A DNA stretch of 64,000 nt from Candidatus Poribacteria bacterium. GTDB taxonomy: Bacteria > Poribacteria > WGA-4E > WGA-3G. The DNA lies in contig OZ220722.1 of assembly GCA_965116815.1 (NCBI GenBank), positions 2,293,941-2,357,940 on the forward strand. Direction: 5' to 3'. Numbering within the stretch: the first letter of the stretch is position 1; each line of letters begins with the position of its first letter. A program made the translations under genes and the position numbers. The notes under the pieces were generated by a model. The model was not told where the DNA came from and did no database searches. It was given only the letters and a program-made list of their open reading frames with translations. Positions 1-64,000 of the stretch are shown in pieces.

Positions 1-156
1 CGTGAGGGCATCACGACTGTTCTGGGTGTCCCTGAAGGCACGCCTGTCCTCATCGGACATATTATGTTAGAGGATCTCGACCTCTGTCTTGACATGAAGC
101 AGGGGTTAATCTATAATCCTGACCATGATGGCGAATGGATGTCAGAACTCTATTAA
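1..156 (+). CDS. 3' end of an upstream gene (partial; frame 1 open from nt 1, ends ...GEWMSELY*). It may be a retropepsin-like aspartyl-protease domain, but the assignment is weak.
   Basis: Frame 1 is open from nt 1 to the stop at about 154-156. There is only a weak resemblance to clan AA protease C-termini. Confidence 0.3.
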   Translation, partial: REGITTVLGVPEGTPVLIGHIMLEDLDLCLDMKQGLIYNPDHDGEWMSELY

Positions 157-387
157 AAGTCTCGGGTCCTACTGAGACACAGGGACTTGGCACAATGGAT
201 TATCTTCATTCAGTTTTCGTTTCTATCCTTCCACGCTTCTATCCTTTAGATTGGTTGCTGCGCAACGATGTATACCCACTCTTAGAAAAATTTGAATTTG
301 TAGCGAATTTGTGTTAAAATTTAACCTCTACAAACACAATGCTATCTCGTATTTTAATTACAATTTAATTACAAGCGGTGAACAAAA

Positions 388-1650
388 ATGAACACATTGG
401 AATCCAAATTAGGTGAAGTCGACCCGCAAATTGTTGAAATCGCCGCCAAAGATTTAAAACGTCAGCAAGATTCTCTCATGTTAATCCCTTCCGAAAATTA
501 CGCCAGCCGTGCTGTTATGGAGGCGCAAAGCAGCATTCTCGCCAATAAATACGCCGAGGGTTATCCCGGCGAGCGTTACTATAATGGGTGCCAGTTTATG
601 GACGATGTTGAATCGCTGGCGATTGCGCGCGCGAAGGGACTTTTTGGCGTTGATCACGTCAATGTCCAACCGCACGCTGGCAGCCAAGCGAACATGGCGG
701 TCTACCACGCGCTGCTTGAACCGGGTGACACAATTCTCGGTATGTCTCTCAGTCAAGGTGGACATCTCACGCACGGTGCCGGTGTCAACTTTTCGGGAAA
801 CTATTACAACATTGCTGCTTATGGTGTGGATGCTGAGAGCGAACGGATCGATATGGAAGAGATCACGCGTCTTGCTAAGGAGCATCGTCCGAAACTTATC
901 GTTGTTGGTGCGACAGCCTATCCTCGACACTTTGATTTTGCCGCATGGCGACAGGTTGCTGATTCCGTGGGTGCCTACTTACTTGCAGACATAGCGCATA
1001 TTGCGGGACTTATTGCTGGTGGTGCGCATCCGGATCCGGCTCCATACAGCGATGTGATCACTACAACAACACACAAGACCTTACGCGGTCCCCGCGGTGC
1101 CATGATTATGTGTAAAGCCGAACATGCGGATAAGATTGATCGCGCGGTGTTTCCGGGTTTACAAGGCGGACCTTTTCTCCATACAATCGCTGCGAGAGCC
1201 GTTGCTTTCAAGGAAGCGAGTGAACCCGCTTTCAAAACATATCAGGCACAGATTGTTAAAAATGCTAAAGCACTCGCTGCGAGGTTAACTGAAAATGGAT
1301 TCCGATTGGTGAGCGGTGGAACCGATAATCACCTGATGCTGATAGATCTTACCTCCAAGTACGAGAAGCTCAGTGGACGACAAGCCGCCGATCATTTGGA
1401 AGATGCCGGAATTATTGTGAATAAAAACACGATTCCTTTCGACAAAAGGAAACCGAGAACAACAAGCGGGCTACGCCTCGGTACACCGATGATCACGACA
1501 CGCGGGATGAAAGAGGATGAGATGGTCCAGGTTGCGGATTTCATCGCGGAGACGCTTGAAAATAGGCAGAAAGCCTCTATCAAACGGCAAATCCGAGAGA
1601 AGGTCAAAGAGCTCTGCGCACAATTTCCGATTTATGAATATTTAAATTAG
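388..1650 (+). CDS. glyA: serine hydroxymethyltransferase
   Basis: 420 aa with the full-length SHMT hallmark motifs, including SENY/S..GGHLTHG and the PLP-lysine region [12 protein letters not shown]. Confidence 0.95.
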
Positions 1651-1775
1651 TTATCGGTTGTCAGTTTTCAGTTAAGAGGGTTGGTGTAGCCTCTACAATG
1701 AACTGGACTGCCATAAGTAATTAACCGATAACTGATAACTGAAAGGTTTTTCATAGAAAAACCGAACTGACAACT
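1651..1775. repeat. Palindromic MITE/REP-like intergenic repeat, copy E1. Core GTTATCGGTTGTCAGTT...AAGAGGGT with an inverted partner AACCGATAACTGATAACTG, plus the hairpin GGTTTTTCATAGAAAAACC.
   Basis: It fills the whole glyA-folC spacer. It shares its core and hairpin with the copies at 21865-22040 and 30861-30943. Confidence 0.6.
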
Positions 1776-3152
1776 ATGAATTATGAAGCAGCACTCGCCT
1801 ATATTGAATCATTTATTGACTATGAAAGAAGCCCTGATTTTTCACGGCAGGCGAGGTTCTATAATCTGGACAGGATCTCTTTATTATTAGAACTGCTTGA
1901 TAATCCACACGATAGATTGAAGGTTATCCACATCGCAGGAAGCAAGGGGAAAGGCTCCACGGCTGCACTCGTGGCATCGGTGCTTACGCATGCTGGCTAT
2001 AAAACAGGGCTGTTTACATCCCCGCATCTCATTACGCCGCGAGAACGGTGCTGTATAGATGGTGCGTTAATTTCAGAGGCAGACGTTGCGTTCTATATTG
2101 AAAAACTCAAGCCTGCGATAGAAACTGTCTCCGCTTCTGAATTCGGACGTGTTTCGTTTTTTGAAATATACACTGCGCTTGCTTTTTCCTATTTCGCCGA
2201 CAAGGCAACAGACTTTGCCGTTATTGAAGTTGGTTTGGGCGGTAGACTCGATGCAACAAACGTTGTCACGCCCATCACGACTGTTATTACACCGATCGGT
2301 TTGGAGCACACCGCGATATTAGGCGAAACTTATATTGAGATAGCAGGTGAGAAGGCGGAAATCATTAAACAGGAGTGTCCATTGGCACTCGCTCCGCAGC
2401 GTCCGGAGGCGCAAGCTGTATTTGAAAAAGTGGCAGGTGAACGCAAGGCACCGATTATTGAAGCAAAGGGTTTCGTTGGAAAAAATTCTCTTCGCCTCAT
2501 TCAGGATACCGATGGTGTCCCTGTAGCACAACAATTTGACGTGGAAACGGATTCGGAGCGTTATTCGCAGCTCACTATGCCACTTTTAGGGCACCATCAG
2601 TTCGTAAACGCGATAACGGCTATTGCAGCGATTGAATGCCTGAAACAGAAAGGATACATAATTCCAAAAACCAGCGTTCACGCGGGATTTAAGTATGTGA
2701 AATGGCGTGGGCGAATTCAGCGAATTATGTCCTCACCCATTATTATACTTGATGGTGCACATTCGCCGATCTCAATGGAAGCGTTATGTTGTACGATCCG
2801 TCAGAGTTTTCGTTACACTCGGGTGACCTTTATTGTTAGCCTAATGAAAGATAAAAATCTGACAGCAATTGGCGACGTTATCTCACAAATAGCAGATTCC
2901 GTGATTACGACACAAGTGCCGAATAACCCGCGTGTGATGCCAGCTGAAGAGATACAGTATACTTGGAAGGGTATATGCAAGCGGGTGGCTACGTGTTCGA
3001 TGCCGGAAAAAGCCATCAAGAAGGCGTTATCCGACGCATCACCAACAGATTTAATTTGTATTACAGGTTCGCTCTATCTTGTTGGTCAAGCACTTAAAAT
3101 ATTTAAATCGAATTTTTCAGCGAAAGATCGTATTGAAATTTCGTTTTCTTAG
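1776..3152 (+). CDS. folC: bifunctional folylpolyglutamate synthase / dihydrofolate synthase (Mur-ligase family)
   Basis: P-loop HIAGSKGKGST and the Mur ligase central and C-terminal domains. 458 aa. Confidence 0.85.
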   Translation: MNYEAALAYIESFIDYERSPDFSRQARFYNLDRISLLLELLDNPHDRLKVIHIAGSKGKGSTAALVASVLTHAGYKTGLFTSPHLITPRERCCIDGALISEADVAFYIEKLKPAIETVSASEFGRVSFFEIYTALAFSYFADKATDFAVIEVGLGGRLDATNVVTPITTVITPIGLEHTAILGETYIEIAGEKAEIIKQECPLALAPQRPEAQAVFEKVAGERKAPIIEAKGFVGKNSLRLIQDTDGVPVAQQFDVETDSERYSQLTMPLLGHHQFVNAITAIAAIECLKQKGYIIPKTSVHAGFKYVKWRGRIQRIMSSPIIILDGAHSPISMEALCCTIRQSFRYTRVTFIVSLMKDKNLTAIGDVISQIADSVITTQVPNNPRVMPAEEIQYTWKGICKRVATCSMPEKAIKKALSDASPTDLICITGSLYLVGQALKIFKSNFSAKDRIEISFS

Positions 3153-3167
3153 CGAAAGATCGTAAGT

Positions 3168-3294
3168 CCGTAATGAAATGGAGAGATTTTGCTTGGGTAT
3201 TTCTGCGGATTTCTCCAAATCTACGGAAAGGAACTTCAATGCTCAAACACACTTCATCGAACTGCAAGGAAAATTAAAAAAAGAGAGGTTTTTA
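3168..3294 (+). repeat. conserved ~125-nt upstream/leader element, copy U1 (CCGTAATGAAATGGAG...TTTTGCTTGGGT...GCAAGGAAAATTAAAAA), immediately 5' of the hppA ATG
   Basis: About 75% identical across its whole length to 10797-10900, which lies upstream of an unrelated gene. Confidence 0.5.
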
Positions 3295-5664
3295 ATGCGT
3301 GATATCACTTGCAAGAGAGGGTGGCTAAATTGGAAGTCATTTCTGATACTCCTACCCATCCTAAATTTAGCCACCGAGGCTTTTGCCCAAACAGCCTCCC
3401 AACCTGCTCTGCCACTGGTATGGTGGATTGCCCCAATCGGTGCGCTTATTGCTTTAGGATTTGCTTATCACTTTTACCGTGCTGTGATGAAACAGGACGA
3501 GGGCAATGAAACAATGCGAGACATCGCACAATCTGTGCGCGATGGTGCAATGGCATATCTCCGGCAACAATACAAAGTGGTAGGTATCGTTTTTGTTGTC
3601 CTCTGCCTTATTTTTATCTTCATGGCTTTCGTCCTTGATGCGCAGAACAAAGTTGTTCCGTTTGCCTTTCTCACAGGCGGTTTTTTCTCAGGTCTCTGCG
3701 GTTTCCTCGGCATGAAGACAGCGACTAATGCCTCTGCTCGTACGACGAGTGCCGCGATGCAAGGCCTCAACGCAGGTTTAAAAGTTGCGTTCCGTGCTGG
3801 GGCAGTTATGGGACTAATAGTCGTCGGATTCGCCCTCCTCGATATTACGGGATGGTTTCTGATTCTCTACTACCTGTTCCCCAAGATACTGCCCGGATTT
3901 TTAGAAGTAAATCCGCTCCCGCAAATTACTGTGATTATGCTCAGCTTTGGTATGGGTGCCTCAACCCAAGCCCTCTTTGCCCGCGTTGGTGGTGGTATCT
4001 ATACCAAAGCAGCGGACGTTGGGGCAGACCTGGTTGGAAAAGTGGAAGCCGGAATCGCAGAAGATGACCCGCGTAACCCTGCTGCTATCGCAGATAACGT
4101 CGGCGATAACGTCGGCGATGTTGCGGGCATGGGAGCAGACCTCTACGAATCCTACGCAGGTTCAATCCTCGCGACGGCTGCGCTTGGTGTTGCTGCTGTC
4201 GCTGCCAAAGATCATGGTAACCTTGTCCTCCAACTTAAATATCTCTCGGCACCAATGATTATTGCTGGTATCGGCGTAATTCTCTCCATTTTGGGTATCT
4301 ATATGGTCAGAACAAAAGAGGGTGCGTCGATGAAACAACTGATGGGTTCGCTTAACTTCGGCATTAATGGCAGTGCAATAGGTATCGCAATTCTCTCTCT
4401 TCCGGTGTTACTCTATCTTGGTAAGGAAGAGGGTTTTGACAACGAATGGCAGATTTGGGGAGCAATTATTGCTGGACTTGTAGCAGGTTTAGTTATCGGC
4501 AAAGTCACCGAAATCTTTACGTCTCACGATTATTCTCCGACGCGTGCCATTGCGAAGCAGGCACAGACTGGACCCGCGACAGTAATTATTGAAGGCATCG
4601 CCGTTGGCATGGAATCAACGGCAATTCCGGTTATAACTATCGTTGCAGCGGTTGCTGTCAGTTACTACCTCCCTGGTGGGGCAACCGAACCACTGATGGG
4701 ACTTTACGGCGTCGGTATTGCTGCTGTTGGTATGTTGGCAACGCTCGGGATTACCCTTGCCACAGATGCCTACGGCCCCATCGCGGACAACGCTGGCGGA
4801 AACGCTGAGATGGCGGAACTCGATAAAAGTGTCCGAGAGCGGACAGATCAGTTAGATGCACTCGGTAATACGACAGCCGCAACCGGTAAAGGATTTGCGA
4901 TCGGTTCAGCCGCGCTAACGGCACTCGCACTTTTGGCAGCCTATTTAGAAGAAATTCGGTACGGTCTAATCCACTTAGCAGGCAAGGAAACACTGGATAT
5001 TGAAGGCGAAGGCACGATTGATACATTGAAGGTCACCGTCAGCCAATTTATGGATTACTACGATGTCACGCTGATGAATCCACAGGTCCTTATTGGATTG
5101 TTCATCGGGGCAGTGATGGCGTTCTATTTCTGCGCATTGACAATGAAAGCCGTGGGACGTGCTGCTGGAGCTATGGCCGCGGAAGTCCGTCGTCAGTTTC
5201 GTGAGAAGCCGGGCATTATGAAAGGCGAAGAAAAACCGGATTACGCACGATGTGTCGAAATTTCAACCGTTGGGGCACAACGAGAAATGATTTTTCCATC
5301 ACTCATCGCCATTATTGTGCCTGTCGCTGTCGGTCTAATTTTTGATGTCGGTGGTGTGTTAGGATTGCTGGCAGGTGGATTGGCGACTGGGTTTGTTCTC
5401 GCAATTATGATGGCAAATGCCGGTGGTGCATGGGATAACGCCAAGAAGTTCATTGAAGAAGGCAGTCATAAGGACGAATACGGTGAAAAGGGGTCCGAGC
5501 CTCATAAAGCTACCGTTGTTGGTGATACTGTCGGTGATCCTTTCAAAGACACTTCTGGTCCCTCGCTCAATATTTTGATTAAGTTGATGTCTATGGTGTC
5601 TGTCGTTTTTGCGGGTCTCATTGCGAAATACGGCGGTATGCTTAGCAGCTGGCTCAATATGTAG
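3295..5664 (+). CDS. hppA: membrane-bound proton/sodium-translocating pyrophosphatase (V-type H+-PPase)
   Basis: Polytopic membrane protein with the PPase signature GDNVGDNVGDVAGMGADL and C-terminal DTVGDPFKDTSGPSLN. The start is set at MRDITCK because the upstream in-frame stretch is the conserved leader element. Confidence 0.9.
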   Translation: MRDITCKRGWLNWKSFLILLPILNLATEAFAQTASQPALPLVWWIAPIGALIALGFAYHFYRAVMKQDEGNETMRDIAQSVRDGAMAYLRQQYKVVGIVFVVLCLIFIFMAFVLDAQNKVVPFAFLTGGFFSGLCGFLGMKTATNASARTTSAAMQGLNAGLKVAFRAGAVMGLIVVGFALLDITGWFLILYYLFPKILPGFLEVNPLPQITVIMLSFGMGASTQALFARVGGGIYTKAADVGADLVGKVEAGIAEDDPRNPAAIADNVGDNVGDVAGMGADLYESYAGSILATAALGVAAVAAKDHGNLVLQLKYLSAPMIIAGIGVILSILGIYMVRTKEGASMKQLMGSLNFGINGSAIGIAILSLPVLLYLGKEEGFDNEWQIWGAIIAGLVAGLVIGKVTEIFTSHDYSPTRAIAKQAQTGPATVIIEGIAVGMESTAIPVITIVAAVAVSYYLPGGATEPLMGLYGVGIAAVGMLATLGITLATDAYGPIADNAGGNAEMAELDKSVRERTDQLDALGNTTAATGKGFAIGSAALTALALLAAYLEEIRYGLIHLAGKETLDIEGEGTIDTLKVTVSQFMDYYDVTLMNPQVLIGLFIGAVMAFYFCALTMKAVGRAAGAMAAEVRRQFREKPGIMKGEEKPDYARCVEISTVGAQREMIFPSLIAIIVPVAVGLIFDVGGVLGLLAGGLATGFVLAIMMANAGGAWDNAKKFIEEGSHKDEYGEKGSEPHKATVVGDTVGDPFKDTSGPSLNILIKLMSMVSVVFAGLIAKYGGMLSSWLNM

Positions 5665-5691
5665 TAGGTGGAGCATTAAAACGGACCTAAC

Positions 5692-6207
5692 ATGAGATTA
5701 AAAAACATCGTTACATACGCTTTGAGTCTATCTATCTTCATCATTGGATGTCAGCAGTTAGATGATCAGATAAAAACGGGACCCGATGATGTCATATCTA
5801 TTTCTGTAGATGATGTTAATCCAGACGAAATATTTTATACAGGTGCTGTTTTCATCGGTGATGCGCGAGATAAGTTCGGAACCGACGCATATACCTTAAA
5901 TTCTGCCACTATCACAGATGATACACTGAATATCAGTGTATCCTACGGTGGTGGGTGTGAAGCACATCAATTGACGCTTATCGTTTCGGATACATTCCTT
6001 GAATCGTTCCCTGTTCAACTCCATGTTTCCCTCGCGCACAATGCTAACGGGGACGCATGCGAAGCATGGCTAACTGATGACTATCACTTTGATCTTACGC
6101 CGATCAAAACACTATATCAGAACGCTTACCGACAAGAAACAGGAACCATCATTTTACGACTCAAAGATGCTCCAAACGAAGACCTTGTCTACGAGTTTAC
6201 AATGTAA
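5692..6207 (+). CDS. hypothetical lipoprotein (signal peptide with lipobox ...FIIGC)
   Basis: 171 aa with an N-terminal lipoprotein signal. No recognisable domain. Confidence 0.45.
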
Positions 6208-6299
6208 TTGCGATTTCTAAATCTCGGCGTTGTGGGGAAACCGTGTTCCCTTGCCGTCGCCTTCTGCTTGTTTATCAATTTGTAGGAGAACCCAAAGAA

Positions 6300-7979
6300 A
6301 TGTCCAATAAACTGAAACCCCGAAGTTATGCGATTACCGATGGCCCCGACCGCGCTGCTGCACGCACCATGCTCATGTTCGGCGATGGCGGGCTTTCCCC
6401 TGACGACCTTGACAAGCCGATTATCGGGGTTGCCAATACATGGATCGAAATCGGTCCCTGTAACTTCCACTTAAGAAGACTTGCCGCCAAAGTCAAAGAG
6501 GGTATCCGTGCTGCAGGTGGAACACCGCTTGAATTCAACACCGTTAGCATCTCCGATGGTATCACGATGGGCACTGAGGGTATGAAAACCTCGCTTATCA
6601 GTCGGGAAATCATCGCCGATTCGATTGAGTTGGTTTCTATCGGCAACATGTTTGATGCTGTCGTTGCTCTCTGTGGGTGCGATAAGACCGTCCCTGGCAC
6701 CGTCATGGCGTTGGCACGGTTAGATATCCCATCGCTCACCCTCTACGGCGGTTCAATCATGCCGGGCAATTTTCAGGGACGCGATGTCACCATCCAAGAT
6801 GTATTTGAAGCGGTCGGGCAGCATGCAGAAGGCACAATCACGGTCGAAGAATTGGACGATCTAATTAGTAAAGGGTGTCCCGGTCCGGGGGCATGTGGTG
6901 GACAATTTACCGCCAATACCATGGCAACAGCGGTTGAGATGTTAGGTATTGCCCCCTTGGGAAGTGGAAGTGTCCCTGCTGTCGCTGAAGACAAGGATCA
7001 GGAGGCATACAAAGCTGGACAACTCGTCATGGACATGCTCGCTGATGATCGGCGGCCGAGTCAGATTATCACTCGTAAGTCGCTTGAAAATGCGATTACC
7101 TCTGTCGCTGCAACTGGAGGCTCTACGAACGGTGTTTTGCACCTCCTCGCTATCGCCTACGAAGCACAGATTCCGTTGACGCTTGAGGATTTCCACGCCA
7201 TTAGTCAAAGGACCCCGGTATTGGCGGATCTCAAACCCGGTGGACAGTTTGTTGCCACCGATCTCTATGAAGCGGGTGGCATTCCATTCTTGGCAAAACG
7301 CTTGGCAGAAGCAGGCTTGCTCCACACTGACGAACTTACCGTCACAGGTAAAACCATCGGTGTAGAGGCAAACGCAGCGACCGAAACTGAAGAACAACAG
7401 GTCGTCAGACCAGTAAAGGCACCGCTCAAACCGACGGGTGGCTTTGCGATCTTGAGGGGGAACCTCGCTCCGGATGGGTGTGTCATCAAGTTGGCAGGAC
7501 AGGATAAAACGCTCCATCGCGGTCCCGCACGTATCTTTGAACGTGAAGAGGATACCTTTGCCGCCATCAAAGGTGGAGAGATTAAACCGGGTGACGTTGT
7601 CGTTATCCGTTATGAGGGACCCACTGGTGGTCCCGGTATGCGCGAGATGTTGGGCGTAACGGCAGCAATCGTCGGTGCAGGCTTGAGCGAAGATGTTGCT
7701 CTCTTAACCGATGGCAGATTCTCTGGTGCAACACACGGTTTCATGATTTGCCACGTCGCGCCCGAAGCAGCAAGAGGCGGTACGATTGCTATCCTCCAAG
7801 AAGGCGACGAAATCGTAATTGACGCAAAGGAACGACGACTCGACGTTCAACTCTCCGAGGCGGAAATTCAAGCACGCTTTGAACAGTGGACACCACCTGA
7901 ACCGCGCTATGCACGCGGAGTTATGGCAAAGTATGCGAATTCGGTTTCTTCTGCCTCTGAAGGTGCTGTGACCGGATAA
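6300..7979 (+). CDS. ilvD: dihydroxy-acid dehydratase
   Basis: IlvD/EDD family motifs (CDKTVPG, SGATHG...[12 protein letters not shown] Fe-S cysteines). The start is set at MSNKLKP with an AGGAGAA RBS. Confidence 0.92.
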
Positions 7980-8003
7980 AACCTGTTCCCATTTTTATCT
8001 TTA

Positions 8004-8032
8004 GGGCAGGACCTGGTGCCTGCCCTTTTTTT
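8004..8032 (+). terminator. rho-independent terminator after ilvD (GGGCAGG-loop-CCTGCCC + T7)
   Basis: A GC-rich perfect stem followed by TTTTTTT, 25 nt after the ilvD stop. Confidence 0.7.
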
Positions 8033-8110
8033 GTATATAAGCATCGGAGGGGATGTCCATTGAATGAGAAAAATCTTGTAAAATCCGCTTTAATTTGTTA
8101 GAATGTGCCT

Positions 8111-8509
8111 ATGAGTAAACAGAGACCTATTATCCTCAACCAATCAGAACTTGACTGGGAAACGTGGGACGATCCAGACCTCGCTGCCAAAAGTCCAGTT
8201 CGTTGGAAGATCCTCATATCGGGTGAACGTGGACCCAGCAGTCGGCTGGCCACCGGAATAGCAGAGATAGCTCCGGGGACCTTGCTACCGCTCCATCACC
8301 ATGAACCCGCGGAGACGTATTATGTCATCAGTGGTTCCGGGTATGTAACAGTAGAAGATCACGAGGCATCGCTCAGTCCGGGTGCGTCAGTCTTTATACC
8401 TTCTAACGCAAAGCATTCACTCCGTTGCACCGGCACCGAGAAATTGGTTTTCCTGTTCACCTTCGCAGCGGATCGGTTCGATGAAATCGTCTACCATTTC
8501 AATGTGTAA
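8111..8509 (+). CDS. cupin-domain protein (RmlC-like cupin, small barrel)
   Basis: The LPLHHHE...E..YVISGSGYV...G..V.IP...H motif pattern is typical of cupin_2. Confidence 0.6.
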   Translation: MSKQRPIILNQSELDWETWDDPDLAAKSPVRWKILISGERGPSSRLATGIAEIAPGTLLPLHHHEPAETYYVISGSGYVTVEDHEASLSPGASVFIPSNAKHSLRCTGTEKLVFLFTFAADRFDEIVYHFNV

Positions 8510-8557
8510 TGTTCTTTACCGAACAGTTTGACAATGCTTCTAAGGTAAATTGTTGAG

Positions 8558-9547
8558 ATGTCAACATTAAAAACAACAGACACTAAACCTATCATTTCCA
8601 ACGCGGATGCCAGTTTGATAGACATCGGCGATGGCATCGTCCGGCTTGAATTGCATAGCAAGTTGAACATCATCGGGGACGAAATGTTGGAGATGTTTGA
8701 TGCCGCGTTGGACGAGGTGGAAACGAATTATGCGGGGATGGTTGTTGCTACAGAAGCGAAGCATTTTTCCGTGGGACTCAACCTCATCCTTCTGTTGGAA
8801 CGTGCCAAGAACCAAAATTGGGATGCGATTTCGGGAACACTTCGCAAACTGCAAACCGTCTGCACAAGACTTCGGACAGTATCAAAACCGGTCGTTGCAG
8901 CGACAGCAGGTATGGCACTCGGCGGTGGGTGTGAACTCGCATTCGGTGCGGATGCGGTGCAAGCCTTCTCTGAAAGTTCCATCGGTCTCGTTGAACTCCG
9001 CGTGGGGCTTATTCCCGGTGGCGGTGGCACCAAGGAGATGGCATTCCGGTGCTTGCACGGACAAACACTGTCCGCCCCGATTCAGGATCTGTTTCCGTCC
9101 GTTAATAAGGCTTTTGATACAATTCGCGAATCCAAGATTTCACAAAACGCTGCAGAAGCAGTGGGACTTGGTTACCTTCGTCTAACTGATGCTATCTCAT
9201 CGAATCAGGAGACGCATATTGAAGATGCCAAGCAACTGGTCCTCTCAAAGCACAAAGCGGGGTATAATCCGCCTGAACCGCAACAGATATTTGTACTTGG
9301 TGAGGAGGGGATCGCTCGTCTCAATCTACAAACACATCTCCTTCGGCAAGCGGATGCTATTGATGACTATACGCAGCATCTCGCCAATCAATTGGCTTAC
9401 GTCCTCTGTGGCGGCGCACTTTCGGCTCCGCAATTTGTCCCCGAACAGTATCTACTTGACTTGGAACATGAAGTCTTCCTCAGCCTTTGTGGACGACAGG
9501 AAACGCATGCGAGGATAGAAGCAACGCTCCAAAAGGGTAAAAAGTAA
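8558..9547 (+). CDS. enoyl-CoA hydratase/isomerase (crotonase-fold) family protein
   Basis: Oxyanion-hole region ATAGMALGGGCELAF with the crotonase fold. Its stop overlaps the next start (TAATG), which suggests translational coupling to the thiolase. Confidence 0.7.
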   Translation: MSTLKTTDTKPIISNADASLIDIGDGIVRLELHSKLNIIGDEMLEMFDAALDEVETNYAGMVVATEAKHFSVGLNLILLLERAKNQNWDAISGTLRKLQTVCTRLRTVSKPVVAATAGMALGGGCELAFGADAVQAFSESSIGLVELRVGLIPGGGGTKEMAFRCLHGQTLSAPIQDLFPSVNKAFDTIRESKISQNAAEAVGLGYLRLTDAISSNQETHIEDAKQLVLSKHKAGYNPPEPQQIFVLGEEGIARLNLQTHLLRQADAIDDYTQHLANQLAYVLCGGALSAPQFVPEQYLLDLEHEVFLSLCGRQETHARIEATLQKGKK

Positions 9548-10734
9548 TGCGAACGCTATCAGACGTAGTTATCGTATCTGCGGTGCGCACAGCTGTAGGA
9601 AGAGCAGGGAAAGGAACGCTGAGAAACACGCGACCTGATGAACTCGCCGCTGCCGCGCTCCATGGTGCAGTTGATAGACTCCCACAGCTTGACTTGGACA
9701 CCATAGATGATGTCATCATTGGATGCGCTACACATGAGGGACCACAAGGGTACAATATCGCTCGCATTGCCAGTTCGCGTGCCGAGTTTCCCGTCTCTGT
9801 GCCTGCCATTACGATCAACCGTTTCTGTGCCTCCGGTTTAGAAACGATTGCAATGGGTGCTGAGCAGATTCGATCTGGACGCGCCGAGATAGTAGTCGCG
9901 GGTGGTGTGGAGAGCATGAGTCAAGTCCCGTTCGGTGCCAATCTTTCTCCGAACCCTATGCTTATAGCGCATGCGCCGGATGCCTACCTCAGTATGGGAT
10001 TAACTGCTGAAAATCTGGCGCGAAAATATAGTATATCTCGCACCGCACAGGACGCTTATGCGTATCAGAGCCATCGCAAGGCGATCTCGGCGATTGATGC
10101 AGGCAAATTTCGAGAAGAAATTGTTCCGTTCACGGTAGAGGAAACGCATCTCAATTCAGAGGGTGCCTCTGAAACGAACAGTTCTGTCTTTGATATAGAT
10201 GAGGGACCCCGCCGAGATACATCACCAGAAGCGTTGGCATCTCTCAAACCCGTTTTTCACGTGGATGGCACAGTGACGGCTGGCAATGCCTCCCAGATGA
10301 GTGACGCTGCCGCCGCTGTCGTCCTCATGTCCGAGGCGCGCGCGGAGGCAGAAGGTTACAAGCCCTTGGCTCATTTTGCCAGTTACGCCACAGCCGGTGT
10401 ATCGCCCGAAATCATGGGCATCGGACCTGTGCCAGCAATCCCGAAAGCACTCGCGTCGGCAGGGTTAACTTTAGCAGATATAGACGTTATAGAACTCAAC
10501 GAAGCATTTGCCGTACAAGCCCTCGCCGTAATTGAAGAGGCACAGTTGCCATCCGAAAAAGTAAACGTCAACGGCGGGGCAGTCGCGTTAGGGCATCCGC
10601 TCGGTTGCACTGGAACGAAACTCACTGTGAGCCTGATTAATGAGATGCGTCGGCAACATCACCGATACGGCATGGTAACGATGTGTGTCGGCGGTGGTAT
10701 GGGTGCCGCTGGTATTTTTCTAAATCCGACGTAG
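9547..10734 (+). CDS. acetyl-CoA C-acyltransferase / 3-ketoacyl-CoA thiolase
   Basis: Thiolase active-site Cys NRFCASGLE, and a C-terminal GHPLGCTGTK...CVGGGMG. Confidence 0.9.
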   Translation: MRTLSDVVIVSAVRTAVGRAGKGTLRNTRPDELAAAALHGAVDRLPQLDLDTIDDVIIGCATHEGPQGYNIARIASSRAEFPVSVPAITINRFCASGLETIAMGAEQIRSGRAEIVVAGGVESMSQVPFGANLSPNPMLIAHAPDAYLSMGLTAENLARKYSISRTAQDAYAYQSHRKAISAIDAGKFREEIVPFTVEETHLNSEGASETNSSVFDIDEGPRRDTSPEALASLKPVFHVDGTVTAGNASQMSDAAAAVVLMSEARAEAEGYKPLAHFASYATAGVSPEIMGIGPVPAIPKALASAGLTLADIDVIELNEAFAVQALAVIEEAQLPSEKVNVNGGAVALGHPLGCTGTKLTVSLINEMRRQHHRYGMVTMCVGGGMGAAGIFLNPT

Positions 10735-10796
10735 AAAAAAGGAGACGGTGTTCCTCCGCTTCCGCCACACCCGCGAAGTTTTAATGCGCGCATAGC

Positions 10797-10900
10797 CCGT
10801 AATGAAATGGAGGGTTTTTGCTTGGGTGTTTTTTTAGATAGACGGGGAGGAACGTCAAAGATCAAATCCACTTCAACAAACCGCAAGGGAAATTAAAAAT
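10797..10900 (+). repeat. conserved upstream/leader element, copy U2, immediately 5' of the lactonase ATG
   Basis: Aligns with 3168-3294 (CCGTAATGAAATGGAGGGTTTTTGCTTGGGTG...GCAAGGGAAATTAAAAAT). Confidence 0.5.
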
Positions 10901-11917
10901 ATGCAAACTCATGTCTATCTCTCCATAGCAGGAGAAAACAGAATCGCCATTTACACGTATGATGCCTCTAATGGCGGCATCGAACTTCAGGAAAACATCA
11001 ACGTTACGGGTTCTCCAGGTCCCTTAGCACTCTCACCGTGTGGTAACTACTTGTATGCTGGTCTACGCTCCAGTCGCGAAATCGCAAGTTTCCGTATTGA
11101 CGAAGAGACAAAACACCTCTCACACTTGCGGACAGTCCAGTTAGACGCGGATACGTGTTATATTGCGCCAGACAAAACCGGTAATTTCCTGCTTTCCGCC
11201 TATTACGGTGCTGGCAAAGTTACTGTACATACAATCGGCGACGATAAAACCGTTCAAGGTGAACCGCTTCAGACCGTCGAAACCGATATACACGCCCACT
11301 GTGTCGAAACAGATGCCTCAAACCGATTTGCTTTTGTGCCACACACTGTCCCTCGAAACGCTATCTACCAGTTCCATTTTAACGAGGATACAGGCGTACT
11401 TACGCAAAACCCTGTAGGAAATCTCAATCCGGGTGCACCGATTGGACCCCGGCATTTCTGCTTTCATCCGAACAAACCGGTCCTCTATTTTTCAAATGAA
11501 CAGGGATCAAGTGTCTCCGCATACACCCTTCAGGAAGGAGGAGACCACCCCGGAATCTTAGTAGACTTACAGGACGATCTCTCTACGCTCCCCGCAGATT
11601 TTGATGCAGATAATACTTGTGCGCAGATTCACATCGACCCACAAGGAACGTTTCTCTACGTCTCTAATCGCGGGCACGACAGCATCGCAGGATTCGCAAT
11701 TGACGAGGACAGCGGCAAATTAAGTGCTGTCGGACATCAACTGACCGAGCCGACACCACGCGTTTTTAATATCGACGGAACTGGCAATTATCTCTTTGTC
11801 GGTGGTCAGGGTTCAGGACAACTCGCTACCTACCGCATCAATCGGGAAAGTGGCGCGTTGTCTCCTCTCACCACCTATGCTGTTGGCGAAAACCCTATGT
11901 GGGTGCTTTTTGTATAG
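10901..11917 (+). CDS. 7-bladed beta-propeller lactonase (6-phosphogluconolactonase / YbhE-Pgl-like)
   Basis: Lactonase-family pattern: repeated ...GxxPRHF.F.P.G..LYV.NE.., and YVSNRGHDSIAGFAID. Confidence 0.6.
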   Translation: MQTHVYLSIAGENRIAIYTYDASNGGIELQENINVTGSPGPLALSPCGNYLYAGLRSSREIASFRIDEETKHLSHLRTVQLDADTCYIAPDKTGNFLLSAYYGAGKVTVHTIGDDKTVQGEPLQTVETDIHAHCVETDASNRFAFVPHTVPRNAIYQFHFNEDTGVLTQNPVGNLNPGAPIGPRHFCFHPNKPVLYFSNEQGSSVSAYTLQEGGDHPGILVDLQDDLSTLPADFDADNTCAQIHIDPQGTFLYVSNRGHDSIAGFAIDEDSGKLSAVGHQLTEPTPRVFNIDGTGNYLFVGGQGSGQLATYRINRESGALSPLTTYAVGENPMWVLFV

Positions 11918-11927
11918 AAAGAGGAAA

Positions 11928-12542
11928 ATGGCACGACGCGGAATTTTTATTACATTTGAAGGCATAGAAGGCGCAGGGAAGACGACGCAATCAGAACGTT
12001 TAGCAACCGCTCTGGGACCGGACATTGTACTCACCCGTGAACCTGGGGGCACACACATTTCTGAACGGATTCGCGATCTCTTCCTGACATCAGACGGAAT
12101 AACGCCGATGACAGAGTTGTTGCTGATAGCTGCTGCACGCACACAACACGTCACTGAACTCATACGTCCCGCATTACACGCGAAGCGAACCGTCATCTGT
12201 GATAGGTTTATTGATGCTACTGTGGCGTATCAAGGCTATCGCGGGGGCATCGACCTTGCGTTTATTCACCAATTAAACCACACTGCTACTGACGGCTTGA
12301 CACCTGACATCACCTTTATCCTCGATCTATCTCCAGAGATAGGACTATCACGCCAACAGCAAGGCGGCGTGCAGCGCGATCGCCTGGACAGAGAGTCGTT
12401 GGAATCGCATCGGAAGGTTCGCGAGGGATACCTATCCGTCGCGAAAGCGAACCCACATCGTATCAAATTGATAGACGCTACACAGCCTGCAGATGCTGTC
12501 CACGCTGCGATCTTAGCTGAATATCAAGATTACGCATGGTAA
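11928..12542 (+). CDS. tmk: thymidylate kinase
   Basis: MARRGIFITFEGIEGAGKTTQ (P-loop), a DRF/DRY motif and the LID region. The ORF-track extension back to 11796 overlaps the lactonase and was rejected. Confidence 0.85.
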   Translation: MARRGIFITFEGIEGAGKTTQSERLATALGPDIVLTREPGGTHISERIRDLFLTSDGITPMTELLLIAAARTQHVTELIRPALHAKRTVICDRFIDATVAYQGYRGGIDLAFIHQLNHTATDGLTPDITFILDLSPEIGLSRQQQGGVQRDRLDRESLESHRKVREGYLSVAKANPHRIKLIDATQPADAVHAAILAEYQDYAW

Positions 12543-12691
12543 GCGATGAAACTCTTGTAAAGTGTGCGAAAGTTATGAATGCCTCGCAGTGAGAGTAAAG
12601 TTGAAAGAGGCTTCTGGTGCAATAACAACTTTAGATCCCTTTGCAACTTCGTTGACTTTGCAACTTTCTTACTTTCCTCTTGGAAGGAAAA

Positions 12692-13648
12692 ATGCAAAAT
12701 CCAATCATTGGACACCAACAAATTGTCGAACAACTCCAACGAACTGTCGCCTCGGATCGTATTGCTGGAGCATACCTTTTCTATGGACCGGAAGGTGTTG
12801 GCAAGGAAACGGTCGCTCGCTATTTTGCACAACTCATCCTTTGCGAACAAGAAACACAACCACCGACGGTGTGCGGAACGTGTCTCGCCTGTCGGAAGAT
12901 AGATTCAGGCAACCATCCTGACCTACAATTCATTCATCCTGAAGGGCGTCAGTTGAAGATCGGACAAATCCGAGAATTGCAGAAACAGATTATCTATGAG
13001 CCCCTTGAAGCGAGTCGAAAAATCTATATTTTGGCAGACACGGAACGGATGAACGCAGAGGCTGAGAACTGCCTGCTCAAGACACTGGAGGAGCCACCTG
13101 CAGCCTCAGTTTTAATTCTGCTTACATCAAACATCCAAGCATTGCTCCCTACGACCCGTTCTCGGTGCCAAATCCTCCAATTTCACCCAATGCCGACACA
13201 AGCGTTAGCAGAAATCTTGATGGATAAATTTTCGGTCGCGCCAGATCAAGCAACGACGCTTGCCATTGCGGCGGATGGCGCGATAGGAAAAGCACTCACG
13301 CAACTTGAAAAAGGCGAGGTACACACTGAAAGCGTTCCAGAAGTCCTCAAGGAGACAAATTTATTAGCCGCTTTCAGACTTGCTGAAGACTTCAAAGATA
13401 ATCCAGAGACTTTAAGTGAGCTGGTGACTTGGTATCGCGATCTTCTCTTTTTACAACAGGGCGCGCCCAGCGAACTCATAACACACTTTCACTTCCTTGA
13501 CGAACTCCGAGCGATTGTTCCCCGCTACTCTCGACTGCGCATACAGCAAGCCATCCAGACTATCTTTGACACCAAATCCCTCATCGAAAACACAAACACA
13601 AACGCTACCTTGGCTTTAGAGATAATGTGTTTGAAGTTACTCAAATAA
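12692..13648 (+). CDS. holB: DNA polymerase III delta-prime subunit
   Basis: AAA+ clamp-loader fold with the HAYLF.GP.G.GK motif and a Zn module CGTCLAC. The tmk-holB order is the conserved one. Confidence 0.8.
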   Translation: MQNPIIGHQQIVEQLQRTVASDRIAGAYLFYGPEGVGKETVARYFAQLILCEQETQPPTVCGTCLACRKIDSGNHPDLQFIHPEGRQLKIGQIRELQKQIIYEPLEASRKIYILADTERMNAEAENCLLKTLEEPPAASVLILLTSNIQALLPTTRSRCQILQFHPMPTQALAEILMDKFSVAPDQATTLAIAADGAIGKALTQLEKGEVHTESVPEVLKETNLLAAFRLAEDFKDNPETLSELVTWYRDLLFLQQGAPSELITHFHFLDELRAIVPRYSRLRIQQAIQTIFDTKSLIENTNTNATLALEIMCLKLLK

Positions 13649-13799
13649 GTTTACCTTCCTTTGATGACGAACTACCGACTGCGGACTGCTGATAGCCAAG
13701 AAACAGAGATTGACAAACGGGTTTCCTGATGGTATAATTTCTTAACGAATGAGTCAATGCCGACTGAACGGGAACCGCAAAAAAACAGAAGGAAATACA

Positions 13800-15695
13800 A
13801 TGAGCGCATTTTACATCACCACACCCATCTACTACGTCAACGATGAACCGCATGCGGGACACGGTTATAGTACCATTGTCGCAGATACTTTGGCGCGCTA
13901 TCACCGCCTCAAAGGCGATGAGGTTTTCTTTTTGACCGGCGTTGATGAGCATGGTGCAAAGATACATAAAGCCGCTGAAGAAGCAGGACTTACCCCGCAA
14001 GATTATTGCGATAAAATAGCACCTACATTTATCAAATTTTGGAAACGGCTGAATATCTCGCACGACGTCTTCATGCGTACGACAAGCGATATGCACAAGC
14101 GCGGCGCAGCGAAATTCCTCACCGCCCTCTACGACAGTGGGGATGTCTACAAAGGGGCTTATAAAGGATACTATTGCCTCCCATGTGAGCGGTTTGTTCC
14201 TGAAAAAGAATTGACGGACGAAAAAATCTGCCCGATTCATAAATTGCCCCTGGAATGGCTCGAAGAGGAAAACTATTTCTTTAGACTCTCCAAGTATCAA
14301 GATCGCTTACTCGCGCATTTCCACGAGAATCCTGACTTTGTCTACCCCGCAGCCCGGCGCAATGAGCTCCTGAGCGTCCTCAACTCTGGATTGGAAGATA
14401 TAAGCATATCTCGCTCCTCTGTCTCATGGGGAATCTCTTTACCGTTTGATCCTGAGCATATCGTCTACGTCTGGATTGAAGCATTGATGAATTATATGAC
14501 AGCACTTGGTTATGAAACTGATAGTGAGCAGTATCGCACTTTTTGGCCCGCTGATGTCCACATGATGGGGAAGGACATCACCCGCTTCCATGCGCTGATC
14601 TGGCCCGCAATGTTGATGGCTGTAGACTTGCCACTACCCAAGCAGATTGTCGCACACGGGATGATGACGAAAGATGGCGAAGCGTTGAGTAAAACGCGAG
14701 GTATTTTCGTTGACCTGGATGCAGACATCGCGCAATACGGATTGGATGCGTTCCGCTATTACCTTCTGCGTGAATTTAGTTTCGGCAACGATGGTGATTA
14801 CCGCCCTGCCCGTTTGCACGCCCGCTACAACGCCGATCTCGCGAACGATCTCGGTAACCTGCTCAATCGTGTTCTCGGTTTAGTCAACAAGAACTTTGAA
14901 GGGATTCCCACGCCGACAACACCGGGGGAATTCGACGATGAAATCGAAGCGATCGCGCAGACCACTATTGATCAATTAGACGCGCATATAAGCGCGTTCG
15001 CGTTCGACGCTGCGTTGGAAACCATCTGGGAGTTTGTCCGGCGTATCAATCGGTATGTCCAACAGACACAGGTCTGGACGCTGGCAAAGCCGGAGACGAA
15101 ACCGAGAATGGGCACCATCCTTTACAATAGTTTGGAGGCATTACGGTTCATCTCTGTGCTCATATCGCCTTTTGTTCCAGATACTGCTGAGAAAATTCAG
15201 ACACAGATCGGTCTGCCGGAATTTGATACCGTTGCCGAATGGGGACATTTGCCCGCAGGACTAACGGTCAGCAGAGGCGAACCTATTTTCCCGCGCGTTG
15301 ATACTAAACAGCAGAAACAGCCGCAACCGAAAACGGAAGCCGAACCGAAACAGAAAAAGACAGAAAAAACAAGCACCCTTATCTCCTTTGCTGATTTCCA
15401 AAAGTTGGATCTTCGGGTGGCATGTATCCTCGCTGCTGAGTCAATTGAAGGGACTGACCGGCTTCTCAAATTGCAGGTTGACCTCGGCACAGAGAAACGA
15501 CAACTGATCGCTGGGATTGCCGAACACTATACGCCAGAGGCATTGATAGGGAAACAGGTGATAGTCGTCGTGAACTTAGAACCCGCCACCATTCGCGGCG
15601 TTGAGTCGCAAGGTATGGTTCTCGCGGGGAGTGGTGACTCCGTGGTTTTGGCAACTCTTGAAACAGAAATGCCGCTCGGCACACAAATAAAATAG
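13800..15695 (+). CDS. metG: methionine--tRNA ligase (with a C-terminal EMAP/Trbp111-like tRNA-binding domain)
   Basis: Class I HAGH (HIGH) motif and KMSKS-like KTRG. The C-terminal LDLRVACI...KLQVDLG is the OB-fold tRNA-binding domain. Confidence 0.92.
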   Translation: MSAFYITTPIYYVNDEPHAGHGYSTIVADTLARYHRLKGDEVFFLTGVDEHGAKIHKAAEEAGLTPQDYCDKIAPTFIKFWKRLNISHDVFMRTTSDMHKRGAAKFLTALYDSGDVYKGAYKGYYCLPCERFVPEKELTDEKICPIHKLPLEWLEEENYFFRLSKYQDRLLAHFHENPDFVYPAARRNELLSVLNSGLEDISISRSSVSWGISLPFDPEHIVYVWIEALMNYMTALGYETDSEQYRTFWPADVHMMGKDITRFHALIWPAMLMAVDLPLPKQIVAHGMMTKDGEALSKTRGIFVDLDADIAQYGLDAFRYYLLREFSFGNDGDYRPARLHARYNADLANDLGNLLNRVLGLVNKNFEGIPTPTTPGEFDDEIEAIAQTTIDQLDAHISAFAFDAALETIWEFVRRINRYVQQTQVWTLAKPETKPRMGTILYNSLEALRFISVLISPFVPDTAEKIQTQIGLPEFDTVAEWGHLPAGLTVSRGEPIFPRVDTKQQKQPQPKTEAEPKQKKTEKTSTLISFADFQKLDLRVACILAAESIEGTDRLLKLQVDLGTEKRQLIAGIAEHYTPEALIGKQVIVVVNLEPATIRGVESQGMVLAGSGDSVVLATLETEMPLGTQIK

Positions 15696-15720
15696 TAGGC
15701 ACTCCGTGTGCCGTGACAAA

Positions 15721-18700
15721 ATGCGAGATATAGAAAACATCCTTAAAACCCGCATTGAAAACGATGAGGCGAACACCTTTGTCGTCATTGTACCGACCGA
15801 TTCTGCGCGTTTGAAACGTCAGCGCGAATTGGTCGGTTATCACCGAAACAGGGCAGTCGCCAATTTGCGTGTGTATAATATTGAAAATTTTGTGCAGCGG
15901 TTATATACGCAAGTACGCCCGTCGAGACAACATATTTCGCAAGGACTCCAAACCCTTTGGCTCCATGAAATCGCGAATAATACCGATGCCTACCGTTATG
16001 AGGTGTTCCGACCAAGCCAAGACATTTCGGTGCCGGATAGCACACTCTCCCTCATCGCAGACACAATTAATCGCCTCAGAGAACGCGGCGAGACACCCCA
16101 AAATATTATAAGAGATAATCCGACCCGGATTGACCTCGCTCACATTTATAACGATTATGAGGCAAAACTTGAGGATCGCTGGATCGATGAGCAGGGTAGG
16201 CACCTGTACCTTGCTAACAATTTCAATCCACGGTTTATGAGCAACGCATTTCCCCGAGTCAATCTTGTTGTTGTTGAAGGTTTCACTGTGCTTTCTCAGG
16301 CTGACATTAAAATCTTGACGCGCATCTCCGAGATGCCTAACTTAGAGATGTGGTTCCGCACCGACTGTGTTGAAGAAAATGAGAATCTCTATAAAAATAT
16401 TACCAAGCTCGTCTCGCAATTTAAAGCCGTAGACGTCCAGATTGATACAACCTATGCGCGTGAACCCAGTCTACATCAACGTTTTGCTGATAACCTGTTT
16501 CAATTGGATACTGCCAAGGCAACTTCGGTTCCAAATTCCGATACGGCGTTTCAGATTAGGTTATTGGAACCAGCCGACCGTTCGGCAGAGGTGGCGCAGA
16601 TCGCACACCATATCCAAAAACATGTCTCAGAAGGGGACTGCAAACTCAGTGACATCTGTGTTGCGTATTACAATGTGGGGTATTATCAACAGCGAATCGC
16701 CGAGACTTTTCCTGCTTACGGCATCCCTTATTCGCTTGTTGAAAGTATACCGCTAACAAAGTCAGAGGTCGTCAAAGCGATCTTTTCCCGCCTTTCATCG
16801 CGCCGAGTCCCACTAAACGATGTCTATTTTGGCACAGATTGCAAGCCAAAACTTGCGACAGAAAAGCCTGATGTTGAGCCTGCATCGCACACACGTCTAT
16901 TTCAACCTATCGAGTTTCAGGAATATGTTGACGACTTGCTTGCAGATGGTGCGGTTGTCAAGCATATTCTAAATCCTATGCTCGGACAGAACCGGGAAAT
17001 CGTTGAAGGAGAGGTTGAGGCGTATCGCCAATTCAATAGGATTGTCAAGGAGCTTTGCGAAGTATTAAAATCGGAAGGAAATGAGACTGATTTCCTTGAC
17101 AACTATATTGAAAAACTTTACTACATTGCAAGGCATACAAATTATCGAAATAGGGCGGCACCAAGCGGAGAGGTTGTGAGGATTGTTCAACTTGGTGAAC
17201 TCAGAAGTTTAGAATTTGATACCGTCTTTCTGGGTGATTTTGTAGAGGGTCGGTTCCCCGAAAATTATCGTCCAGATCCGTTGCTACCAGACACTCCTTA
17301 TCGTACTGAGGAGGAGCAACTGCACGATAATCGGTTCATGTTCTATCGAGTCCTCAAATCTTTTCGTAAGCGACTTTACCTGCTTGTACCACAACGTGAA
17401 CGTGAATCGGAACTAATCCCCTCTCCTTTTCTTGGGGAATTAAAAGCAATCGCCGACGTTCAGACGATTGACGTAGGGAATCCTGAACAAGGCAGTGTTC
17501 CCGGTTTTCTCAGCACATACGGCAACCACGTATGGACTACACCTACACCATCCAACCAAGAATTCCCAGATAACTTAGCAGACATGCGTTCTCTGATAGA
17601 CCATGTAATTGGGGTTGAAAAGAGCCGCGAGGAAACACATGAGCATTTGGCTTATGAAGGAATGTTAGCGGCTGAAATGCTTTCTGCCCAAAGCCAATTA
17701 CGGTTGGAAAATCGGCGGCGGAAAGTTTATTCCGTCACAGAATTGGAAACTTACGCGAAGTGTCCGTTTCAGTACTTTGTTGATAGTGTTTTGAGGTTCC
17801 ATATCGAAGAGGACGAAACGGAGGATGAGTTATCCAGCCTTGAAAGAGGATCATTGCTTCATGATGTTCTCCGCGCATTCTACAACAGCCGCCGCGAACA
17901 AGGATATCCGAGTATCGGACAATGTAGCGAGGAGGTTTTTGAGGACGCGAAAAAGCAATTAGCTGAAATATTAAATACCAAATCTGAGGAACACCGCAGC
18001 AAGCGCACTGAGACCCCTATCGGCGAGGGTAACCTCTTTTGGGAAATGGACATAGAGAAACTTCGCGTTGCTCTCCATAAGTGGCTTAAAGCGGAACGTA
18101 CCTATGGTTTACCCGTTATTCCGCGCTACTTTGAAGTTAACTTCGGTCAATCGGATGAACTGGCAGATTTGGAACTTGATTGTACGAAACCAATCCGCAT
18201 CGGTGACGTGCGGATGAAGGGCAGAATTGACCGCATTGATATTGGCAACGGTGCCTTTAATATTATCGACTATAAAACTGGCAGCTCCACAATTAGAATG
18301 CCGGAGATCCTTAATGGACGGAGTCTCCAACTCCCCATCTACCTTCAAATCACAGAGAAACTGCTGGAGGACCATGGACTAACAGGGCTAGACTCGGCGG
18401 CGGGACTCTATCATAAAATCAGGCTGGACCAATGTACAGTTGAACTCGGTATTGGCAAGGAGTCTTTAAACGAAGTCGCTTATAGTGCTTACAACGGCAC
18501 AGACTGGAGGTCGGTGGGTTCCAGAAGTGGTCAGCTGCTGGATGATGAACTGTTCGACGAACGGCTCGCCCGGACCCGTGGCTATGTTCAACAGTACGTT
18601 GACAGTATCTCTAAGGGGAAATTTCCGCTCATCACGCGCGTCAAAACCTTTTCGGTGTCTGAAGATGAATCTGAAGAAGATGATTTTATAGAGACTGATG

Positions 18701-18840
18701 AATATGGCTTTGTAGATTCTGAAGAGGACGGTGACAAGCCCCTTACCCCCCGTAACAAAACGGAACCCTGTAGTTATTGTACCTATAAGCGTGTATGCCG
18801 TGTTGGTGTAATTTCTGAAGTAAGCCAATCGGATGATTAG
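15721..18840 (+). CDS. AddB-like PD-(D/E)XK nuclease family protein (inactivated helicase-like N-terminal region plus a C-terminal Cas4/AddB-type Fe-S nuclease domain)
   Basis: C-terminal GRIDRIDIG...IIDYKTG nuclease motifs. Cys ligands CPFQYF plus a terminal CSYCTYKRVC. No Walker A. No AddA/helicase partner is adjacent. Confidence 0.55.
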   Translation: MRDIENILKTRIENDEANTFVVIVPTDSARLKRQRELVGYHRNRAVANLRVYNIENFVQRLYTQVRPSRQHISQGLQTLWLHEIANNTDAYRYEVFRPSQDISVPDSTLSLIADTINRLRERGETPQNIIRDNPTRIDLAHIYNDYEAKLEDRWIDEQGRHLYLANNFNPRFMSNAFPRVNLVVVEGFTVLSQADIKILTRISEMPNLEMWFRTDCVEENENLYKNITKLVSQFKAVDVQIDTTYAREPSLHQRFADNLFQLDTAKATSVPNSDTAFQIRLLEPADRSAEVAQIAHHIQKHVSEGDCKLSDICVAYYNVGYYQQRIAETFPAYGIPYSLVESIPLTKSEVVKAIFSRLSSRRVPLNDVYFGTDCKPKLATEKPDVEPASHTRLFQPIEFQEYVDDLLADGAVVKHILNPMLGQNREIVEGEVEAYRQFNRIVKELCEVLKSEGNETDFLDNYIEKLYYIARHTNYRNRAAPSGEVVRIVQLGELRSLEFDTVFLGDFVEGRFPENYRPDPLLPDTPYRTEEEQLHDNRFMFYRVLKSFRKRLYLLVPQRERESELIPSPFLGELKAIADVQTIDVGNPEQGSVPGFLSTYGNHVWTTPTPSNQEFPDNLADMRSLIDHVIGVEKSREETHEHLAYEGMLAAEMLSAQSQLRLENRRRKVYSVTELETYAKCPFQYFVDSVLRFHIEEDETEDELSSLERGSLLHDVLRAFYNSRREQGYPSIGQCSEEVFEDAKKQLAEILNTKSEEHRSKRTETPIGEGNLFWEMDIEKLRVALHKWLKAERTYGLPVIPRYFEVNFGQSDELADLELDCTKPIRIGDVRMKGRIDRIDIGNGAFNIIDYKTGSSTIRMPEILNGRSLQLPIYLQITEKLLEDHGLTGLDSAAGLYHKIRLDQCTVELGIGKESLNEVAYSAYNGTDWRSVGSRSGQLLDDELFDERLARTRGYVQQYVDSISKGKFPLITRVKTFSVSEDESEEDDFIETDEYGFVDSEEDGDKPLTPRNKTEPCSYCTYKRVCRVGVISEVSQSDD

Positions 18841-18897
18841 CCTTCCATCCACCGTTTTCCACTAACGATGTTTGAAATCTCACCTTTCAGAAAAAAC

Positions 18898-18926
18898 TTG
18901 CACACTTCTGATAAATCTGTTATACT
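18898..18926 (+). promoter_or_regulatory. putative sigma70-like promoter of the SOD gene (TTGCAC - 17 nt - TATACT)
   Basis: A -35/-10-like hexamer pair with 17-nt spacing, about 90 nt upstream of the ATG. The promoter consensus of this lineage is unknown. Confidence 0.3.
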
Positions 18927-19017
18927 TTCTTAGATTTTTTAAGAACTTTGCTTGCACGCCCGTTAGCGCAAAACTCGCAAGCACATGTGAAAGAACAAAA
19001 TAGGAGGCTATTTTTAA

Positions 19018-19623
19018 ATGGCACATACATTACCAGCGCTCCCTTATGCACACGATGCTTTGGAACCGCACATTGACACACAAACAATGGAAATCCATCA
19101 CGGCAAACACCATCAGGGTTATGTCAACAACCTCAACGCTGCCTTAGAGGGACTCGGTGATCTCGCCGATATGGGTGTTCACGAACTGCTCGGCAATCTT
19201 GATCAAGTTCCAGAAGACAAGCGTCAAGCCGTCATCAACAACGGCGGCGGACACGCCAATCATTCACTCTTTTGGTCCATCATGAGCCCTAACAGTGGTG
19301 AGCCGGGCGGAGAAATTGCAGCGGCGATAACCTCTACCTTTGGATCACTTGAAGCGGCGAAAGAGGAGTTTACAACTGCCGCAACGACACGCTTCGGTTC
19401 TGGCTGGGCATGGCTCGTCCTTGGTGACAGTGGGTTGGAAATCTATTCCACAGCGAATCAGGACAGCCCAATCATGCAGGGACATACTCCACTTCTCGGT
19501 ATTGATGTCTGGGAACACGCATACTATCTGAAATACCAGAACCTCCGTCCTGCTTACGTTGAGGCGTGGGGGAACGTTATCAACTGGACCCGAGTCAACG
19601 AACTCTATGTGGCGAATGCCTAA
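19018..19623 (+). CDS. sodA: Fe/Mn superoxide dismutase
   Basis: N-terminal LP.LPYA.DALEP.I...HH.KHH..YV and C-terminal D.WEHAYY metal-ligand motifs. Confidence 0.93.
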
Positions 19624-19644
19624 CTTTTCGCAACAAGTTTAGGA

Positions 19645-19698
19645 TTTTGGGAGGGGTAGGCGCGAACAGCGTTTCAGACCTACCCTTTACTCCCAAAA
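19645..19698 (+). terminator. long hairpin (TTTTGGGAGGGGTAGG ... CCTACCCTTTACTCCCAAAA) just after the sodA stop. Probable terminator.
   Basis: A 16-20 bp imperfect inverted repeat about 20 nt after the stop. It lacks a clean T-run. Confidence 0.45.
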
Positions 19699-19874
19699 TA
19701 GCGGAGGTCTGCTGAATTAAGTTTTTTTGACATCGTTCTTTAAATGTGTTATACTTAAAGAGGAAATATAATGCTTTCAGCATGGCCGTGAAACTTACTA
19801 AAACGGCGTGCGTAATTAACATCTAAATAGATTACCCAAAAAAGGCGTTGAAGGGGAGGAGTAAGTCGTCTGGG

Positions 19875-20125
19875 CTTGCGAGAGATGGAGACTCATCGGC
19901 TGAAAGGTCTCCTCAAGTTTCCACGACTGAAGGTCGCCCCGGAGCTGCTCATCTGAACAACTGTAGCAATAAGTAAGGTGAGTCGGTGTGATGCCCGTTA
20001 TCGCATCCCAAAGAGTGCTCTTTCTCGGTAAATGAAAATGAGAAAGGGAATTGGAGTGGTACCACGGTAAGGTCAGTGCAAATGTCCTTCTCGTCTCCAT
20101 GTTTGGAACGAGAAGGTTTTTTAAT
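19875..20125 (+). ncRNA. candidate T-box riboswitch leader (Leu specifier CUC?) with an intrinsic terminator, upstream of ilvB-ilvN-ilvC
   Basis: The boxes occur in the canonical order. AGAGA (AG box) is at about 19881. GCUGA (GNUGA box) is at about 19899. CUCA lies 3' of the distal hairpin at about 19912. CCGUUA (F box) is at about 19995. AAUUGGAGUGGUACCACGG, at about 20049-20067, matches the T-box consensus AAUUAGGGUGGUACCGCGG at 16 of 19 positions. The terminator CCTTCTCGT-loop-ACGAGAAGG + T6 is at about 20086-20122. Confidence 0.5.
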
Positions 20126-20175
20126 TTCAACGACTCCCGTAGGGACGATCCCTACAATTCATGAGGAAAATTGGC

Positions 20176-21852
20176 ATGGAACTTTCAGGAGCGCAAATCC
20201 TTGTTGACAGTCTCAAGCGGGAAGGTGTCGAATATATCTTCGGTGTGAACGGTGGCGCGGCGATGCCGATTTTCGATGCCCTCTACAGTGAGACCGAGGT
20301 TAAATTGATACCGATGCGGCATGAACAAGGGGCTTCCCACGCCGCTGATGGCTACGCACGTGCCACTGGGGATGTCGGCGTTGCGCTCGCAACTTCCGGT
20401 CCCGGCGCAACGAATCTTGTCACTGGCATCGCAACCGCTTATATGGATTCGATTCCGATGGTTGCGATTACTGGACAGGTTTTCACCCATTATATCGGTA
20501 GCGATGCCTTCCAAGAGTGTGATGTTATCGGCGTAACACGTCCGATCTGTAAACATAGTTACCTTATCACAAGTTGCGATGAGGTAGCAGATGTCGTCGC
20601 TGAAGCGTTTCACATCGCGAAGACCGGAAAACCCGGTCCCGTAATTATTGACATTGCCAAAGACGCGCAGATTCACGAAGCACTGTTTCAATATCCAGAA
20701 ACAGTTGACATCCGTAGTTACAAGCCGCAAGTTCATGGTGATCCAGCACAAATTGCAAAGGCAGCAGCACTGATTAAAGAAGCGAAACGCCCCATGCTTT
20801 ATGCCGGTGGTGGTGTTGTACTCGCCAATGCCAGTGAGGAGCTGCGGCAACTCACTCTCAAAACCCAGATTCCGATTACTGTTACATTAATGGGACTCGG
20901 CGCATTTCCCGAAACGCATCCTTTAGCGATGGAAATGCCCGGAATGCACGGTTCTTGTTGCGCTAATTACGCTTTTACCGACGCTGATCTCGTTATCGCT
21001 ATTGGCGCAAGGTTCGATGACCGCGTTACGGGTGATCTCAGTAAATTCGCACCGAACGCGAAGAAAATCCACATCGATATCGACGCGTCCTGTATTGGAA
21101 AAAATGTACCGGTGGATGTTCCGATCGTAGGTGATGCGAAGAGTGTTCTGACAGAACTGAATAAACAGGTTGAGACAGCAGACATTGACCCATGGCGCGA
21201 CCAGATTCAGGAATGGAAGCAGAAGTACCCGTTTGAGTATGAGCAGAAAGCCGATAAGGTAATGCCGCAATATGTCATTGAGCAGATTTATGAGCATTAC
21301 AGCGATGCCATTGTCGTTGCGGATGTCGGACAGCACCAGATGTGGGCGGCACAATACTTCAAATTCACCGAACCGCGGCAGTGGCTCAACTCCGGCGGTC
21401 TCGGCACGATGGGATTCAGCCTCCCCGCCGCAATCGGTGCGCAGCTCGGATGTCCGGACAAAACCGTTGTCAACATCAACGGAGACGGCTCCTATATCAT
21501 GACGATCCAAGAATTGGTGCCAGCGATTACGATGAAACTGCCGATTAAAGTTTTCATCATCAACAACATGTACCTGGGGATGGTGCGCCAGTGGCAGGAA
21601 TTGTTCCACGGCAAACGCTACTCTGCTGTCGATTACCACGATAATCCGGATTTCGCCTTGCTCGCACAGGCATTCGGTGCCACAGGGCTGCGGGTTGAAC
21701 ACCCAGACGAGGTCGAACCCGCATTACAGAAGGCGAAAGGGATTACCGATGGTCCTGTGGTTATTGATTTCATCGTTGATGAAGAGGAGAATGTGTTCCC
21801 AATGGTGCCAGCGGGTGCTGGACTTGGAGATGTTATCCGCGGGCTATCCTAA
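20176..21852 (+). CDS. ilvB: acetolactate synthase large subunit (biosynthetic, TPP/FAD-dependent)
   Basis: Full-length AHAS large subunit (GPGATNLVTGIATAYMDSIPMV, TPP-binding GDGSY...NN). The start is set at MELSGAQ behind a GAGG RBS. The ORF-track ATG at 20161 is an alternative. Confidence 0.92.
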   Translation: MELSGAQILVDSLKREGVEYIFGVNGGAAMPIFDALYSETEVKLIPMRHEQGASHAADGYARATGDVGVALATSGPGATNLVTGIATAYMDSIPMVAITGQVFTHYIGSDAFQECDVIGVTRPICKHSYLITSCDEVADVVAEAFHIAKTGKPGPVIIDIAKDAQIHEALFQYPETVDIRSYKPQVHGDPAQIAKAAALIKEAKRPMLYAGGGVVLANASEELRQLTLKTQIPITVTLMGLGAFPETHPLAMEMPGMHGSCCANYAFTDADLVIAIGARFDDRVTGDLSKFAPNAKKIHIDIDASCIGKNVPVDVPIVGDAKSVLTELNKQVETADIDPWRDQIQEWKQKYPFEYEQKADKVMPQYVIEQIYEHYSDAIVVADVGQHQMWAAQYFKFTEPRQWLNSGGLGTMGFSLPAAIGAQLGCPDKTVVNINGDGSYIMTIQELVPAITMKLPIKVFIINNMYLGMVRQWQELFHGKRYSAVDYHDNPDFALLAQAFGATGLRVEHPDEVEPALQKAKGITDGPVVIDFIVDEEENVFPMVPAGAGLGDVIRGLS

Positions 21853-21864
21853 TGATTTTAAGGG

Positions 21865-22040
21865 TCGTCAGTTATCGGTTATCAGTTACAAGAGGGTACC
21901 GTTAAACGAGGGGAAACACCCTATCAAAAACACCTCTTAACCGATGACCGAAAGGTTTTTCGGAGAAAAACCGAACCGATAACCGATAACCATAAAACCG
22001 ACAACTGAAAGCCTGCGCAGCAGGCGAACTGAAAACTAAA
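21865..22040. repeat. MITE/REP-like palindromic repeat, copy E2, inserted between ilvB and ilvN. It contains GTCAGTTATCGGTTATCAGTTACAAGAGGGT, the hairpin GGTTTTTCGGAGAAAAACC, the inverted partner AACCGATAACCGATAACC and the hairpin GCCTGCGCAGCAGGC.
   Basis: Same core and hairpin as E1 and E3. It makes a 193-nt spacer between genes that are normally adjacent. Confidence 0.6.
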
Positions 22041-22045
22041 AAAAA

Positions 22046-22546
22046 ATGAATCCAGAAGAACGACACATCTTTTCGGTATTGGTCGAAAACCGATTTGGTG
22101 TCCTTGCCCGTGTGGCAGGACTCTTCAGCGGGCGCGGCTTTAATATCGACAGTCTCAACGTCGCCGAGACGCATGACAAAAGCATTTCGCAGATAACCCT
22201 TGTCACACACGGTGATGCACAGATCATTGAACAGATCTACCACCATTTAAACAGACTCATTGACGTTATTGAGGTGACGGACCTCTCCACGGCTGGAACG
22301 CATGTTGAGCGAGAACTTGTTCTTATCAAGATCGCTACCGATGATCCTCAAAAACGTACCGAAGTTCTACAAGTCGCGGAGGTTTTCCGTGGGCGGGTTA
22401 TAGATATGAAACCCGCCTCCCTCGTCCTCGAAATTACAGGTGATGAGGGTAAATTGAAAGCTGCGATTGATATTTTCAATACGTACGGTATCCTTGAATT
22501 GGCGCGCACCGGCAAAATAGCGATGTTACGCGGATCAGAAAAATAG
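22046..22546 (+). CDS. ilvN: acetolactate synthase small (regulatory) subunit
   Basis: ACT domain start HIFSVLVENRFGVLARVAGLFSGRGFNI. 166 aa. Confidence 0.9.
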   Translation: MNPEERHIFSVLVENRFGVLARVAGLFSGRGFNIDSLNVAETHDKSISQITLVTHGDAQIIEQIYHHLNRLIDVIEVTDLSTAGTHVERELVLIKIATDDPQKRTEVLQVAEVFRGRVIDMKPASLVLEITGDEGKLKAAIDIFNTYGILELARTGKIAMLRGSEK

Positions 22547-22565
22547 GATATAAAGGAATAGACTT

Positions 22566-23558
22566 ATGGCAACGATTTATTACGATAGTGATGCTAATTT
22601 TGATTTACTGAAAGAGCGTACCGTCGCTGTCGTCGGCTACGGTGCGCAGGGTCGCGCCCAATCGCTGAACCTTAAAGACAGCGGTGCAAACGTCGTCGTC
22701 GGGTTATACGAAGGCAGTCGCTCAAAGGAGCGAGCAGAGGCGGAGGGTTTGACCGTCAAAACCGTTGAGGAGGCCGCAGCGATGGCGGACATCGTTCAGG
22801 TCCTCATTCCTGACGAACGCCATGCCGCTGTTTACCGCGACCAGATTGCCCCAAACATGCAGGCAGGAAATATGCTGCTCGTCTCACACGGGTTCAGCGT
22901 CCATTTTGGGCAGATTGTGCCTGCCGGTGATATTGATGTCGCAATGATTGCGCCGAAGGGACCTGGCTCCCTCGTCCGTGAAGTGTTTGAAGGTGGTGGT
23001 GGTGTGCCGTGTCTTATCGCTATCCATCAAGATACCACGGGTCTCGCGCGCGATGTGGCACTTGCCTATGCCAGAGGCATCGGTGGCACACGTTCAGGGG
23101 TTATTGAAACCACATTTCGTGAGGAAACCGAAACCGACCTCTTCGGTGAACAAGCCGTCCTCTGTGGTGGAACTGCTGCACTCATTAAAGCCGCCTTTGA
23201 CACACTCGTCGAAGCCGGTTACCAGCCGGAAATGGCTTATTTTGAGTGTCTCCACGAACTCAAGTTGATTGTTGACTTGATTTACTCTGGCGGATTGAGC
23301 AAAATGCGGAATGATATTAGCAATACCGCCGAATTCGGAGACCTCACACGTGGTCCGCAGATTATTGACGACAACGTCCGAGACAAGATGCGCCAAATCT
23401 TAAAGGACGTGCAAGAAGGTGTCTTCGCACGAGAATGGGTTTTGGAGAACGAGGCGAACCAACCCGTGTTGGGTGCGCTCCGCCGGCAGGAAGAAGAACT
23501 CAAAATAGAAGAGGTCGGCAAGAACCTGCGCAGCATGATGAGTTGGCTTGACGAGTAG
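22566..23558 (+). CDS. ilvC: ketol-acid reductoisomerase (class I)
   Basis: Rossmann motif [17 protein letters not shown] plus the KARI C-terminal domain. Confidence 0.93.
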
Positions 23559-23613
23559 ACTGTCCCTTCCCAAACCCTGGTAGGTGTGGTTTCTAACCGC
23601 ATCGATCACAACA

Positions 23614-24060
23614 ATGGATGTATCCGACAACACGAATACCCATCCAGATCCATTCTTCATTCGCGAGTGCCGCCCCGAAGAGGCGGAAGCACTTCTCGGG
23701 TTGTGGCAAGTTGCTGGCACCTCTCCGAGCGTCACAGATACAATCACGGACATCCGAAACACGATAGAAAGCCCCGCATTCGTGCTGATTGCTGAGGCAG
23801 ATCGATGCATTGTTGGCTCTTTAATCGCCACTTTTGATGGATGGCGCGGGAACATGTATCGGATCGCAGTTCACCCTGACTACCGACGGCGTGGTATTGG
23901 ACGCGCCTTAGTCAAGGAAGGCGAGAGATATTTGGTGAAACAGGGTGCTAAACGCATCACTGCACTCGTGGAGGAGAAGTATCCAAGGGCTGCCGCGTTC
24001 TGGTCGAGTGTCGGGTATGAGATAGAACCTGGGATAATAAGATTTTTCCGCAATCCCTGA
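23614..24060 (+). CDS. GNAT family N-acetyltransferase
   Basis: Acetyl-CoA-binding motif RRRGIGRALV. The start is uncertain. The ORF-track GTG at 23584 is an alternative. Confidence 0.6.
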   Translation: MDVSDNTNTHPDPFFIRECRPEEAEALLGLWQVAGTSPSVTDTITDIRNTIESPAFVLIAEADRCIVGSLIATFDGWRGNMYRIAVHPDYRRRGIGRALVKEGERYLVKQGAKRITALVEEKYPRAAAFWSSVGYEIEPGIIRFFRNP

Positions 24061-24107
24061 AGTAATGGGAGGCACACAGTGTGTGCCGTTGCGTAAGGAG
24101 GTTAGTC

Positions 24108-25229
24108 GTGGAATTTAGAGGACATCTACTGGACAACACCTTCAAAAGCGTTTACGGGCTTGCCGTCGCCGATATAAACGGAGACGGACAACTTGACATC
24201 ATCGCTGGCTCTACAGGTGAACCGATCATTGCTTGGTATGAGGCCCCTCACTGGAAAAGGCATCTCGTGACTGATCAGGGCAGCGGACATATCACTATTG
24301 CGCCTTATGATCTGACCGATAACGGCACACCTGACCTCATTGTAGGGAGCGGCTTCAATCGTGGGGTAAACGCTGCGGGTGGCTACCTCCACTGGCTTGA
24401 GGCACCGGCGCAAGACGGACAAAACTGGAAGAGCCACCACATCGCCGATGTTCCTTTCATCCACCGCATCGCATTGGCGAATTTCTCTGAAAATACATCA
24501 ATCCCTTTCCTCATCGTCGCTTCAATCCGCGGTGAAGACGGCAAACCCAGTGAATGGCATAGTCCCGGTTCGCTTTGGTGCTATGAACTCTCAGATACCC
24601 CACAAGACACAAATTCTTGGCACTTCCATCTCCTTGACGATTCCCTCCACATCAACCACGGCTTGAGTATCAACGATGTTGACCAAGATGGTCGCGATGA
24701 TGTCTTAATCAGTTGCACAGAAGGATTGATCTGGTATGAACCGCCTGCTAACCCAATGACTGACGACTGGGGTAAGTGGATTATTAGTGACCGTGAGTGT
24801 AGTGATGCATTCGCCGCAGACATTGATGGGGACGGTATCAACGAAATTTTAGGTATTGAGCCGTGGCACGGGAACAATCTCGTCTGGTATAAAGCCACTG
24901 GTGATCTACGTACCGATCCGTGGGAGCGTCACCTCATTGATGATACGCTCAATCGCGGACACTCCCTCGCTGCTGTTGATGTTGATGGCGACGGTGTACT
25001 TGAGATCGTCTGTGGATACAACGGCGAAGGCACAAGCCTTCACCTCTACCGTCCGGAGGATTTGGAACATAACCACTGGCGTAAAGAGACGATTGACGAT
25101 GGTGGTTTGGGTGTTGGACAGATGCATGTCTTAGATATGAACGGAAACGGTAGGTTGGACATCGTCGCGAGCGGTCTCAGTACAGGGAATGTCAAATGGT
25201 ATGAAAACCAATTTTATAATGAATTATAA
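24108..25229 (+). CDS. FG-GAP/VCBS repeat beta-propeller protein
   Basis: Repeated D.NGDG..DI/V...G motifs. GTG start behind an AAGGAGG RBS. Confidence 0.6.
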   Translation: MEFRGHLLDNTFKSVYGLAVADINGDGQLDIIAGSTGEPIIAWYEAPHWKRHLVTDQGSGHITIAPYDLTDNGTPDLIVGSGFNRGVNAAGGYLHWLEAPAQDGQNWKSHHIADVPFIHRIALANFSENTSIPFLIVASIRGEDGKPSEWHSPGSLWCYELSDTPQDTNSWHFHLLDDSLHINHGLSINDVDQDGRDDVLISCTEGLIWYEPPANPMTDDWGKWIISDRECSDAFAADIDGDGINEILGIEPWHGNNLVWYKATGDLRTDPWERHLIDDTLNRGHSLAAVDVDGDGVLEIVCGYNGEGTSLHLYRPEDLEHNHWRKETIDDGGLGVGQMHVLDMNGNGRLDIVASGLSTGNVKWYENQFYNEL

Positions 25230-25346
25230 AAGTGAAGTGCCTATCGTAAAATTAACAAATTGAAGGACTTATAATGGAATGGTTTGCAATTTCTATGTTA
25301 GTCATATTTCTCACAGGGCTCGGCATAGTCGCTGGGACTGCTATAA

Positions 25347-25826
25347 GTGTACTGCCAGGTCTGGGTAGGCGATATTACCTACGTCAGACTCAAGGGGCAC
25401 TTCGTCTATGTGAGTCTACTCATGGATGTCTTCACTCGCAGGATCAGAGGGTGGCAGGTGAGTCGACACCTGACCCAGCCGCTGACTTTGAGACCTTTAG
25501 AGCAAGCATTACGCCAAAGCGTCCCGGAGATCCATCACTCTGATCAAGGCGTTGAGTATCTTTCAAATGTCTATCTCTCGACGCTCACAGAGCATGGCGT
25601 TGAGATTTCTGTCGCCCGTCGCGGATGTCCTTGGGAGAACGGGTATGCTGAGAGACTCATCCGCACGCTCAAGGAGGAAGAAGTTTACCTAAATGACTAT
25701 CAGAACATTCACGAAGTGAAAGTCCGCATTGGGCATTTTATCACACAGGTGTATCATCAGAAACGCCCACATTCGGCGTTAGGGTATTTGACACCTATCG
25801 AATTCGAGCAGCAAAACTTGGATTAA
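25347..25826 (+). pseudogene. IS3-family transposase OrfB remnant (integrase catalytic core only; N-terminus and OrfA missing)
   Basis: WVGDITYV...HSDQG.EY...CPWENGYAERLIRTLKEE matches the IS3 DDE core. Only about 160 aa remain. No HTH/OrfA is left, and no obvious IRs. Confidence 0.75.
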
Positions 25827-26019
25827 CTTTGCTAATTTTTGGTCTAAATAAACGTTGGCACTTCAAAGGAATGCCTACAAAGATTAGGATTTACGCAGAT
25901 CCTATAAACGACAGATTAGTAACGGGTTAAAATCCCCAATAGATTATTAGATCGTTAGAGGAACGGACCCGTCCAAGCCAGATGTCTATGAAACAAAATT
26001 TTATGAAAGGATTCAACAA

Positions 26020-27918
26020 ATGGAAAAAAAAGAACTACCCCGGATCACAACACTGAATGAGTTTATAGAATGGGTAGAGCGGTTAAAAGAGCAAGTAGAA
26101 CAATCAAATCTCGGAAAATGTTTATTTCGAGGTCTATCAAAAAGAGAGTACTCAATAGAAGCATCCGCTTGGCGTCGATTGAAGCGTGAAGCAGAAAAAA
26201 ATAACCTTGAGATATTCCTTGAAATTAATACCAGTTTAATCAATGATGCTCGCCTGCATGAACACGACCACAGAAACGGACGTGAACTAAAGGACTTGGA
26301 AATACTTGCTGAACTCCAGCATTTCCGAGTAGCAACATGCCTGATAGACTTTACCTATAGTGCTCAAGTTGCGCTCTGGTTTGCCTGTCAATCATCTTAT
26401 AAAAATCCACCAGATTCTGAGGAATTGGCAGACGGTAAAGTTAGTGTGGTGTTTGATAATACAAGTAAAATTAAACAAATTACACCGGATTTGCTCAACG
26501 AAGAGATTAATTCCTTCTTCGAGACCAACGAAGATGGTATATATCCCCTTTATCAATGGCAGCCAAGGCAGCTGAACAACCGTATTTTTCCGCAGTATTC
26601 CGTTTTTTTATTTGGTGGTGACAGAATTATTGAACCAGATGAAGGATGCATCATTGCAGCAGGTAGTAAACAAAAAATCCTAACTTCTCTCGAAGATTTC
26701 TCACAGACTACTGAAGCAACTCTGTTTCCTGATTTTGAGGGTTTCGTGTATCAGCGAACTCAGGAAAGGCCCTACAATGTCCCTGATTATAAGGAATACG
26801 GTTATCGGGCTTACCAAAATCGTCAATACCAGGAAGCTATTACCTATTGTGACGAGGCCATTAAGAAAAATCCTGATGATGTAGAGGCTTATAAATTGCG
26901 CGGAGATGCGAAGGTTCGCCTAGAGCAGTATACAGAAGCTATTGCTGACTTTGATGACGTGCTCAACAGGGATCCTGATATGGCATCTGCCTACTACTCT
27001 AGGGGAGCTGCAAATTACTTCTTGTATCAAAACGAATCAGCCGTTGCTGACTTTGATGATGCTATCCGTTTAGACTCCAATGATAGACGTTCCTATAAAT
27101 TACGCGGAGATGTGAAGCGGGATCTTGGTCGCTTTGAGGATGCGAGGAACGATTATCAAACAGCATTGGAACTTGCTTTGCAGGTTGACGATACTTTTCT
27201 TATAGCAAGTATTACGCCTGCCCTTCATGAAATTGATTCGCGTATCACTGAAGGAGGGTATTGGACACCAGAAAGGTTTGAAGCACTAGTTCCTGAGCAG
27301 TTTAGGCAACTTTATGAAGCCAAAAACAGAGATGGAGAATTATATAGTTTGGGGGCAGATCTGCAAACGTTTTTTCATAAACAGGGTTGGGAATTAAGCC
27401 ACCGATTTAGTGTAAAGCATATTTTCTTTTTTGCTAAAGATAGACGGCTTTTTGGCATAAATCTATTTTCGTCGCTTCCAAGACTTACTTTCTGCGATGT
27501 GTCAGAAGAAGAAGCCAGAGCTATTGTCCCTCAATATGGCTTTACTGCTTACCCTCAATATTCACAATTGGTGTGTCAGCGAGGCCCGAGCGTAGAAGAC
27601 CTTCGACCACTTTTTGAATTTGTCTATAGGCAACATATAATGCCACTATGGGAAGATCAGGAAATTGTGGATGCCCTTAAGCATATTCTGGAAAATTACG
27701 ATTACTTAGAATATGATGAAGAAGCCTCAGAACGTACTAATGGATTACGGGTTAAAGTAACTCGTTTAGAGGCAAATCGCGATTTTTCCGTTACAGGTCA
27801 TATTTGTAGGGTATTAGAGCAATCTACTGGAAGACGTTTCTTCGTTCCTAGTGTTGTTGGGCACAGCTTTCAGAATTGGGAAACAGAGTGGACATATTTC
27901 ACTGTGCGTGAATGGTAA
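26020..27918 (+). CDS. FRG-domain protein fused to TPR repeats and a C-terminal unknown domain
   Basis: The N-terminal CLFRGLSKREY...ELQHFRVATCLIDFTYSAQVALWFA matches the FRG-domain signature. The central AYKLRGDAKVRLEQYTEAIADFDDVL... segment is TPR repeats. The last ~270 aa are unassigned. Confidence 0.55.
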   Translation: MEKKELPRITTLNEFIEWVERLKEQVEQSNLGKCLFRGLSKREYSIEASAWRRLKREAEKNNLEIFLEINTSLINDARLHEHDHRNGRELKDLEILAELQHFRVATCLIDFTYSAQVALWFACQSSYKNPPDSEELADGKVSVVFDNTSKIKQITPDLLNEEINSFFETNEDGIYPLYQWQPRQLNNRIFPQYSVFLFGGDRIIEPDEGCIIAAGSKQKILTSLEDFSQTTEATLFPDFEGFVYQRTQERPYNVPDYKEYGYRAYQNRQYQEAITYCDEAIKKNPDDVEAYKLRGDAKVRLEQYTEAIADFDDVLNRDPDMASAYYSRGAANYFLYQNESAVADFDDAIRLDSNDRRSYKLRGDVKRDLGRFEDARNDYQTALELALQVDDTFLIASITPALHEIDSRITEGGYWTPERFEALVPEQFRQLYEAKNRDGELYSLGADLQTFFHKQGWELSHRFSVKHIFFFAKDRRLFGINLFSSLPRLTFCDVSEEEARAIVPQYGFTAYPQYSQLVCQRGPSVEDLRPLFEFVYRQHIMPLWEDQEIVDALKHILENYDYLEYDEEASERTNGLRVKVTRLEANRDFSVTGHICRVLEQSTGRRFFVPSVVGHSFQNWETEWTYFTVREW

Positions 27919-28198
27919 CTATAAGATGAGTTTTTTCGCTCGTAAATTGACACTTAAACGAACTGCTGCTTCCATTTCCAGAGCTGGTCTTAATTGAGGT
28001 TATGGGGTTTCCGACACAGTTCCGCTTGTGAACTTTCACCGCGGAGTGCCTCAAGAACGACCCCTGCTTTAAAGTCGGTGGTGAAGTTTCTTCGTTTTCG
28101 TTTCGCCATCGGAGACTCCCTTCAATGAGATTGTTATCATATCACAATCTTGGTTTAGACAGTAGCCCAAATTTCCGATGGCAGTACATAGAATCCAG

Positions 28199-29680
28199 TT
28201 AGTTAAAGGCGTTAGCGATTAGGACGAGATCGAGGATATTAACCACTCCGTCAGCGTTAACATCTGCTTGTCCGCCTGGCTCGCCCAGTGAATTAGCAGT
28301 AAGCACTAAATCAAGGATATTGACATCCCCATCGGCGTTGATATCAAGTCTATTGTCTTTTAGGTATATCTCGCCGTCTAAGTCTGGAATGATGTGTTTG
28401 GTGCCGCCAAATCCGCTCGCTTTGCCGCTTACGTGCGATCCAAACCTGATTTCCTGCTCACTACCGCTACGGTTGTACACAACCCAACCTCGTGCGAATT
28501 CTCGGATAAATAAGCCTTCTCGATTGTCGTAAAGTTGGGATTTCGCGCCGATCGGTTCACCGAGATCGACGTCATAAAAATCATACCAGTATTTCTCGTG
28601 GGTATGACCATGAGGCACACCTAATTCATGCTCATGAGTATGACCTTCCCATATTTCGTATTGATGATTATGTGTAGGCGAAATAATACCAGGCACAAAA
28701 GATACATACCCATCAGAATGCGTGAGCCCTAACGCTATGATGGCTCGTGCTTGTTGATAGTTATTTGGTGCATTTAAGGATTCGGTTGGCATCCCCCAAC
28801 CTTCCAAGCAATTAACCTGTGGGTATCTTAAGTTGGTTTCGTACCACGATAACGCATGTTCTATACCTATCAATTCCTCGTGGGTATACCCGTCTATGCC
28901 AGAGGTAACTTCCATGAACGCACCGTTCACATAAGGAGCGGAACGTGGTATCTTGCGTGTGTTCGTGTTGACAATGATAAGAAAATCGTCGCCAACGTAT
29001 TCACGTATCCGTTTTACGAGTTCGACAATAGCGTCTGTTCTATCGCCGTGGTAGTATTTAGCGACCAGATCGCTCCCGACATCGAATACAAGTTCTTCGC
29101 TCCACCAATCCATGAAAATACCATCATGCAGTCCGCAATCAGCAATCGCTTTCGCACGTTTTGCGAAATGATCGATTGCACCTGGCAAAGTGTAATCGAT
29201 GAGATAGATATGAGACCATCCGGCATCCGTGAGCCTGTTGCCGTTCTCGTCTCTCAACCAATACTCCCAATCGTCTGGATAGTGGTCTCCGCTCACACCA
29301 TAATGGTTTAACGAGGCGATGTATAAAAAATTAGGATTAATTTCGTGCAATTCATTTATTAATCCTATATCATACTGAGTCCCACCATCAACGGTGACAA
29401 TTTGTGAGTGGTCGATATTCCAATGCAAGCCCCTAAACAACCCGCTCCAAAACAAGTCGTGGTACGAATACATCTCTTTTGTGTATCCCCATTCCCAAAT
29501 ATCATCTGGTCTGTCATGGTTAATAATACTATGGTGCCATGCACCAAAGACAGACGGGAAGGTTCGGTTTTCGACCCGACTAATCACGTTGTTCCGTTCA
29601 ACAATACATACTTCTTCGCTATAAACCAAGCCACACACTAAAAACACGAACACTGCTATCAACACTAATTTTTTAAACAT
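28199..29680 (-). CDS. secreted protein with a putative glycoside-hydrolase-like (TIM-barrel) domain and a C-terminal type-I dockerin repeat pair
   Basis: Signal peptide MFKKLVLIAVFVFLVCG. The C-terminus DINADGDVNILDLVLTANSLG...DVNADGVVNILDLVLIANAF is a duplicated dockerin Ca-binding repeat. Confidence 0.55.
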   Translation of the reverse strand: MFKKLVLIAVFVFLVCGLVYSEEVCIVERNNVISRVENRTFPSVFGAWHHSIINHDRPDDIWEWGYTKEMYSYHDLFWSGLFRGLHWNIDHSQIVTVDGGTQYDIGLINELHEINPNFLYIASLNHYGVSGDHYPDDWEYWLRDENGNRLTDAGWSHIYLIDYTLPGAIDHFAKRAKAIADCGLHDGIFMDWWSEELVFDVGSDLVAKYYHGDRTDAIVELVKRIREYVGDDFLIIVNTNTRKIPRSAPYVNGAFMEVTSGIDGYTHEELIGIEHALSWYETNLRYPQVNCLEGWGMPTESLNAPNNYQQARAIIALGLTHSDGYVSFVPGIISPTHNHQYEIWEGHTHEHELGVPHGHTHEKYWYDFYDVDLGEPIGAKSQLYDNREGLFIREFARGWVVYNRSGSEQEIRFGSHVSGKASGFGGTKHIIPDLDGEIYLKDNRLDINADGDVNILDLVLTANSLGEPGGQADVNADGVVNILDLVLIANAFN

Positions 29681-29681
29681 T

Positions 29682-30815
29682 TTATTTCTCAATTGCCTCA
29701 ACATTCGCACGAGGCAGTGTCATCTGTTGACCGTCCGCAAGTTCAACCCGCAATACCCGCACCTGTGCCTCTGTCTCCAAGTTCTGAAGTTCTACTGGTA
29801 GTTCCGTAACACGTCCCAATTTGCCGAAATGCGGTTCCCGAATAATCCGCACCGAGCTGCCAATCTCTAAAATACCCTCGATGCTTCCATCCTGCTCCTC
29901 TTCCACCGTTTCCGCAGTGTCTGATACCAATGGAATCACTATCTCCGGACGGACGACCCCAGCACGAATCTGTGTCGCGCCGTTGATGGAGGTTTTCATA
30001 CCCTCCCGTGCTTTCAAGAGCGCGAACGTCTGCTCCGCCATCGCTATCTCTCCGAACCCCTCCGTGATAACGAGTGTGATGCCGATCTCCTCAGAACCGG
30101 TAATCGCAACGCCGAGTTCATAGCCGAGAAGTTTCCGCAGATCCGCGTCATCGATACCACCAGCAATGATGCCCTTGACCCCCTGCTGGATCGCCTTCTG
30201 AATTGCATCGGTCGTAACAAGCGAACCACCAACCAAGATATTATCTTGATGTTCAGGTAATATCTGTTCAGCGGTCAGTTCATCACCCGACGATTGGGAG
30301 ATGACGACTAAGTTTCCAACTGTCTCACCGCCGACACCGAAGATGCCTTGAATATAAGTGCCGTAAGTTTCTACTGTGACACCTTCGTTTGGGACGGTCT
30401 CCGTTACTGTGCCATTTGTGTAAGCTTTGACTTCCACTGGGATGGGCGGTTCACGAAGGATAACCTGTCCTGTGACATCGGACACGGCTTCAATCGTGCC
30501 GTCGATCGGTGACCGCGCTTGCGATTTGAAAAGCCCGAAAAGCCCTTTTGTCGTGGCGATAATCTCGTCTTCTGAGACGGCTTCACCTACAGATTTAAGC
30601 ATATATTCGGCAACTTCTTCAGGTGGGACACTCAGCAGGTTGGCAACGTTTAACAGCTGAACATTGCCCGGCAGATCTGCTTTCGCGATAACATCTTCTG
30701 CCTCAACTGTCGCGCCGGTTTCGACGAGGACCTCGCCTTCAAGCGGGAGCCTGCGTTCCTTTTGTATTGTCATTCCCTCGGTAACCTTAAGACCGGGGGT
30801 ATATGCATGCGCCAT
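29682..30815 (-). CDS. conserved hypothetical cytoplasmic protein (Gly/Ala/Val/Glu-rich; no family recognised)
   Basis: Clean 377-aa ORF with good codon usage. It abuts the dockerin gene and is probably co-transcribed with it. Confidence 0.5.
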   Translation of the reverse strand: MAHAYTPGLKVTEGMTIQKERRLPLEGEVLVETGATVEAEDVIAKADLPGNVQLLNVANLLSVPPEEVAEYMLKSVGEAVSEDEIIATTKGLFGLFKSQARSPIDGTIEAVSDVTGQVILREPPIPVEVKAYTNGTVTETVPNEGVTVETYGTYIQGIFGVGGETVGNLVVISQSSGDELTAEQILPEHQDNILVGGSLVTTDAIQKAIQQGVKGIIAGGIDDADLRKLLGYELGVAITGSEEIGITLVITEGFGEIAMAEQTFALLKAREGMKTSINGATQIRAGVVRPEIVIPLVSDTAETVEEEQDGSIEGILEIGSSVRIIREPHFGKLGRVTELPVELQNLETEAQVRVLRVELADGQQMTLPRANVEAIEK

Positions 30816-30860
30816 TAAAAAGCCTCAATTTCAAGATATAATCTGTAATATGATTTTTAG

Positions 30861-30943
30861 GTTATAAGTTGTCAGTTATCGGTTGTCAGTTAAGAGCGTG
30901 TTCATTTACGGATAACCTCTTGTAACTGAAAACTGAAAACTAA
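30861..30943. repeat. MITE/REP-like palindromic repeat, copy E3 (GTTGTCAGTTATCGGTTGTCAGTTAAGAGCGTG ... ACCTCTTGTAACTGAAAACTGAAAAC)
   Basis: Same core as E1 and E2. It lies in the divergent region between the 377-aa gene and the PhyH gene. Confidence 0.55.
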
Positions 30944-30999
30944 TATATTATACCATTTTAGTTGTGTTTATGGTAGAATGAAATCAGAATTTAGATAAG

Positions 31000-31860
31000 G
31001 TGAAGCAACAAATGTCAAACCAAGGCGTAACCTACAAAACCGACAAAATCATGCCGACGTGGGAACAACTCGCTGAAATGGGGCGCGATCTCCAATTTCA
31101 TCCAAGCACCACGGAGCATCCGAAGGTGCTAACCCAAGAACAGTTGGCTGATTTCAACCGCATCGGTTACATCAAAGGTATCCCGATTTTCGATGAAGCC
31201 GAAATCGGTGAACACCGTCAATATTTTGATGCCCTATTAGCAAACGTCATGGCAGAAGGCGGGAGTAGTTATTCGATTATCTCCGCACATATAAAATACG
31301 GGAAGGTCTATGACCTGCTCACACACCCAAAGATCGTCACCTGTGTGAAAGACCTGATTGGTGAAGACGTTATCGGTTGGGGTGCGCACTACTTCTGCAA
31401 GATGCCCCACGATTCGCAGACCGTCGGTTGGCATCAAGATGCGGGTTACTGGCCCCTCACACCTTCCAAAACCGTTACCGTTTGGCTCGCGATTGACGAC
31501 GCAACTGTTGAAAACGGTGCGATGCGGTTTATTACAGGTTCGCATCATCTTGGACACTTGACACCTCGGCACAGTGAACCCGGCGATAACAGCGTCTTGG
31601 GTCAAGTCGTTGAAGACGCTGAGAAGTACGGTGAACCCGTCGATGTTGAACTCAAAGCGGGTGAAATCTCTATCCACACTGACTTGCTGCTGCACGGTTC
31701 AAACGCCAATCCCTCGCCCAAACGACGGTGCGGGCTGACTTTACGCTACTGCACTACCGATGTCCGGGCATCTTTCCGTTGGGATAAAGAAGGTGTCGTC
31801 GTGAGTGGAGAGGATAGAAATGGGAACTGGGGAAACCCACCACGTCCTGCTGTCGATTAA
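31000..31860 (+). CDS. phytanoyl-CoA dioxygenase (PhyH) family Fe(II)/2-oxoglutarate oxygenase
   Basis: HQDAGYW...WLAIDDATVENGAMRFITGSH...H facial triad pattern. Confidence 0.7.
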   Translation: MKQQMSNQGVTYKTDKIMPTWEQLAEMGRDLQFHPSTTEHPKVLTQEQLADFNRIGYIKGIPIFDEAEIGEHRQYFDALLANVMAEGGSSYSIISAHIKYGKVYDLLTHPKIVTCVKDLIGEDVIGWGAHYFCKMPHDSQTVGWHQDAGYWPLTPSKTVTVWLAIDDATVENGAMRFITGSHHLGHLTPRHSEPGDNSVLGQVVEDAEKYGEPVDVELKAGEISIHTDLLLHGSNANPSPKRRCGLTLRYCTTDVRASFRWDKEGVVVSGEDRNGNWGNPPRPAVD

Positions 31861-31929
31861 TCCAACAGATTGTAGACACCCACAATTGGCGTTTCTTTTT
31901 GTTAAAATTATCAAACGTTTCCGAGTCTA

Positions 31930-33415
31930 AAACCGCCTTGCTTTAGCTGGGGGATACAGACTCGCTCTTGTGAATTAGACCAAAGCGTTTTTTGAAAAAA
32001 ACACTTGACATTTCTACGAAAATATGTTTTAATAGATGTATCACGTTGGCAGACATACCAAGCGTAACCGCAAGGTTACGTGTCTGCCTCCCCACTTGGT
32101 AGGGGTTAAAAGCGTGATACGTGAACATCCATGAAAACCTATAAACTGAAAATCCCTCACACTCAACAGTTAGACGCTCTGAATGCTGCGTCTGCGTCGG
32201 TTTGGAACGAGTGCCTGACTCTCAAATCCGTTTGGGATTATGCGCACGGCTATCGAAGCACCGGACGACTTGATCCACAATGTGAGTTGTGGATGGACAA
32301 GCAACTTTCCAAGTCCCAATCCCTACACTCACAGAGTATCCAAGCTGTCCGTGAGCGGTATTTCAAGAACAGAAAAGCCTATCGTGTGTTACGTAGGAAC
32401 GGCAATTCAACCGCCAAACCGCCGCATAAGTCTAAACGCTTTCAAACAACGACTTGGAAAAAGTCAGCCATCCGTTTCAAAGAAACATTGCTTGGTAAAG
32501 TCTTGATACTCTCTAATGGTAAAGGCACCCCTGCTTTAGAGATACCGCTTCCAAAGTTGTTTAACCTTTCTTTGACCCCTAATATTGTAATTGTGCACCT
32601 TGTCTATACTCGTGGACAATACGAACTTCATTTTGTCTATAACACCGAGACACCTGAAGTCTCTAAGGTTTCCGATGGCGTTGTGGGCGTTGATATTGGC
32701 GAGATACACCCGATTGTCAGCCATGACGGACATAACACACTGATTTTCAATGGGCGGTATATCCGAAGCCTATACCGATTGAGAAACAAGGTGATTGCCT
32801 CCTTTGGTAAAAAGATTGATAGGTGTAAACGCTATTCCAAACGTTGGTGGCATCTCGTGCGTAGGAAGTGGAAACGTCTTCAAAGGATTGACAATCAAAT
32901 CAAGGATGCGCTCCATCAACACACCACAAAGTTTGTGAAAAAATGTGGTGAGTCGGGTATAGGCACGATTGTCATTGGAGACCTAACGGGTATACGAGAC
33001 GATATCAACTATGGCAAACGTGCAAATCAGAAACTTCACCAGTGGGCTTTTGGTAAGGTTGCCGAGTTGATAACCTACAAAGCGAAATCTTTGGGTATCA
33101 AGGTTGACTTGATAGATGAGGCACATACCTCACAGACATGCCCAAAATGTGGCAACCGAAAGAAACCTACAAACCGAAACTACACCTGCAAATGCGGATT
33201 TAACTTTCACCGTGACGGTGTAGGTGCTATAAACATTCGCAAAAAGTATCTTGGACACTTCGGTGTCCCAGTAGTGGCGGACATGGATACCCAGGTTTCC
33301 ATGAAAATGACACCGCCCGTTGGATTTCGTCTCGAAGTCAAACGTTGCTCTGCCTGAGCAGAGAATGTTCCCACGAGGAACAAAAGAATCACCCTTGCTT
33401 TAGCTGGGTGAGTAT
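31930..33415 (+). mobile_element. IS200/IS605-family (IS1341-like) tnpB-only insertion sequence with direct-repeat-type ends
   Basis: The 16-mer CCTTGCTTTAGCTGGG occurs in direct orientation at about 31936 and about 33393, flanking tnpB. The LE carries a long hairpin GGCAGACAT...GTAACCGCAAGGTTAC...TGTCTGCC. The RE has the hairpin CTCTGCCTGAGCAGAG. No tnpA is present. Confidence 0.7.
32131..33357 (+). CDS. tnpB: TnpB (OrfB) RNA-guided endonuclease/transposase-accessory protein, RuvC-like plus Zn finger
   Basis: RuvC motifs VVGVDIGEIHP, IGDLTGIRDD and DEAHTSQTCPKCG, with the Zn finger CPKCGN...CKCG. Confidence 0.85.
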   Translation: MKTYKLKIPHTQQLDALNAASASVWNECLTLKSVWDYAHGYRSTGRLDPQCELWMDKQLSKSQSLHSQSIQAVRERYFKNRKAYRVLRRNGNSTAKPPHKSKRFQTTTWKKSAIRFKETLLGKVLILSNGKGTPALEIPLPKLFNLSLTPNIVIVHLVYTRGQYELHFVYNTETPEVSKVSDGVVGVDIGEIHPIVSHDGHNTLIFNGRYIRSLYRLRNKVIASFGKKIDRCKRYSKRWWHLVRRKWKRLQRIDNQIKDALHQHTTKFVKKCGESGIGTIVIGDLTGIRDDINYGKRANQKLHQWAFGKVAELITYKAKSLGIKVDLIDEAHTSQTCPKCGNRKKPTNRNYTCKCGFNFHRDGVGAINIRKKYLGHFGVPVVADMDTQVSMKMTPPVGFRLEVKRCSA

Positions 33416-33416
33416 G

Positions 33417-34886
33417 TCAATTAACATCAATTCTCATAAACGCCAAGACTGCCGCCATGAATAGGAGGAGTGCGAGCGAGACTAACAACGTTAGATCCAA
33501 CAGTGCGCCTCCGAAGGTGATACCGACAGTTAACTGTTCTGAAAACTTAGGAATGCTATTAAAGGGTACCGGTTTTTGGGATAACCCTTCTTTTACAAGA
33601 TAAACGTGGTAACTGTCGTTGTCTCCTCTATCTTCCGATTTAATAAAGTCGACGAACTGCCGTCTGTAGCGTCGGGCGTGTTGGACGAATCGTTTATGTC
33701 TGGCGAATCCTGTACCTGCCAAAGATTCTACAGCATATTTATAGATAGCCGCCGGAGAGAGTCGCGTAATTTGTTGCGTAAATTCAACCTGTGCGAACTG
33801 TTTATTGAGGTGTTCATCATTGATGCTGCTCTTGGCATCAGCATGTTCGTTTAGATAGTCAGCCCACATCCTTAACACCTCAATTTTAGGTGGCGTGTCG
33901 GAAGGCGAACCTGTTCTGTAAAGTTTGTCTCCTTCTTTGTGCCGAGTATCAATTTCGTCTTCTCTTGCTTTCTGTATGCGAGAAATTTCGCTTCTTGAGG
34001 ACACTTGCTGGAAACCGCTTGCCAATACACCCATAGTGTTCGGGATAAGCACCACAAACACAATCCAAATTAACAGCAACGTCAGCAAACTGCTTGACGA
34101 AGTAGAAAATTGGCTTGAGATAAACAGCCCAAGCCATAAGAATATTGAGATGTAGACAGCGGAAATAACAAAGATTATCCCCATCCGCACCCATTCGCCT
34201 CCGCTAAGCGACACCAATCTTGACGCATTGACGATCATTAAATTCAGTAGTACCGCAATAAACAACGGAATCAGGATCGTGAGAAACGCACCCGTGAATT
34301 TTCCCAGAAGCACGGTCGCGCGGGACACGGAATTAGACATGAGCAAGCTTAACGTGCCTGTTTCACGTTCTCCAGAGATGGCATCGTAAGTGAACAGAAT
34401 CGCCATAAAACTCATTACCAATCCGATGATGAATGTCCAATCCAATTCCGTGAAGTTTGGCAGCGAATCGTTTTTTCGAGATGTATGCTGTGGGTACTGA
34501 AGCCACCAGTTTGCTGACCAAGAGTAGTTGAAACTAAAATCAGGTGTCGTCATACCTATACCATAGCCGCCGCTTGGAGCCCCTTCAACTCGCTTGGGTA
34601 AGTTTGCATCCTCTCCCATTGCAATGAAGGTTAATGGGCTAACCGGTTTGTGTAGATACCCTGGGCCTTTTACTGCAAGTTCACTTAAATTACTGCTTCT
34701 CGTTTTGAGTGAGTCGATGGCTTGGTTGGTATCTTCGGAATATTCCGCGATCCTTCGCGGATATTGACTGCTCACGAATATCACGGCATTCATCACCATC
34801 AACACCATTACCAGAATCAGCGTGAGTGCGAATCGAAAACGCGTCAAATTATCAAGGATTTCTCGTTTTGCTATGTGCCAGATCAT
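33417..34886 (-). CDS. ABC-2-type transporter permease-like membrane protein (large extracytoplasmic loops)
   Basis: N-terminal TM, 4-5 clustered TMs and a C-terminal TM. It is a paralog of the adjacent gene. No ABC ATPase is nearby. Confidence 0.5.
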   Translation of the reverse strand: MIWHIAKREILDNLTRFRFALTLILVMVLMVMNAVIFVSSQYPRRIAEYSEDTNQAIDSLKTRSSNLSELAVKGPGYLHKPVSPLTFIAMGEDANLPKRVEGAPSGGYGIGMTTPDFSFNYSWSANWWLQYPQHTSRKNDSLPNFTELDWTFIIGLVMSFMAILFTYDAISGERETGTLSLLMSNSVSRATVLLGKFTGAFLTILIPLFIAVLLNLMIVNASRLVSLSGGEWVRMGIIFVISAVYISIFLWLGLFISSQFSTSSSSLLTLLLIWIVFVVLIPNTMGVLASGFQQVSSRSEISRIQKAREDEIDTRHKEGDKLYRTGSPSDTPPKIEVLRMWADYLNEHADAKSSINDEHLNKQFAQVEFTQQITRLSPAAIYKYAVESLAGTGFARHKRFVQHARRYRRQFVDFIKSEDRGDNDSYHVYLVKEGLSQKPVPFNSIPKFSEQLTVGITFGGALLDLTLLVSLALLLFMAAVLAFMRIDVN

Positions 34887-34916
34887 GTTGGCTCCTTTGC
34901 AAACCCTGAACCATCA

Positions 34917-36404
34917 TTATACAACGTCGTAGCGTAGGAATGAGATGAATGCGCCCATAAAGAACAGCATGTTTAATACCGCGAGTATCATAATATCGAA
35001 TGACGCGCGTTGCAGACTGTTGCTGATGCCTTCGCTCTGTTCGTTAAATCTCGGAACTCTGCTCAAGTCAAAAGGTGCCTCGAATTCAGTCGTAAACCAT
35101 CTGCGCGAAGAGAATATTTTTTCATCCCTTAGATAGTCGACCCATTCACGACGATATTGTCGGGTCTGTTCCATAAATCGCCAGAAGCTACTCAAATCTG
35201 TTTCCGCAAGAATTGCGGCGGCATTGTAATAAATCGCTGCCGGAGATATACGGGATATGTTCAGTGCTAATAGAGATTGTCGGTTCGGATTTCTGTCGAG
35301 ATACGCTTTGCGTATTTGCCATATTCGATCAGCGTATTGCGTACGGAGATTTTCTTTGAATCCATAACATTCTTGGGCAAAGGGTACACCTTCTTCGTTT
35401 TCAAAGCTGCCCACGTGGACTGTCTCACCACTGTCATAGTCGTTGACACCTGAGCGAGCACCTACACCGCCAAAATTGGCACGATCAAGTGGGCCCTCAA
35501 CCCCTCGTTTTTCAAAATAGTCTTTAACTTCGGCTTCATATTGCTTCCACTGGTCACGTGCCTGCTCTTTATACGGTTCCTCTGACTGTATGGGACTGGC
35601 ATGTTCCACCAATAAAACTGTCAGATTCGGAACAATGAGTACGAAAAGCACCCAGACGCACATTGAGAACATGAGTGTGATAGAAGGTCGGTCGGTTCGA
35701 GTGGAAAGAAAAAGTCCTATCAGGAAAAAGAGCGAAACGTAAAGCATGGATAGCAGAAAGATTAACAGTATCCGTCCCCAGTCCGAACCACTGAAGGAGA
35801 CATAAGCGGAAAATTGTATCACTAACAAGCCTGCGACGAAACTCGCGATAAGCGGAAGCGAAATAGATACCATCCCAGCGACATATTTGCCCAGCAGCAG
35901 CGTTGGTCTCGGAACCGCGCAAGAGAGTGCTAACCTCAAAGTCCCGGCTTCCTTTTCTCGCGATATCGCGTCATAGGAGAAAAGCAGGGCAAGTAGGCTC
36001 ATCACCACTTGGCAGATTACCGTGAAGTCAATAGAAGAAAAAATGTTCAGATACGGATTATCAGAGCCGTGGTGCTCGGCAACGGCAGGAACATATCCGT
36101 GCGCCACCGTCACTGTATTTCCCTTTCTTTTATCTACGCCTTCGTTGAAAATGCTAAGTAGTTTCGGGCTTCTATCACACTTTAACATGTGAGTGAGTCC
36201 GAATTCAGAGTATCTCGTTACCTGACCTATCTTATCTTCATTTTCTCGAATAGCCGTTTGGTAACTTTGCAGCCTATCTTCGTAACCTCTGGTCAAAACG
36301 AAGAGATTTGTCACAATCAGGGAAAAATAGATGAGTAATCCCATGAGGAATCTGAAACTCAAAATATTTGCTGTGATTTCTCTTCTAACAATTGTCCAGA
36401 GCAT
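34917..36404 (-). CDS. ABC-2-type transporter permease-like membrane protein (paralog)
   Basis: Same topology and about 30% identity to 33417-34886. The start is set at MLWTIV behind a GGAGG RBS, 17 nt downstream of the sigma-factor stop. Confidence 0.5.
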   Translation of the reverse strand: MLWTIVRREITANILSFRFLMGLLIYFSLIVTNLFVLTRGYEDRLQSYQTAIRENEDKIGQVTRYSEFGLTHMLKCDRSPKLLSIFNEGVDKRKGNTVTVAHGYVPAVAEHHGSDNPYLNIFSSIDFTVICQVVMSLLALLFSYDAISREKEAGTLRLALSCAVPRPTLLLGKYVAGMVSISLPLIASFVAGLLVIQFSAYVSFSGSDWGRILLIFLLSMLYVSLFFLIGLFLSTRTDRPSITLMFSMCVWVLFVLIVPNLTVLLVEHASPIQSEEPYKEQARDQWKQYEAEVKDYFEKRGVEGPLDRANFGGVGARSGVNDYDSGETVHVGSFENEEGVPFAQECYGFKENLRTQYADRIWQIRKAYLDRNPNRQSLLALNISRISPAAIYYNAAAILAETDLSSFWRFMEQTRQYRREWVDYLRDEKIFSSRRWFTTEFEAPFDLSRVPRFNEQSEGISNSLQRASFDIMILAVLNMLFFMGAFISFLRYDVV

Positions 36405-36423
36405 TACGTTGCCTCCAGTAAAT

Positions 36424-37689
36424 TCAAAAGTTTTCAGTGACGCGCCATGTTTCAATAATCGTTTCGTCAAGATAGGAACTACGCGATTTATATGTGTACG
36501 TAGAACCGATTTGCAAAGGCAGATACTCTTCTGTCTTGCCCGGGGTCCTATATTCCGTTAATTCTATCTCTGTTGTGATGCCGTTGGCATGCTCATAACG
36601 CGTTTTCACAAGCCCAACGCCTTTAGCAAACCACAAATAGCGGACCCCGTTAACAAACGGACTCATCTGTCTGTCACCTGGTTCATAGCGTTTGTCGTTA
36701 GTAATAATAAGCGGGCTGTTCTGTGAGTGAGAATCGATGTCCGTAAGGACACTTTTATGCTTCAGACACGTAGAGAAAACACCGGCGGGAACTTCTACTT
36801 GTTCGTGCCCATCCAAGATTGTCTCCACTTGCGAATTCCAAAATCCTTCCTGCGTCCAAGTATCGCCTACAACTATCGGGAATCTGAGAACGGAAGGCGT
36901 AACAGCCGTTCCGAGCAAGGCTGTTAGCACACACTCAAATCGACTGTCTCCTTCCCAACCGCAATTAAGACTTTTAACTCGCAAAAGTGTATCGTTTCTT
37001 ATTAAGGAGACACTTCCATCTCCTGATTGATTGCCACTTTCGGTAGCGGCATCAAAGCTGACCTTTATATTGCGTTCCATTTTAGCTACCTCACTTAGAG
37101 TTGCGAAAGTTTGAAAATCGTCAGGAGAAGATTGCCCTAAAGATTCGCACTTCTTTAATCGCTGCCGCGCACGACTGAGCCGACTTTTTATCGTATTGGG
37201 AGTTACATCTAAAAAAGCGGCGATATCTTCGCAGGACATTCCATCAAAGTAGTGGAGCGTAACGACGGTGCGTTCACTTTCCCGCAATTTCGCAAGCCAC
37301 TTTTTGATGGTTTCACGAAGTTCTTGCGTTGCCTCTTTTGCTTGCTCTCCCGCAAGGTATCCAGAATACGGATCGCCGTGTCTCATGGCGATATTTATAT
37401 TCTGAGCAAGTTCGGAATTTAGGCGTTTCTCACGAAACCACGCAAGACAACATCGCGTGGCAATGGCGTTAATCCACGCAGAGAATCGATGCGGATCGTT
37501 CAGCGTTTCAAGTTTCTGATGTGCCTTCAGAAAGGTTTCTTGGACGATGTCTTCAGCAATGTGGAAATCCTTGATTGTCCGCCACGCGGTCGCGTGAACC
37601 TGTTTTTGATATTTTTCCACTAACATCGTGAAGGCTGTCTCGTCACCTGCAAGGGCCCGGTGAACCAATGCAACATCATCGTTTCTCAT
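36424..37689 (-). CDS. ECF-type RNA polymerase sigma factor with a ~230-aa C-terminal extension of unknown function
   Basis: Sigma-70 regions 2 and 4 (HRALAGDETAF...DIVQETFLKA...; CEDIAAFLDVTPNTIKSRLSRAR HTH). The start is set at MRNDDVA. A long Ser/Thr-poor globular C-terminal domain follows. Confidence 0.75.
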   Translation of the reverse strand: MRNDDVALVHRALAGDETAFTMLVEKYQKQVHATAWRTIKDFHIAEDIVQETFLKAHQKLETLNDPHRFSAWINAIATRCCLAWFREKRLNSELAQNINIAMRHGDPYSGYLAGEQAKEATQELRETIKKWLAKLRESERTVVTLHYFDGMSCEDIAAFLDVTPNTIKSRLSRARQRLKKCESLGQSSPDDFQTFATLSEVAKMERNIKVSFDAATESGNQSGDGSVSLIRNDTLLRVKSLNCGWEGDSRFECVLTALLGTAVTPSVLRFPIVVGDTWTQEGFWNSQVETILDGHEQVEVPAGVFSTCLKHKSVLTDIDSHSQNSPLIITNDKRYEPGDRQMSPFVNGVRYLWFAKGVGLVKTRYEHANGITTEIELTEYRTPGKTEEYLPLQIGSTYTYKSRSSYLDETIIETWRVTENF

Positions 37690-37953
37690 CAATCTCTCCT
37701 GTCGGTACGGATAAACTTGAATTTCAAATCTCAGCACTCGCCTGATTTGACCAAGTGACGCGAATCGAGTGGGAAAGGTTGCATAATTCTGCAAATTGGC
37801 AGATAGAAATGTTTTATGGAAGGTAGCATCAGCTGCTTCAAAAGAAAAGGTAGTGTTGTGGATGTGAAAGACGGAAACGGGTTCCAAGGCAATCCACCAC
37901 GGGTTAACCCAACACCAAAACATCCACAACAGAGATGGGGAAATATTCTACGT

Positions 37954-38748
37954 TTAAACGGGACCCAGAAATTCCAACTCACGTAACCGATCGATCCAAC
38001 GCTGTCGCCTTTCACTGCCTGCTGGATTGGCAACCCAGTGTGGATCGTAGAGTGAGGTGCCCGGTCGGTTAAAGTGTTCGGGACTCTTGGCGTTGCTTCG
38101 GGCGCGATTGCGTGTGGCGGCATCTTCTTCAGGGGTTTTGGGATTGTTATAGTAGACTATTGTGCACATCCGACGGTCATCATTGCCGCCCCAACTTGCG
38201 TGCCAGCAGCGCATATCGAAAGCAACAACATCACCCGGTTCCGATTTGCAGACGTAACCCGGAACGTCGCAAATCTCCAGGCCCAGTTCATTCAAATTCT
38301 CCCGCAGATCATCATGAAGCGACCGCTTATGAGAACCTGGGATCAATCGCAACGCGCCACTTTCGGCATCGACAGGTTCGAGATAGTATGCGAATTTCAC
38401 GCCGTAGCAGTCTTGGGTTGGATCGGCATTATGATCGGGGTGCCAGCCTGTGTTGCCGACATAACGGTTTGCGTCCGAAACGACGAAAAATACGTCATCG
38501 CCGTAAAGTTGTTCTGCTACTTCTGAGAACCGTGGGTCTTCTGGTAAATTCGCGAAAAATGGCGTTTCGGGTCCCATCATCGGTAGCCAGTGTCGGCGTG
38601 TTCCATCAAATGGTGCGTGGCGATATGCCGCCTCCATTGCCGCTTCAAATTCCTCGTGTATCGTGCTCAGTTCCTCTTGGTTGAACACTTGCCGAAAAAC
38701 GAGAAATCCAAGGGTATGAAAATGCTTGATTTGCTGTTCTGTGAGCAT
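37954..38748 (-). CDS. phytanoyl-CoA dioxygenase (PhyH) family oxygenase
   Basis: WHPD...GALRLIPGSH...WH motif pattern. It is a paralog class of 31000-31860. Confidence 0.7.
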   Translation of the reverse strand: MLTEQQIKHFHTLGFLVFRQVFNQEELSTIHEEFEAAMEAAYRHAPFDGTRRHWLPMMGPETPFFANLPEDPRFSEVAEQLYGDDVFFVVSDANRYVGNTGWHPDHNADPTQDCYGVKFAYYLEPVDAESGALRLIPGSHKRSLHDDLRENLNELGLEICDVPGYVCKSEPGDVVAFDMRCWHASWGGNDDRRMCTIVYYNNPKTPEEDAATRNRARSNAKSPEHFNRPGTSLYDPHWVANPAGSERRQRWIDRLRELEFLGPV

Positions 38749-38764
38749 GATGTTCCTCCACGTT

Positions 38765-39802
38765 TCAACGCGCTAACTTCTGCTGTAGTTTTGGACTGTC
38801 TATAACATCGCGGTTAACAACATACGAAGGGATTTGACCAGCAGCCACATTGATGATACTTCGACAGGCACTCTTGGCGTTGCCTTCAAAACATTCGTCT
38901 GTCCAACAGATACTGTGCGGCGTAACGATTACATTGTCTAAGCTTAAGAGCGGGTCATCATCACGCATTGGTTCCTGCTCAAAGACATCGAGTCCTGCCC
39001 CTTGGATCCGTTTATTCTGGAGTGCCTCTGTGAGTGCCTTCTGATCAACGATTGGACCGCGTGCGGTGTTGATGAGGTAAGCCGTCGGTTTCATCAACCC
39101 GATACGCCTCGCATCAACAATCCCTCGCGTCTCTTCATTTAGCGGGCAGCAGACACATACAAAATCGGCGGTTTGCATTAAGGTGTCCAAATCGACCAGT
39201 TCTACATCAACTTCCGCCGCCTCAGCAGGTGTGACATACGGATCGTAAGTGATATGGCGCATCCCGAAAGGTTTCGCTAATTTAAATGCCTCTTTTCCAA
39301 TATTACCCATACCGACAAGTCCCAGCGTTCTGCCAATCAATCCCATTCCCCTATAGTTTTGTGTATTTCTCCAACCGCCAGCACGGGTGAGTCGATCCTT
39401 TATTAAGAGCATGTGGCTCAGCGACAAGACAAAGGTCATAATAGAGGTGGCAACGGGACGGCGAACACCATCAGGGGCAATTGTTAGCAGCACACCGTTT
39501 TCAGTACAGGCTTCCACGTCCACCTTATCATAACCGACACCGAATCGAGCGATGACAGACAGTTTGTCTGCTCCTGTGAATGTTTCTGCCGTAATACCCG
39601 TACCCAATACTAAGAGTGCATCGTAATCCTGAACCTGTGTTGCTTGTAATACCGGTGTATTTTCAGCAATATATTCCCATTGTAGACCGGCTCCATCAAA
39701 AAGTGGACCGGCAAAGTCATCTAAATCAGAGGTGCCATCGGGACCCAGAAAGTCCCGTGTGACACCTACACGAAATACGGATTTTTTCATATTATTCCTC
39801 AA
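38765..39802 (-). CDS. D-isomer-specific 2-hydroxyacid dehydrogenase (NAD-binding; PGDH/GyaR-like)
   Basis: GLVGMGNIGKEAFKLA Rossmann motif, with catalytic R/E/H in the PHS.CWTDE region. Confidence 0.8.
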   Translation of the reverse strand: MRNNMKKSVFRVGVTRDFLGPDGTSDLDDFAGPLFDGAGLQWEYIAENTPVLQATQVQDYDALLVLGTGITAETFTGADKLSVIARFGVGYDKVDVEACTENGVLLTIAPDGVRRPVATSIMTFVLSLSHMLLIKDRLTRAGGWRNTQNYRGMGLIGRTLGLVGMGNIGKEAFKLAKPFGMRHITYDPYVTPAEAAEVDVELVDLDTLMQTADFVCVCCPLNEETRGIVDARRIGLMKPTAYLINTARGPIVDQKALTEALQNKRIQGAGLDVFEQEPMRDDDPLLSLDNVIVTPHSICWTDECFEGNAKSACRSIINVAAGQIPSYVVNRDVIDSPKLQQKLAR

Positions 39803-41384
39803 TCCAAATCTGACGGAAGTACCTCCACTTCAACGGATGGAGTTTGAGATTCTTGACCTTTTTGTTAATCACTAAAATTTGTTTTGCGTGTGCTAAAGGG
39901 ACCCACGGTACATCTTTATGGAAAATTTGCTGTGCCTCTTGGTAGAGCGAAACCCGCTTTTCTCGATCCGAGATTGCTCTCGCCTGCTCTAAAACGTTTT
40001 GCATTTCATCACTTCGATAAAATGCGATATTTCCGGCGGGCTTCTCGGCTGACGATTTGCTTAAAAGAAAATAGAGGAAATTATCTGGGTCACCGAGGTC
40101 GGCACTCCATCCTAACATTGCCATATCGTGTTCACCGTGTTTCGTTTTCTCAAGATAGGTGCCCCAGTCGAAAGTCACGATTTTTGTTTCAATGCCAATA
40201 TTTCGGAGTTCGGATTGCAGTGCCTCTGCGAGTGCGCGTCCGTCAGGAATATAGGGACGCGGGACCGGCAATGCCCAGAGCGTTGTCTCAAAACCGTCGG
40301 GATATCCGGCTTCAGTGAGAAGTCGCTTCGCCAGTTCTGGATCATAAGTGTAATCCTCAATTGAATCGTCATAACTCCAGAGCGTCGGCGGAATCGGGTT
40401 CTTCGCGGGGATGCCCATTCCCTGATAGAGATGTTCAATAATCACGGATTTGTTAATGGCATGGTTAATCGCGAGTCGGACTTTGAGGTTATCGAAAGGT
40501 GGCTTGTCCATATTCATCGCAAGATAGCCGATACTCATACCGGGCTGTGCGATCAACTTAAGTGTCTCATCGTCTCGAATCTGTTCCAAATCGTCCGGAT
40601 TTGGGAACTCCATGGCATGGAGGCTTCCTTGCTGAAGTTCAATAAGCCTCACCGAGTTATCAGGAATAGAACGGAAGATGACTCTATCTAACATAGGTCG
40701 CCCATCCCAATAGTCATCGTTTGCCACAAGCACGATTTTATCTTTCCTGTCCCACTGCACAAACTTGAACGGACCGGTACCAACTGGGTTGTTGGAAAAC
40801 TCATCACCCCATTTCTGCGCTGCTGTTGGGCTAACAATGGAGAATGGGGTTATTGCAATCGTATAGATGAAAGGGGCATAAGCCGTTTTAAGGCGAATTT
40901 GGACGGTAAAGTCATCTACAGCGGTAATTTTATCGACAATCTCTGCCAAGCCTGTGGCTATCCAGTAAATGTAGCTGCCGCCAATTTTATGGAACGGATG
41001 TGTCTTATCGTGTTGTCGGTTAAGGGAGAAGAGGACGGCTTCGGCGTTGAAGGGGGTTCCGTCGTGGAAGGTTACGCCTTGCCGAAGGTGAAAGGTCCAC
41101 GTCAAACCGTCTTCCGAGTTCTCCCAATTTGTGGCGAGACCCGGCTCAAGTTCAGCACTCTCCTCTTTGTATTGAACGAGTGTATCGTAGATGTTATCGC
41201 AGACTTTGAAGGATTCCCCATCTTCCTCAAGGGCTGGGTCTAATCCGACCGAGTCACCACCGCGACCGAATATTAGGGTGCCGCCCTGCTTTGAATGCGA
41301 GTCGGCAAATACAGGGGAAAGCATGGCAATCGGTAGTATCAGGACAATGAGTAAGAAGACCTGTGTGGAAAGTTTGTTTTGCAT
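39792..41384 (-). CDS. ABC transporter substrate-binding protein, family 5 (peptide/nickel/opine type), orphan
   Basis: SBP_bac_5 pattern (GGTLIFG.GGDSVGLDPA...). Signal peptide. The start is set at MQNKLST. No permease or ATPase genes are adjacent. Confidence 0.75.
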   Translation of the reverse strand: MQNKLSTQVFLLIVLILPIAMLSPVFADSHSKQGGTLIFGRGGDSVGLDPALEEDGESFKVCDNIYDTLVQYKEESAELEPGLATNWENSEDGLTWTFHLRQGVTFHDGTPFNAEAVLFSLNRQHDKTHPFHKIGGSYIYWIATGLAEIVDKITAVDDFTVQIRLKTAYAPFIYTIAITPFSIVSPTAAQKWGDEFSNNPVGTGPFKFVQWDRKDKIVLVANDDYWDGRPMLDRVIFRSIPDNSVRLIELQQGSLHAMEFPNPDDLEQIRDDETLKLIAQPGMSIGYLAMNMDKPPFDNLKVRLAINHAINKSVIIEHLYQGMGIPAKNPIPPTLWSYDDSIEDYTYDPELAKRLLTEAGYPDGFETTLWALPVPRPYIPDGRALAEALQSELRNIGIETKIVTFDWGTYLEKTKHGEHDMAMLGWSADLGDPDNFLYFLLSKSSAEKPAGNIAFYRSDEMQNVLEQARAISDREKRVSLYQEAQQIFHKDVPWVPLAHAKQILVINKKVKNLKLHPLKWRYFRQIWIEE

Positions 41385-41679
41385 AATTTCTCCGATGTGT
41401 GTTGAAAAGATATATGCTCTATGATACAGACTTCTCTCGGAAATGTCAAGCGGTCTTTTTCTTAGCAAAAATGTCCGAGTTGCAGAAGGCAACGGAAAAA
41501 TGTTATAATCTTTGATGGGAGTCCCTTATATACTTCTCGTATAAATAGCAGTATTTTTTATAGTAAAGCTTCTGGTAATCACGAAGCCTTGTTAACTGGT
41601 GTGGCTGAGAAGTGAGGTTTCCAACCTCGCCAGCGTTGCACTATGCATGATTATACTAACATTTTTTTAGGAGGTTTTC

Positions 41680-42159
41680 ATGAAAACCGATAATAATGGC
41701 AATCAGTTACCGAAGGAGACAAAACTGGCGTACGCGTATTATAAACTGTACCGTGATATGCCGGCAGAGGAACGTTCTTTGCGGGTGCTATGTGAACGCG
41801 AAGTGAACGGTAAAAAAAGATCTATTTCGCTACTTGGGCGTTGGTCGAGTGAACACAATTGGCAAGAGCGAATTGCGGCTTATGACGCTGAAGCTGAGCG
41901 TGCGGCGTATCAAGAAAAATTAGCTCAGCGTCAGGCAGAGGTTGAGGCGTTTATAGACGAAGATATGGCGATCTCCATTAAATTCCAAAAGCTTTGTAAG
42001 ACGCGGCTTGAGGAATTGGACCAAGCCGGAAAGGATATGGATTGTAAAGAGTTGCGTCAATTGGCGTTGACGTATAAAGAATGTCGGGAGTGGCTAAAGA
42101 ACCTGATCGGGATTCTGGGGGAGGTAGAGGACGATGAAGCGGAAACGGCAGAAGATTAA
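41680..42159 (+). CDS. hypothetical protein (charged, helical; mobile-element-associated?)
   Basis: 159-aa ORF with a TATACT-type promoter upstream. Its 3' end overlaps the next ORF. Confidence 0.4.
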   Translation: MKTDNNGNQLPKETKLAYAYYKLYRDMPAEERSLRVLCEREVNGKKRSISLLGRWSSEHNWQERIAAYDAEAERAAYQEKLAQRQAEVEAFIDEDMAISIKFQKLCKTRLEELDQAGKDMDCKELRQLALTYKECREWLKNLIGILGEVEDDEAETAED

Positions 42160-43138
42160 TTTTCATGAGGTACGTTATCCGAAGCAGTTGAAATCAAAGG
42201 TAACTTTGATGTCTCCAGAACGACTTGGGGAATTGTATACAGAATGGGTCGATTTCGTTCGGCAGTTTACCCTGTGTGGTGGCGGCGAATGGTATATTGA
42301 TTTCTGTAATGACGAGTTTCGCGAATGGTTTGATAGTGAGGACTGTTGGTGGTCAAAGAAGGATAATATCCTCGCGTTTCGTCGGTGGTATGAAAAGAAC
42401 AAGGAGGTGTTGACATCTGCAGCATTTCAACACTATAAGGCGGAACAAGAAGCACAGAAAACAGCATTACATAAGCGGTTTTATTCCTTAGATCCTATCA
42501 AATACCATTATGAGGTTTCTCTTGGTTATATCGGTAGATGGTTGACTATTCTTGAGAGATGGTATAAAGAGGAGGCAGCGATATATAAACTGGCGCAGGC
42601 TTTGCTTTTGGAGGTTGCAATCACTGAATGCGTCTTTTTACGAGAGACAACATCTGTGCGGGGGAGTCAGGAATATAAAGAGTGGCTTCTGGTGGATGAG
42701 GCGAATGATCTGTTTCCACAGATGCGCAATAGAGGTCCACTGGACTGGAAATGGCAGGCATTGAAATCGAGTAATGATTGCTATCGGGGTGACATGGAAC
42801 AGGCAGGGTTGATTGTTTCGGTGATGCGCGCCCAGGTCTCCTCTGGAAATCTTGATGAAGAGGTTCTCGGTTTGATAGCGGCGGAGCATGCGCGGTTTTC
42901 ATCAAGTGATCTGGATTTTGAGTATCACCGGTCGTTAGCGATTGCGTCTTGTTTTTCTTCTGATTCTATTACAGTAAATCCATCGAGGTTGTTAGAAGGA
43001 ACAGAAAAATGTTTGCAAGCGTGGAATGTAAGAGATAGGAGCTCTGGATGGGATGCACTTGCGGTTCAAAAACAGGAAGAGTATCGGGCATTTTGGGAAA
43101 GGTGGAAGAACGTTCAAACAGAGCATGAGAATTTATAG
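42134..43138 (+). CDS. hypothetical protein (Trp/Cys-rich N-terminal region; unknown family)
   Basis: 334-aa ORF overlapping the upstream gene by about 26 nt (operon). Confidence 0.4.
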   Translation: MKRKRQKINFHEVRYPKQLKSKVTLMSPERLGELYTEWVDFVRQFTLCGGGEWYIDFCNDEFREWFDSEDCWWSKKDNILAFRRWYEKNKEVLTSAAFQHYKAEQEAQKTALHKRFYSLDPIKYHYEVSLGYIGRWLTILERWYKEEAAIYKLAQALLLEVAITECVFLRETTSVRGSQEYKEWLLVDEANDLFPQMRNRGPLDWKWQALKSSNDCYRGDMEQAGLIVSVMRAQVSSGNLDEEVLGLIAAEHARFSSSDLDFEYHRSLAIASCFSSDSITVNPSRLLEGTEKCLQAWNVRDRSSGWDALAVQKQEEYRAFWERWKNVQTEHENL

Positions 43139-43281
43139 TGTTGAAGGGGCATCAAGGTGCATTAGGTGGACATGTTTGTTGCCCGTTTCGTATGGACTGT
43201 CCAAGTTGTTTCTGTGAATCTTCAGTGTGCCTTTTGTTATTGTATAGGTTACGGAGAGTCCACGGCGTGTGCCTACTACTT

Positions 43282-43539
43282 TTAATAAGGATCCGTGATA
43301 GTCTCATTCACAGTCTCACGCCATGAGTCTTCAAATAGCATACGGAAAGACATTGTTTTGTTGTTGGTTGAAATGATCTCCATCGTGCCGTGTTGTGTAG
43401 CGTTTCGATATAATTTTTCTAACGATTTGATAAGTTTCTGTTTGTAGGTGGTGTCGGTGTTACCTTCGAGGTGTTGTCCTTTGGTCTCGAAACCAACGCC
43501 CTTCGTTTCATATCTGAATAATGATTTCCTCATGGTCAA
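43282..43539 (-). CDS. HicA-like toxin (YcfA family), probable
   Basis: The N-terminus RKSLFRYETKGVGFETKGQHL resembles E. coli HicA KQSEFRRWLESQGV..GSNHL. It overlaps the upstream HicB-like gene. Confidence 0.45.
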   Translation of the reverse strand: MTMRKSLFRYETKGVGFETKGQHLEGNTDTTYKQKLIKSLEKLYRNATQHGTMEIISTNNKTMSFRMLFEDSWRETVNETITDPY

Positions 43540-43729
43540 CTTTCGCAGCCTTGATAGCCTCTTTACTATTGTAATCTATCATTTCGAGAAGCATAATTCG
43601 TAGTGCTTCAAGCAATTCGTCCTTCGTCCGTTCTTGACCATTTACGCCGGGAATTTCCTGTATCCAACCCATCCACCAGCCTTCGTCCTGTTGGATAACA
43701 GCGGTATAAGTTTGTGTCAGCGGTTCCAT
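43508..43729 (-). CDS. HicB-like antitoxin (UPF0150 family)
   Basis: YTAVIQQDEGWWMGWIQEIPGVNGQERTKDELLEALR is the UPF0150/HicB N-domain signature. Confidence 0.55.
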   Translation of the reverse strand: MEPLTQTYTAVIQQDEGWWMGWIQEIPGVNGQERTKDELLEALRIMLLEMIDYNSKEAIKAAKVDHEEIIIQI

Positions 43730-43904
43730 CCTCCTTTAAGAGGGTACAACAACTTTAGACTTAAGAATCAAGCCACCCTTTTCATCTTTTATGAAATTTC
43801 CGTGTGTAGTCGGTGAGGAAGTCTTGTTTCTCTTGCCGTTTGATATCCTCACAGAGTGCGCGTAAATCGTACTGAAAAGAAGCAGCCCATTCGTCGCGAA
43901 TCTG

Positions 43905-44180
43905 GTGAATTTCCTCAATACCGACCAGTATCGTGGATACAATGAGATCGGTAAACAGATGAAGCACGAAACGATGAATCGAAGTGAGCAGTGGGAGCCC
44001 AATGGTATCCATACCAACACAATCGAAGGCTTCTGGTCTTTCGTCAAACGGGCGTGGTATGGATCACATCACCACTATTCAACAGGATACACGCCCTTGT
44101 ATCTCGCAGAGGCAGGCTATAAGTATAACTACCGAGAAACCAACATCTTTGAGAAGTTTCTCAAGCAAAGCATGCAGTGA
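43905..44180 (+). pseudogene. IS1595-family (ISXO2-like) transposase C-terminal fragment
   Basis: TDQYRGYNEIG...H..MN....W..NGIHTNTIEGFWSFVKR matches the IS1595 DDE C-terminal region. The upstream two-thirds are absent. Confidence 0.6.
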
Positions 44181-44320
44181 AGAACGGATACAAGTGGAAA
44201 CTCAAAAAGGAAAATTACAACTTTCTCAAGTCCAAAACGACTAATTCCGATAACGCAAGTTGCTACCTTTTTATGCATATAGCACTCCGCTGGAGTGCAA
44301 TCGCACAAATACGCTATTTT

Positions 44321-44530
44321 CTATAGATATATCACCCCGCTGGGGTGGGGAAAAGACAAAAAACCTTTCCGAAGTGGGCAAAATCTGTTAGTAGCAACTT
44401 GGATTAAATTATGACGATGTTTCCAAGAACGTCGCAAATCCAGAACAAGCATGTCTTCAAGGGTTTCCTTTTCAGGTATCCACTCGCCATTTTCAACACA
44501 GTTCGGTTCATAGAAGAATCCGTTTTTCAT
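44321..44530 (-). CDS. small hypothetical protein (good AAGGAG RBS; C-terminal part may be spurious)
   Basis: MKNGFFYEPNCVENGEWIPEKETLEDMLVLDL... behind a strong RBS. The ORF runs into a hairpin-rich region. Confidence 0.3.
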   Translation of the reverse strand: MKNGFFYEPNCVENGEWIPEKETLEDMLVLDLRRSWKHRHNLIQVATNRFCPLRKGFLSFPHPSGVIYL

Positions 44531-44750
44531 TAATCATACTCCTTGTAAAAAATGCCCGGTAGGTGCGGTTTTGCGGCGTACACGCCCAAATGCGACCTGC
44601 ATACTAACCGCACCGGATTTTAGACACAAACTTTGCATATCCCAAAATCTATTATTCAGATTCAGTAAGAGTATCCGATTCATCGGCATATCCCATAAAT
44701 TCTCGCATAAATGTATCGATTGTCTATTTTGTTAAGTTCAGAAATTAATC

Positions 44751-45620
44751 CTATTTCTTTGCCTCTGTTGTGAAATCAATGATGCGTATAACCCCCCAGT
44801 CGGCAGGTTCCCAATTCCGTGCCGCATCTGCCCATCGAAGTTGTACTCTATAGCGCTCTCCATGCCGTAACCAAAGGCCTTCACCCGGTAATCTCAAAAG
44901 GATTATACGCTTACCATCTATCAACATTGTCCATTTCATATCAATCTGGCGCGTGTTATTCCAGAGTTTCACGTTCGCGCTATCAATATCCTCGTCAAAG
45001 TCAAACACAAAACGTTCTGTGTCTTTAGGGACATTTATGTCCCCATGTCCGACACTACTTCTGATCATTTGGGGGGCTCTATTGTCTCCTTTCTTTGTTG
45101 TGAATGTAATTAGAATGGTGCGCTTATTTCCCTCAGTGTCTTCGACATCCCCGGATATTTCATATTGTCCGTCGGTTTTTAAATTAATCACGTTTCCAAG
45201 GGGTGTGAGAACAACTTTCTTGCCATTAACAATCCGTTTCCAACGAAGACTCTGTCTAAAGTTGTCGTGGTTTTTGTGGATTTGGATATTCGATTTTGCA
45301 ACATCTTCATCGAAAGTCAAGGTGATGCTATTCAAACGTATATGCACGTTTCTTTCACCGTCCGAGATGCTGCTTTCTACGAGTTTCGGACCAAAGATAT
45401 CAAAAACAGGTTCAGGTTCAGGTTCATCTACAATAGGTTCTATAATAGGAACTGCCGGATCTGGTTGTGGGACTAAAGGTTGGGATTGTGCTTCTGTATC
45501 AGGTTCCTCTATCACAACAGGTGTCGCAAAAATGCTTTGTGTGCCTTCGTGATCCCCGCTATCGACAGAACAGCCGATCACACAGGCAATGAGTATAGAC
45601 ATTAAGAGTGTTTTTATCAT
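44751..45620 (-). CDS. hypothetical lipoprotein (Ig-like/beta-rich?)
   Basis: Lipobox LIACVIGCS. The Pro/Glu-rich linker suggests a surface location. Confidence 0.45.
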   Translation of the reverse strand: MIKTLLMSILIACVIGCSVDSGDHEGTQSIFATPVVIEEPDTEAQSQPLVPQPDPAVPIIEPIVDEPEPEPVFDIFGPKLVESSISDGERNVHIRLNSITLTFDEDVAKSNIQIHKNHDNFRQSLRWKRIVNGKKVVLTPLGNVINLKTDGQYEISGDVEDTEGNKRTILITFTTKKGDNRAPQMIRSSVGHGDINVPKDTERFVFDFDEDIDSANVKLWNNTRQIDMKWTMLIDGKRIILLRLPGEGLWLRHGERYRVQLRWADAARNWEPADWGVIRIIDFTTEAKK

Positions 45621-45631
45621 CGTTTCCTCTG

Positions 45632-46309
45632 TTAGTGAAAATTGAGCGCAATGTTATAGACAATCTCAGAACTCTCGAAAGAGAATTCAATAGCACCGAT
45701 GAGTGTGATTGTCGGGGACATCTCTATTTCAATTCCGGCTTCTCCAGAGAATAGGTTAGCTGTGTCATCAATAAGAAGCTCACGAGTGGTTGATACGTTA
45801 CGCCAGATATTTGAATAGAAGACACCAAAATAAGGTCTGAGAAAGTTGTTAGGTTCATGTATGATACCGAGACCACCTGCGAGTATCGCATTTACTGAAT
45901 GCTGTGGTAGTCCGCTGCTATGGATTTGGTGATAGTGTGCCCGAAGCCCAGCTCTAAAAAAGTATTGTAATGTTGGCATGTTTCCTAATGGTCCTATGTG
46001 GGTCAATCGTAGTTCAGCAGACGGTGATGGTGGTATATCTAACGGTTCTTTACTGTCAATATGGATGAACCCGACGCTTGGGATTAGTGATACCATTGAA
46101 CTGTGCGTAAAAGCATAATCAAGGCTTATTCTGATGGTTTCTGCTCTAAAAACTTGGTTTTCGCGCCTGCGTTTTGGGAATTCGTAACGCTGTAATCCCA
46201 ATCCGAGTGCCCCTTTTCCTTCAGGTAATGCCTTTAAACGTGTCTGGGCTTCTGATGCCGGTATTAAGAAAAAGATAAAAATTAGGGTGAATATGCAATA
46301 TTTTATCAT
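45632..46309 (-). CDS. putative outer-membrane beta-barrel protein
   Basis: Signal peptide, alternating amphipathic strands and a C-terminal aromatic residue (..NFH). Confidence 0.4.
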   Translation of the reverse strand: MIKYCIFTLIFIFFLIPASEAQTRLKALPEGKGALGLGLQRYEFPKRRRENQVFRAETIRISLDYAFTHSSMVSLIPSVGFIHIDSKEPLDIPPSPSAELRLTHIGPLGNMPTLQYFFRAGLRAHYHQIHSSGLPQHSVNAILAGGLGIIHEPNNFLRPYFGVFYSNIWRNVSTTRELLIDDTANLFSGEAGIEIEMSPTITLIGAIEFSFESSEIVYNIALNFH

Positions 46310-46632
46310 TCAATTATCATCCTTTGGCATTTGGTATTCCTCTTAAAAAAGTGCAAAAGTGCAAAGTGGTGGACAGGGTATCCACGTCTTTGTGTTAGGT
46401 TAGTTCCAATACATACTCTCTTCTTTTTGTCGACGGAAAATTTCACTTGGATATGCCGCTGAATTTCAGAAGATGTAACATATCGTGTTTTCGGGACAGG
46501 TGATGTTTTGGGGCGTGATGGATTTCCTAATGGTTCCGGAAAATATTTAGAATCATTAGGTTTACCGCTCGCGTCCAGAATATCCTCTTGATATGATACA
46601 TAACCCATGAAAATCCCCCTTGCCGAGTTCAA
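46306..46632 (-). CDS. hypothetical protein
   Basis: 108-aa ORF whose start overlaps the OMP-like gene's stop. Confidence 0.3.
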   Translation of the reverse strand: MNSARGIFMGYVSYQEDILDASGKPNDSKYFPEPLGNPSRPKTSPVPKTRYVTSSEIQRHIQVKFSVDKKKRVCIGTNLTQRRGYPVHHFALLHFFKRNTKCQRMIIE

Positions 46633-46824
46633 ATTGAATTCGGATCAATAACAAACTGAAGGTTTGACCACTTTCTGTTTTCGATAGTCTATTTGGATTT
46701 ACCAGTCCAGTCCTTTATCCCCCTACCATGGTGGAAAGGTGGCAAAACGGAGAGAGTCTCCGATTCATGGTAGTGCCACCTTAGAACTGGTTACAATACT
46801 ATGACGTGAGTTCAACTTAAAAGT

Positions 46825-47421
46825 TTAGAGAACATCATACGTAGGAGCGTTCTCTCCACTGTACTTCAGATTAGCACCTTTTTTGTACCACCCGACATCG
46901 TCTTCGAGCCAATCATCAATTTCATCATCATGTAAAGGCACTTCACGTAAAAGTGCAGATCTAGCAACTTTCTCATAAACGAGCACGCTCTCATGCGTAG
47001 TGGTGAAACCTCGATTGTCACGACTTCCTTTTAGATTAAGAACTGCTGCAAGGCATACAATAAACGTATCAGCCCCAAATATTTCGTCCATGATCATTCG
47101 CAAATGATGCTGTTCGTGATGGTCAATAGAAACGAAAATAACGCCATCATCGGAAAGCAATTCGCGCAGCAAATGCAGGCGCGGCCACATCATGCAAAGC
47201 CATTTGTCATGGAGTTCAAGGTCTTCACCATCAACCGGACTGTTTTGAGCAAACCACGCTTGCATCAGCGGGCTATTCACTCGGTCATTGTACACCCAAG
47301 CCTGACTGCCTGTATTATATGGCGGATCAATGTAGATGCACTTGATCTTGCCAGCGTATTTTGGGAGAAGTGCCTTTAGTGCATGTAGGTTGTCGCCGTG
47401 GATAATGAGGTTATCATTCAA
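46825..47421 (-). pseudogene. N6-adenine/N4-cytosine DNA methyltransferase fragment (Type III Mod / beta-class-like), C-terminally truncated
   Basis: DNLHALKAL...IKCIYIDPPYNTG (motif IV DPPY) and HESVLVYEK. It stops after 198 aa, with no TRD or motif I. It begins with TTG directly after a poly-C tract. Confidence 0.7.
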
Positions 47422-47433
47422 CGGAGATTTTTC

Positions 47434-47446
47434 GGGGGGGGGGGGG
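47434..47446. repeat. homopolymeric G13 tract (C13 on the coding strand), 12 nt 5' of the Mod fragment start
   Basis: Seen directly in the sequence (ttcGGGGGGGGGGGGGtaaac). An upstream ATG at about 47546 would read through it into the Mod frame with 12 or 15 Cs rather than 13. Confidence 0.8.
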
Positions 47447-47563
47447 TAAACACGAATTAAGTGATTTTTCTGTGTCTATCTGTAGGGTGCGGACGGGGAC
47501 GGTGAGGTGGTGTCCGTATATGAATTGTTTGCCTTTGAAGTCGAGCGTGGGCATAGAGACTCC

Positions 47564-48412
47564 TTAAAAAATCTTATTCATATCAACAGGAAAACCTGCA
47601 TTTTTGATTTCTTGACCGAGTTTCAATTTCCAGTCTCCGCTATCCATAGGCACGTAGATTACGCCATCAATATCTGAGGGTTTCTCTATTTTTCCTTTGA
47701 AGAGCGGACATACTCGTTCACGACCCAGTTTTCCCATGAAATAACCGAGTTCAAAAACAACGTTCTGACGGGCTCTCGGTTTGCTTTCGTTCTCAATTTT
47801 ATCTTTTAAGGCACCAATATCGTCAGGTGTGAGTAGAACGATTGCAAATCCTGCATTACCGGCGTATTTTTCAAGCTTCTCAATGATCGTTAGTCCACTA
47901 CTGGGCTATTCGTGAAGGATAGTTACCTTTAAGCCCAATCTCTCTACAAACCTCGCAACGGTTTCTTTAACCCCATCATCGCGTCCGTGTACGATGAATA
48001 CTTCGTTACCCGAGATGAGCGGAAATGTGTCTGATGATTCATCGTACAGTTCAAGTTGATCCTGAATTCCCATTAGGTAATTGATATCCCTGTCTACATT
48101 TTCTCTGTATCTAATCAAATCCTTTGAAAACTCGACTCTTTCCTCCCTATTTGGAGACGAAACTATTCCCATAGGGTAAAAAATGCAGGCTCTTTCGTAT
48201 TCTTCTGCAACTAACGTCCCATCAAATAGGTGCAACAAAAGGTTTTTATTATGCCGTGACCAGTTTCCATGATCATTTCGAGCACGACTATATTCATCTC
48301 GTGCATCAATTTGTCTATCGCGGAGTTGTTGCCCTTTATCAATTTGCTCTTGTATTTTCTTCTCGGTTCCCTCTCTACTCACAAGCAATTTTGGAAGCGT
48401 TTTATCTTTCAT
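47564..48412 (-). pseudogene. TIR-like (COG4271/DUF2321-type, Cap12/PycTIR-like) protein with a novel ~130-aa N-terminal domain, interrupted by one in-frame TAG
   Basis: The ORF-track piece 47906-48412 ends ...[31 protein letters not shown]. The same frame continues [29 protein letters not shown]...RARQNVVFELGYFMGKLGRERV... to a TAA at about 47564. The paralog has CAG (Q) where this gene has TAG. Confidence 0.6.
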
Positions 48413-48861
48413 AGTTTCTCCTCAATAGGCAGTCCAGCGTTTTGCATGCCTTGACTGAGTTTCAGTTTCCAATCATCTGCACCATCCATGGGTACATAGA
48501 CTACGTTAGGAATATATGATGGTAATTCAACACCTTCTTTGTAGAGGATACACACTCGTTTATCGCCTAACCCCCCGAGGAGATAACCGAGCTCAAAGAT
48601 AACGTTTTGGCGGGCCCTAGGTTTCCGTTGTCCTGTAGCTTTTGAGGACCCAACATCGTCCGGTGTCAACAAGACAATTGCGAAACCCGCTTCATCTGCC
48701 TGTTCTTCAAACTTATCAATGATTGTTCGTCCCTTACTGGGTTGTTCGTCAAGAACGGTTGGCTTTAAACCCAACGTCTCTACAAATTTGGAGACGGCTG
48801 TTTTGGCTTCATCATCATGCCCATGGGCGATAAACACTTTCGATTGAGTTTTCACATTCAT
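48409..48861 (-). CDS. stand-alone TIR-like domain protein (COG4271/DUF2321-type)
   Basis: [20 protein letters not shown]...[18 protein letters not shown]...[10 protein letters not shown]...[32 protein letters not shown]. Its stop overlaps the next gene's ATG (ATGA). Confidence 0.65.
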
Positions 48862-49100
48862 GATCTTTCCCCCATTTTCACCCTGACGTGCTGGAGGCGG
48901 AAAAACGCCTATTCATAATCAATCAAAACACAACTCTGCACTAAATTATAGCACTAATTCATCCATAGTGTCAAATCCCATTTTGGACAGGAGGTGTAAA
49001 TATTTTGTCAAAAAGGAAACCGAGGACTATACACCTATCACACCATAGGGGCATAGACGCGCGTTCTAAAATCGGGGTTAGAAACCCTTTCTACAAGAAG

Positions 49101-49251
49101 GTTGTCAGTGAGTAAGTCGGGAAGCGGAGTTCCCTCCTACCAAGAGGGTTATCAGTTGTCGGTAAGTGTCGGGAAGCGGAGTTCCCTCCTACATTGGCTT
49201 TCAGCAGTCACCGGAGTTCCTGCGGAGTCGGGAATCGGAGTTCCCTCCTAC
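49101..49251. repeat. short tandem array: the 25-nt unit GTCGGGAAGCGGAGTTCCCTCCTAC occurs three times (third copy carries a T substitution at unit position 9) with 27- and 34-nt spacers that themselves carry GTTGTCAGT / GTTATCAGTTGTCGG motifs
   Basis: Seen directly. The unit has an internal GGGAA...TTCCC palindrome. The spacers resemble each other and the MITE-family core, so this is a tandem repeat rather than CRISPR. Confidence 0.7.
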
Positions 49252-49483
49252 AGCTCAAAATTGTAAAATTCGCCATATTTACACTTTCTTTGGATACGAG
49301 CCTCCGCCCTGTTACGGAGATTTGAAACCCTATTTCTATAAAAATCGTTTTATTAATGGGGATAGTGTATTAAAAATAGTTAGGATTTACGCAGCGCCCT
49401 TTGCTGGCGAGGTTTGAAACCTCGCCAGCGGCGTGCGGGCCATAGGTACTCATCAGTTTGCGTCAGTTTGCGTAAAGAAAATT

Positions 49484-51466
49484 ATGTTATCTTTTGAGCA
49501 ACTCATCCAGAATGTAACAGACACAACACAACCGAGCATTGTGCGCAGTAGTGCTATTGCAAGTCTTGTCGCACAAGGCAACTCACAAGGGATAAGCCCT
49601 CTAATTGAGTGCCTTGCTGATTCGGATTCGGTGATACGGCGCGAAGCCGCGAAAGCACTTGCACAGCTGGACGCAACTCGTGCAGCGGAGCCACTACTTG
49701 AAGCATTACAAGTGGAGTCGAATGACCTTACGCTTTGGGCAATGCTTGAAGCTGTTGGTGAGTTGGCCACACCTGATGCCCTTCCTCTGCTCGAATCGTT
49801 CTCCACTGCTGGTTCTATGCTCACGCGGATAGAGGTGAAAAAAAGTATCGCCCGCATTCAGACTCGTTATGTTGACGGAAGTCCCTCAGTATCTCCAAAG
49901 ACATTTGAACCTGAGCCGCATGATGAACAGATGGATGCAAATGAACCGCCAACAGTGAGTTTTGAAGACTCACAGGTCGCGCCGGAATCGGAAGTGGTAG
50001 AACTGGGTTCAGATCCTTCACCCGCTCATAGTACGCAACGGCTTCAGACAGACACCTCCGAGGATCCGCTTATAGAGCAGGTAGAGGATGTAACAACAGA
50101 TGAGGTATCAGCAGCTGAATCTGGTGAGGAACAGTCTAACCTACACGAAGCGACTGTGGTGGCACCAGAAGAGATAACTGATGCAACGAATTATACACAG
50201 CTCACTGAGGAACCGATTGAGGCTATGGGTGAAGCGGAATCTGTAGAAGAGGGAATCGATATCACAGATCCGGTACATCCTGAAGAACCTACAGAGCAGG
50301 TAGCAACTGATACGGAATCGGCACAACGAGAAAAAGCGGACAAGGAAATAGACGATTTGGCAGAGTCCATCGCGCAATCCACTCGTCTCGCGGGTTCTTC
50401 TGTTAACCTTCCTGTATTAGCACCTAATGCTGCCACTGTGCCGTATCATCCAAAAGGAACCGCACTTGAAGAACCACCCCGTGAGAATTTTTTCCTCACG
50501 CTGATACACCCAGGCAGGTACCTCTCTAAACAGTGGCTATACCGAACGCGTGTTTATCTGCTCTTATGGGCGGCTCTCATTATCGCTACGATCGGTTTTA
50601 CCCAATATCAGAAGTATAGTAGCGTAGAGTTAAGTCCGCTATCTCGCATTGGACTTTCTGACGATGAACTACCGGCGTTGGTAAAACGCTCCTTGGCAGA
50701 AGGTGATTTCTACATCCAAGAGGGGTATTATAGGAAAGCCATTAATTCGTATGAACTGAGTAAGAATCTTGACATCTTACCGATTAGTTTCTATAGAAAA
50801 CTCGGATTTGCATACTTCAAGGAAGGTCAGTATGCACTCGCGGCTGAAGCATACGAAATGTTTTTAGAGGCGAGAGAGGACGACAATCCGGACGTATTTG
50901 CCGCTGAAGCCTCGCTCGTTGGTGTATATCCACTGACTTCGATAGAAAAGGGAACGGCACGCGACTATGAAACCTACAATATCCTCGGTATAGCATACAT
51001 GAAACTCGGACGTGTATTAGAAGCACAACGCGCTTACGAACAGGCGATACGTCTTGCGCCTAAATATGGCGAGGCATACAATAACCTTGCGCGCCTCTAT
51101 GCCGATAATTATCCGCACGTCTTAGCTGCAGACTCGCAAGTTTTACCGTTGTCTACAGTTTCCGTTTTGCAAACTGTCCCCAAACTGAGACTCGCTGAGG
51201 CGTTAGCCTATACAGCGGTGACACTGAACCCAGATGTCGCCGCCTATCACGATACCCTTGGCTGGGTTTTATCAAGACGGGGTCAGGTAAACAAGGCAAT
51301 AAAAACTTTAGAACGTGCTATTGATCTGCAAAGCGATGCCGTTGAACCGCACTATCATCTCGCACAGGTTGCGCTCAAAGCCAACGAACGGAAGAAGGCA
51401 GCGCAAGCCATCCGAAATGTGTTCAAACTTAACCCTGCTTTTGTTCCTCTCAACGCGGAGCAGTAG
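49484..51466 (+). CDS. membrane-anchored protein with N-terminal HEAT (PBS-lyase-type) repeats, an acidic linker, one TM helix and C-terminal TPR repeats
   Basis: SDSVIRREAAKALAQL HEAT-like repeats, TM VYLLLWAALIIATIGF, and C-terminal TPR-like A..YE.A..L.P...A..N units. Confidence 0.5.
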   Translation: MLSFEQLIQNVTDTTQPSIVRSSAIASLVAQGNSQGISPLIECLADSDSVIRREAAKALAQLDATRAAEPLLEALQVESNDLTLWAMLEAVGELATPDALPLLESFSTAGSMLTRIEVKKSIARIQTRYVDGSPSVSPKTFEPEPHDEQMDANEPPTVSFEDSQVAPESEVVELGSDPSPAHSTQRLQTDTSEDPLIEQVEDVTTDEVSAAESGEEQSNLHEATVVAPEEITDATNYTQLTEEPIEAMGEAESVEEGIDITDPVHPEEPTEQVATDTESAQREKADKEIDDLAESIAQSTRLAGSSVNLPVLAPNAATVPYHPKGTALEEPPRENFFLTLIHPGRYLSKQWLYRTRVYLLLWAALIIATIGFTQYQKYSSVELSPLSRIGLSDDELPALVKRSLAEGDFYIQEGYYRKAINSYELSKNLDILPISFYRKLGFAYFKEGQYALAAEAYEMFLEAREDDNPDVFAAEASLVGVYPLTSIEKGTARDYETYNILGIAYMKLGRVLEAQRAYEQAIRLAPKYGEAYNNLARLYADNYPHVLAADSQVLPLSTVSVLQTVPKLRLAEALAYTAVTLNPDVAAYHDTLGWVLSRRGQVNKAIKTLERAIDLQSDAVEPHYHLAQVALKANERKKAAQAIRNVFKLNPAFVPLNAEQ

Positions 51467-51481
51467 TGAGATAATCAAAAC

Positions 51482-54400
51482 TTAGCGGATGATAGAAAGC
51501 TTGCCGACGCGCTGATCCGTTTCAGATGAAAGAACATAGATATAGATACCACTACTGACTCCTGTGAGGTCCCAAACCTTTCTGTCCTTTTCACGTTCCG
51601 TCCTCGTAAGCGATGCGATGCAATTTCCACTGCTATCGTAGATGTAAATATTGGTTCTTGTTGGCAGTTTATCGAATGTAACCTGATTGCATTCTTTTGC
51701 CGGATTGGGGTAGACAATCGCTTCTGCCAACGTTGGTGCCGAGAGTGTTATTGTCAAGGTCCTGGCATCGTCTGCGAGGTCTGCCCCGTATATATCCGAA
51801 AGTTGCAATAGTTCAATCTGGTAATGATTCCCAGTGCGGAAAACCTCAGGTGGGAATGTAAGCACAACCCGTTTCCGTGTCTTATCAAGGATTGCCGAGC
51901 GCGGTATATAACTCTCCGAACTGTTTTCCCTATTTTCTTGCTTATATAGGCGATAACGTCCAGCGTGCGTTGCTGAGATGCCCATTGGTTTGTCAAACTG
52001 CAGCAAAAGTTGATTCGGCGGTGAAAGCACAGCGGTAAGCAGCCGCGGGCGATGGGTTGGCACAACAGATACCGATTCGGATGACTCTGAACGGCCGCCG
52101 CTTGAACTCCGATTGAAAGCCGTCAAGGTGTTATTGCTATTGAATAGCAGAATATTTGCGCCATCTCCGTTTAGATTTGCCACAATCGGTTCAAAGGTGC
52201 TTGTCGCTGAATGGTGCCAGATAGGTCGATACGTTGTCCCGTCATATTGCAAGAGATAGAAGTTCGGTTGGACAGAGATACAAAGCTCATTTCGTCCATC
52301 ACTGTTTGCATCTGCGATCGTCATTCCGTTTCCGCTGTCGTGTAAATCGCGGATGCGCTGCTGCCACACAGGGTGATATGTATCATTACCTTCTGAACTG
52401 AAAACCGTCAAAAGCCAGTGATAGTACCGGTTATCCAATTCTATGGTGCCAACTTGGGTCCCTGTTTTCGCACAAATAGCGAACTCTGCGTTTCCATCAC
52501 CGTCCATATCTCCAGCGGCAAAGAGTTGTGGAGTGCCTTCGGGGAGAGTGTTTGTCCATGTTTGTCTATATTGGTTATTTCCAATCGCTTCGTATATGAA
52601 CAACTCTCCATCGCTGTCCCCGACTAAAATTTCTATCCGTCCATCGCCATCAAAATCGCCTGTAGCAAAATTCGCACTAATTCCGTTGTCCCCTCCCGTT
52701 GGATTTTCAAGAGTGGCTATAACTTTATGAGTGTTATCTCCGTCTGCCTCGTATACTGAAATAGAATTGGTCGCATCGTCGCGCGCAAAGATTTCAGATA
52801 TACCATCGGCATCCGCATCTACAATTGTCCGACTCCAGCTCCCTTGCGCTTCCCAGATACGTTCCGTTGGAAATTCGCCCAGTGTGGGTTGCTCCAACAA
52901 AAACGCCGTGCCTGAAGCGTTGCACAATATCTCAATAAGCCCGTCATCATCTGTATCCGCTATCGCCCAGGGCCATAGGGGTTCAGTGAATGAAAAGACT
53001 GGCTCGTGTATCCTGTTAGCCGTTATCTCAAAAATTTGCGCCGTATCTGTATCCATTTCAACAGCGAAAAGTTCTAATCTCCCATTTCCGTTTATGTCCA
53101 TTGGCGAAACAATAGCGTGCAACCCACGGCCAGCAGATGCGATTTGCGAGAGATACGATGAATGAATTGCTGCATTCTGTACTTCAATCTGATATAACCC
53201 ACCGTTGTTGTCATCAATGTGAGAGAACCCTGCGCGATTTTGCGCTACCAAGCGGTACATATAGACACCTGGTGAGATACCTAAGTCAGACAAGTTGACA
53301 ATATGAAGCAGATTCTCTGCGTCTGAGCGTCCCGTTCTGTCAACATTCCCATTTGCTGTGAGGAGTTCTATTTTCCCTATGGTGAGTTCCTCTGTCTCCC
53401 ATATCACTATTGGATCCAGTTTGCTCCCCGCAAGCCATGGCTGCGATTCGTGTGTTAAAATAAGTGGAGATCTGTGACTTACATCAACAACTGTTTTAAC
53501 TCTCTTGATATCTCCGTCTACCAATTTAACGCTGAGTCGTAGTGTATACCTACCTTCCACTAACGTGGAAGTGTCCCACTCATGTAAACAAGCATTCAAC
53601 TTCGGTTCAGCCTCCACGGTTCCCAAAGGAAACCATAAATTCGGTATTTCGCCGATGCCATATTCTAACCAGTACTCGGTAAATTCAGCTCCCCCCGCGC
53701 TGCCGACAATTTCAATTTCTTCGATAGCCTGCTGGGAGGTCTGCTCGGTGTTGATCTGTGCGATGAAGGGAGTTGAAGCCGCGAGTGCTGCGTATGCATC
53801 CAGTGAACCGGCACCAACAAGTTCAGTAATGAAAAGTGGGTTTGCAGTCGCAATTAACTTCTCTTGAACCTCTGTATTGGTGGCGTGTGGGTTTGCGGAC
53901 AGGACGAGGGCAGTAACGCCAGAGACATGCGCAGCCGCCATAGATGTCCCGGACCTCTTTCGATATTCTCCATTAAGTGCTGTGCTAAGGATCTCCTCAG
54001 CCGGTGCGGCGATGCTAATTGTAGCACCAAAATTGGAGCCGTCCCACATCTGTCTTTCCCGTCCAAGTCCCGCGACAGAGATGACGGTTTTGAGACCCGC
54101 AGGATAATAAGAACCCGATACCGCTGCATTTCCAGCTGCACCAATGAGGACACATCCACGGTTGTAAGCGTATTCTACCGCATCCTCTATAATAAAGGCG
54201 CGCACCGTATCTCCCCAACTCATGTTAATTATGTTTGCTCCATTATCCGCTGCATAGACGATGGCAGCGGCGGCATCGTCGTTCTGAATATACGTGCCAC
54301 CTCCAAATTTGAAACTCGCCCTCACAGGCATCAAACGACAATTTTGGGCGATTCCGGCAATTCCAATCCCATTGTTTGCTTCCGCAGCGATGATACCGGA

Positions 54401-55090
54401 GACATGCGTCCCGTGTCCTCCCTCGTCTTCAGGGTCGTTATCGCGTTCTGTCCAATCGCCACTGCCGAGAAGGGTCGGTGCGTCGCTGAAATCCCATCCG
54501 TTTCTGTCGTCAATGTAGCCGTTTCCGTCATCGTCGATCCCGTTTCGTGGAATTTCACCAACGTTTTCCCAAAGCCGCGAACGGAATTCTGGGTGTTGCG
54601 TTGCTATACCGCTATCAACAACTGCCACTGTCACGTGTGGTTTTCCGTTTTCGATTCCCCACGCTTGTGGCATATTTAGTAAGGTTAGATTCCACTGTTC
54701 CGTATAGTTCGGATCATTCGGTGCTACCTCTGAACAAAACTGGTTGAGACGGTTCGTCTCAACTGCCTCAATTAGAGCGTGCCGTTCATACCGTCGCTGT
54801 AAGGGTTCCAACGCCCGCCCTTTTGGAAATCGGATGAGATAATTACGGCGGAGTCGTGGGTGTTGACCGCCAGGCGTAGTCGGCGAAAAGATGGGAGAAA
54901 CAGACACCGCACCGAGTCGTCTACTCAACGTTTCAAGTTGTTCGCTGGAGACCCCTGGATGTAGACGAACAATCAGTTCTCTCGGTGTTTCGGTGATGTC
55001 GGAAAAGTCGTCCGAGTTGCTTTGTGCAAAGGCGAATTGTGAATTGATGAATAGGACGAGAATGTAGAGATAGATATTTTTTTTTGTCAT
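51482..55090 (-). CDS. secreted subtilisin-like serine protease (S8) with FG-GAP/VCBS repeats and a T9SS-type C-terminal sorting domain
   Basis: Signal peptide. Catalytic D (VAVVDSGI), H (HGTHVSGIIAA) and S (GTSMAAAHVSG). Multiple DxDGDG..E repeats. The C-terminal ...IYIYVLSSETDQRVGKLSIIR resembles the Por/T9SS CTD. Confidence 0.8.
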   Translation of the reverse strand: MTKKNIYLYILVLFINSQFAFAQSNSDDFSDITETPRELIVRLHPGVSSEQLETLSRRLGAVSVSPIFSPTTPGGQHPRLRRNYLIRFPKGRALEPLQRRYERHALIEAVETNRLNQFCSEVAPNDPNYTEQWNLTLLNMPQAWGIENGKPHVTVAVVDSGIATQHPEFRSRLWENVGEIPRNGIDDDGNGYIDDRNGWDFSDAPTLLGSGDWTERDNDPEDEGGHGTHVSGIIAAEANNGIGIAGIAQNCRLMPVRASFKFGGGTYIQNDDAAAAIVYAADNGANIINMSWGDTVRAFIIEDAVEYAYNRGCVLIGAAGNAAVSGSYYPAGLKTVISVAGLGRERQMWDGSNFGATISIAAPAEEILSTALNGEYRKRSGTSMAAAHVSGVTALVLSANPHATNTEVQEKLIATANPLFITELVGAGSLDAYAALAASTPFIAQINTEQTSQQAIEEIEIVGSAGGAEFTEYWLEYGIGEIPNLWFPLGTVEAEPKLNACLHEWDTSTLVEGRYTLRLSVKLVDGDIKRVKTVVDVSHRSPLILTHESQPWLAGSKLDPIVIWETEELTIGKIELLTANGNVDRTGRSDAENLLHIVNLSDLGISPGVYMYRLVAQNRAGFSHIDDNNGGLYQIEVQNAAIHSSYLSQIASAGRGLHAIVSPMDINGNGRLELFAVEMDTDTAQIFEITANRIHEPVFSFTEPLWPWAIADTDDDGLIEILCNASGTAFLLEQPTLGEFPTERIWEAQGSWSRTIVDADADGISEIFARDDATNSISVYEADGDNTHKVIATLENPTGGDNGISANFATGDFDGDGRIEILVGDSDGELFIYEAIGNNQYRQTWTNTLPEGTPQLFAAGDMDGDGNAEFAICAKTGTQVGTIELDNRYYHWLLTVFSSEGNDTYHPVWQQRIRDLHDSGNGMTIADANSDGRNELCISVQPNFYLLQYDGTTYRPIWHHSATSTFEPIVANLNGDGANILLFNSNNTLTAFNRSSSGGRSESSESVSVVPTHRPRLLTAVLSPPNQLLLQFDKPMGISATHAGRYRLYKQENRENSSESYIPRSAILDKTRKRVVLTFPPEVFRTGNHYQIELLQLSDIYGADLADDARTLTITLSAPTLAEAIVYPNPAKECNQVTFDKLPTRTNIYIYDSSGNCIASLTRTEREKDRKVWDLTGVSSGIYIYVLSSETDQRVGKLSIIR

Positions 55091-55366
55091 AGTTATTTGG
55101 GACGCTGTTGTACGGCGTACCCTATTTGATTAAACCTTTAGGATGTGTTGCGAACTCCATTTGCACGCGCCAAAAGCAAGGATTGTCGCACAAACTTCGC
55201 ATGTGTGGTATATCTGGCGCAAACTGGAAAGCTCGCGTTACATTTATCAAACTCACGTTACTTTAAAAAAATTGCAATTCTAAATTCAATCTGTTATATT
55301 AATGATAGAGGATTCAGAGAGAAAAAACAAATTTTTCATATCTAAAAAACACAAGGAAGTGTACCT

Positions 55367-57004
55367 ATGAAAGCGTCAGAACTGATCGTTAAATGCTTAG
55401 AAAATGAAAACGTTGATTATATTTTCGGATTACCGGGTGAGGAAAACCTGGATTTAATGGATGCCTTATTGGGATCCGATATTCAATTTATTCAGACTCG
55501 CGATGAACGGGGTGCCGCCTTTATGGCGGATGTCTACGGACGACTCACTGGGCGCGCCGGTGTTTGTCTCTCTACTCTCGGTCCCGGAGCCATGAACCTC
55601 GTCACAGGAGTTGCTGATGCCAATATGGATAGGGCACCGCTCGTTGCAATCACTGGACAGGCGAGCCTCGACAGGATGCACAAAGAATCGCATCAATATA
55701 TGGATGTGGTTTCTGTCTTCAAACCGATGACAAAATGGAATACACTCCTCCACCTCCCTGAAATCATACCCGAATCGGTCAGCAAAGCGTTTAAGGTCGC
55801 GACGGCAGAAAAGCCGGGGGCGACACACATCGATTTTCCAGAGGATGTCGCGAAAATGGAAATTAGCGCGGAACCTGTCCCACATGACTTTCCGAGCGAA
55901 GCGGAACCCGTTGCGTCCTGTTTGGCACGCGCCGCCCAGTTGATTAACGACGCAAAGCAACCTATTATTCTTGCGGGGAATGGCGTTGTCCGTCAAGGTG
56001 CCTCTCGAATTCTGACGCAATTTGCTGAACTGACGAATATCCCGGTTGCCCATACCTTCATGGGCAAAGGCAGTATTCCGTGGACGCATCGCCTCTCGCT
56101 CCTCAGTGTCGGGTTGCAAGCAAACGATTTCGTTTCTTGTGGATTTGATCGGGCAGACCTCGTTATCGCAATCGGCTATGATATTGTCGAATATCATCCG
56201 CGCCTCTGGAATCCCGATCGGAACAAGAAACTTATCCATATTGACACGGAACCGAGTGAAAGCGATGCCGCTTATGTTACGGATGTCGAAATGGTCGGTA
56301 ACATTCGACAGAGCCTTAGACATTTGATGGCACAAGAAATCTATCCTAAAGATTCGGAGTATGCCTCAAACACCTTGCGGAAAATCATACTCGATCAACT
56401 CGACCAACACCGCGATGATACAGAGTTTCCGATGAAGCCACAAAAAATTTTGAGTGATGTCCGCTCCGTTCTTGCTGAAGATGACATTCTCATCTCCGAT
56501 GTTGGCGCACACAAAATGTGGATTGCCCGCATGTATCCATGCTACCAACCCAATACGTGCATCATCTCTAATGGGTTCGCCTCCATGGGGATTGCGTTAC
56601 CCGGGGCTTTCGTCGCCAAACTTATCTACCCAGAGCGTAAATGTTTGGCAATCTGCGGGGACGGTGGGTTCATGATGAACTCACAGGAACTCGAAACGGC
56701 AACGCGAACCGGTGTGCCGTTTGTTACACTTATCTTCAATGATGAGGCTTACGGACTTATTGAGTGGAAACAGATGAACGGTTTTGGTAGACCTGCACAC
56801 ATCGATTTCACGAATCCCGATTTTGTTAAATACGCCGAAGCCTTCGGTGCCAAGGGCTATAGAGTTGAAGGGAGTGACGAACTGGTACCTATACTCAAAG
56901 ATGCGTTCAGTCAGAAAGTGCCTTCGGTTATCGATTGTCCGGTTGATTATTCTGAGAACCTGCGTTTAACCGACGAACTTGGGCACCTAACATGTCCTAT
57001 TTAA
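55367..57004 (+). CDS. thiamine-pyrophosphate enzyme, acetolactate-synthase-like (AlsS/IlvB paralog)
   Basis: GPGAMNLVTGVADANMDRAPLVAITGQ and the C-terminal TPP-binding GDGGF...NDEAYG. It is distinct from the ilvB at 20176. Confidence 0.75.
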   Translation: MKASELIVKCLENENVDYIFGLPGEENLDLMDALLGSDIQFIQTRDERGAAFMADVYGRLTGRAGVCLSTLGPGAMNLVTGVADANMDRAPLVAITGQASLDRMHKESHQYMDVVSVFKPMTKWNTLLHLPEIIPESVSKAFKVATAEKPGATHIDFPEDVAKMEISAEPVPHDFPSEAEPVASCLARAAQLINDAKQPIILAGNGVVRQGASRILTQFAELTNIPVAHTFMGKGSIPWTHRLSLLSVGLQANDFVSCGFDRADLVIAIGYDIVEYHPRLWNPDRNKKLIHIDTEPSESDAAYVTDVEMVGNIRQSLRHLMAQEIYPKDSEYASNTLRKIILDQLDQHRDDTEFPMKPQKILSDVRSVLAEDDILISDVGAHKMWIARMYPCYQPNTCIISNGFASMGIALPGAFVAKLIYPERKCLAICGDGGFMMNSQELETATRTGVPFVTLIFNDEAYGLIEWKQMNGFGRPAHIDFTNPDFVKYAEAFGAKGYRVEGSDELVPILKDAFSQKVPSVIDCPVDYSENLRLTDELGHLTCPI

Positions 57005-57157
57005 TCTCAGAAAACTGAACCGTGAATTTTGATTGCCATACGGCATGGAAAATGCTATTATCTTTTATAGTAAAAAAATATGTGGGCAACCGTAGTCTTT
57101 TGTCTATTTCTTTCAAATATACTTCGTTTTTTTTAGAGGAGGGGACTTTACCGAAAA

Positions 57158-58198
57158 ATGGCAGTTTCAACAATTGAGTGGGCGGATGGCAGAATTCGGA
57201 TGATCGACCAGACGCTGTTGCCCAACGAATTCAAGCAAATTTATTGCGACGATCTCTCATCAACTTGGGAAGCAATTAAATCGCTACGTGTGCGCGGTGC
57301 ACCCGCAATCGGCATCGCTGGTGCCTTGGGCGCGGTGCTCGGAATATGGGATTCCACAGCGGAAACATACGATGATTTCGCCGCTGAACTCAAGTCCGCT
57401 ACCGATTATCTGGCAACGTCGCGACCAACAGCCGTTAATTTATTTTGGGCACTTGATAGAATGACGCAGACAGCGGAAAAGAACAGTCATCTTCAGATTC
57501 CCGAACTCAAAGAGGTGCTACTTGCTGAGGCTCTGGAGATTATTGATGAAGACAAAGCGATGTGTCGTGCTATCGGGCAGCACGGCATGGCATTGCTGAA
57601 TGAAAACGATACTATTTTGACGCATTGCAACGCGGGTGGGTTAGCTACCTCCGACTACGGCACAGCATTAGCCGTTATGTTCAGTGCACATGAAGCCGGT
57701 AAAAAAATTCAAGTTTATGCGGATGAGACGCGTCCGCTGTTGCAAGGCGCACGTCTCACCACTTGGGAACTTATGCAAGCAGGCATTGATGTAACCCTTA
57801 TCTGTGATAACATGGCGGCACAGGTCATGAAAGAGGGTAAGATCCAATGCGTTATTGTCGGAGCCGACCGGATTGCGGCAAACGGTGACACCGCGAATAA
57901 GATCGGCACCTATAACGTTGCTATCCTTGCAGAGGCGCACGGTATCCCTTTTTATGTCGCCGCACCGACTTCAACATTGGATTTCGCTCTTGAAACGGGA
58001 GCAGAGATTCCTATTGAGCAGCGAGCAGCGGAAGAGGTAACAGAGGGCTTCGGAAAGCTGACAGCACCTGAAGGCGTGAAGGTCTATAGTCCCGCATTTG
58101 ATGTTACACCTGCGGCGTTCGTCACGGCAATTATTACGGAAAAAGGTGTCGCGCACGCGCCTTATACAGATAGCCTGAAGGCTTTACGGGACGCATAG
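57158..58198 (+). CDS. mtnA: S-methyl-5-thioribose-1-phosphate isomerase (eIF-2B alpha/beta/delta family)
   Basis: Full-length MtnA-like (W.DG.IRMIDQTLLP, GAPAIGIAGA, C..ADRIAANGDTANKIGTY). Confidence 0.85.
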   Translation: MAVSTIEWADGRIRMIDQTLLPNEFKQIYCDDLSSTWEAIKSLRVRGAPAIGIAGALGAVLGIWDSTAETYDDFAAELKSATDYLATSRPTAVNLFWALDRMTQTAEKNSHLQIPELKEVLLAEALEIIDEDKAMCRAIGQHGMALLNENDTILTHCNAGGLATSDYGTALAVMFSAHEAGKKIQVYADETRPLLQGARLTTWELMQAGIDVTLICDNMAAQVMKEGKIQCVIVGADRIAANGDTANKIGTYNVAILAEAHGIPFYVAAPTSTLDFALETGAEIPIEQRAAEEVTEGFGKLTAPEGVKVYSPAFDVTPAAFVTAIITEKGVAHAPYTDSLKALRDA

Positions 58199-58199
58199 G

Positions 58200-59489
58200 T
58201 TACGCCGCTTTCGCAATGTTTGAGCGAGTGCCGCTTATATCGAAGCAGTCGTACTGATTTGTATTCATAATCCGGGTTGCAAACGCCATCGCCTGTTTTT
58301 CGGTGAGGTAACCGTCCGCGATTTCAGCCTCAAGCGCGCGTCGAATTTCGTTTCGGGCTTGAATCGCATAAGCCATCGCGCTGGTCGGCCATCCTGTATC
58401 ACCACCGAAGGCGAACAGTTTATTTGATGGCACCGCATGGATACATCGGCGGAGGAAATCACGCGAGCTATACGGATCAATGCTCCACGCCCAGCAGAAG
58501 TCAACCCAGATGTTACGATAATGTTTCGCAAGCGCGACCAATTCATCGTTGTAAGGGTAGGCGATATGCATCAAGACGAACTTCGCGTCAAGATAACGAG
58601 TGAACAGGGCACACATATTGCCAGCGGGGATACGTCGCACCGGCATTCGGTTGTTACCCGCATAGTAGCCAGTGTGAATTTTAAAGGGGAGGTTGTGTTC
58701 AATCGTGAGTTCAACACCTCTCGCCCAGCACCAATCGCCGAGACAGAGTCGTGTTGCTTCATCAATATCTGAAGCGGGTTTTGTAAGTACAGCGTTAAGG
58801 GCAGTAGAAGCCTCTGCCTCGCCCCTTTCGATCCAGTTGAGCGTACGATTGTAAGCGTGCTGCGATTTTACGGCAATAGCGCACGGAGCGTGCTTGGCGA
58901 AAATCGCTTCCATCCCTTGTTTAAGGGAAGCGAGGTCGTTGACTTCAACGCCTGTTTCGGCGTGAATAGCACTTGGGTCAACCTGTCCGTTACAGAATGT
59001 TGCCCACGAAAGATCATAGAGGAAAAAATCGGGACCGGATGTGTCAGGTGTGCACTGCCAACTGAAGTCATCCGTTTGAATGTGGTCAAGATTCGCGATG
59101 TCGTGTAAAATGTGATAACGTTTGCCGGGCGTGCGAAGCGTCTTTAGGTTATCGGCACCGGCAAGCCCATCGCCTGTCAGTTCGTCGAGTCCATAGATGT
59201 GCTTCGCGATGAGGCTGACTGCTTCGCCATATCCGGTAAACTGTGTTGCTTCCCATGCGTCTCGGATACCTTCAAATCGTGATGCGATGTCTTGGGACGC
59301 ATCCATCAGGTTACCCATTGCTTCTGGGGAGGCACCTGCTGTTACCAGGTCGGCTGGAACATAGTTTCCAAATAGGTCTTGGAGGATATCGGGACCATTT
59401 TCCACCCATTCGGTTTCGCGCTTCATGTGTTCGTGTGTATCAACAAGTCGGATGGATTGGATGTGATGTGTCAAATCGGTGGTTGCCAT
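58200..59489 (-). CDS. amidohydrolase-2 family (TIM-barrel metal-dependent hydrolase) protein
   Basis: N-terminal VDTHEH metal-binding motif. 429 aa. Convergent with mtnA with a 1-nt gap. Confidence 0.5.
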   Translation of the reverse strand: MATTDLTHHIQSIRLVDTHEHMKRETEWVENGPDILQDLFGNYVPADLVTAGASPEAMGNLMDASQDIASRFEGIRDAWEATQFTGYGEAVSLIAKHIYGLDELTGDGLAGADNLKTLRTPGKRYHILHDIANLDHIQTDDFSWQCTPDTSGPDFFLYDLSWATFCNGQVDPSAIHAETGVEVNDLASLKQGMEAIFAKHAPCAIAVKSQHAYNRTLNWIERGEAEASTALNAVLTKPASDIDEATRLCLGDWCWARGVELTIEHNLPFKIHTGYYAGNNRMPVRRIPAGNMCALFTRYLDAKFVLMHIAYPYNDELVALAKHYRNIWVDFCWAWSIDPYSSRDFLRRCIHAVPSNKLFAFGGDTGWPTSAMAYAIQARNEIRRALEAEIADGYLTEKQAMAFATRIMNTNQYDCFDISGTRSNIAKAA

Positions 59490-59920
59490 ACTAAAGTCTC
59501 CTTTAAAACTGAAACCGGCGTGTCTGTCGTCTCGTACTTGACAAATGTGTTGGATTATGATTTAATATATAGTGTCTTGGCAATTTGCCTCTCTTTTCAG
59601 TCTTATAGGGCGGTGTTTGCTGTAAAGCAAGATGAGATTTGTTCTATTATAAAAGAGTTAGGGTATTGTGTCAAGAAAAACCTTTCATTCATTTTGCAGG
59701 GCTATTAAGTGTATGGCTTTTTGCTGCTTTTATAATGAGGCGTTGTGATCCAACCGTTGCTCGGATGCATTGAAGTGTGCGAGGTTACAACAGTTGAACG
59801 ACTCTGACAGATTTGGGGACTCGCTCACAGGCTCCCCTTGTGAAAAAAGGAATGCTCGCGCAGGAACGCGAATGGTTAACGTCACCCGTCTGAAAAGGGA
59901 CAAGACCACAGGAGCATATA

Positions 59921-60871
59921 ATGCCTACAGGACGGATTAAGTATTACAATTTCGATAAAGGCTTCGGGTTTATCGCGCAAGATAGTAGTGACGCTGATGT
60001 CTTTTTACACAGCTCCGCTATTAAGCAGCCTGAATATGAAGAACTTCGTGTCGGGCAGCGCGTAAAATACAACATTATTGAAGGCGAGAAGGGACTCGTT
60101 GCCCAAAATGTCGAAGTATTATTGACACCGACGGAACGCCGATGGCTGCGGCAGGGAAAAGCAATTATTCCACGGGGTTATGCTGGCTTCCCTGCTCAGA
60201 ATCAGGGACAATTTCCCAGTGATGAGGCAATAACCGACACGAATCGCGAAAACGATAAATCAAGATCCGTTCGGAATCGCCGAGACCGGAATACACCCGT
60301 ATCACCTTCTGGGTCCAAAACAGAGCCTCAACACACCTCACCGAGAGATGCTGACGATTCCACAGCACAAGCACGAGAGGAACAAGCGCCGTCTTCAAAG
60401 CAACTCAGCTTTGGTGACCTTTATATTCTCAAGCAGATTAATTTTGAAACGTCTATGTTTTTCGCGTTGTATAACCACGTGCAGTTGCCTGCTACCGTCC
60501 TTGAAATGACGCTCTCTACTTTGACGCTCAACAGCAATGGAAAGAAACAGCACGTCGCGAAAACAGATGTTAAATACTGCTATAAAGATGTTGATGCGGA
60601 AAGGGTTCAGGCTTCTGTTGCTATTGATGACGCTGTGAAAGCACAGCAATTGACGCAACTCGCGCCTGACGCACAGGCACCTGAGATTGATACGGAAGCC
60701 GTTCAACACGCCCGAAAAAATGGTACCCCGATTCAGGTTAACCTTCGCGAAGGTGAAATTTTTCGCGGGACTATAGATTGGGTCAGTCCGTATGAGATTA
60801 AGCTCATTTTAGAGAACGGCGCAAAGGTCGTTATCTTTCGGCATGCTATCCACAGTTTTTCCGTAGGTTAG
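59921..60871 (+). CDS. cold-shock-domain protein with a ~250-aa C-terminal extension
   Basis: N-terminal GRIKYYNFDKGFGFIAQD...VFLH (RNP1/RNP2 of CspA), followed by a basic/Ser-rich linker and a C-terminal beta-rich domain. Confidence 0.7.
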   Translation: MPTGRIKYYNFDKGFGFIAQDSSDADVFLHSSAIKQPEYEELRVGQRVKYNIIEGEKGLVAQNVEVLLTPTERRWLRQGKAIIPRGYAGFPAQNQGQFPSDEAITDTNRENDKSRSVRNRRDRNTPVSPSGSKTEPQHTSPRDADDSTAQAREEQAPSSKQLSFGDLYILKQINFETSMFFALYNHVQLPATVLEMTLSTLTLNSNGKKQHVAKTDVKYCYKDVDAERVQASVAIDDAVKAQQLTQLAPDAQAPEIDTEAVQHARKNGTPIQVNLREGEIFRGTIDWVSPYEIKLILENGAKVVIFRHAIHSFSVG

Positions 60872-60879
60872 GTGCTGCT

Positions 60880-61449
60880 ATGAAAGCATATTACGAACTC
60901 GTTGATGAAATTCAACGCGATGTTGAACGCTTGCGCGAGGAGTCTGGAGGCGTGCCGTGCCCTTCTGACTGCTTTTCCTGCTGCCGAAACACCTCAACAA
61001 TGGCGATAAGTGAGGTTGAAGCTCGTGATCTGAAGGTAGGGTTGGAAGCCCTTCCTGCCGAACTCCGCACACATATTCACCAGAAGGCGGAACGGAGCAT
61101 CAAAAAATTAAAAGCGCACGGCTACAATGTTGAAAACATAATGCCGGATGCTGGCATGAAAGCGATTGAAGTGGTAAAAGGCACCCCTGAAGGCGAATGC
61201 CCTATGCTCATCGGTGGTGTCTGCTCCGTTTATGAACACCGTCCGGTCATCTGCCGCGTCTGGGGTTACCCAATTCAAAACAGCAATGAGTTAGCCTGTT
61301 GCCACAAAACCTTCATCGGAAAACGCCGCCAATTCCGCCCGCTCAACTATACGCGCTATTGGAGAGTATGTCAGGATCTTAGTAAGGAACTGGGGGCTAC
61401 CGAAAAAACGCCAAACTGCTATCTCGTCGCGCAACTGCTCTCGGAATAA
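60880..61449 (+). CDS. YkgJ-family cysteine-cluster (CxxCxxCC) protein
   Basis: CPSDCFSCC...C and CSVYEHRPVICR motifs of the UPF0153 family. Confidence 0.7.
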   Translation: MKAYYELVDEIQRDVERLREESGGVPCPSDCFSCCRNTSTMAISEVEARDLKVGLEALPAELRTHIHQKAERSIKKLKAHGYNVENIMPDAGMKAIEVVKGTPEGECPMLIGGVCSVYEHRPVICRVWGYPIQNSNELACCHKTFIGKRRQFRPLNYTRYWRVCQDLSKELGATEKTPNCYLVAQLLSE

Positions 61450-61507
61450 AGTCCGATACATCTGCCACGTTTTTCGGACCTCACCTATTCGGACCCATGG
61501 AAACACC

Positions 61508-62521
61508 ATGAAAAATAGATTGATCCTTTCCTGCTTTTTTTATTTTGCATCTGTCCTCAGTCTTCTGCTCTGCTTCGGTTGTGGAGACACCGAGGACGAG
61601 CAGGAAGTCATCAACCCTACCAACAATACGTTCCTCGACGCACCTGATGAACAACCCCTACGACCTGCTGAACAACTGCCACAGTTGACAGCCGAAGACC
61701 GGGAAAAGTTAGAAGAGGCTAAACAATGGCTACACTTGACAGCCGAAGCCTGGAGAAAGTTAGAAGCCGAAGATTGGGAAAAGTTAAAAGGCGAAGATTG
61801 GGTCAGGTTGACAGACGCGGAAGTTAAAGAACTCATGAACCTTGAGGTTCCGAAAGACTGGGCGCTTGAGGCGGCAGACCCAGCACTACGCGAAAAACAT
61901 CGCGAAGCTGCGCTCTTCCAGCAGTTCGGAGACATTCCACAGGTTCGCTATAAGGTAGAGTTTGATCGACATTATTTGAAAAAGCGAGGTTTCACTATAA
62001 CTGAAACACCTGAAATTGCTAAGCAATTCGTTGGGTATTACGCAGCACACTACTTTCTTTTTCCGACTGAAGACCATAAGCGTTTGCTTGAAGACGCAAT
62101 AAATCAGTTAAAAGCTGTAATAGAACGTGGAGAACGCAGTCTCGAAATAGAGGAACTTCGCCGCTTAGATCAACTCAGAATAGAAGACCCCGAAGCTTGG
62201 GTAAAAAGCATGCGTGCCTTTTTTATTGAAAAATATGGCAACACGCCGGGAGCTAACACGATTATCGAATTTTTGAGAAAATTGGAACTGGATTTACCAA
62301 GAGCAGACCAGGAATGCCGTTCCTATCTTACGGCATACAATGCGCTCTATACTGCCTTTAAAATCCGCTCAACCTATGAATACGAATATTATGCTATGTT
62401 TGAAGCATCGGACCAGCTCCGGCCTATTGTAGCGGGGGTCCCGCTACGCATCCTCGAAAAATATCGAGAGGCGAGAGCAGAAGAGATCTCATTCTATGAT
62501 ATAGATTGGGACGGTGAGTAA
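61508..62521 (+). CDS. hypothetical lipoprotein with acidic EDWEKL-type repeats
   Basis: Lipobox LLLCFGCG. Repeats LTAEDREKLEE / EAWRKLEAEDWEKLKGEDWVRL. Confidence 0.4.
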   Translation: MKNRLILSCFFYFASVLSLLLCFGCGDTEDEQEVINPTNNTFLDAPDEQPLRPAEQLPQLTAEDREKLEEAKQWLHLTAEAWRKLEAEDWEKLKGEDWVRLTDAEVKELMNLEVPKDWALEAADPALREKHREAALFQQFGDIPQVRYKVEFDRHYLKKRGFTITETPEIAKQFVGYYAAHYFLFPTEDHKRLLEDAINQLKAVIERGERSLEIEELRRLDQLRIEDPEAWVKSMRAFFIEKYGNTPGANTIIEFLRKLELDLPRADQECRSYLTAYNALYTAFKIRSTYEYEYYAMFEASDQLRPIVAGVPLRILEKYREARAEEISFYDIDWDGE

Positions 62522-64000
62522 ATGCGAAGTTTTGAAACGCGCGGTCCTGTCTACCCTGAAGATAACTACATCGTTGCCCGGACTGATGAACTTTCGGATT
62601 TCATCGGTCGCCTCGAAAAGGGTCGATACGTCGTCCTCTTTGCCCCCCGGCAGACCGGCAAAACCACGTTCTTCCATCGCGCTTTAGAGACACTCCCCAC
62701 CGACGTATATTTCCCGATCCGGATCGATTTCCAAGCATCCAACAACCTTGAACCCGCCGTGTTTTACCAAGGTCTCTACGAAGATATTTGTGAGGAAATA
62801 GAGGCAGTCTTCCAAAAACGGGGCAGCACACCCGCTCCGGCTCTCACAGAATTTCTGGATAACACCCAAATTACGGATCATCTCTCCATGAGAAGATTCT
62901 TTCGACGCTTCTCAAACTTCCTTGAACACCATCATAATAGACAAAAAGTTGTGCTTATCATTGACGAATTTGACGGTATCCCACGAACCGTTCTCAGCGA
63001 TTTTCTGTATTCACTGCGCCATATCTACCTCTCTGGTCGGGCTCGATGTCCGCACAGCGTTGGTATCGTTGGGGTGAAGAGCATTGCGCAACTCAACTAC
63101 GATCGCTCTATTTCACCTTTTAATATCCAAGACGAATTCAAATTGCCGAATTTCACGCTTGCTCAGGTGCGCGAGCTCCTTTCCCAATACACAGACGAAG
63201 TTGGGCAGCCCTTTGATCCTGCGGTCATTGAATCTATCCACAAACAGACATCAGGGCAGCCTGTGCTTGTCAACCGGTTCGCACAGATTCTTACAGAAGA
63301 AATGGACATCCCGAAAAACGAACCAATCACAATAGAACACTTTTCAAAAGCACACACGCAGCTTCTGCGCGAACGGAACACACATACGGAGCATCTGGTA
63401 ACGAATATTCGTCGGGATCGGCGATTTGAGGCACTCCTGATGAAAATCGCTTCCTATGATGATGGTGTAGAATTCAACTTACACAATGACCTTATAAACG
63501 AACTTGCCACTTATGGCGTAATTGCTAAAGGTGATGATGGGATGTGCGAAATTATCAACCCAATTTATCACTACTGCACTATGCAAGCATTTAAACCTGC
63601 TGTCAATGGCTTAGAGCAAAACTATTTACCGGAAGACACGCGCTCTGGATTTCAGGATTATCTCACACCGGACGGAGATATTCAGATGGAGGCACTCCTT
63701 GATAACTTCCGGGACTTTATCGTACGCGCAGGTTTCAGGATTCTACAAGTACCAGAAACACCGCAAGAATACGTCGGTCAACATCTCCTTTTCGCCTATC
63801 TTGAGCAGTTTGTCCAGATCGTGGGCGGGATGATGTATCTGGAAATACAAACCGGACGCGGCAGGATGGACATCCTCATTCTCTATGATCAGAAAAAGTA
63901 TATCGTTGAGACCAAGATATGGAGCGGGGATATGCGTTATGAGGCAGGCAAGGCGCAACTCGCAACGTATGTTAAACTCGAAGCAGCTGAGGCAGGATAC
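62522..64000 (+). CDS. AAA-ATPase-like protein (predicted orphan AAA ATPase, likely with a C-terminal PD-(D/E)XK domain), partial, running off the window end
   Basis: Hand translation: MRSFETRGPVYPEDNYIVARTDE...VVLFAPRQTGKTTFFHRA (Walker A). The frame appears open as far as I translated it by hand. It is missing from the ORF track because no stop is reached. Confidence 0.55.
   Translation, partial: MRSFETRGPVYPEDNYIVARTDELSDFIGRLEKGRYVVLFAPRQTGKTTFFHRALETLPTDVYFPIRIDFQASNNLEPAVFYQGLYEDICEEIEAVFQKRGSTPAPALTEFLDNTQITDHLSMRRFFRRFSNFLEHHHNRQKVVLIIDEFDGIPRTVLSDFLYSLRHIYLSGRARCPHSVGIVGVKSIAQLNYDRSISPFNIQDEFKLPNFTLAQVRELLSQYTDEVGQPFDPAVIESIHKQTSGQPVLVNRFAQILTEEMDIPKNEPITIEHFSKAHTQLLRERNTHTEHLVTNIRRDRRFEALLMKIASYDDGVEFNLHNDLINELATYGVIAKGDDGMCEIINPIYHYCTMQAFKPAVNGLEQNYLPEDTRSGFQDYLTPDGDIQMEALLDNFRDFIVRAGFRILQVPETPQEYVGQHLLFAYLEQFVQIVGGMMYLEIQTGRGRMDILILYDQKKYIVETKIWSGDMRYEAGKAQLATYVKLEAAEAGY

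Follow-up and report, generated by a model that had tools for sequence, protein, structure and literature searches.

What did three tightly packed minus-strand genes, two encoding TIR-like proteins and one a methyltransferase fragment, once belong to, and how much of that system is left? The original prediction, made for the 64,000-nucleotide stretch of DNA that we call the window, described these genes as an operon remnant and as a candidate decayed or novel defence module. The operon remnant is confirmed, with all three genes where they had been placed (Table 1). The region from the promoter to the Res remnant is best read as the decayed remains of a single minus-strand defence operon. More specifically, the locus is what survives of a Type III restriction-modification (R-M) operon bearing TIR genes of the CAP12/PycTIR type. 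A chance pattern is excluded by HMM E-values of 1e-16 to 1e-78, together with a gene order that recurs in relatives. "Novel" was too strong a word, as relatives carry the same arrangement intact and the copy here is decaying. It is a fairly ordinary decaying defence module, and gene 1 is the only gene still intact.

Table 1. Features of the decayed operon and of the region just upstream, in window positions
Feature	Position	Strand	Remarks
Whole decayed operon	43282-48974	minus	promoter to Res remnant
Tandem repeat, intergenic	49094..49251	+	~52-nt unit; three 26-nt core copies, GTCGGGAAGCGGAGTTCCCTCCTAC
Promoter match, sigma-70-type consensus	48945..48974	minus	TTGACA, 18 nt, TG-TATAAT; 12/12 matches
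Gene 1, TIR-only, 150 aa	48409..48861	minus	PF10137; intact
Gene 2, 282 codons, N-terminal four-helix bundle plus TIR	47564..48412	minus	PDC-S35, PF10137
In-frame TAG, codon 169 of gene 2	47906..47908	minus	reads HE*PSSG
mod fragment	46825-47554	minus	present
True 5' end of Type III mod	47447..47554	minus	MPTLDFKGKQFIYGHHLTVP...; residues 1-32 91% identical to L001 Mod
13-C run inside mod	47434..47446	minus	13 G on + strand; frame-breaking
Mod catalytic N-terminal part	46825..47433	minus	DPPY region and start of target-recognition domain
Insert, 3.1 kb	43742..46824		IS-associated; replaces rest of mod
108-aa ORF in insert	46306-46632
Beta-barrel OMP-like gene in insert	45632-46309
Big_5 lipoprotein gene in insert	44751-45620
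Truncated IS1595-family transposase fragment in insert	43905-44180	+
Small conserved ORF, 73 aa	43508..43729	minus	between Mod and Res in relatives
Res remnant, 66 codons	43294..43491	minus	C-terminal residues ~808-873; tblastn

Operon layout and surroundings

Genes 1 and 2 overlap by four nucleotides (ATGA), and the stop of gene 2 is separated from the mod ATG by a 9-nt gap containing GGAG, through which mod is translationally coupled to gene 2. The promoter match lies ~84 nt upstream of gene 1 and is the sole 12/12 site within 43000-49500; by this consensus match, it is the likely operon promoter.

A tandem repeat separates gene 1 from a divergent HEAT/TPR gene. It is partly conserved in the related locus L002, and the metagenome collection holds only one exact match. 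The array had been taken as typical of defence islands, on which it says nothing. It is not dispersed, and nothing demonstrable about it is CRISPR-like. A CRISPR was rejected because the three copies belong to a ~52-nt tandem unit and the "spacers" between them are similar, and a dispersed REP element because neither the window nor the fetched loci hold another copy. The repeat has no match in Rfam. The wider window was also considered as a defence island and rejected, as the neighbours are SHMT, an H+-PPase, ilv genes, MetRS, an ABC substrate-binding protein and an S8 peptidase. Other PADLOC matches among the 41 long window ORFs are a TnpB-like protein (Cas12f models), a subtilase model, which is probably matched by the S8 peptidase, a weak Csx1 and PDC-S15. 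Apart from the defence remnant, the window is housekeeping.

Two PF10137 proteins with a TIR-STING-like motif

The assignment of both genes to a TIR-like family proves right. An HMM search, which had been proposed as a check, gives significant matches to PF10137 that lie far above its gathering threshold of 24.7 bits: 126.1 bits for gene 1 (E 9.6e-37; residues 8-126 on model positions 1-118 of 119) and 140.8 bits for gene 2 (E 2.6e-41; residues 138-257). The two TIR domains are 59% identical, close to the ~60% first estimated. In gene 2, the TIR domain (residues ~136-282) follows a helix bundle (residues ~1-125). With its stop codon read as Q, gene 2 matches the PADLOC model PDC-S35 (PDLC05005) over nearly its whole length, residues 19-281 falling on positions 6-262 of 264 (E 1.6e-73), and it matches PHROG 16442 end to end. 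The remark that the gene combination was not known from any named system does not stand in view of these two matches. In the PADLOC search, gene 1 covers only positions 115-258 of the 264 in the PDC-S35 model, which is the C-terminal half; by this coverage it is a TIR-only paralogue and not a full PDC-S35 member.

Structure models were obtained for the orthologue P0001 (AlphaFold; 84% identical to gene 2) and for the window's 168-aa ORF. The predicted structure has a mean pLDDT of 81 and comprises four N-terminal helices, then a TIR alpha/beta domain. Block-mean pLDDT in the helices is mostly >90 and is lowest in the third. The best PDB neighbours of the P0001 model in Foldseek are TIR-STING, SPARTA TIR-APAZ and SARM1 (probability 1.00).

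Both genes carry the motif RARQNV(V/I)FELG, which aligns with RDNVVFEFG of SfSTING. In SfSTING, R78 and N80 bind NAD+, E84 is catalytic, and D110 (in PTD) completes the active site of the neighbouring protomer upon filament formation (PMC9402430). By alignment, R215, N217 and E221 of gene 2 (RARQNVVFELG) occupy the catalytic-motif positions, and the invariant PSD(247) aligns to PTD(110). The TIR domain thus appears to have a conserved TIR-STING-like active site, and homology suggests NADase and anti-phage roles. Gene 1 keeps the R, N and E of the RxNVxFE motif and, in the alignment, has PSY where gene 2 has PSD, so that a Tyr replaces the trans-acting Asp. Since this Asp is absent, it is doubtful that gene 1 is active on its own. 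Between gene 1 and its L002 orthologue, dN/dS is 0.31.

The N-terminal domain of gene 2 had been offered as a possible sensor, with structure prediction as the way to find out. The predicted structure is a plain four-helix bundle, for which the fold search returns only generic bundles as structural neighbours and no recognisable ligand-binding fold, and it lends the sensor role no support. The domain is modular, as shown by its fusions to TIR_2, Hypoth_Ymh, EAD7, SieB and GGDEF domains.

A recent nonsense mutation in gene 2

The PDC-S35 reading frame is interrupted by a single TAG, the amber codon already recognized in the original prediction. The family consensus at codon 169 is Q (ILHEQPS), which implies a change from CAG to TAG. 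The identical TAG is found in a separate Logan assembly (L083; 100% identity over 1729 nt), possibly from the same sample, and both the TAG and the length of the poly-C tract described below are known from assemblies. The "282-aa" gene called on L083 was rejected as an intact copy: the caller read TAG as Q, and the DNA is identical to the window. Recoding is likewise ruled out, as TAG ends 15 of the 44 long window ORFs and is an ordinary stop here. Downstream of the TAG, dN/dS is 0.13-0.18, as between intact orthologues, which argues that the mutation is recent. All invariant residues are retained in this part of the gene, and no relaxed selection is seen.

A truncated, frameshifted mod and the last codons of res

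The third gene was correctly described as a Mod-type methyltransferase fragment, but its start is the ATG at 47554 and not, as first given, at 47421. Within 46825-47421, PF01555 (N6_N4 MTase) matches with an E-value of 6e-16, over profile positions 1-111 of 221 only. The first 46 codons of mod are in a different frame from the remainder. When one C is removed from the 13-C run, the frames fuse, and the product has the N-terminus and DPPY catalytic region of a Type III Mod, matching PADLOC MTase_III (PDLC03640) over positions 1-200 of 654 (E 1.4e-78). A tblastn search of the whole window in all frames with the 547-aa Mod of L001 recovers residues 1-32 and 40-190 and nothing of the rest. The missing part is the C-terminal ~55-60%, including the AdoMet-binding motifs, and a complete Mod with target-recognition domain and AdoMet motifs is not present.

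The 13-C tract is the sole G/C homopolymer of at least 7 nt in the 64 kb. The in-frame lengths are 12 or 15 C, and 13 C is out of frame, as are the 11 C found in both L027 and L002; the tract is missing in L001, L034 and L003. mod therefore has a simple-sequence repeat in its coding region that varies in length among strains. From this pattern, the tract appears hypermutable and is probably phase-variable.

Neither L002 nor L027, both syntenic, has anything that corresponds to the insert replacing the rest of mod. Beyond the insert lies the small ORF, with 93% DNA identity to L002 and 86% to L027; in L027 it is flanked by a Mod with the 11-C frameshift and by an intact Res. It has no match in Pfam, NCBIfam, PADLOC or PHROG, and its best PDB sequence match, TTHA1013 (E 0.02), hints weakly at a HicB/UPF0150-like fold. 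The Res subunit is reduced to its last ~66 residues, which are 80% identical to the 875-aa Res of L027 (tblastn, E 7e-27); no further Res pieces occur in any frame of the whole window. The L027 protein matches PADLOC REase_III (PDLC03653) over its full length (E 2e-230), and Res is intact in L027, L034, L007 and L050.

The intact arrangement in relatives

In Poribacteria and Latescibacterota relatives, the intact arrangement consists of a variable number of TIR-only genes, PDC-S35, Mod, the small ORF and Res. L027 has three TIR-like copies (the third apparently degraded), Mod, the small ORF and the 875-aa Res; L003 has two TIR-only genes, PDC-S35 and Mod; L050 and L007 have PDC-S35, Mod, intervening genes and Res. 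In L001, PDC-S35 is followed after a 10-nt gap by the 547-aa Mod, and a ThsB_TIR gene adjoins the locus. Tandem TIR-only paralogues recur in the Poribacteria loci L002, L003, L027, L034, L041 and L048. The syntenic loci L002 and L085 have three intact TIR genes, with Mod and Res as remnants only, and TIR genes without R-M are still under purifying selection (dN/dS 0.19-0.31).

The association extends well beyond these relatives. In at least seven other lineages, PDC-S35 is flanked by MTase_III on one side and a ResIII/REase_III-like gene on the other, with cases from Binatia, Nitrospirales, Latescibacterota, Rhodothermales, Caldilineaceae, Spirochaetia and proteobacterial MAGs. Elsewhere, the Mod-to-Res interval hosts type IV Cas7/Cas5, an LmuA-like STAND protein with PIN, or a PD-T4-4_A-like ATPase.

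The family has >7000 homologues, mostly intact and 272-305 aa long, for which PGAP gives the generic name "nucleotide-binding protein". Co-occurrence with methyltransferases, which the original prediction had suggested checking, is real for a minority: a Type III-like Mod is adjacent to the TIR gene in 17 of the 82 sampled loci, and ~80% are without one. Among the 135 neighbours within two genes of 37 full-length homologues, PADLOC identifies five Type III MTases and five further TIR genes, and no other single family is dominant. These few MTase and TIR neighbours indicate that most family members stand alone. No nucleotide-metabolism operon is among the contexts seen, which comprise R-M operons, plasmids and a phage-satellite-like island. 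The last is represented by an E. coli homologue (WP_000235578.1), which lies beside the integrase of the island with no R-M nearby and is present in 37 of 5426 complete genomes. The defence context that had been surmised is thus borne out, both by the TIR genes of relatives inside intact Type III R-M operons and by the E. coli homologue next to an island integrase. A literature search returned no functional study of PDC-S35, the PF10137/COG4271 family or WP_000235578.1.

Comparison with known systems

Gene 2 is closest to PDC-S35, a single-gene candidate, with its N-terminal domain included in the near full-length match. The PDC models are 145 untested "guilt-by-embedding" candidates, founded on genes embedded in BREX, DISARM and Type I R-M systems (Payne et al. 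2024, bioRxiv 10.1101/2024.01.29.577857). The relatives of gene 2 are similarly embedded in R-M operons, although the frame here is Type III R-M rather than BREX, DISARM or Type I. Our locus also differs from the candidate in the nonsense codon and in the upstream TIR-only paralogue, which matches the C-terminal half only.

Among characterized proteins, Cap12 (TIR-STING, SfSTING; PDB 7UN8, 9LMQ) is the nearest solved structure by both profile and fold. It shares PF10137 with gene 2, in which the R/N/E motif and the trans-acting Asp appear conserved by alignment. However, gene 2 has no STING domain or cyclic-dinucleotide sensor, and its domain order is reversed, the accessory domain being N-terminal. 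With the NCBIfam Cap12 equivalogs, scores reach only 27-40 bits, where the cut-off is 450. Neither a STING or SAVED domain fused to the TIR nor a CD-NTase, as CBASS would have, is found in the operon or the 41 long ORFs. PycTIR (PDB 8JSJ) shares the PF10137 TIR domain as well (profile match E 1.7e-4; PADLOC PycTIR E 8e-12), but the cNMP-binding domain and the PycC cyclase of Pycsar are absent from the operon and the window. It had been stated that no cyclase or SAVED partner accompanies the TIR genes, and the PADLOC scan of the 41 long window ORFs agrees, with no cyclase, CD-NTase or SAVED protein found. Nor did we find a SIR2, SLOG or Macro effector in the window (Pfam on the operon genes, PADLOC on the 41 long ORFs), and the PF08937 ThsB TIR and ThsA-type effector that define Thoeris are lacking.

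Two R-M systems offer further parallels. Type III mod genes with simple-sequence repeats form phasevarions in Haemophilus, Neisseria and Helicobacter. Our locus resembles these phase-variable systems in its Type III Mod N-terminus and DPPY region, in the strain-variable homopolymer in the 5' coding region and in the full-length REase_III that is the cognate Res of relatives. It differs in that mod is truncated and res almost entirely deleted here, and in its host, an uncultured Poribacteria-like bacterium and not a host-adapted pathogen. The EcoprrI Type I R-M locus contains the gene for the PrrC anticodon nuclease, likewise an abortive-infection-type effector gene nested in a same-strand R-M operon. 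The differences are TIR chemistry in place of an anticodon nuclease and the persistence of the TIR genes without R-M in close relatives.

Proposed history and mechanism

On balance, we favour a reading in which the locus was a two-layer system, Type III R-M plus an oligomerisation-activated, NAD+-depleting TIR effector, and is now largely dead. The ancestral order would have been the promoter, one to three TIR-only genes, a PDC-S35-type gene, mod, the small ORF and res. In this genome, an upstream TIR-only gene would have been deleted, res cut to 66 codons, and the C-terminal half of mod lost to the IS-associated 3.1-kb replacement, with what remains also out of frame. The PDC-S35 gene would have been hit by the very recent CAG-to-TAG change, leaving gene 1 alone intact. 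The locus may thus record the stepwise erosion of a defence locus in a symbiont-like lineage: Res first, Mod next and the TIR gene last.

As the first layer, the Type III R-M enzyme would have cut unmodified DNA. As the second, the TIR proteins would act as abortive-infection effectors that hydrolyse NAD+ when driven into an oligomer, as TIR-STING does, with the Asp of a neighbouring protomer completing the catalytic Glu site. The four-helix bundle would then be the likely oligomerisation or trigger-binding module, replacing the cyclic-nucleotide sensors of Cap12 and PycTIR. As for the TIR genes, they probably form an autonomous system that has settled within the R-M operon and do not encode an obligate R-M subunit, given the purifying selection without R-M, the presence of Mod in only 17 of 82 loci, and the PHROG and E. 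coli island homologues. Nonetheless, the same-strand order of Mod, PDC-S35 and Res in several phyla could mean functional coupling, not mere embedding.

Such coupling is the core of a PrrC-like guard model, in which Mod/Res restrains the TIR protein and NAD+ is depleted once the enzyme has been disabled by an anti-restriction factor from a phage. The tight same-strand linkage (9 nt between gene 2 and mod here, 10 nt in L001), the position of PDC-S35 between MTase_III and a Res-like gene in Binatia, Nitrospirales and other lineages, the sampled loci in which a Type III-like Mod adjoins the TIR gene and the precedent of PrrC in EcoprrI are all consistent with a guard. We nevertheless consider it unlikely. 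About four fifths of the homologues sampled lack a neighbouring Mod, three intact TIR genes remain under purifying selection in L002 and L085, where Mod and Res are already decayed, the E. coli homologue has no R-M nearby, and the unrelated systems found in the same Mod-to-Res interval fit a generic insertion hotspot. A related idea, that hetero-oligomers of PDC-S35 and TIR-only proteins are dedicated, NAD+-depleting accessory guards of Type III R-M that read the state of Mod/Res as PrrC does for EcoprrI, strikes us as decidedly unlikely. If true, it would explain why so many phyla have PDC-S35 either between mod and res or just upstream of mod, and the lack of the trans-acting Asp in gene 1 and its presence in gene 2 would reflect an obligate hetero-filament. 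There is also a slim chance that the locus is switched off rather than dead, the poly-C tract being in a reversible phase-OFF state and the TAG a minority polymorphism or an error, in which case full-length PDC-S35 would be made in part of the population. The tract varies in length (13, 11, 11) and is one slip from in-frame, and the gene beyond the TAG keeps its invariant residues with no relaxed selection. However, a Mod put back in frame would still be missing its C-terminal half, and no more than 66 codons of Res survive, which makes the loss of R-M irreversible; the TAG, moreover, is a normal stop here and is seen again in the separate Logan assembly.

The remaining readings give the TIR domain a different task. 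Some Thoeris loci have multiple ThsB genes, and ThsB makes an NAD-derived signal. A Thoeris-like array, in which tandem TIR-only paralogues sense infection and make such a signal for PDC-S35 or an unlinked effector protein, would account for the tandem paralogues in six Poribacteria loci, reminiscent of multi-ThsB loci, and for the ThsB_TIR gene adjoining L001. Yet the TIR domains belong to PF10137, the effector type of Cap12 and PycTIR, and not to PF08937; the operon and window contain no ThsA-like, SLOG, Macro, SAVED or CARF effector; and no ligand-binding fold can be recognised in the four-helix bundle, all of which leaves this reading very improbable. Nucleoside 2-deoxyribosyltransferases share a fold with TIR-like proteins, and the proteins could in principle be nucleoside or nucleotide N-glycosidases or transferases that serve methyltransferase-linked nucleotide or DNA-modification metabolism, with no part in defence. 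The weak structural match to the 2'-deoxyribosyltransferase 7o62 (E 0.03-0.05) and the PGAP label point that way. TIR NADases, in contrast, score 1e-5 against 3e-2 for deoxyribosyltransferases, the NAD+-site residues of SfSTING are conserved, and the genes are found in R-M operons, on plasmids and in a satellite-like island; we regard a purely metabolic role as extremely improbable.

Under the favoured two-layer reading, if it is validated, PDC-S35 would be a TIR effector without a nucleotide-sensor domain, and the question becomes how a four-helix bundle by itself can set off the assembly of TIR domains. This PADLOC candidate is now tied to Type III R-M operons across many phyla, and its E. 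coli homologue is a tractable representative.

TIR genes and their family

The window sequence confirms the three co-oriented minus-strand genes that the original prediction placed within 46825-48861, and profile searches bear out the TIR-like assignment of the first two, with PF10137 matched by both gene 1 and gene 2. The two genes overlap by ATGA, their TIR domains are 59% identical (about 60% had been predicted), and 84 nt upstream of gene 1 is a predicted promoter that fits the sigma-70 consensus perfectly. The N-terminal ~130 residues of gene 2 (the N-domain) have no Pfam match. Gene 2 matches the PADLOC model of the candidate anti-phage family PDC-S35 (PDLC05005) end to end, N-domain included; gene 1 covers only the C-terminal half of this model. 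The 145 candidates behind the PADLOC PDC models come from Payne et al. (bioRxiv 10.1101/2024.01.29.577857), who started from genes lying inside BREX, DISARM and Type I R-M systems. The locus belongs to PF10137 and gene 2 to the candidate family PDC-S35. A literature search found no functional study of the PDC-S35/PF10137 family.

AlphaFold models of P0001, an 84%-identical orthologue (pLDDT 80.6), and of the window's own 168-aa ORF (pLDDT 84.8) predict an antiparallel four-helix bundle for the N-domain (helices 13-32, 38-62, 67-77 and 91-118), followed by a TIR alpha/beta domain. Block-mean pLDDT exceeds 90 in most of the bundle and is at its lowest in the third helix. With the N-domain as the sole query, phmmer returned 323 cluster representatives from the full library; among 87 longer ones, 65 carry PF10137, 5 TIR_2, 2 GGDEF and 1 each Hypoth_Ymh, EAD7 and SieB. 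This variety of fusion partners marks the bundle as a portable module, joined mostly to conflict-type effector domains.

For the TIR domain, the closest Foldseek matches are TIR-STING (9LMQ, 7UN8), then SPARTA TIR-APAZ and SARM1. In SfSTING, a TIR-STING (Cap12) CBASS effector, R78 and N80 bind NAD+ and E84 is catalytic; the site is completed by D110 of the partner protomer, in the filament only (PMC9402430). Profile alignment sets RARQNVVFELG opposite RDNVVFEFG of SfSTING, and R215, N217, E221 and the PSD(247) motif are family-invariant and all present in gene 2. Judged by this alignment, the TIR-STING catalytic constellation is conserved. Gene 1 keeps R, N and E and has Tyr in place of Asp, where its orthologues have Gly or Asn; with no trans Asp and no N-domain, it seems doubtful that gene 1 would be active on its own.

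A recent nonsense codon in gene 2

Gene 2 is interrupted by a single in-frame TAG (47906-47908, context HE*PSSG). In an alignment of 45 family members this site is Q, within ILHEQPS, which points to a single CAG-to-TAG transition. Recoding was ruled out: TAG terminates 15 of the window's 44 long ORFs and is therefore a true nonsense codon here. The main TIR gene is stopped at codon 169, near the start of the TIR domain. Downstream of the stop, dN/dS against intact orthologues is 0.13-0.18, compared with 0.14 among those orthologues, and every family-invariant residue is retained, so the lesion must be very recent.

L083, a Logan contig from run ERR14375724, is 100% identical to the window over 1729 nt, TAG included. 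Its public "282-aa" product (P0269, L083 842-1690) has Q at codon 169; the contig DNA has TAG. This Q169 is a gene-caller artefact, an alternative genetic code applied to a short contig, and it masks the pseudogene state.

Remnant of a Type III operon

The ORF predicted as a methyltransferase at 46825-47421 does hold methyltransferase sequence, but it is only part of mod, which opens further upstream. The 46-codon 5' ORF of mod enters a run of 13 C (47434-47446; poly-G on the plus strand), the sole G/C homopolymer of at least 7 nt in the 64 kb. Deleting one C in silico fuses it to the methyltransferase ORF, and the fused Mod aligns with PADLOC MTase_III (PDLC03640) from its first position (1-200/654, E 1.4e-78). 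In the related loci L027 and L002 the tract is 11 C long, and three others lack it. This difference among related loci suggests that it is hypermutable, and probably phase-variable, in the uncultured Poribacteria-like lineage. Mod is truncated regardless of the frameshift: tblastn with the intact 547-aa Mod of L001 recovered only residues 1-32 and 40-190 from the whole window, and the Pfam match covers profile positions 1-111/221. The target-recognition domain is partial and the AdoMet-binding C-terminal half is gone.

The 875-aa Res of L027, itself a full-length PADLOC REase_III match (E 2e-230), finds only its last ~66 residues in the window (43294-43491, 80% identity, E 7e-27). The small ORF just upstream has counterparts between Mod and the intact Res in L027 and between Mod/Res remnants in L002 and L085; the clade retains it even when nothing but stubs is left of the genes on either side. 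The profile libraries searched gave no HMM match for it, and among PDB sequences it has a weak match to the UPF0150/HicB-like protein TTHA1013 (E 0.02).

Syntenic loci have nothing that corresponds to the 3.1 kb between the Mod fragment and the small ORF. Besides one further ORF, this stretch encodes an OMP-like beta-barrel protein, a Big_5 lipoprotein and an IS1595-family transposase truncated at its 5' end. The transposase fragment lies ~160 nt from the low-coordinate end of this insert, which replaces the C-terminal half of mod, and an IS therefore probably took part in the rearrangement. With the Mod 5' end, Res stub, small ORF and insert mapped, the operon remnant that had been predicted stands, but it spans about 43282-48974 rather than 46825-48861. 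What is left of R-M belonged to an ordinary Type III system, and the R-M layer is irreversibly lost in this genome.

Features of the operon remnant, its relatives and the remaining window
Feature	Position	Strand	Remarks
Gene 1, intact stand-alone TIR-like protein, 150 aa	48409-48861	-	PF10137 (CAP12-PCTIR_TIR), E 9.6e-37
Gene 2, N-terminal region + TIR, 282 codons	47564-48412	-	PF10137 at residues 138-257, E 2.6e-41
mod 5' ORF, 46 codons, MPTLDFKGKQFIYGHHLTVP...	ATG at 47554	-	9 nt past gene 2 stop, behind GGAG
IS1595/ISXO2-like transposase fragment, 5'-truncated	43905-44180	+	PF12762 positions 80-153/153
Small ORF, 73 aa	43508-43729	-	just upstream of Res fragment
Small ORF counterparts, 70-73 aa	L027 13649-13837; L002 3223-3435; L085 11691-11903
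Tandem repeat, intergenic, ~52-nt unit	49094-49251		three copies of 26-nt core GTCGGGAAGCGGAGTTCCCTCCTAC
Two ORFs absent from syntenic L002	41680-43138	+
TnpB/Cas12f-like ORF, 408 aa	32131-33357		PDB sequence matches Cas12f, ISDra2 TnpB, E 1e-12 to 4e-8
T-box leader	19839-20101		Rfam RF00230, 112.8 bits; upstream of 563-aa ORF 20161-21852

Related operons and the order of decay

Among Candidatus Poribacteria and Latescibacterota MAGs, the nearest relatives, some have the operon with an intact Res (Mod sometimes broken) or an intact Mod. L001 has a PDC-S35-like gene, a 10-nt gap and the 547-aa Mod; L003 has TIR, TIR, the full-length gene and Mod; and L027 has three TIR-like copies, of which the third appears degraded, a frameshifted Mod with the 11-C tract, the small ORF and Res. 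The order in L050 and L007 is full-length gene, Mod, intervening genes and Res, and in L034 it is Mod, three TIR-only genes, intervening genes and Res. Between Mod and Res lies an insertion hotspot, occupied by an LmuA-like STAND protein and a PIN protein in L050, by a PD-T4-4_A-like ATPase in several other phyla, and by type IV Cas7/Cas5 genes with an IS630-like transposase in L034. In this last locus, on a Poribacteria chromosome, the stretch from the TIR genes to res (11588-16342) encodes a 736-aa protein, then Cas7 (Csf2, E 2e-48) and Cas5 (Csf3, E 9e-18); the Type III R-M operon here seems to enclose a type IV effector module.

In L002 and L085 (a 21-kb scaffold), synteny with the window extends over both flanks, one with a HEAT/TPR gene and an S8 peptidase and the other with an ABC substrate-binding protein. 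Each of these two loci has three intact TIR genes, with Mod and Res mere stubs. Res breaks at residue 796 in L002 and 808 in the window, and these near-equal breakpoints indicate that Res loss probably predates the window/L002 split, and that Mod afterwards decayed in a different way in each. The first TIR-only gene of the syntenic loci is also gone from the window, where 76 nt (between 49063 and 48987) stand in place of ~960 nt of L002.

The family beyond the clade

Among 82 loci (80 from the genome collection plus L001 and L002), a Type III-like Mod adjoins the TIR gene in 17. The order Mod, PDC-S35, sometimes a PD-T4-4_A-like ATPase, and a ResIII-type protein recurs in Binatia, Nitrospirales, Latescibacterota, Rhodothermales, Caldilineaceae, Spirochaetia and proteobacterial MAGs; in the two such operons checked (L056, L060), the TIR gene is full-length PDC-S35 (positions 5-262/264). 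The ATPase adjoins PDC-S35 in Mod-to-Res operons, after it in L056, L074 and L028 and before it in L037. In L056, the one locus scanned for it, the ABC/AAA_15 ATPase lies at 10473-11906 (E 5.5e-110), and the 180-aa ORF after the ATPase has no PADLOC match.

The majority of homologues sampled have no R-M neighbour. PHROG 16442 is the same family (full-length match, E 7.6e-59), and TIR-domain relatives occur in 1174 plasmid records. The full-length E. coli homologue WP_000235578.1 (34% identity; 37 of 5426 complete genomes) directly follows an integrase and an HTH regulator in an island (L089, NZ_AP022222.1, 7467-18179) with genes for primase, SSB, capsid, head-decoration and small terminase and an Abi-family gene. 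This island resembles a capsid-forming phage satellite and interrupts the major capsid gene of a prophage.

Proposed function and alternatives

The domain identities, the ancestral operon structure and the decay of the window copy are established here. On the most likely reading, the intact operon would have combined two defence layers, Type III restriction and TIR-mediated NAD+ depletion. The TIR effector may be switched on by oligomerisation, with composite active sites assembled as in TIR-STING, and the four-helix bundle could provide oligomerisation or trigger recognition, the role of the STING, SAVED and cNMP domains in Cap12 and PycTIR. Cap12, PycTIR and Thoeris themselves were rejected as the identity of the locus because their sensor domains and partner genes, which were tested for, are absent.

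Purifying selection after R-M loss, together with the mostly R-M-free occurrence of the family, makes the TIR genes probably autonomous passengers of the R-M operon. The recurrent position of PDC-S35 between Mod and Res would also fit a PrrC-like guard relation to Mod/Res, but the TIR genes persist without R-M. The present state could instead be a reversible OFF state, which is plausible for the poly-C tract and possible for the TAG as a polymorphism, although the large deletions cannot revert. A Thoeris-like signalling array would call for another TIR subfamily and an effector, which the locus lacks, and a non-defence role in nucleotide metabolism is countered by weak fold similarity and by contexts that point elsewhere. 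Two aspects are somewhat new. One is the conserved Poribacteria order, in which TIR-only paralogues precede PDC-S35 and then a Type III mod with a poly-C tract; the other is that PDC-S35 turns up in Type III operons more widely. Both extend the published principle of defence genes embedded in R-M operons and found no new kind.

Other features of the window

The tandem repeat sits between the divergent TIR operon and HEAT/TPR gene. An inverted repeat, GGGAA/TTCCC, lies within its core, it shows no dispersal across the collections searched, and the end of the L083 contig falls at most 2 nt from the last copy. Of the two ORFs in 41680-43138, the first (159 aa) is similar to a small terminase subunit in PHROG (E 2.5e-15); for the second (334 aa), none of the libraries searched gave a match. 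The pair may be a phage or satellite remnant beside the defence-locus remnant. PADLOC's Cas12f model matches one window ORF (E 1e-44). Among the window's ORFs there is one match to PF09334, the class I methionyl-tRNA synthetase, and this is probably the 563-aa ORF behind the T-box leader.

What the first reader, a model, noticed from the sequence alone, without database searches (positions are those of the whole stretch)
47430..47550. G13/C13 homopolymer at the 5' end of the Mod-like methyltransferase. Candidate phase-variation switch.
A 13-nt G run on the plus strand (C13 on the coding strand) lies 12 nt upstream of the TTG where the MTase ORF begins. An ATG at about 47546 opens a frame (MPTLDFKGKQFIYGHHLTVPVRTLQIDTEKSLNSCLPPPP...) that hits TGA right after the tract with 13 Cs. 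With 12 or 15 Cs it would read straight into the DPPY methyltransferase frame. Long homopolymers at the start of mod genes are the classic slipped-strand phase-variation device. A run of 13 is far beyond chance at this GC content.
Basis: partly seen in the sequence, partly recalled or inferred. Interest (0 to 1): 0.55.

Follow-up and report, generated by a model that had tools for sequence, protein, structure and literature searches.

The report
Poly-C switch on a dead methylase gene
The 13-base C run is a real slippage-prone on/off switch of the classic kind, sitting early in a Type III restriction-modification methylase gene of a sponge-symbiont bacterium (Poribacteria). In this genome the gene behind it is only a truncated leftover, so the switch no longer controls anything.

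Summary
G13 on the + strand (C13 on the coding strand) lies at 47434-47446. It is the only G/C run longer than 6 in 64 kb, where about 7e-4 such runs are expected.

The tract lies inside the coding sequence, at codons 37-41 of a Type III mod gene. The true start is ATG 47554, which has an AAGGAG ribosome-binding site; the TTG is not a start. C13 puts the gene out of frame and gives a 46-aa peptide. C9, C12, C15 or C18 restore the frame.

- mod is cut off after about codon 237 of roughly 565-570, so it has no target-recognition domain and no AdoMet motif I.
- res is reduced to its last 69 codons.
- A neighbouring TIR gene carries a nonsense codon.

Relatives support the switch. The syntenic ortholog L094 has C12 in an otherwise intact mod with an intact res. 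One Poribacteria species shows C11 (in frame, 585 aa), C12, C13 and C15 across public assemblies. In 91 family members, every frame break coincides with a tract.

Verdict: a fossil of a genuine phase-variation switch, and a new member of a known kind. Its exact length and any length variation in this genome are untested.

The parts
47434..47446 (-). Poly-C tract (C13 on the coding strand, G13 on +). It covers codons 37-41 of mod and encodes Pro4 plus one base.
   Evidence: It is the only G/C run longer than 6 in the window, and about 7e-4 such runs are expected.
47552..47565 (-). True mod translation start: Shine-Dalgarno AAGGAG at 47565-47560, a 5-nt spacer, then ATG at 47554-47552. The stop codon of the upstream TIR gene (TAA 47566-47564) overlaps the SD.
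   Evidence: Sequence. The N-terminal residues MPTLDFKGKQFIYGHHLTVPVRTL are conserved in all homologs.
47414..47554 (-). OFF-state N-terminal ORF of 46 aa, ending at TGA 47416-47414.
   Evidence: This exact peptide (P0126) is on record from a 5.85-Mb contig. It clusters with 11 similar OFF-state peptides from other assemblies.
46825..47421 (-). mod core fragment: a 198-aa ORF listed from TTG. It holds motif IV (DPPY) and the first half of the N6_N4_Mtase domain. Homology to Mod ends at 46842.
   Evidence: Pfam PF01555 matches profile positions 1-111 of 221 only. tblastn with the full-length ortholog covers only its residues 1-232 of 564. blastn homology ends at 46842. The best solved-structure match is EcoP15I Mod, E 6.8e-28.
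43742..46841 (-). About 3.1 kb of unrelated DNA where the 3' 60% of mod should be. It holds a 108-aa ORF, an outer-membrane beta-barrel gene (46309-45632), a Big_5 lipoprotein gene (45620-44751) and an IS1595 transposase fragment (43905-44180, + strand).
43508..43729 (-). HicB-like small gene. In intact relatives it lies between mod and res.
   Evidence: 88-92% nt identity to the 71-aa gene between mod and res in L002 and L094. It has no Pfam hit. The HicB-like label rests on recalled sequence resemblance only.
43282..43491 (-). Remnant of res: the last 69 codons of an 876-aa Type III Res.
   Evidence: tblastn with L004 Res matches its residues 808-876 only. blastn to L002, L004 and L094 agrees.
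47564..48412 (-). Second TIR-like gene (PF10137), interrupted by an in-frame TAG at 47908-47906.
48409..48861 (-). First TIR-like gene (PF10137, PADLOC PDC-S35), intact. It is preceded by a perfect TTGACA-18-TATAAT promoter-like site at 48974-48945.

Best explanation
The tract is a genuine simple-sequence-repeat switch of the slipped-strand type. It sits in a variable linker between the conserved N-terminal 33 residues and the catalytic core of a Type III restriction-modification methyltransferase (Mod) in a Candidatus Poribacteria genome.

In intact relatives, a gain or loss of one C during replication moves the core in or out of frame with the start codon. That turns Mod on or off. Because Type III Res depends on Mod for target recognition (established knowledge), restriction goes on or off with it.

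In this window the tract is in an OFF length (C13), and the system behind it is irreversibly broken. mod ends after about codon 237, with no TRD and no AdoMet motif I. res is reduced to its last 69 codons. The tract is therefore a recent fossil of a phase-variation switch, not a working one.

Shown here: the tract, its position, the frame arithmetic, the truncation, the presence of the same tract in orthologs, and tract-length differences between assemblies of a related species. Inferred: that the length differences arise by replication slippage at a high, reversible rate, and that the decay of this copy is recent.
For: **Tract and frames:**

**True start and conserved N-terminus:**

**Type III identity**
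- The closest solved structure is EcoP15I Mod.
- Orthologous full-length Mod and Res match the PADLOC MTase_III and REase_III models end to end.

**Remnant status**
- Pfam covers half the domain.
- Only residues 1-232 of 564 of Mod and 808-876 of 876 of Res are present anywhere in the window.
- The syntenic intact loci L002 and L094 share both flanks with the window.

**Tract in relatives**
- About 1.0 Mb of related loci holds nine C/G runs of 9 nt or more. Seven of them lie in the mod linker.
- Among 91 mod 5' regions, 5 of 9 with a tract are out of frame, against 0 of 82 without one (Fisher p = 2.7e-6).
- The window's 46-aa OFF peptide clusters with 11 other OFF peptides.
- L094 is the syntenic ortholog, 94% aa identical. 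It has C12 in an otherwise intact 570-aa mod, plus an intact Res.

**Length polymorphism in one related species**
- C15 in GCA_022824625.1 and in the Logan assembly of SRR16351686.
- C13 in GCA_022824825.1 and in the Logan assembly of SRR16351696. The two loci are 99.4% identical over 9.2 kb.
- C12, inferred from P0156.
- C11, inferred from P0153. This 585-aa protein equals, residue for residue, the in-silico C11 repair of L089.

**Selection**
- dN/dS of OFF-state L094 against the tract-less genes L004 and L005 is 0.09-0.10. L004 against L005 gives 0.08.
- The window fragment against L094 gives 0.08.
- These genes are therefore not long-dead pseudogenes.

Against: - No read-level or population data exist for this genome. 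Tract-length heterogeneity here is untested, and a homopolymer of 13 could be miscalled by one base.
- The closest tract-less relatives (L002, L004, L005) show that the tract is not universal in the family.
- The length differences seen in relatives are between assemblies or strains, not within one clonal population. High-rate reversible switching is therefore inferred, not shown.
- Most tract-bearing copies were found through their OFF-state peptides. The high share of OFF states is biased by how they were found.
- In this window the gene is dead, so no function can be claimed for the tract here.
Confidence: 0.8

Rival explanations
1. Sequencing or assembly artefact. Either the homopolymer does not exist (for example a poly-G artefact or a chimeric junction), or its true length is 12, so there is no frameshift.
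For: - Homopolymers of 10 nt or more are error-prone on all platforms.
- No contig fetched for run ERR14375724 spans the tract. One Logan contig ends at window 47525, 79 nt before the tract, and another begins at 46484.
Against: - Both flanks of the tract are colinear with single orthologous genes (L004, L094) at 88% nt identity, so it is not a junction.
- The same tract occurs at the same linker in at least ten other independent assemblies, including short-read ones.
- Even with C12 the gene is still truncated.
Confidence: 0.07
2. A neutral poly-proline or poly-glycine linker with no switching role. On this view the runs are by-products of slippage in a tolerant linker, and the frameshifts are simply steps in pseudogene decay.
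For: - The linker is the most variable part of the protein in length and sequence.
- The window copy and L091 are truncated remnants as well as frameshifted.
Against: - The feature shared between copies is the DNA homopolymer, not the peptide. It encodes PPP, PPPP or GGG with different neighbours.
- It uses only CCC, the rarest Pro codon.
- OFF-state genes such as L094, L089, L092 and L095 are otherwise full-length, with intact res, and have dN/dS equal to in-frame genes.
- An in-frame C11 allele of the same gene exists alongside the C12, C13 and C15 alleles.
- Five tandem paralogs in L054 carry C8, C10 and C11 on near-identical linkers, in both frame states.
Confidence: 0.1
3. Expression by transcriptional slippage or programmed frameshifting. 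The DNA stays out of frame, but RNA polymerase or the ribosome slips on the long C run, so a fraction of the product is full length.
For: Most tract-bearing copies recovered are out of frame at the DNA level, in both the +1 and -1 senses.
Against: - That excess is largely an ascertainment effect, because the copies were found through an OFF-peptide cluster.
- An in-frame allele exists.
- No frameshift-stimulating structure or slippery heptamer was looked for or seen.
- The idea is irrelevant to function in this window because the gene is truncated.
Confidence: 0.04
4. A re-purposed switch. After the rearrangement, translation or non-translation of the mod fragment could modulate, by polarity, the outer-membrane and Ig-like lipoprotein genes now lying downstream on the same strand.
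For: - The same-strand gene order is TIR, TIR, mod', a 108-aa ORF, the OMP gene and the Big_5 lipoprotein gene.
- A strong promoter-like site lies only upstream of the first TIR gene.
- Surface proteins are typical phase-variable targets (general knowledge).
Against: - About 500 nt of non-coding sequence separate mod' from the OMP gene.
- There is no evidence of co-transcription, and the arrangement was not seen in any relative.
- This reading is pure inference.
Confidence: 0.02

Closest known systems
Phase-variable Type III mod genes with mononucleotide tracts (Helicobacter pylori modH, modJ, modL; Campylobacter upsaliensis modU), as surveyed by Atack et al. 2018 (PMC5909438)
   Same: - A homopolymeric G/C tract of 9 nt or more lies inside the mod ORF, and its length sets the reading frame.
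- Allelic variants differ in the central TRD, while the N- and C-terminal parts are conserved.
- Several tract lengths are seen among strains.
   Different: - The host is an uncultivated, large-genome (5.85 Mb) sponge symbiont, not a small-genome host-adapted pathogen.
- The tract lies in a linker only about 36 codons from the start.
- The window's copy is a truncated remnant without res, so no methylation or regulon can be controlled.
- No methylome or expression data exist for any member of this clade.
Haemophilus influenzae and Neisseria modA phasevarions with tetranucleotide repeats (PMC1976455, PMC5909438)
   Same: An SSR in the 5' part of a Type III mod gene gives ON/OFF switching by frame.
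   Different: - The repeat unit is 4 nt rather than 1 nt.
- In those systems the methyltransferase stays functional. Here mod itself is destroyed.
EcoP15I Type III restriction-modification system (PDB 4ZCF)
   Same: - It is the closest solved structure by sequence. Window residues 41-197 align to EcoP15I Mod 88-251, E 6.8e-28.
- It has the same beta-class motif order, with DPPY first.
- Orthologous loci carry a ResIII-helicase Res.
   Different: - No SSR was recalled for EcoP15I, and this was not checked here.
- The window lacks the TRD, motif I and nearly all of Res.

Membership tests
Type III R-M methyltransferase (Mod, beta-class N6-adenine MTase) | N6_N4_Mtase domain with motif IV (DPPY) near the N-terminus, and sequence similarity to characterised Type III Mod | tested here: met
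   PF01555, E 6.1e-16, covering profile positions 1-111 of 221 only. IDPPYNTG is present. EcoP15I Mod is the best PDB match, E 6.8e-28. The full-length ortholog L004 matches PADLOC MTase_III over residues 1-560.
Type III R-M methyltransferase (Mod, beta-class N6-adenine MTase) | Complete enzyme: a central target-recognition domain and the C-terminal AdoMet-binding motif I (FxGxG) | tested here: not met
   Homology ends at window 46842, after '...KYSGENAP'. tblastn with the 564-aa ortholog finds only its residues 1-232 anywhere in the 64-kb window. Orthologs carry DSFAGSGTT about 380 residues in.
Type III R-M system | Adjacent res gene with a ResIII helicase and a C-terminal nuclease | tested here: not met
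   Only the last 69 codons remain, at 43491-43285. An intact 874-876-aa Res is present in L002, L004, L089, L094 and L095.
Phase-variable (SSR-containing) mod gene, by the criteria of Atack et al. 2018 | Mononucleotide tract of 9 nt or more within the mod ORF | tested here: met
   C13 at codons 37-41. The criterion is quoted from PMC5909438.
Phase-variable (SSR-containing) mod gene, by the criteria of Atack et al. 2018 | A change in tract length toggles the reading frame between the start codon and the catalytic core | tested here: met
   In silico, C9, C12, C15 and C18 are in frame, and the other lengths stop within 8 codons.
Phase-variable (SSR-containing) mod gene, by the criteria of Atack et al. 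2018 | Different tract lengths observed among cells or strains of one species | tested here: inconclusive
   Not testable for the window's own genome. The pattern scan of JGI metagenomes gave only chance hits, and the in-silico C9, C11, C12, C14 and C15 products are not on record. It is met in a related Poribacteria species, which shows C11, C12, C13 and C15.
Phasevarion (phase-variable regulon) | A functional methyltransferase whose ON/OFF state changes genome methylation and gene expression | tested here: not met
   The gene product lacks the TRD and the AdoMet-binding motifs. Methylation and expression cannot be measured with these tools for any member.

The most novel reading that the evidence does not exclude
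The window's tract may be a decayed copy of a poly-C switch module that recurs in Type III systems of sponge-associated bacteria from different phyla (Poribacteria, Dehalococcoidia).

In some genomes the module is multiplied into tandem arrays of mod alleles. Each allele has its own TRD and its own tract, and the array is followed by a single res. L054 has five mod copies with tracts C8, C11, C10 and C11 in mixed ON/OFF states. L039 has two copies.

Such arrays would give a stochastic, combinatorial choice of methylation and restriction specificities within one cell line. To my knowledge this layout has not been described for Type III systems, and a full-text search found nothing on phase-variable Type III systems in sponge symbionts.
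Probability: 0.35. Interest if true: 0.65.

Novelty: new member of a known kind. Interest (0 to 1): 0.4.

Why it matters
For this window the finding matters little. It documents the erosion of a defence island (TIR, TIR, Type III R-M) in a Poribacteria genome, and it shows that the tract is a leftover.

The wider point concerns contingency-locus switching of Type III methyltransferases, which has been studied mainly in small-genome pathogens. The same switching is present, with several length alleles on public record, in uncultivated large-genome sponge symbionts. In some of these it is combined with tandem arrays of specificity alleles.

That gives a concrete, testable handle on how symbionts in a phage-rich, densely populated host tissue vary their restriction barriers and methylomes.

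Tried and rejected
- **Rfam scan of 42000-50000.** Only a weak CRISPR-DR9 hit (E 0.062) far from the tract. Nothing in the 46310-46841 spacer, despite interleaved stems seen by eye.
- **Exact-flank pattern scan of JGI metagenomes for tract-length variants.** Three chance matches in unrelated genes, so no population data.
- **blastn of the spacer 46310-46845 against plasmids.** No match.
- **Repeat search for IS ends around the truncation point.** Nothing convincing.
- **blastn of the inserted 3.1 kb against all fetched loci.** Only short patches.
- **Exact look-up of the 198-aa and 46-aa ORFs in the contig index.** Not on record there. The 46-aa peptide was later found by the cluster look-up.
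- **Early idea that many homologs are broken near a second 'PPP' before motif I.** Dropped. The homolog search lists only proteins of 423 aa or less and missed the 564-aa cluster of L004 and L005. The length pattern is probably a property of the search, not biology.
- **Idea that the tract-bearing clade is always OFF.** Rejected. An in-frame C11 allele is on record.
- **TTG 47421 as a start codon.** Rejected. It has no SD, and the conserved N-terminus lies upstream.

Full report
**1. The observation**

The + strand carries 13 consecutive G at 47434-47446, which is C13 on the coding - strand. No other G or C run in the 64-kb window exceeds 6 nt. At this composition (47% G+C) about 7e-4 runs of 13 or more are expected under a base-composition model, and about 3.6e-4 under a first-order Markov model.

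The ORF from ATG 47554 reads MPTLDFKGKQFIYGHHLTVPVRTLQIDTEKSLNSCLPPPPRKISVE and stops at TGA 47416-47414. With 9, 12, 15 or 18 C it runs into the DPPY methyltransferase frame. The four prolines are all CCC, the least used proline codon in the window's long ORFs (19%).

**2. Where the tract sits**

The gene start is ATG 47554. It is preceded by AAGGAG at a 5-nt spacing, and that site overlaps the stop codon of the upstream TIR gene. The first 32 or so residues are conserved in every homolog examined.

The TTG at 47421 is only the first start-like codon after a stop in the core frame, and it has no ribosome-binding site. The tract is therefore inside the coding sequence, at codons 37-41. It lies in a linker between the conserved N-terminal segment and the '(N/D)LIIHGDNL' start of the catalytic core. 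That linker varies in length and sequence across the family.

The protein is a Type III Mod:
- Pfam N6_N4_Mtase matches.
- The best solved-structure match is EcoP15I Mod, E 6.8e-28, with residues 41-197 aligned to 88-251.
- The full-length ortholog and its neighbour match the PADLOC Type III methyltransferase and restriction-enzyme models end to end.
- The organism is a Candidatus Poribacteria sponge symbiont.

**3. The gene behind the tract is a remnant**

Pfam covers only profile positions 1-111 of 221. Homology to orthologs stops at 46842, after '...KYSGENAP', and no frame continues it. A tblastn with the 564-aa ortholog (L004) and its 876-aa Res finds only two pieces in the whole window: Mod residues 1-232, and Res residues 808-876 at 43491-43285.

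Two relatives occupy the same chromosomal slot. They share the S8 peptidase and HEAT/TPR genes on one side and the SBP_bac_5 gene on the other, at 88-95% nt identity. Both show the intact layout TIR, TIR, mod, a small HicB-like gene, res (L002; L094).

Relative to them, the window differs in four ways:
- It has lost the 3' 60% of mod. About 3.1 kb of unrelated DNA sits there instead: an outer-membrane barrel gene, a Big_5 lipoprotein gene and an IS1595 fragment.
- It has lost the first 2.4 kb of res.
- It has an extra 1.8 kb after the res remnant.
- Its second TIR gene carries an in-frame TAG at 47908-47906.

The rest of the window has long uninterrupted ORFs, up to 1202 aa, so this is local decay and not a poor assembly. 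The decay is probably recent. dN/dS of the surviving fragment is 0.03-0.09 against L004 and 0.08 against L094, the same as between two intact genes (0.02-0.08).

**4. The same tract in relatives**

Among 83 loci fetched at that stage (80 species-representative genome loci plus L001-L003), the nearest tract-less orthologs (L002, L004, L005) have 'DNDPSLNDN' at this spot. Long runs occur at the same linker in:
- L039 (Poribacteria): two copies, each C9.
- L046 (Dehalococcoidia): C12.
- L054 (Dehalococcoidia): C8, C11, C10 and C11.
- L064 (Dehalococcoidia): G9.

About 1.0 Mb of these loci holds nine C/G runs of 9 nt or more, and seven of them are in this linker. Every frame break between the N-terminus and the core coincides with a tract. 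Five of 9 tract-bearing copies are out of frame, against 0 of 82 without a tract (Fisher p = 2.7e-6).

An exact look-up of the window's 46-aa OFF-state peptide then found it on record. It belongs to a 90%-identity cluster with 11 other peptides of 32-59 aa, most of which follow the pattern '...EKSLNxxLPPP(P)' plus an out-of-frame tail. DNA for five of those peptides gave:
- **L094:** syntenic with the window and 94% aa identical over 236 residues. C12 and out of frame, but otherwise a complete 570-aa mod with an intact 876-aa Res.
- **L095:** C10, with a 545-aa mod and an intact Res.
- **L091:** C12, and also truncated.
- **L089 and L092:** the same species, described next.

**5. Tract length differs within a species**

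L089 (GCA_022824625.1) and L092 (GCA_022824825.1) are 99.4% identical over 9.2 kb, with two alignment gaps. They carry C15 and C13 respectively. Each length was reproduced by an independent Logan assembly of the corresponding run. For this gene the in-frame lengths are 8, 11, 14 and 17.

The in-silico C11 product (585 aa) exists, residue for residue, in another public assembly (P0153). A fourth record pairs the 490-aa core ORF with a 46-aa N-terminal peptide that corresponds to C12 (P0155, P0156). The C11 and C12 lengths are inferred from the proteins, because the DNA of those contigs was not seen.

OFF-state L094 has dN/dS of 0.09-0.10 against tract-less in-frame genes, equal to the in-frame versus in-frame comparison. 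These genes are therefore maintained by selection despite being caught out of frame. That is what reversible switching predicts.

**6. Mechanism**

Shown:
- a hypermutable-type homopolymer in the 5' coding region;
- frame dependence on its length;
- stop codons in both alternative frames within 8 codons of the tract;
- length alleles, including in-frame and out-of-frame ones, in one related species.

Inferred: the length changes arise by slipped-strand mispairing at a high, reversible rate. Tracts of 9 nt switch at about 1e-3 in the studied cases cited in PMC5909438. Because Type III Res needs Mod (established knowledge), the switch in intact relatives would toggle both methylation and restriction.

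In this window the switch is at an OFF length and is attached to a gene that could not methylate DNA even when in frame.

**7. Rivals**

- **Assembly artefact.** Unlikely. Both flanks are colinear with single orthologous genes, and the tract recurs in many independent assemblies. A one-base miscall of the length cannot be excluded, but it would not change the verdict.
- **Neutral poly-Pro linker.** Disfavoured, because what is shared is the DNA run and not the peptide. The exclusive CCC usage, the intact and selected OFF-state genes, and the in-frame/out-of-frame allelic series also argue against it.
- **Transcriptional slippage or programmed frameshifting.** Not excluded for relatives, but not needed.
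- **Polar effect on the downstream surface-protein genes.** Pure speculation.

**8. Comparison with known systems and novelty**

This is the well-known SSR-in-mod design. [quoted passage not shown]

The window's copy meets the tract criteria. It fails the criteria for a functional Mod, a Type III system or a phasevarion. A full-text search found nothing on phase-variable Type III systems in sponge symbionts. The clade is therefore a new member of a known kind, and the window holds a fossil of it.

The tandem arrays of tract-bearing mod alleles in L054 and L039 are the most unusual thing seen, but they lie outside the window.

**9. Limits**

- There is no read-level data for this genome.
- The metagenome pattern scan gave only chance hits.
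- The homolog search listed only proteins of 423 aa or less and missed the 564-aa cluster, so absences in that list carry no weight.

Noticed in passing
L054 (Dehalococcoidia MAG OZ243977.1) 1-12208; L039 (Poribacteria OZ244048.1) 6001-12279: Relatives carry tandem arrays of mod alleles followed by a single res.
- L054 has five mod copies. Their N- and C-terminal parts are 78-100% identical and their central TRDs only 12-64%.
- Four of the five L054 copies carry a poly-C tract at the same linker: C8 OFF, C11 ON, C10 ON and C11 OFF.
- L039 has two copies. Both carry C9 and both are OFF.
   Followed up: partly
window 47906-47908 (- strand): An in-frame TAG interrupts the second TIR-like gene (PF10137) at the position where the first TIR gene has Gln (LDEQPS). 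The stop is also present in the 100%-identical Logan contig L087.
   Followed up: partly
window 46842; L001 8688: The window's mod truncation point coincides to the base (CCTA|) with the point where an IS630-like element (DDE_3) interrupts mod in L001. The intact sequence there is CCTAGAG. CTAG is, from memory, a typical IS630 target. No IS end was recognised in the window.
   Followed up: partly
window 47564-48974; L002, L089, L091, L094, L095: One to three TIR-like genes (PF10137, PADLOC candidate PDC-S35) lie directly upstream of this mod family in every one of these Poribacteria loci. In the window the last TIR stop codon overlaps the mod ribosome-binding site. A perfect TTGACA-18-TATAAT site lies at 48974-48945. 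This may be a composite TIR plus Type III defence operon.
   Followed up: no
window 46720-46790 (- strand): Interleaved inverted repeats lie in the spacer after the truncated mod: GGTGGCA...TGCCACC, CTACCATGG...CCATGGTAG, and an inner CGGAGA-CTC-TCTCCG hairpin. They were seen by eye. There is no Rfam hit and no similar copy in the fetched loci.
   Followed up: partly
window 43905-44180 (+ strand): A C-terminal fragment of an IS1595 transposase (91 aa) lies inside the DNA that replaces the mod 3' part. It may be a trace of the rearrangement that broke the system.
   Followed up: no
window 49094-49192 and 49391-49420: A 52-nt unit repeated twice (84% match) and a weak CRISPR-DR9 Rfam match (24 bits, E 0.062, below the gathering score) lie in the intergenic region between the TIR genes and the HEAT/TPR gene. 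Both are probably not significant.
   Followed up: no
L046 1548 (G10); L072 5589 (G9): These are the only two long G/C runs outside mod linkers in about 1 Mb of related loci. Both lie just upstream of gene starts, 30 nt before a GMC-oxidoreductase-like ORF and 68 nt before a small secreted protein. They may be promoter-located contingency tracts.
   Followed up: no
result list: All 120 best hits of the homolog search are 423 aa or shorter. The 57-member cluster of 564-aa orthologs (L004, L005; 92% identical to the query) was not listed, although it is in the collection. This looks like a property of the search rather than biology, so absence from that list is not evidence.
   Followed up: partly

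Follow-up and report, generated by a model that had tools for sequence, protein, structure and literature searches.

A candidate TIR-type defence gene in a decaying Poribacteria-like operon, very probably silenced by a recent Gln-to-stop mutation

Results

A single amber codon splits a gene for a TIR-like protein

On the minus strand of the window (the whole stretch of 64,000 nucleotides that was analysed), a frame of 282 sense-or-stop positions runs from the ATG at 48412 to the TAA at 47566..47564. Exactly one internal stop interrupts it, a TAG at 47908..47906 (minus strand) that forms codon 169 in the context GAA TAG CCC. The called ORF ends there (47906..48412, minus strand; 168 aa, C-terminal end ...GLKVTILHE*), and beyond the TAG the frame continues as PSSGLTIIEKLEKY...RARQNVVFELGYFMGKLGRERV... 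An earlier note on this DNA had described a single in-frame TAG splitting the gene, with the same ORF end and the same continuation, and the sequence bears it out on each point. It had also taken the downstream part for the remainder of an intact TIR-like domain. With the stop bridged, residues 138-257 of the translation matched profile positions 2-118 of 119 of PF10137 (E 2.6e-41), covering the whole domain with 140.8 bits against a gathering cut-off of 24.7. Because this match is near-complete, what follows the stop is indeed the remaining portion of an intact domain, as opposed to an ORF that arose by chance. The actual 168-aa product (P0022, recorded for a 5,850,306-bp NCBI/ENA contig) has no precomputed Pfam domain. 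Based on the frame, the PF10137 match and the lengths of orthologs, we annotated 47564..48412 (minus strand) as a disrupted gene of 282 codons belonging to the PADLOC PDC-S35 family, with a helical N-domain and a CAP12/Pycsar TIR-like domain, of which codons 1-168 alone are translated.

The translated part lacks the putative active site

The N-terminal domain (codons 1-135; 48008..48412, minus strand), presumably a sensor or oligomerisation module, had no Pfam match. The TIR-like domain occupies codons 136-282 (47567..48007, minus strand), as judged from Pfam, an AlphaFold2 model and Foldseek. The model (mean pLDDT 81) is that of ortholog P0001, which is 84% identical and of the same length, rather than that of the window product. 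It shows N-domain helices at residues 13-32, 38-62, 67-76 and 91-118, with pLDDT of 83-97 over most of residues 11-120 except for a low-confidence loop at about 71-90. The second part of the model has the TIR (flavodoxin-like) fold, with beta1 at 137-141, alpha1 at 146-158, beta2 at 162-166 and a later helix at 216-229. The best Foldseek matches of the model in the PDB were Cap12 TIR-STING (9lmq and 7un8), followed by SPARTA, SARM1 and TLR TIR domains.

Only beta1-alpha1-beta2 (codons 137-166) precede the stop. In sequence alignment to the 7un8 and 9lmq chains, R215, N217 and E221 were aligned with R78, N80 and E84 of SfSTING, in which E84 is catalytic and R78 and N80 bind the substrate (PMC9402430). 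These residues lie in the motif RARQNVVFE (codons 213-221; 47750..47776, minus strand), which is downstream of the stop and untranslated; the codon for E221 (47752..47750) is beyond the TAG, and the translated product has no catalytic Glu. After the TAG, no ATG, GTG or TTG occurs in frame before codon 226; any restarted product would begin beyond E221, which rules out a restarted protein with the catalytic residue. Since codon 169 directly follows beta2, the 168-aa product, as placed on the ortholog's model, would consist of the N-domain and about a quarter of the TIR fold, without R215, N217 and E221 and with no active site. The truncated protein is probably inactive. TIR proteins work as oligomers (PMC9402430). 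From its homology to Cap12 TIR-STING, the assembled intact protein would be expected to cleave NAD+.

Relation to known defence systems

P0001 matched the PDC-S35 profile PDLC05005 with residues 18-281 (profile 5-262 of 264, E 6.2e-76). Judged by sequence, the window gene would qualify for PDC-S35 as a disrupted copy only, whereas the intact ortholog matches over its full length. PDC-S35 is a single-gene candidate (profiles PDLC05003-05007) with the same architecture, in which a PF10137 TIR-like domain comes after an N-terminal domain. The window copy differs from it in being broken at codon 169, and also in not being solitary, as it is part of a TIR-like gene tandem immediately followed by a type III mod-res pair that is now dead. 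Membership of this family suggests a candidate anti-phage role; a literature search found no published test of PDC-S35.

The closest solved structure, by sequence (E 5.9e-08) as well as by fold (Foldseek E 1.9e-06), is Cap12 TIR-STING of CBASS (SfSTING; 7UN8, 9LMQ). Both have the R-x-N-V-V-F-E motif, whose Glu is catalytic in SfSTING (E84). In contrast to Cap12, the window gene has no STING domain; its partner domain is N-terminal and all-helical, without a STING structure match, and its product lacks the catalytic half of the TIR domain. With PycTIR of Pycsar it shares the Pfam family PF10137, and the PADLOC PycTIR profile matched the TIR part (E 4.6e-13), but only at profile positions 189-261 of 288, the rest of the profile having no counterpart. 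No CD-NTase, STING or SAVED Pfam family was found in the intact operons of scaffolds L003 and L004 (described below) or in the seven scanned window ORFs that lie in the operon or beside it, and no cyclase (PycC) gene in the neighbourhood. An assignment as a CBASS or Pycsar effector by context was rejected, given that there was neither STING nor SAVED, no PycTIR match outside the TIR part and no CD-NTase or cyclase in the intact operons.

An intact TIR-like paralog and a consensus promoter lie upstream

Upstream of the disrupted gene is an intact stand-alone TIR-like paralog of 150 aa (48409..48861, minus strand; PF10137 E 9.6e-37), whose stop overlaps the start of the disrupted gene (ATGA). 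It matched PDC-S35 in the C-terminal half (E 2.9e-62), and the exact protein is present in NCBI, ENA and Logan. The earlier note had given CAG as the paralog's codon at the position aligned with the amber. The codon there is in fact CAA (CTT GAC GAA CAA CCC), but the amino acid is still Gln.

Upstream of both TIR-like genes, at 48945..48974 (minus strand), is a sigma-70 promoter with TTGACA, an 18-nt spacer, TG and TATAAT, matching the consensus at 12 of 12 positions. This perfect consensus promoter still precedes the two remaining TIR genes. The 26-nt repeats found upstream were considered as a CRISPR array; there are only three copies, with start-to-start spacings of 52 and 59 nt, and the assignment was not supported. 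The only Rfam match was CRISPR-DR9, which is sub-threshold (24 bits, cut-off 45) and concerns a different hairpin.

The gene belongs to an operon in decay

Two Poribacteria scaffolds, L003 and L004, carry an intact operon that served as the reference. Its order is three TIR-like genes (153, 166 and 284 aa), mod (581 aa), a 70-aa gene and res (877 aa); against PADLOC, the intact L003 proteins matched MTase_III (E 1.9e-185) and REase_III (E 2.3e-232). A TIR gene adjoining mod was also found in L006, L011, L013, L073, L166 and L167. Most of these TIR-mod loci come from MAGs of Poribacteria or from metagenome contigs related to them; L011 belongs to a Latescibacterota MAG. In L003/L004, L006, L013, L073 and L167 the gene closes a tandem of two or three TIR-like genes that immediately precedes type III mod-res. 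Such a run of two or three PF10137 TIR-like genes just before mod-res is a recurring arrangement in Poribacteria-like genomes, and the TIR-like genes and mod-res are probably co-transcribed.

In the window, only remnants of the restriction-modification part are left. A tblastn search with the L003 proteins detected Mod residues 1-38 (47554..47441) and 40-194 (47421..46969) in different frames. The mod remnant (46825..47554, minus strand; a type III methyltransferase by MTase_III and by PF01555, profile 1-111 of 221) thereby comprises codons 1-38 and about 40-194 of 581 in two frames, the rest being missing. It is frameshifted at a homopolymer of 13 C (47434..47446, minus strand), where 12 C would restore ...PPPPEKSPLNDNLIIHGDNL. 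The tract has 11 C in the syntenic locus L001 and is absent from the intact mod of L003 and of L167. Mod codons 195-581 are replaced by about 3.2 kb (43741..46969) that contains, by Pfam and tblastn, an unknown ORF, an OMP beta-barrel gene, a Big_5 lipoprotein gene and a fragment of an IS1595 transposase (43905..44180). The small gene that lies between mod and res in intact operons is itself intact here (43508..43729, minus strand; 73 aa, 87% identical to the L003 copy; tblastn match 43720..43532). It is followed by a remnant of res, the type III restriction subunit (43297..43491, minus strand), with codons 808-872 of 877 (65 codons), detected by tblastn with the L003 protein whose intact form matches REase_III. 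The window contains no intact pair of Mod and Res.

L001, with 85-95% nucleotide identity to the window, combines a dead mod (codons 1-38 and 510-580) and a dead res (codons 796-872) with three intact TIR-like genes. As mod and res are dead in L001 too, the restriction-modification part died before the lineages of the window and L001 split, and the intact TIR genes of L001 show that TIR genes were kept after the split. The window has lost the first TIR gene, L001 positions 276-1282 having no counterpart. Since the TIR genes of L001 stayed intact long after the death of restriction-modification, the loss here was not a necessary consequence of operon decay. That TIR genes outlive restriction-modification genes, as in L001, offers a lead for testing what PDC-S35 does.

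Codon 169 encodes Gln in intact orthologs

The nearest relatives at the protein level are the orthologs P0001, P0002 and P0003 (83-84% identical), which are exactly 282 aa long and aligned without gaps, with Gln at 169. The earlier note had allowed that orthologs might be truncated at the same position, as a true short form; they are full length and not cut short there. Of 100 homologous copies aligned from the fetched loci, 83 have Gln at the site (CAG in 42, CAA in 41) and 10 have Lys. One copy of the 100 has a stop, and this is the window's own sequence, included through its duplicate L002; none of the other 99 has one.

In the three close orthologs L001, L166 and L167, codon 169 is CAA, CAG and CAA, respectively. 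The stop arose most simply by a C-to-T transition, CAG to TAG. This one-step route assumes a CAG intermediate that is unobserved in the window lineage, since L001 and L167, the two closest syntenic or similar orthologs, have CAA.

We also surveyed the TIR-like family as a whole (188 copies in 167 fetched loci). Six of the 188 copies have in-frame stops: two TAG (one of them L002, the window's own sequence), three TAA and one TGA. One of the TAA cases is in the first TIR gene of L004, in which CAA became TAA relative to L003, the two scaffolds being 99.3% identical. With in-frame stops in 6 of 188 copies, sporadic nonsense lesions are part of the normal turnover of the family, and there is no preference for amber; the counts rule out an amber-specific bias among the disrupted members.

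The amber codon is present in a second assembly

The earlier note had left room for an error, with CAG in the reads. An independent assembly of run ERR14375724 has TAG and not CAG: Logan contig L002, a per-run assembly, is 100% identical to the window over 1606 nt, including the TAG. Since this second assembly was made straight from reads, the TAG is not an artefact of assembly or polishing; the reads may be those behind the deposited genome, so a systematic sequencing error or a minority CAG allele may still underlie the TAG.

If the consensus were wrong, the organism would truly have CAG or CAA and the gene would be intact. In line with this, the adjoining mod remnant is frameshifted in a homopolymer of 13 C, a type of site prone to long-read consensus errors; the region after the stop is perfectly preserved; and TAG is one base away from the CAG of ortholog L166. 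However, L002 shows no difference over its 1606 nt, the context of the codon, ACGAATAGCCCAG, is not a homopolymer, and genuine nonsense lesions occur in about 3% of the other copies of the family. Substitution errors outside homopolymers are rare in consensus sequence. An intact gene hidden by a wrong base call is therefore improbable in our estimate, and we regard the TAG as genuine, sequencing error being unlikely.

One public entry seems to say otherwise. P0121, a 282-aa "intact" protein with Q at 169, is in the 90% cluster of P0022 and comes from the Logan assembly of ERR14375724. The L002 gene does not translate to P0121, as its DNA has TAG. The Q of P0121 is accordingly an artefact of gene calling, presumably because a code reading TAG as Gln was applied. 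We looked for further near-identical strains in the JGI metagenome collection. A search with the exact DNA sequence around the site, the mutated base being left as N, had 0 matches, and a protein-guided scan found only relatives of at most 42% identity.

Sequence downstream of the stop is undamaged

Relative to L001, dN/dS was 0.127 for codons 170-282 (dS 0.49), 0.087 for the TIR codons before the stop and 0.51 for the N-domain. At 87-88% nucleotide identity, the window, L001, L166 and L167 are roughly the same distance apart. After the stop, the lineage-specific changes (synonymous/nonsynonymous) numbered 8/6 in the window and 9/6, 10/9 and 9/10 in the three intact orthologs. In 28 homologs, counting the bridged sequence of the window itself, 31 columns after the stop are invariant, and the window keeps them all. 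By these comparisons the 113 codons after the stop show no further damage, no relaxed constraint and no trace of neutral decay. Such undamaged, constrained codons point to a recent lesion, and the stop would be much younger than the window lineage. A total absence of secondary damage is also what continued translation of the downstream part, at whatever level, would lead one to expect.

The same data bear on the question of whether the 168-aa product is itself a selected short form, perhaps a regulator or decoy of the upstream, translationally coupled 150-aa TIR paralog. Its N-domain is complete and is predicted to fold alone (pLDDT 83-97 over most of 11-120 in the ortholog's model), the overlap of the paralog's stop with the gene's start means that both are made together, and TIR proteins are oligomeric (PMC9402430). 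Against this, no homolog ends at or near codon 169, P0022 being the sole such product among the matches, and the N-domain evolves fast (dN/dS 0.51). A selected truncation is also unlikely to leave 113 intact downstream codons for long; the intact codons are the same signature of recency and do not speak in favour of selection. We see only a slight chance that the short form was selected.

TAG acts as an ordinary stop codon in the window

The earlier note had named programmed readthrough or suppression as another option, and we found no support for it: the stop is unconserved, TAG is a normal stop, and the window has neither a tRNA gene nor a downstream structure of the kind looked for. The window has 45 non-overlapping ORFs of 150 codons or more; apart from this gene, 14 of them end in TAG, which in three cases is likewise followed by C. 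Recoding TAG gave the smallest gain in ORF length in the window compared with TGA or TAA. TAG is thus not reassigned, as it ends 14 other large ORFs, and stop-codon usage in the window rules out a genome-wide reassignment. Pyrrolysine was ruled out as well: homologs have Gln or Lys at the site and do not share the stop. Folding of the 126 nt that begin with the stop was no more stable than that of shuffled sequence (z = 0.11), which rules out a readthrough-stimulating RNA structure, and no tRNA gene was found in the 64-kb window.

Leaky readthrough or functional suppression would mean that a suppressor tRNA, or a near-cognate tRNA-Gln, reads the UAG and yields some full-length protein. UAG followed by C is a weak termination context in E. 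coli, and near-cognate misreading of UAG typically inserts Gln. The base at +4 is C here (GAA UAG C), and since the orthologs have Gln at the site, a Gln-inserting readthrough product would be wild type. The codons beyond the stop bear no damage and seem to be under constraint, and the consensus promoter still drives the operon. On the other hand, the stop is not conserved among the 100 homologous copies, including the three orthologs at 83-84% identity; TAG terminates the 14 other large ORFs of the window, three of them also with C after it; the window contains no tRNA gene; and no stable RNA structure follows the stop (z = 0.11). TAA and TGA turn up as in-frame stops elsewhere in the family as often as TAG does, and a recent mutation explains the preserved downstream sequence just as well. 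We consider readthrough very unlikely. If it did occur, it could be a way to hold a toxic effector at a very low level.

Less credible still is the amber codon as a conditional switch, by which the effector would be silent until a phage recoding TAG as Gln brought a suppressor tRNA(CUA); a weaker version has a trickle of wild-type toxin made by near-cognate Gln readthrough. Such a broken gene would be a trap for stop-codon-recoded phages. The stop, however, is unique to the window strain, and the lesions of other family members are TAA or TGA as often as TAG. We give this possibility hardly any credence.

Discussion

We conclude that the feature is very probably a young pseudogene, generated by a very recent Gln-to-stop nonsense mutation in a candidate TIR-type defence gene. 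Such a mutation, in a TIR-like effector, was the first option of the earlier note, and it is supported by the intact orthologs, by the reproduction of the TAG in L002 and by the undamaged downstream sequence. Read as a young pseudogene, the locus represents ordinary gene decay and not recoding.

The course of events was probably as follows. The ancestral gene would have encoded a 282-aa candidate anti-phage protein with a helical N-domain and a CAP12/PycTIR-type TIR-like domain, in a sponge-associated, Candidatus Poribacteria-like lineage, and would have been the last gene of a TIR tandem upstream of mod-res. A single base change would then have turned the conserved Gln codon 169 into TAG, so that translation would stop just after beta2. 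The amber lesion would be the latest of several in an operon under dismantling: res has been almost wholly deleted, a deletion common to the sister lineage; mod has been frameshifted and truncated by an IS-associated replacement; and the first TIR paralog has been deleted.

A similar case may be the rpoS(Am) alleles of laboratory E. coli K-12, which are reportedly natural amber alleles of costly genes. In both, a single Gln-to-UAG change truncates the product of a gene that is intact in other respects, and close relatives differ in the allele they carry. Unlike rpoS(Am), the window gene has no known suppressor, and there is no sign of its allele being selected or reverting. Our literature search on Poribacteria pseudogenes and restriction-modification returned nothing relevant.

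One more young pseudogene in a defence island matters little in itself, and the gene is to be annotated as disrupted. The phantom "intact" entry P0121 in a public protein set shows that the choice of a genetic code per contig can hide pseudogenes.

TIR-like genes associated with type III mod-res pairs

In genomes of Poribacteria and Latescibacterota, type III mod-res pairs were found immediately preceded by a single PF10137 TIR-like gene or by a tandem of two or three (loci L003, L004, L006, L011, L013, L043, L052, L073, L166 and L167; positions 46825-48861 in the window). Because the genes are directly adjacent, with gaps of about 10-45 nt, this arrangement suggests that the TIR-like genes and mod-res form one operon. 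In the syntenic sister locus L001, mod and res are dead and the TIR genes are still intact.

L003 and L004, two Poribacteria scaffolds from two samples, are 99.3% identical to each other. At position 9025, CAA in L003 is replaced with TAA in L004, which converts Q75 of the first TIR-like gene into a stop codon upstream of the catalytic motif of that gene. In operons of this type, the stop in L004 is the second case in which a TIR-like gene has been knocked out recently and independently.

We also found an 'intact' version of the studied gene in a public protein collection: P0121 (Logan run ERR14375724), a protein of 282 aa with Gln at position 169. The contig underlying P0121 (L002) carries TAG at the site matching window positions 47906-47908. 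Evidently, the Gln in P0121 resulted from the gene caller's use of a TAG = Gln code on this short contig, and the pseudogene is therefore hidden in the database.

A second pairing of TIR-like and methyltransferase genes was hinted at by many stand-alone TIR-like genes (~150 aa), whose products are about 50-62% identical to the TIR domain encoded in the window. Upstream of these genes, at a fixed distance (about 1.4-4.5 kb upstream of the match, mostly about 1.5-2.5 kb), there is a gene for a distantly Mod-like N6/N4 methyltransferase, 23-32% identical to Mod (loci L029, L032, L037, L041, L044, L047, L048, L050, L056, L061, L069, L070, L075, L079 and L083). These TIR-like genes come from phyla unrelated to one another, and such a pairing may be widespread.

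Remnants and repeats around the studied gene

In the remnant of the type III mod gene, a homopolymer of 13 C in the 5' part (47434-47446, minus strand) shifts the reading frame; with 12 C the frame would be kept. The equivalent place in L001 has 11 C, and the intact mod genes of L003 and L167 have no C tract there. The homopolymer could be a former phase-variation tract, the product of slippage in dead DNA or, in part, a homopolymer sequencing error.

Between mod and res, intact operons share a conserved small gene encoding 70-73 aa (43508-43729 on the minus strand of the window; 12735-12947 in L003), for which no Pfam or PADLOC match was found. It remains intact in the window (87% identity) despite the destruction of both neighbours. 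The 3' two-thirds of mod have given way to other DNA, within which lies a fragment of an IS1595-family transposase (43905-44180, plus strand; profile positions 80-153 of 153 only).

Adjoining the point at which a TIR-like gene found in L001 and L003 is absent, a direct repeat of 26 nt, AGTCGGGAAGCGGAGTTCCCTCCTAC, occurs three times at 49115-49251 on the plus strand (the observation also takes in 49063-49094 and 49391-49437), with no further copies elsewhere in the window. The copies are spaced 52 and 59 nt from start to start; each contains a GGGAA/TTCCC inverted repeat, and further hairpin-forming units adjoin them. The sole Rfam match was a sub-threshold one to CRISPR-DR9, at a separate hairpin (49391-49420).

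A stretch of ~1.5 kb (41504-42995) is present in the window and missing from L001; it carries two uncharacterised ORFs (41680-42159 and 42134-43138).
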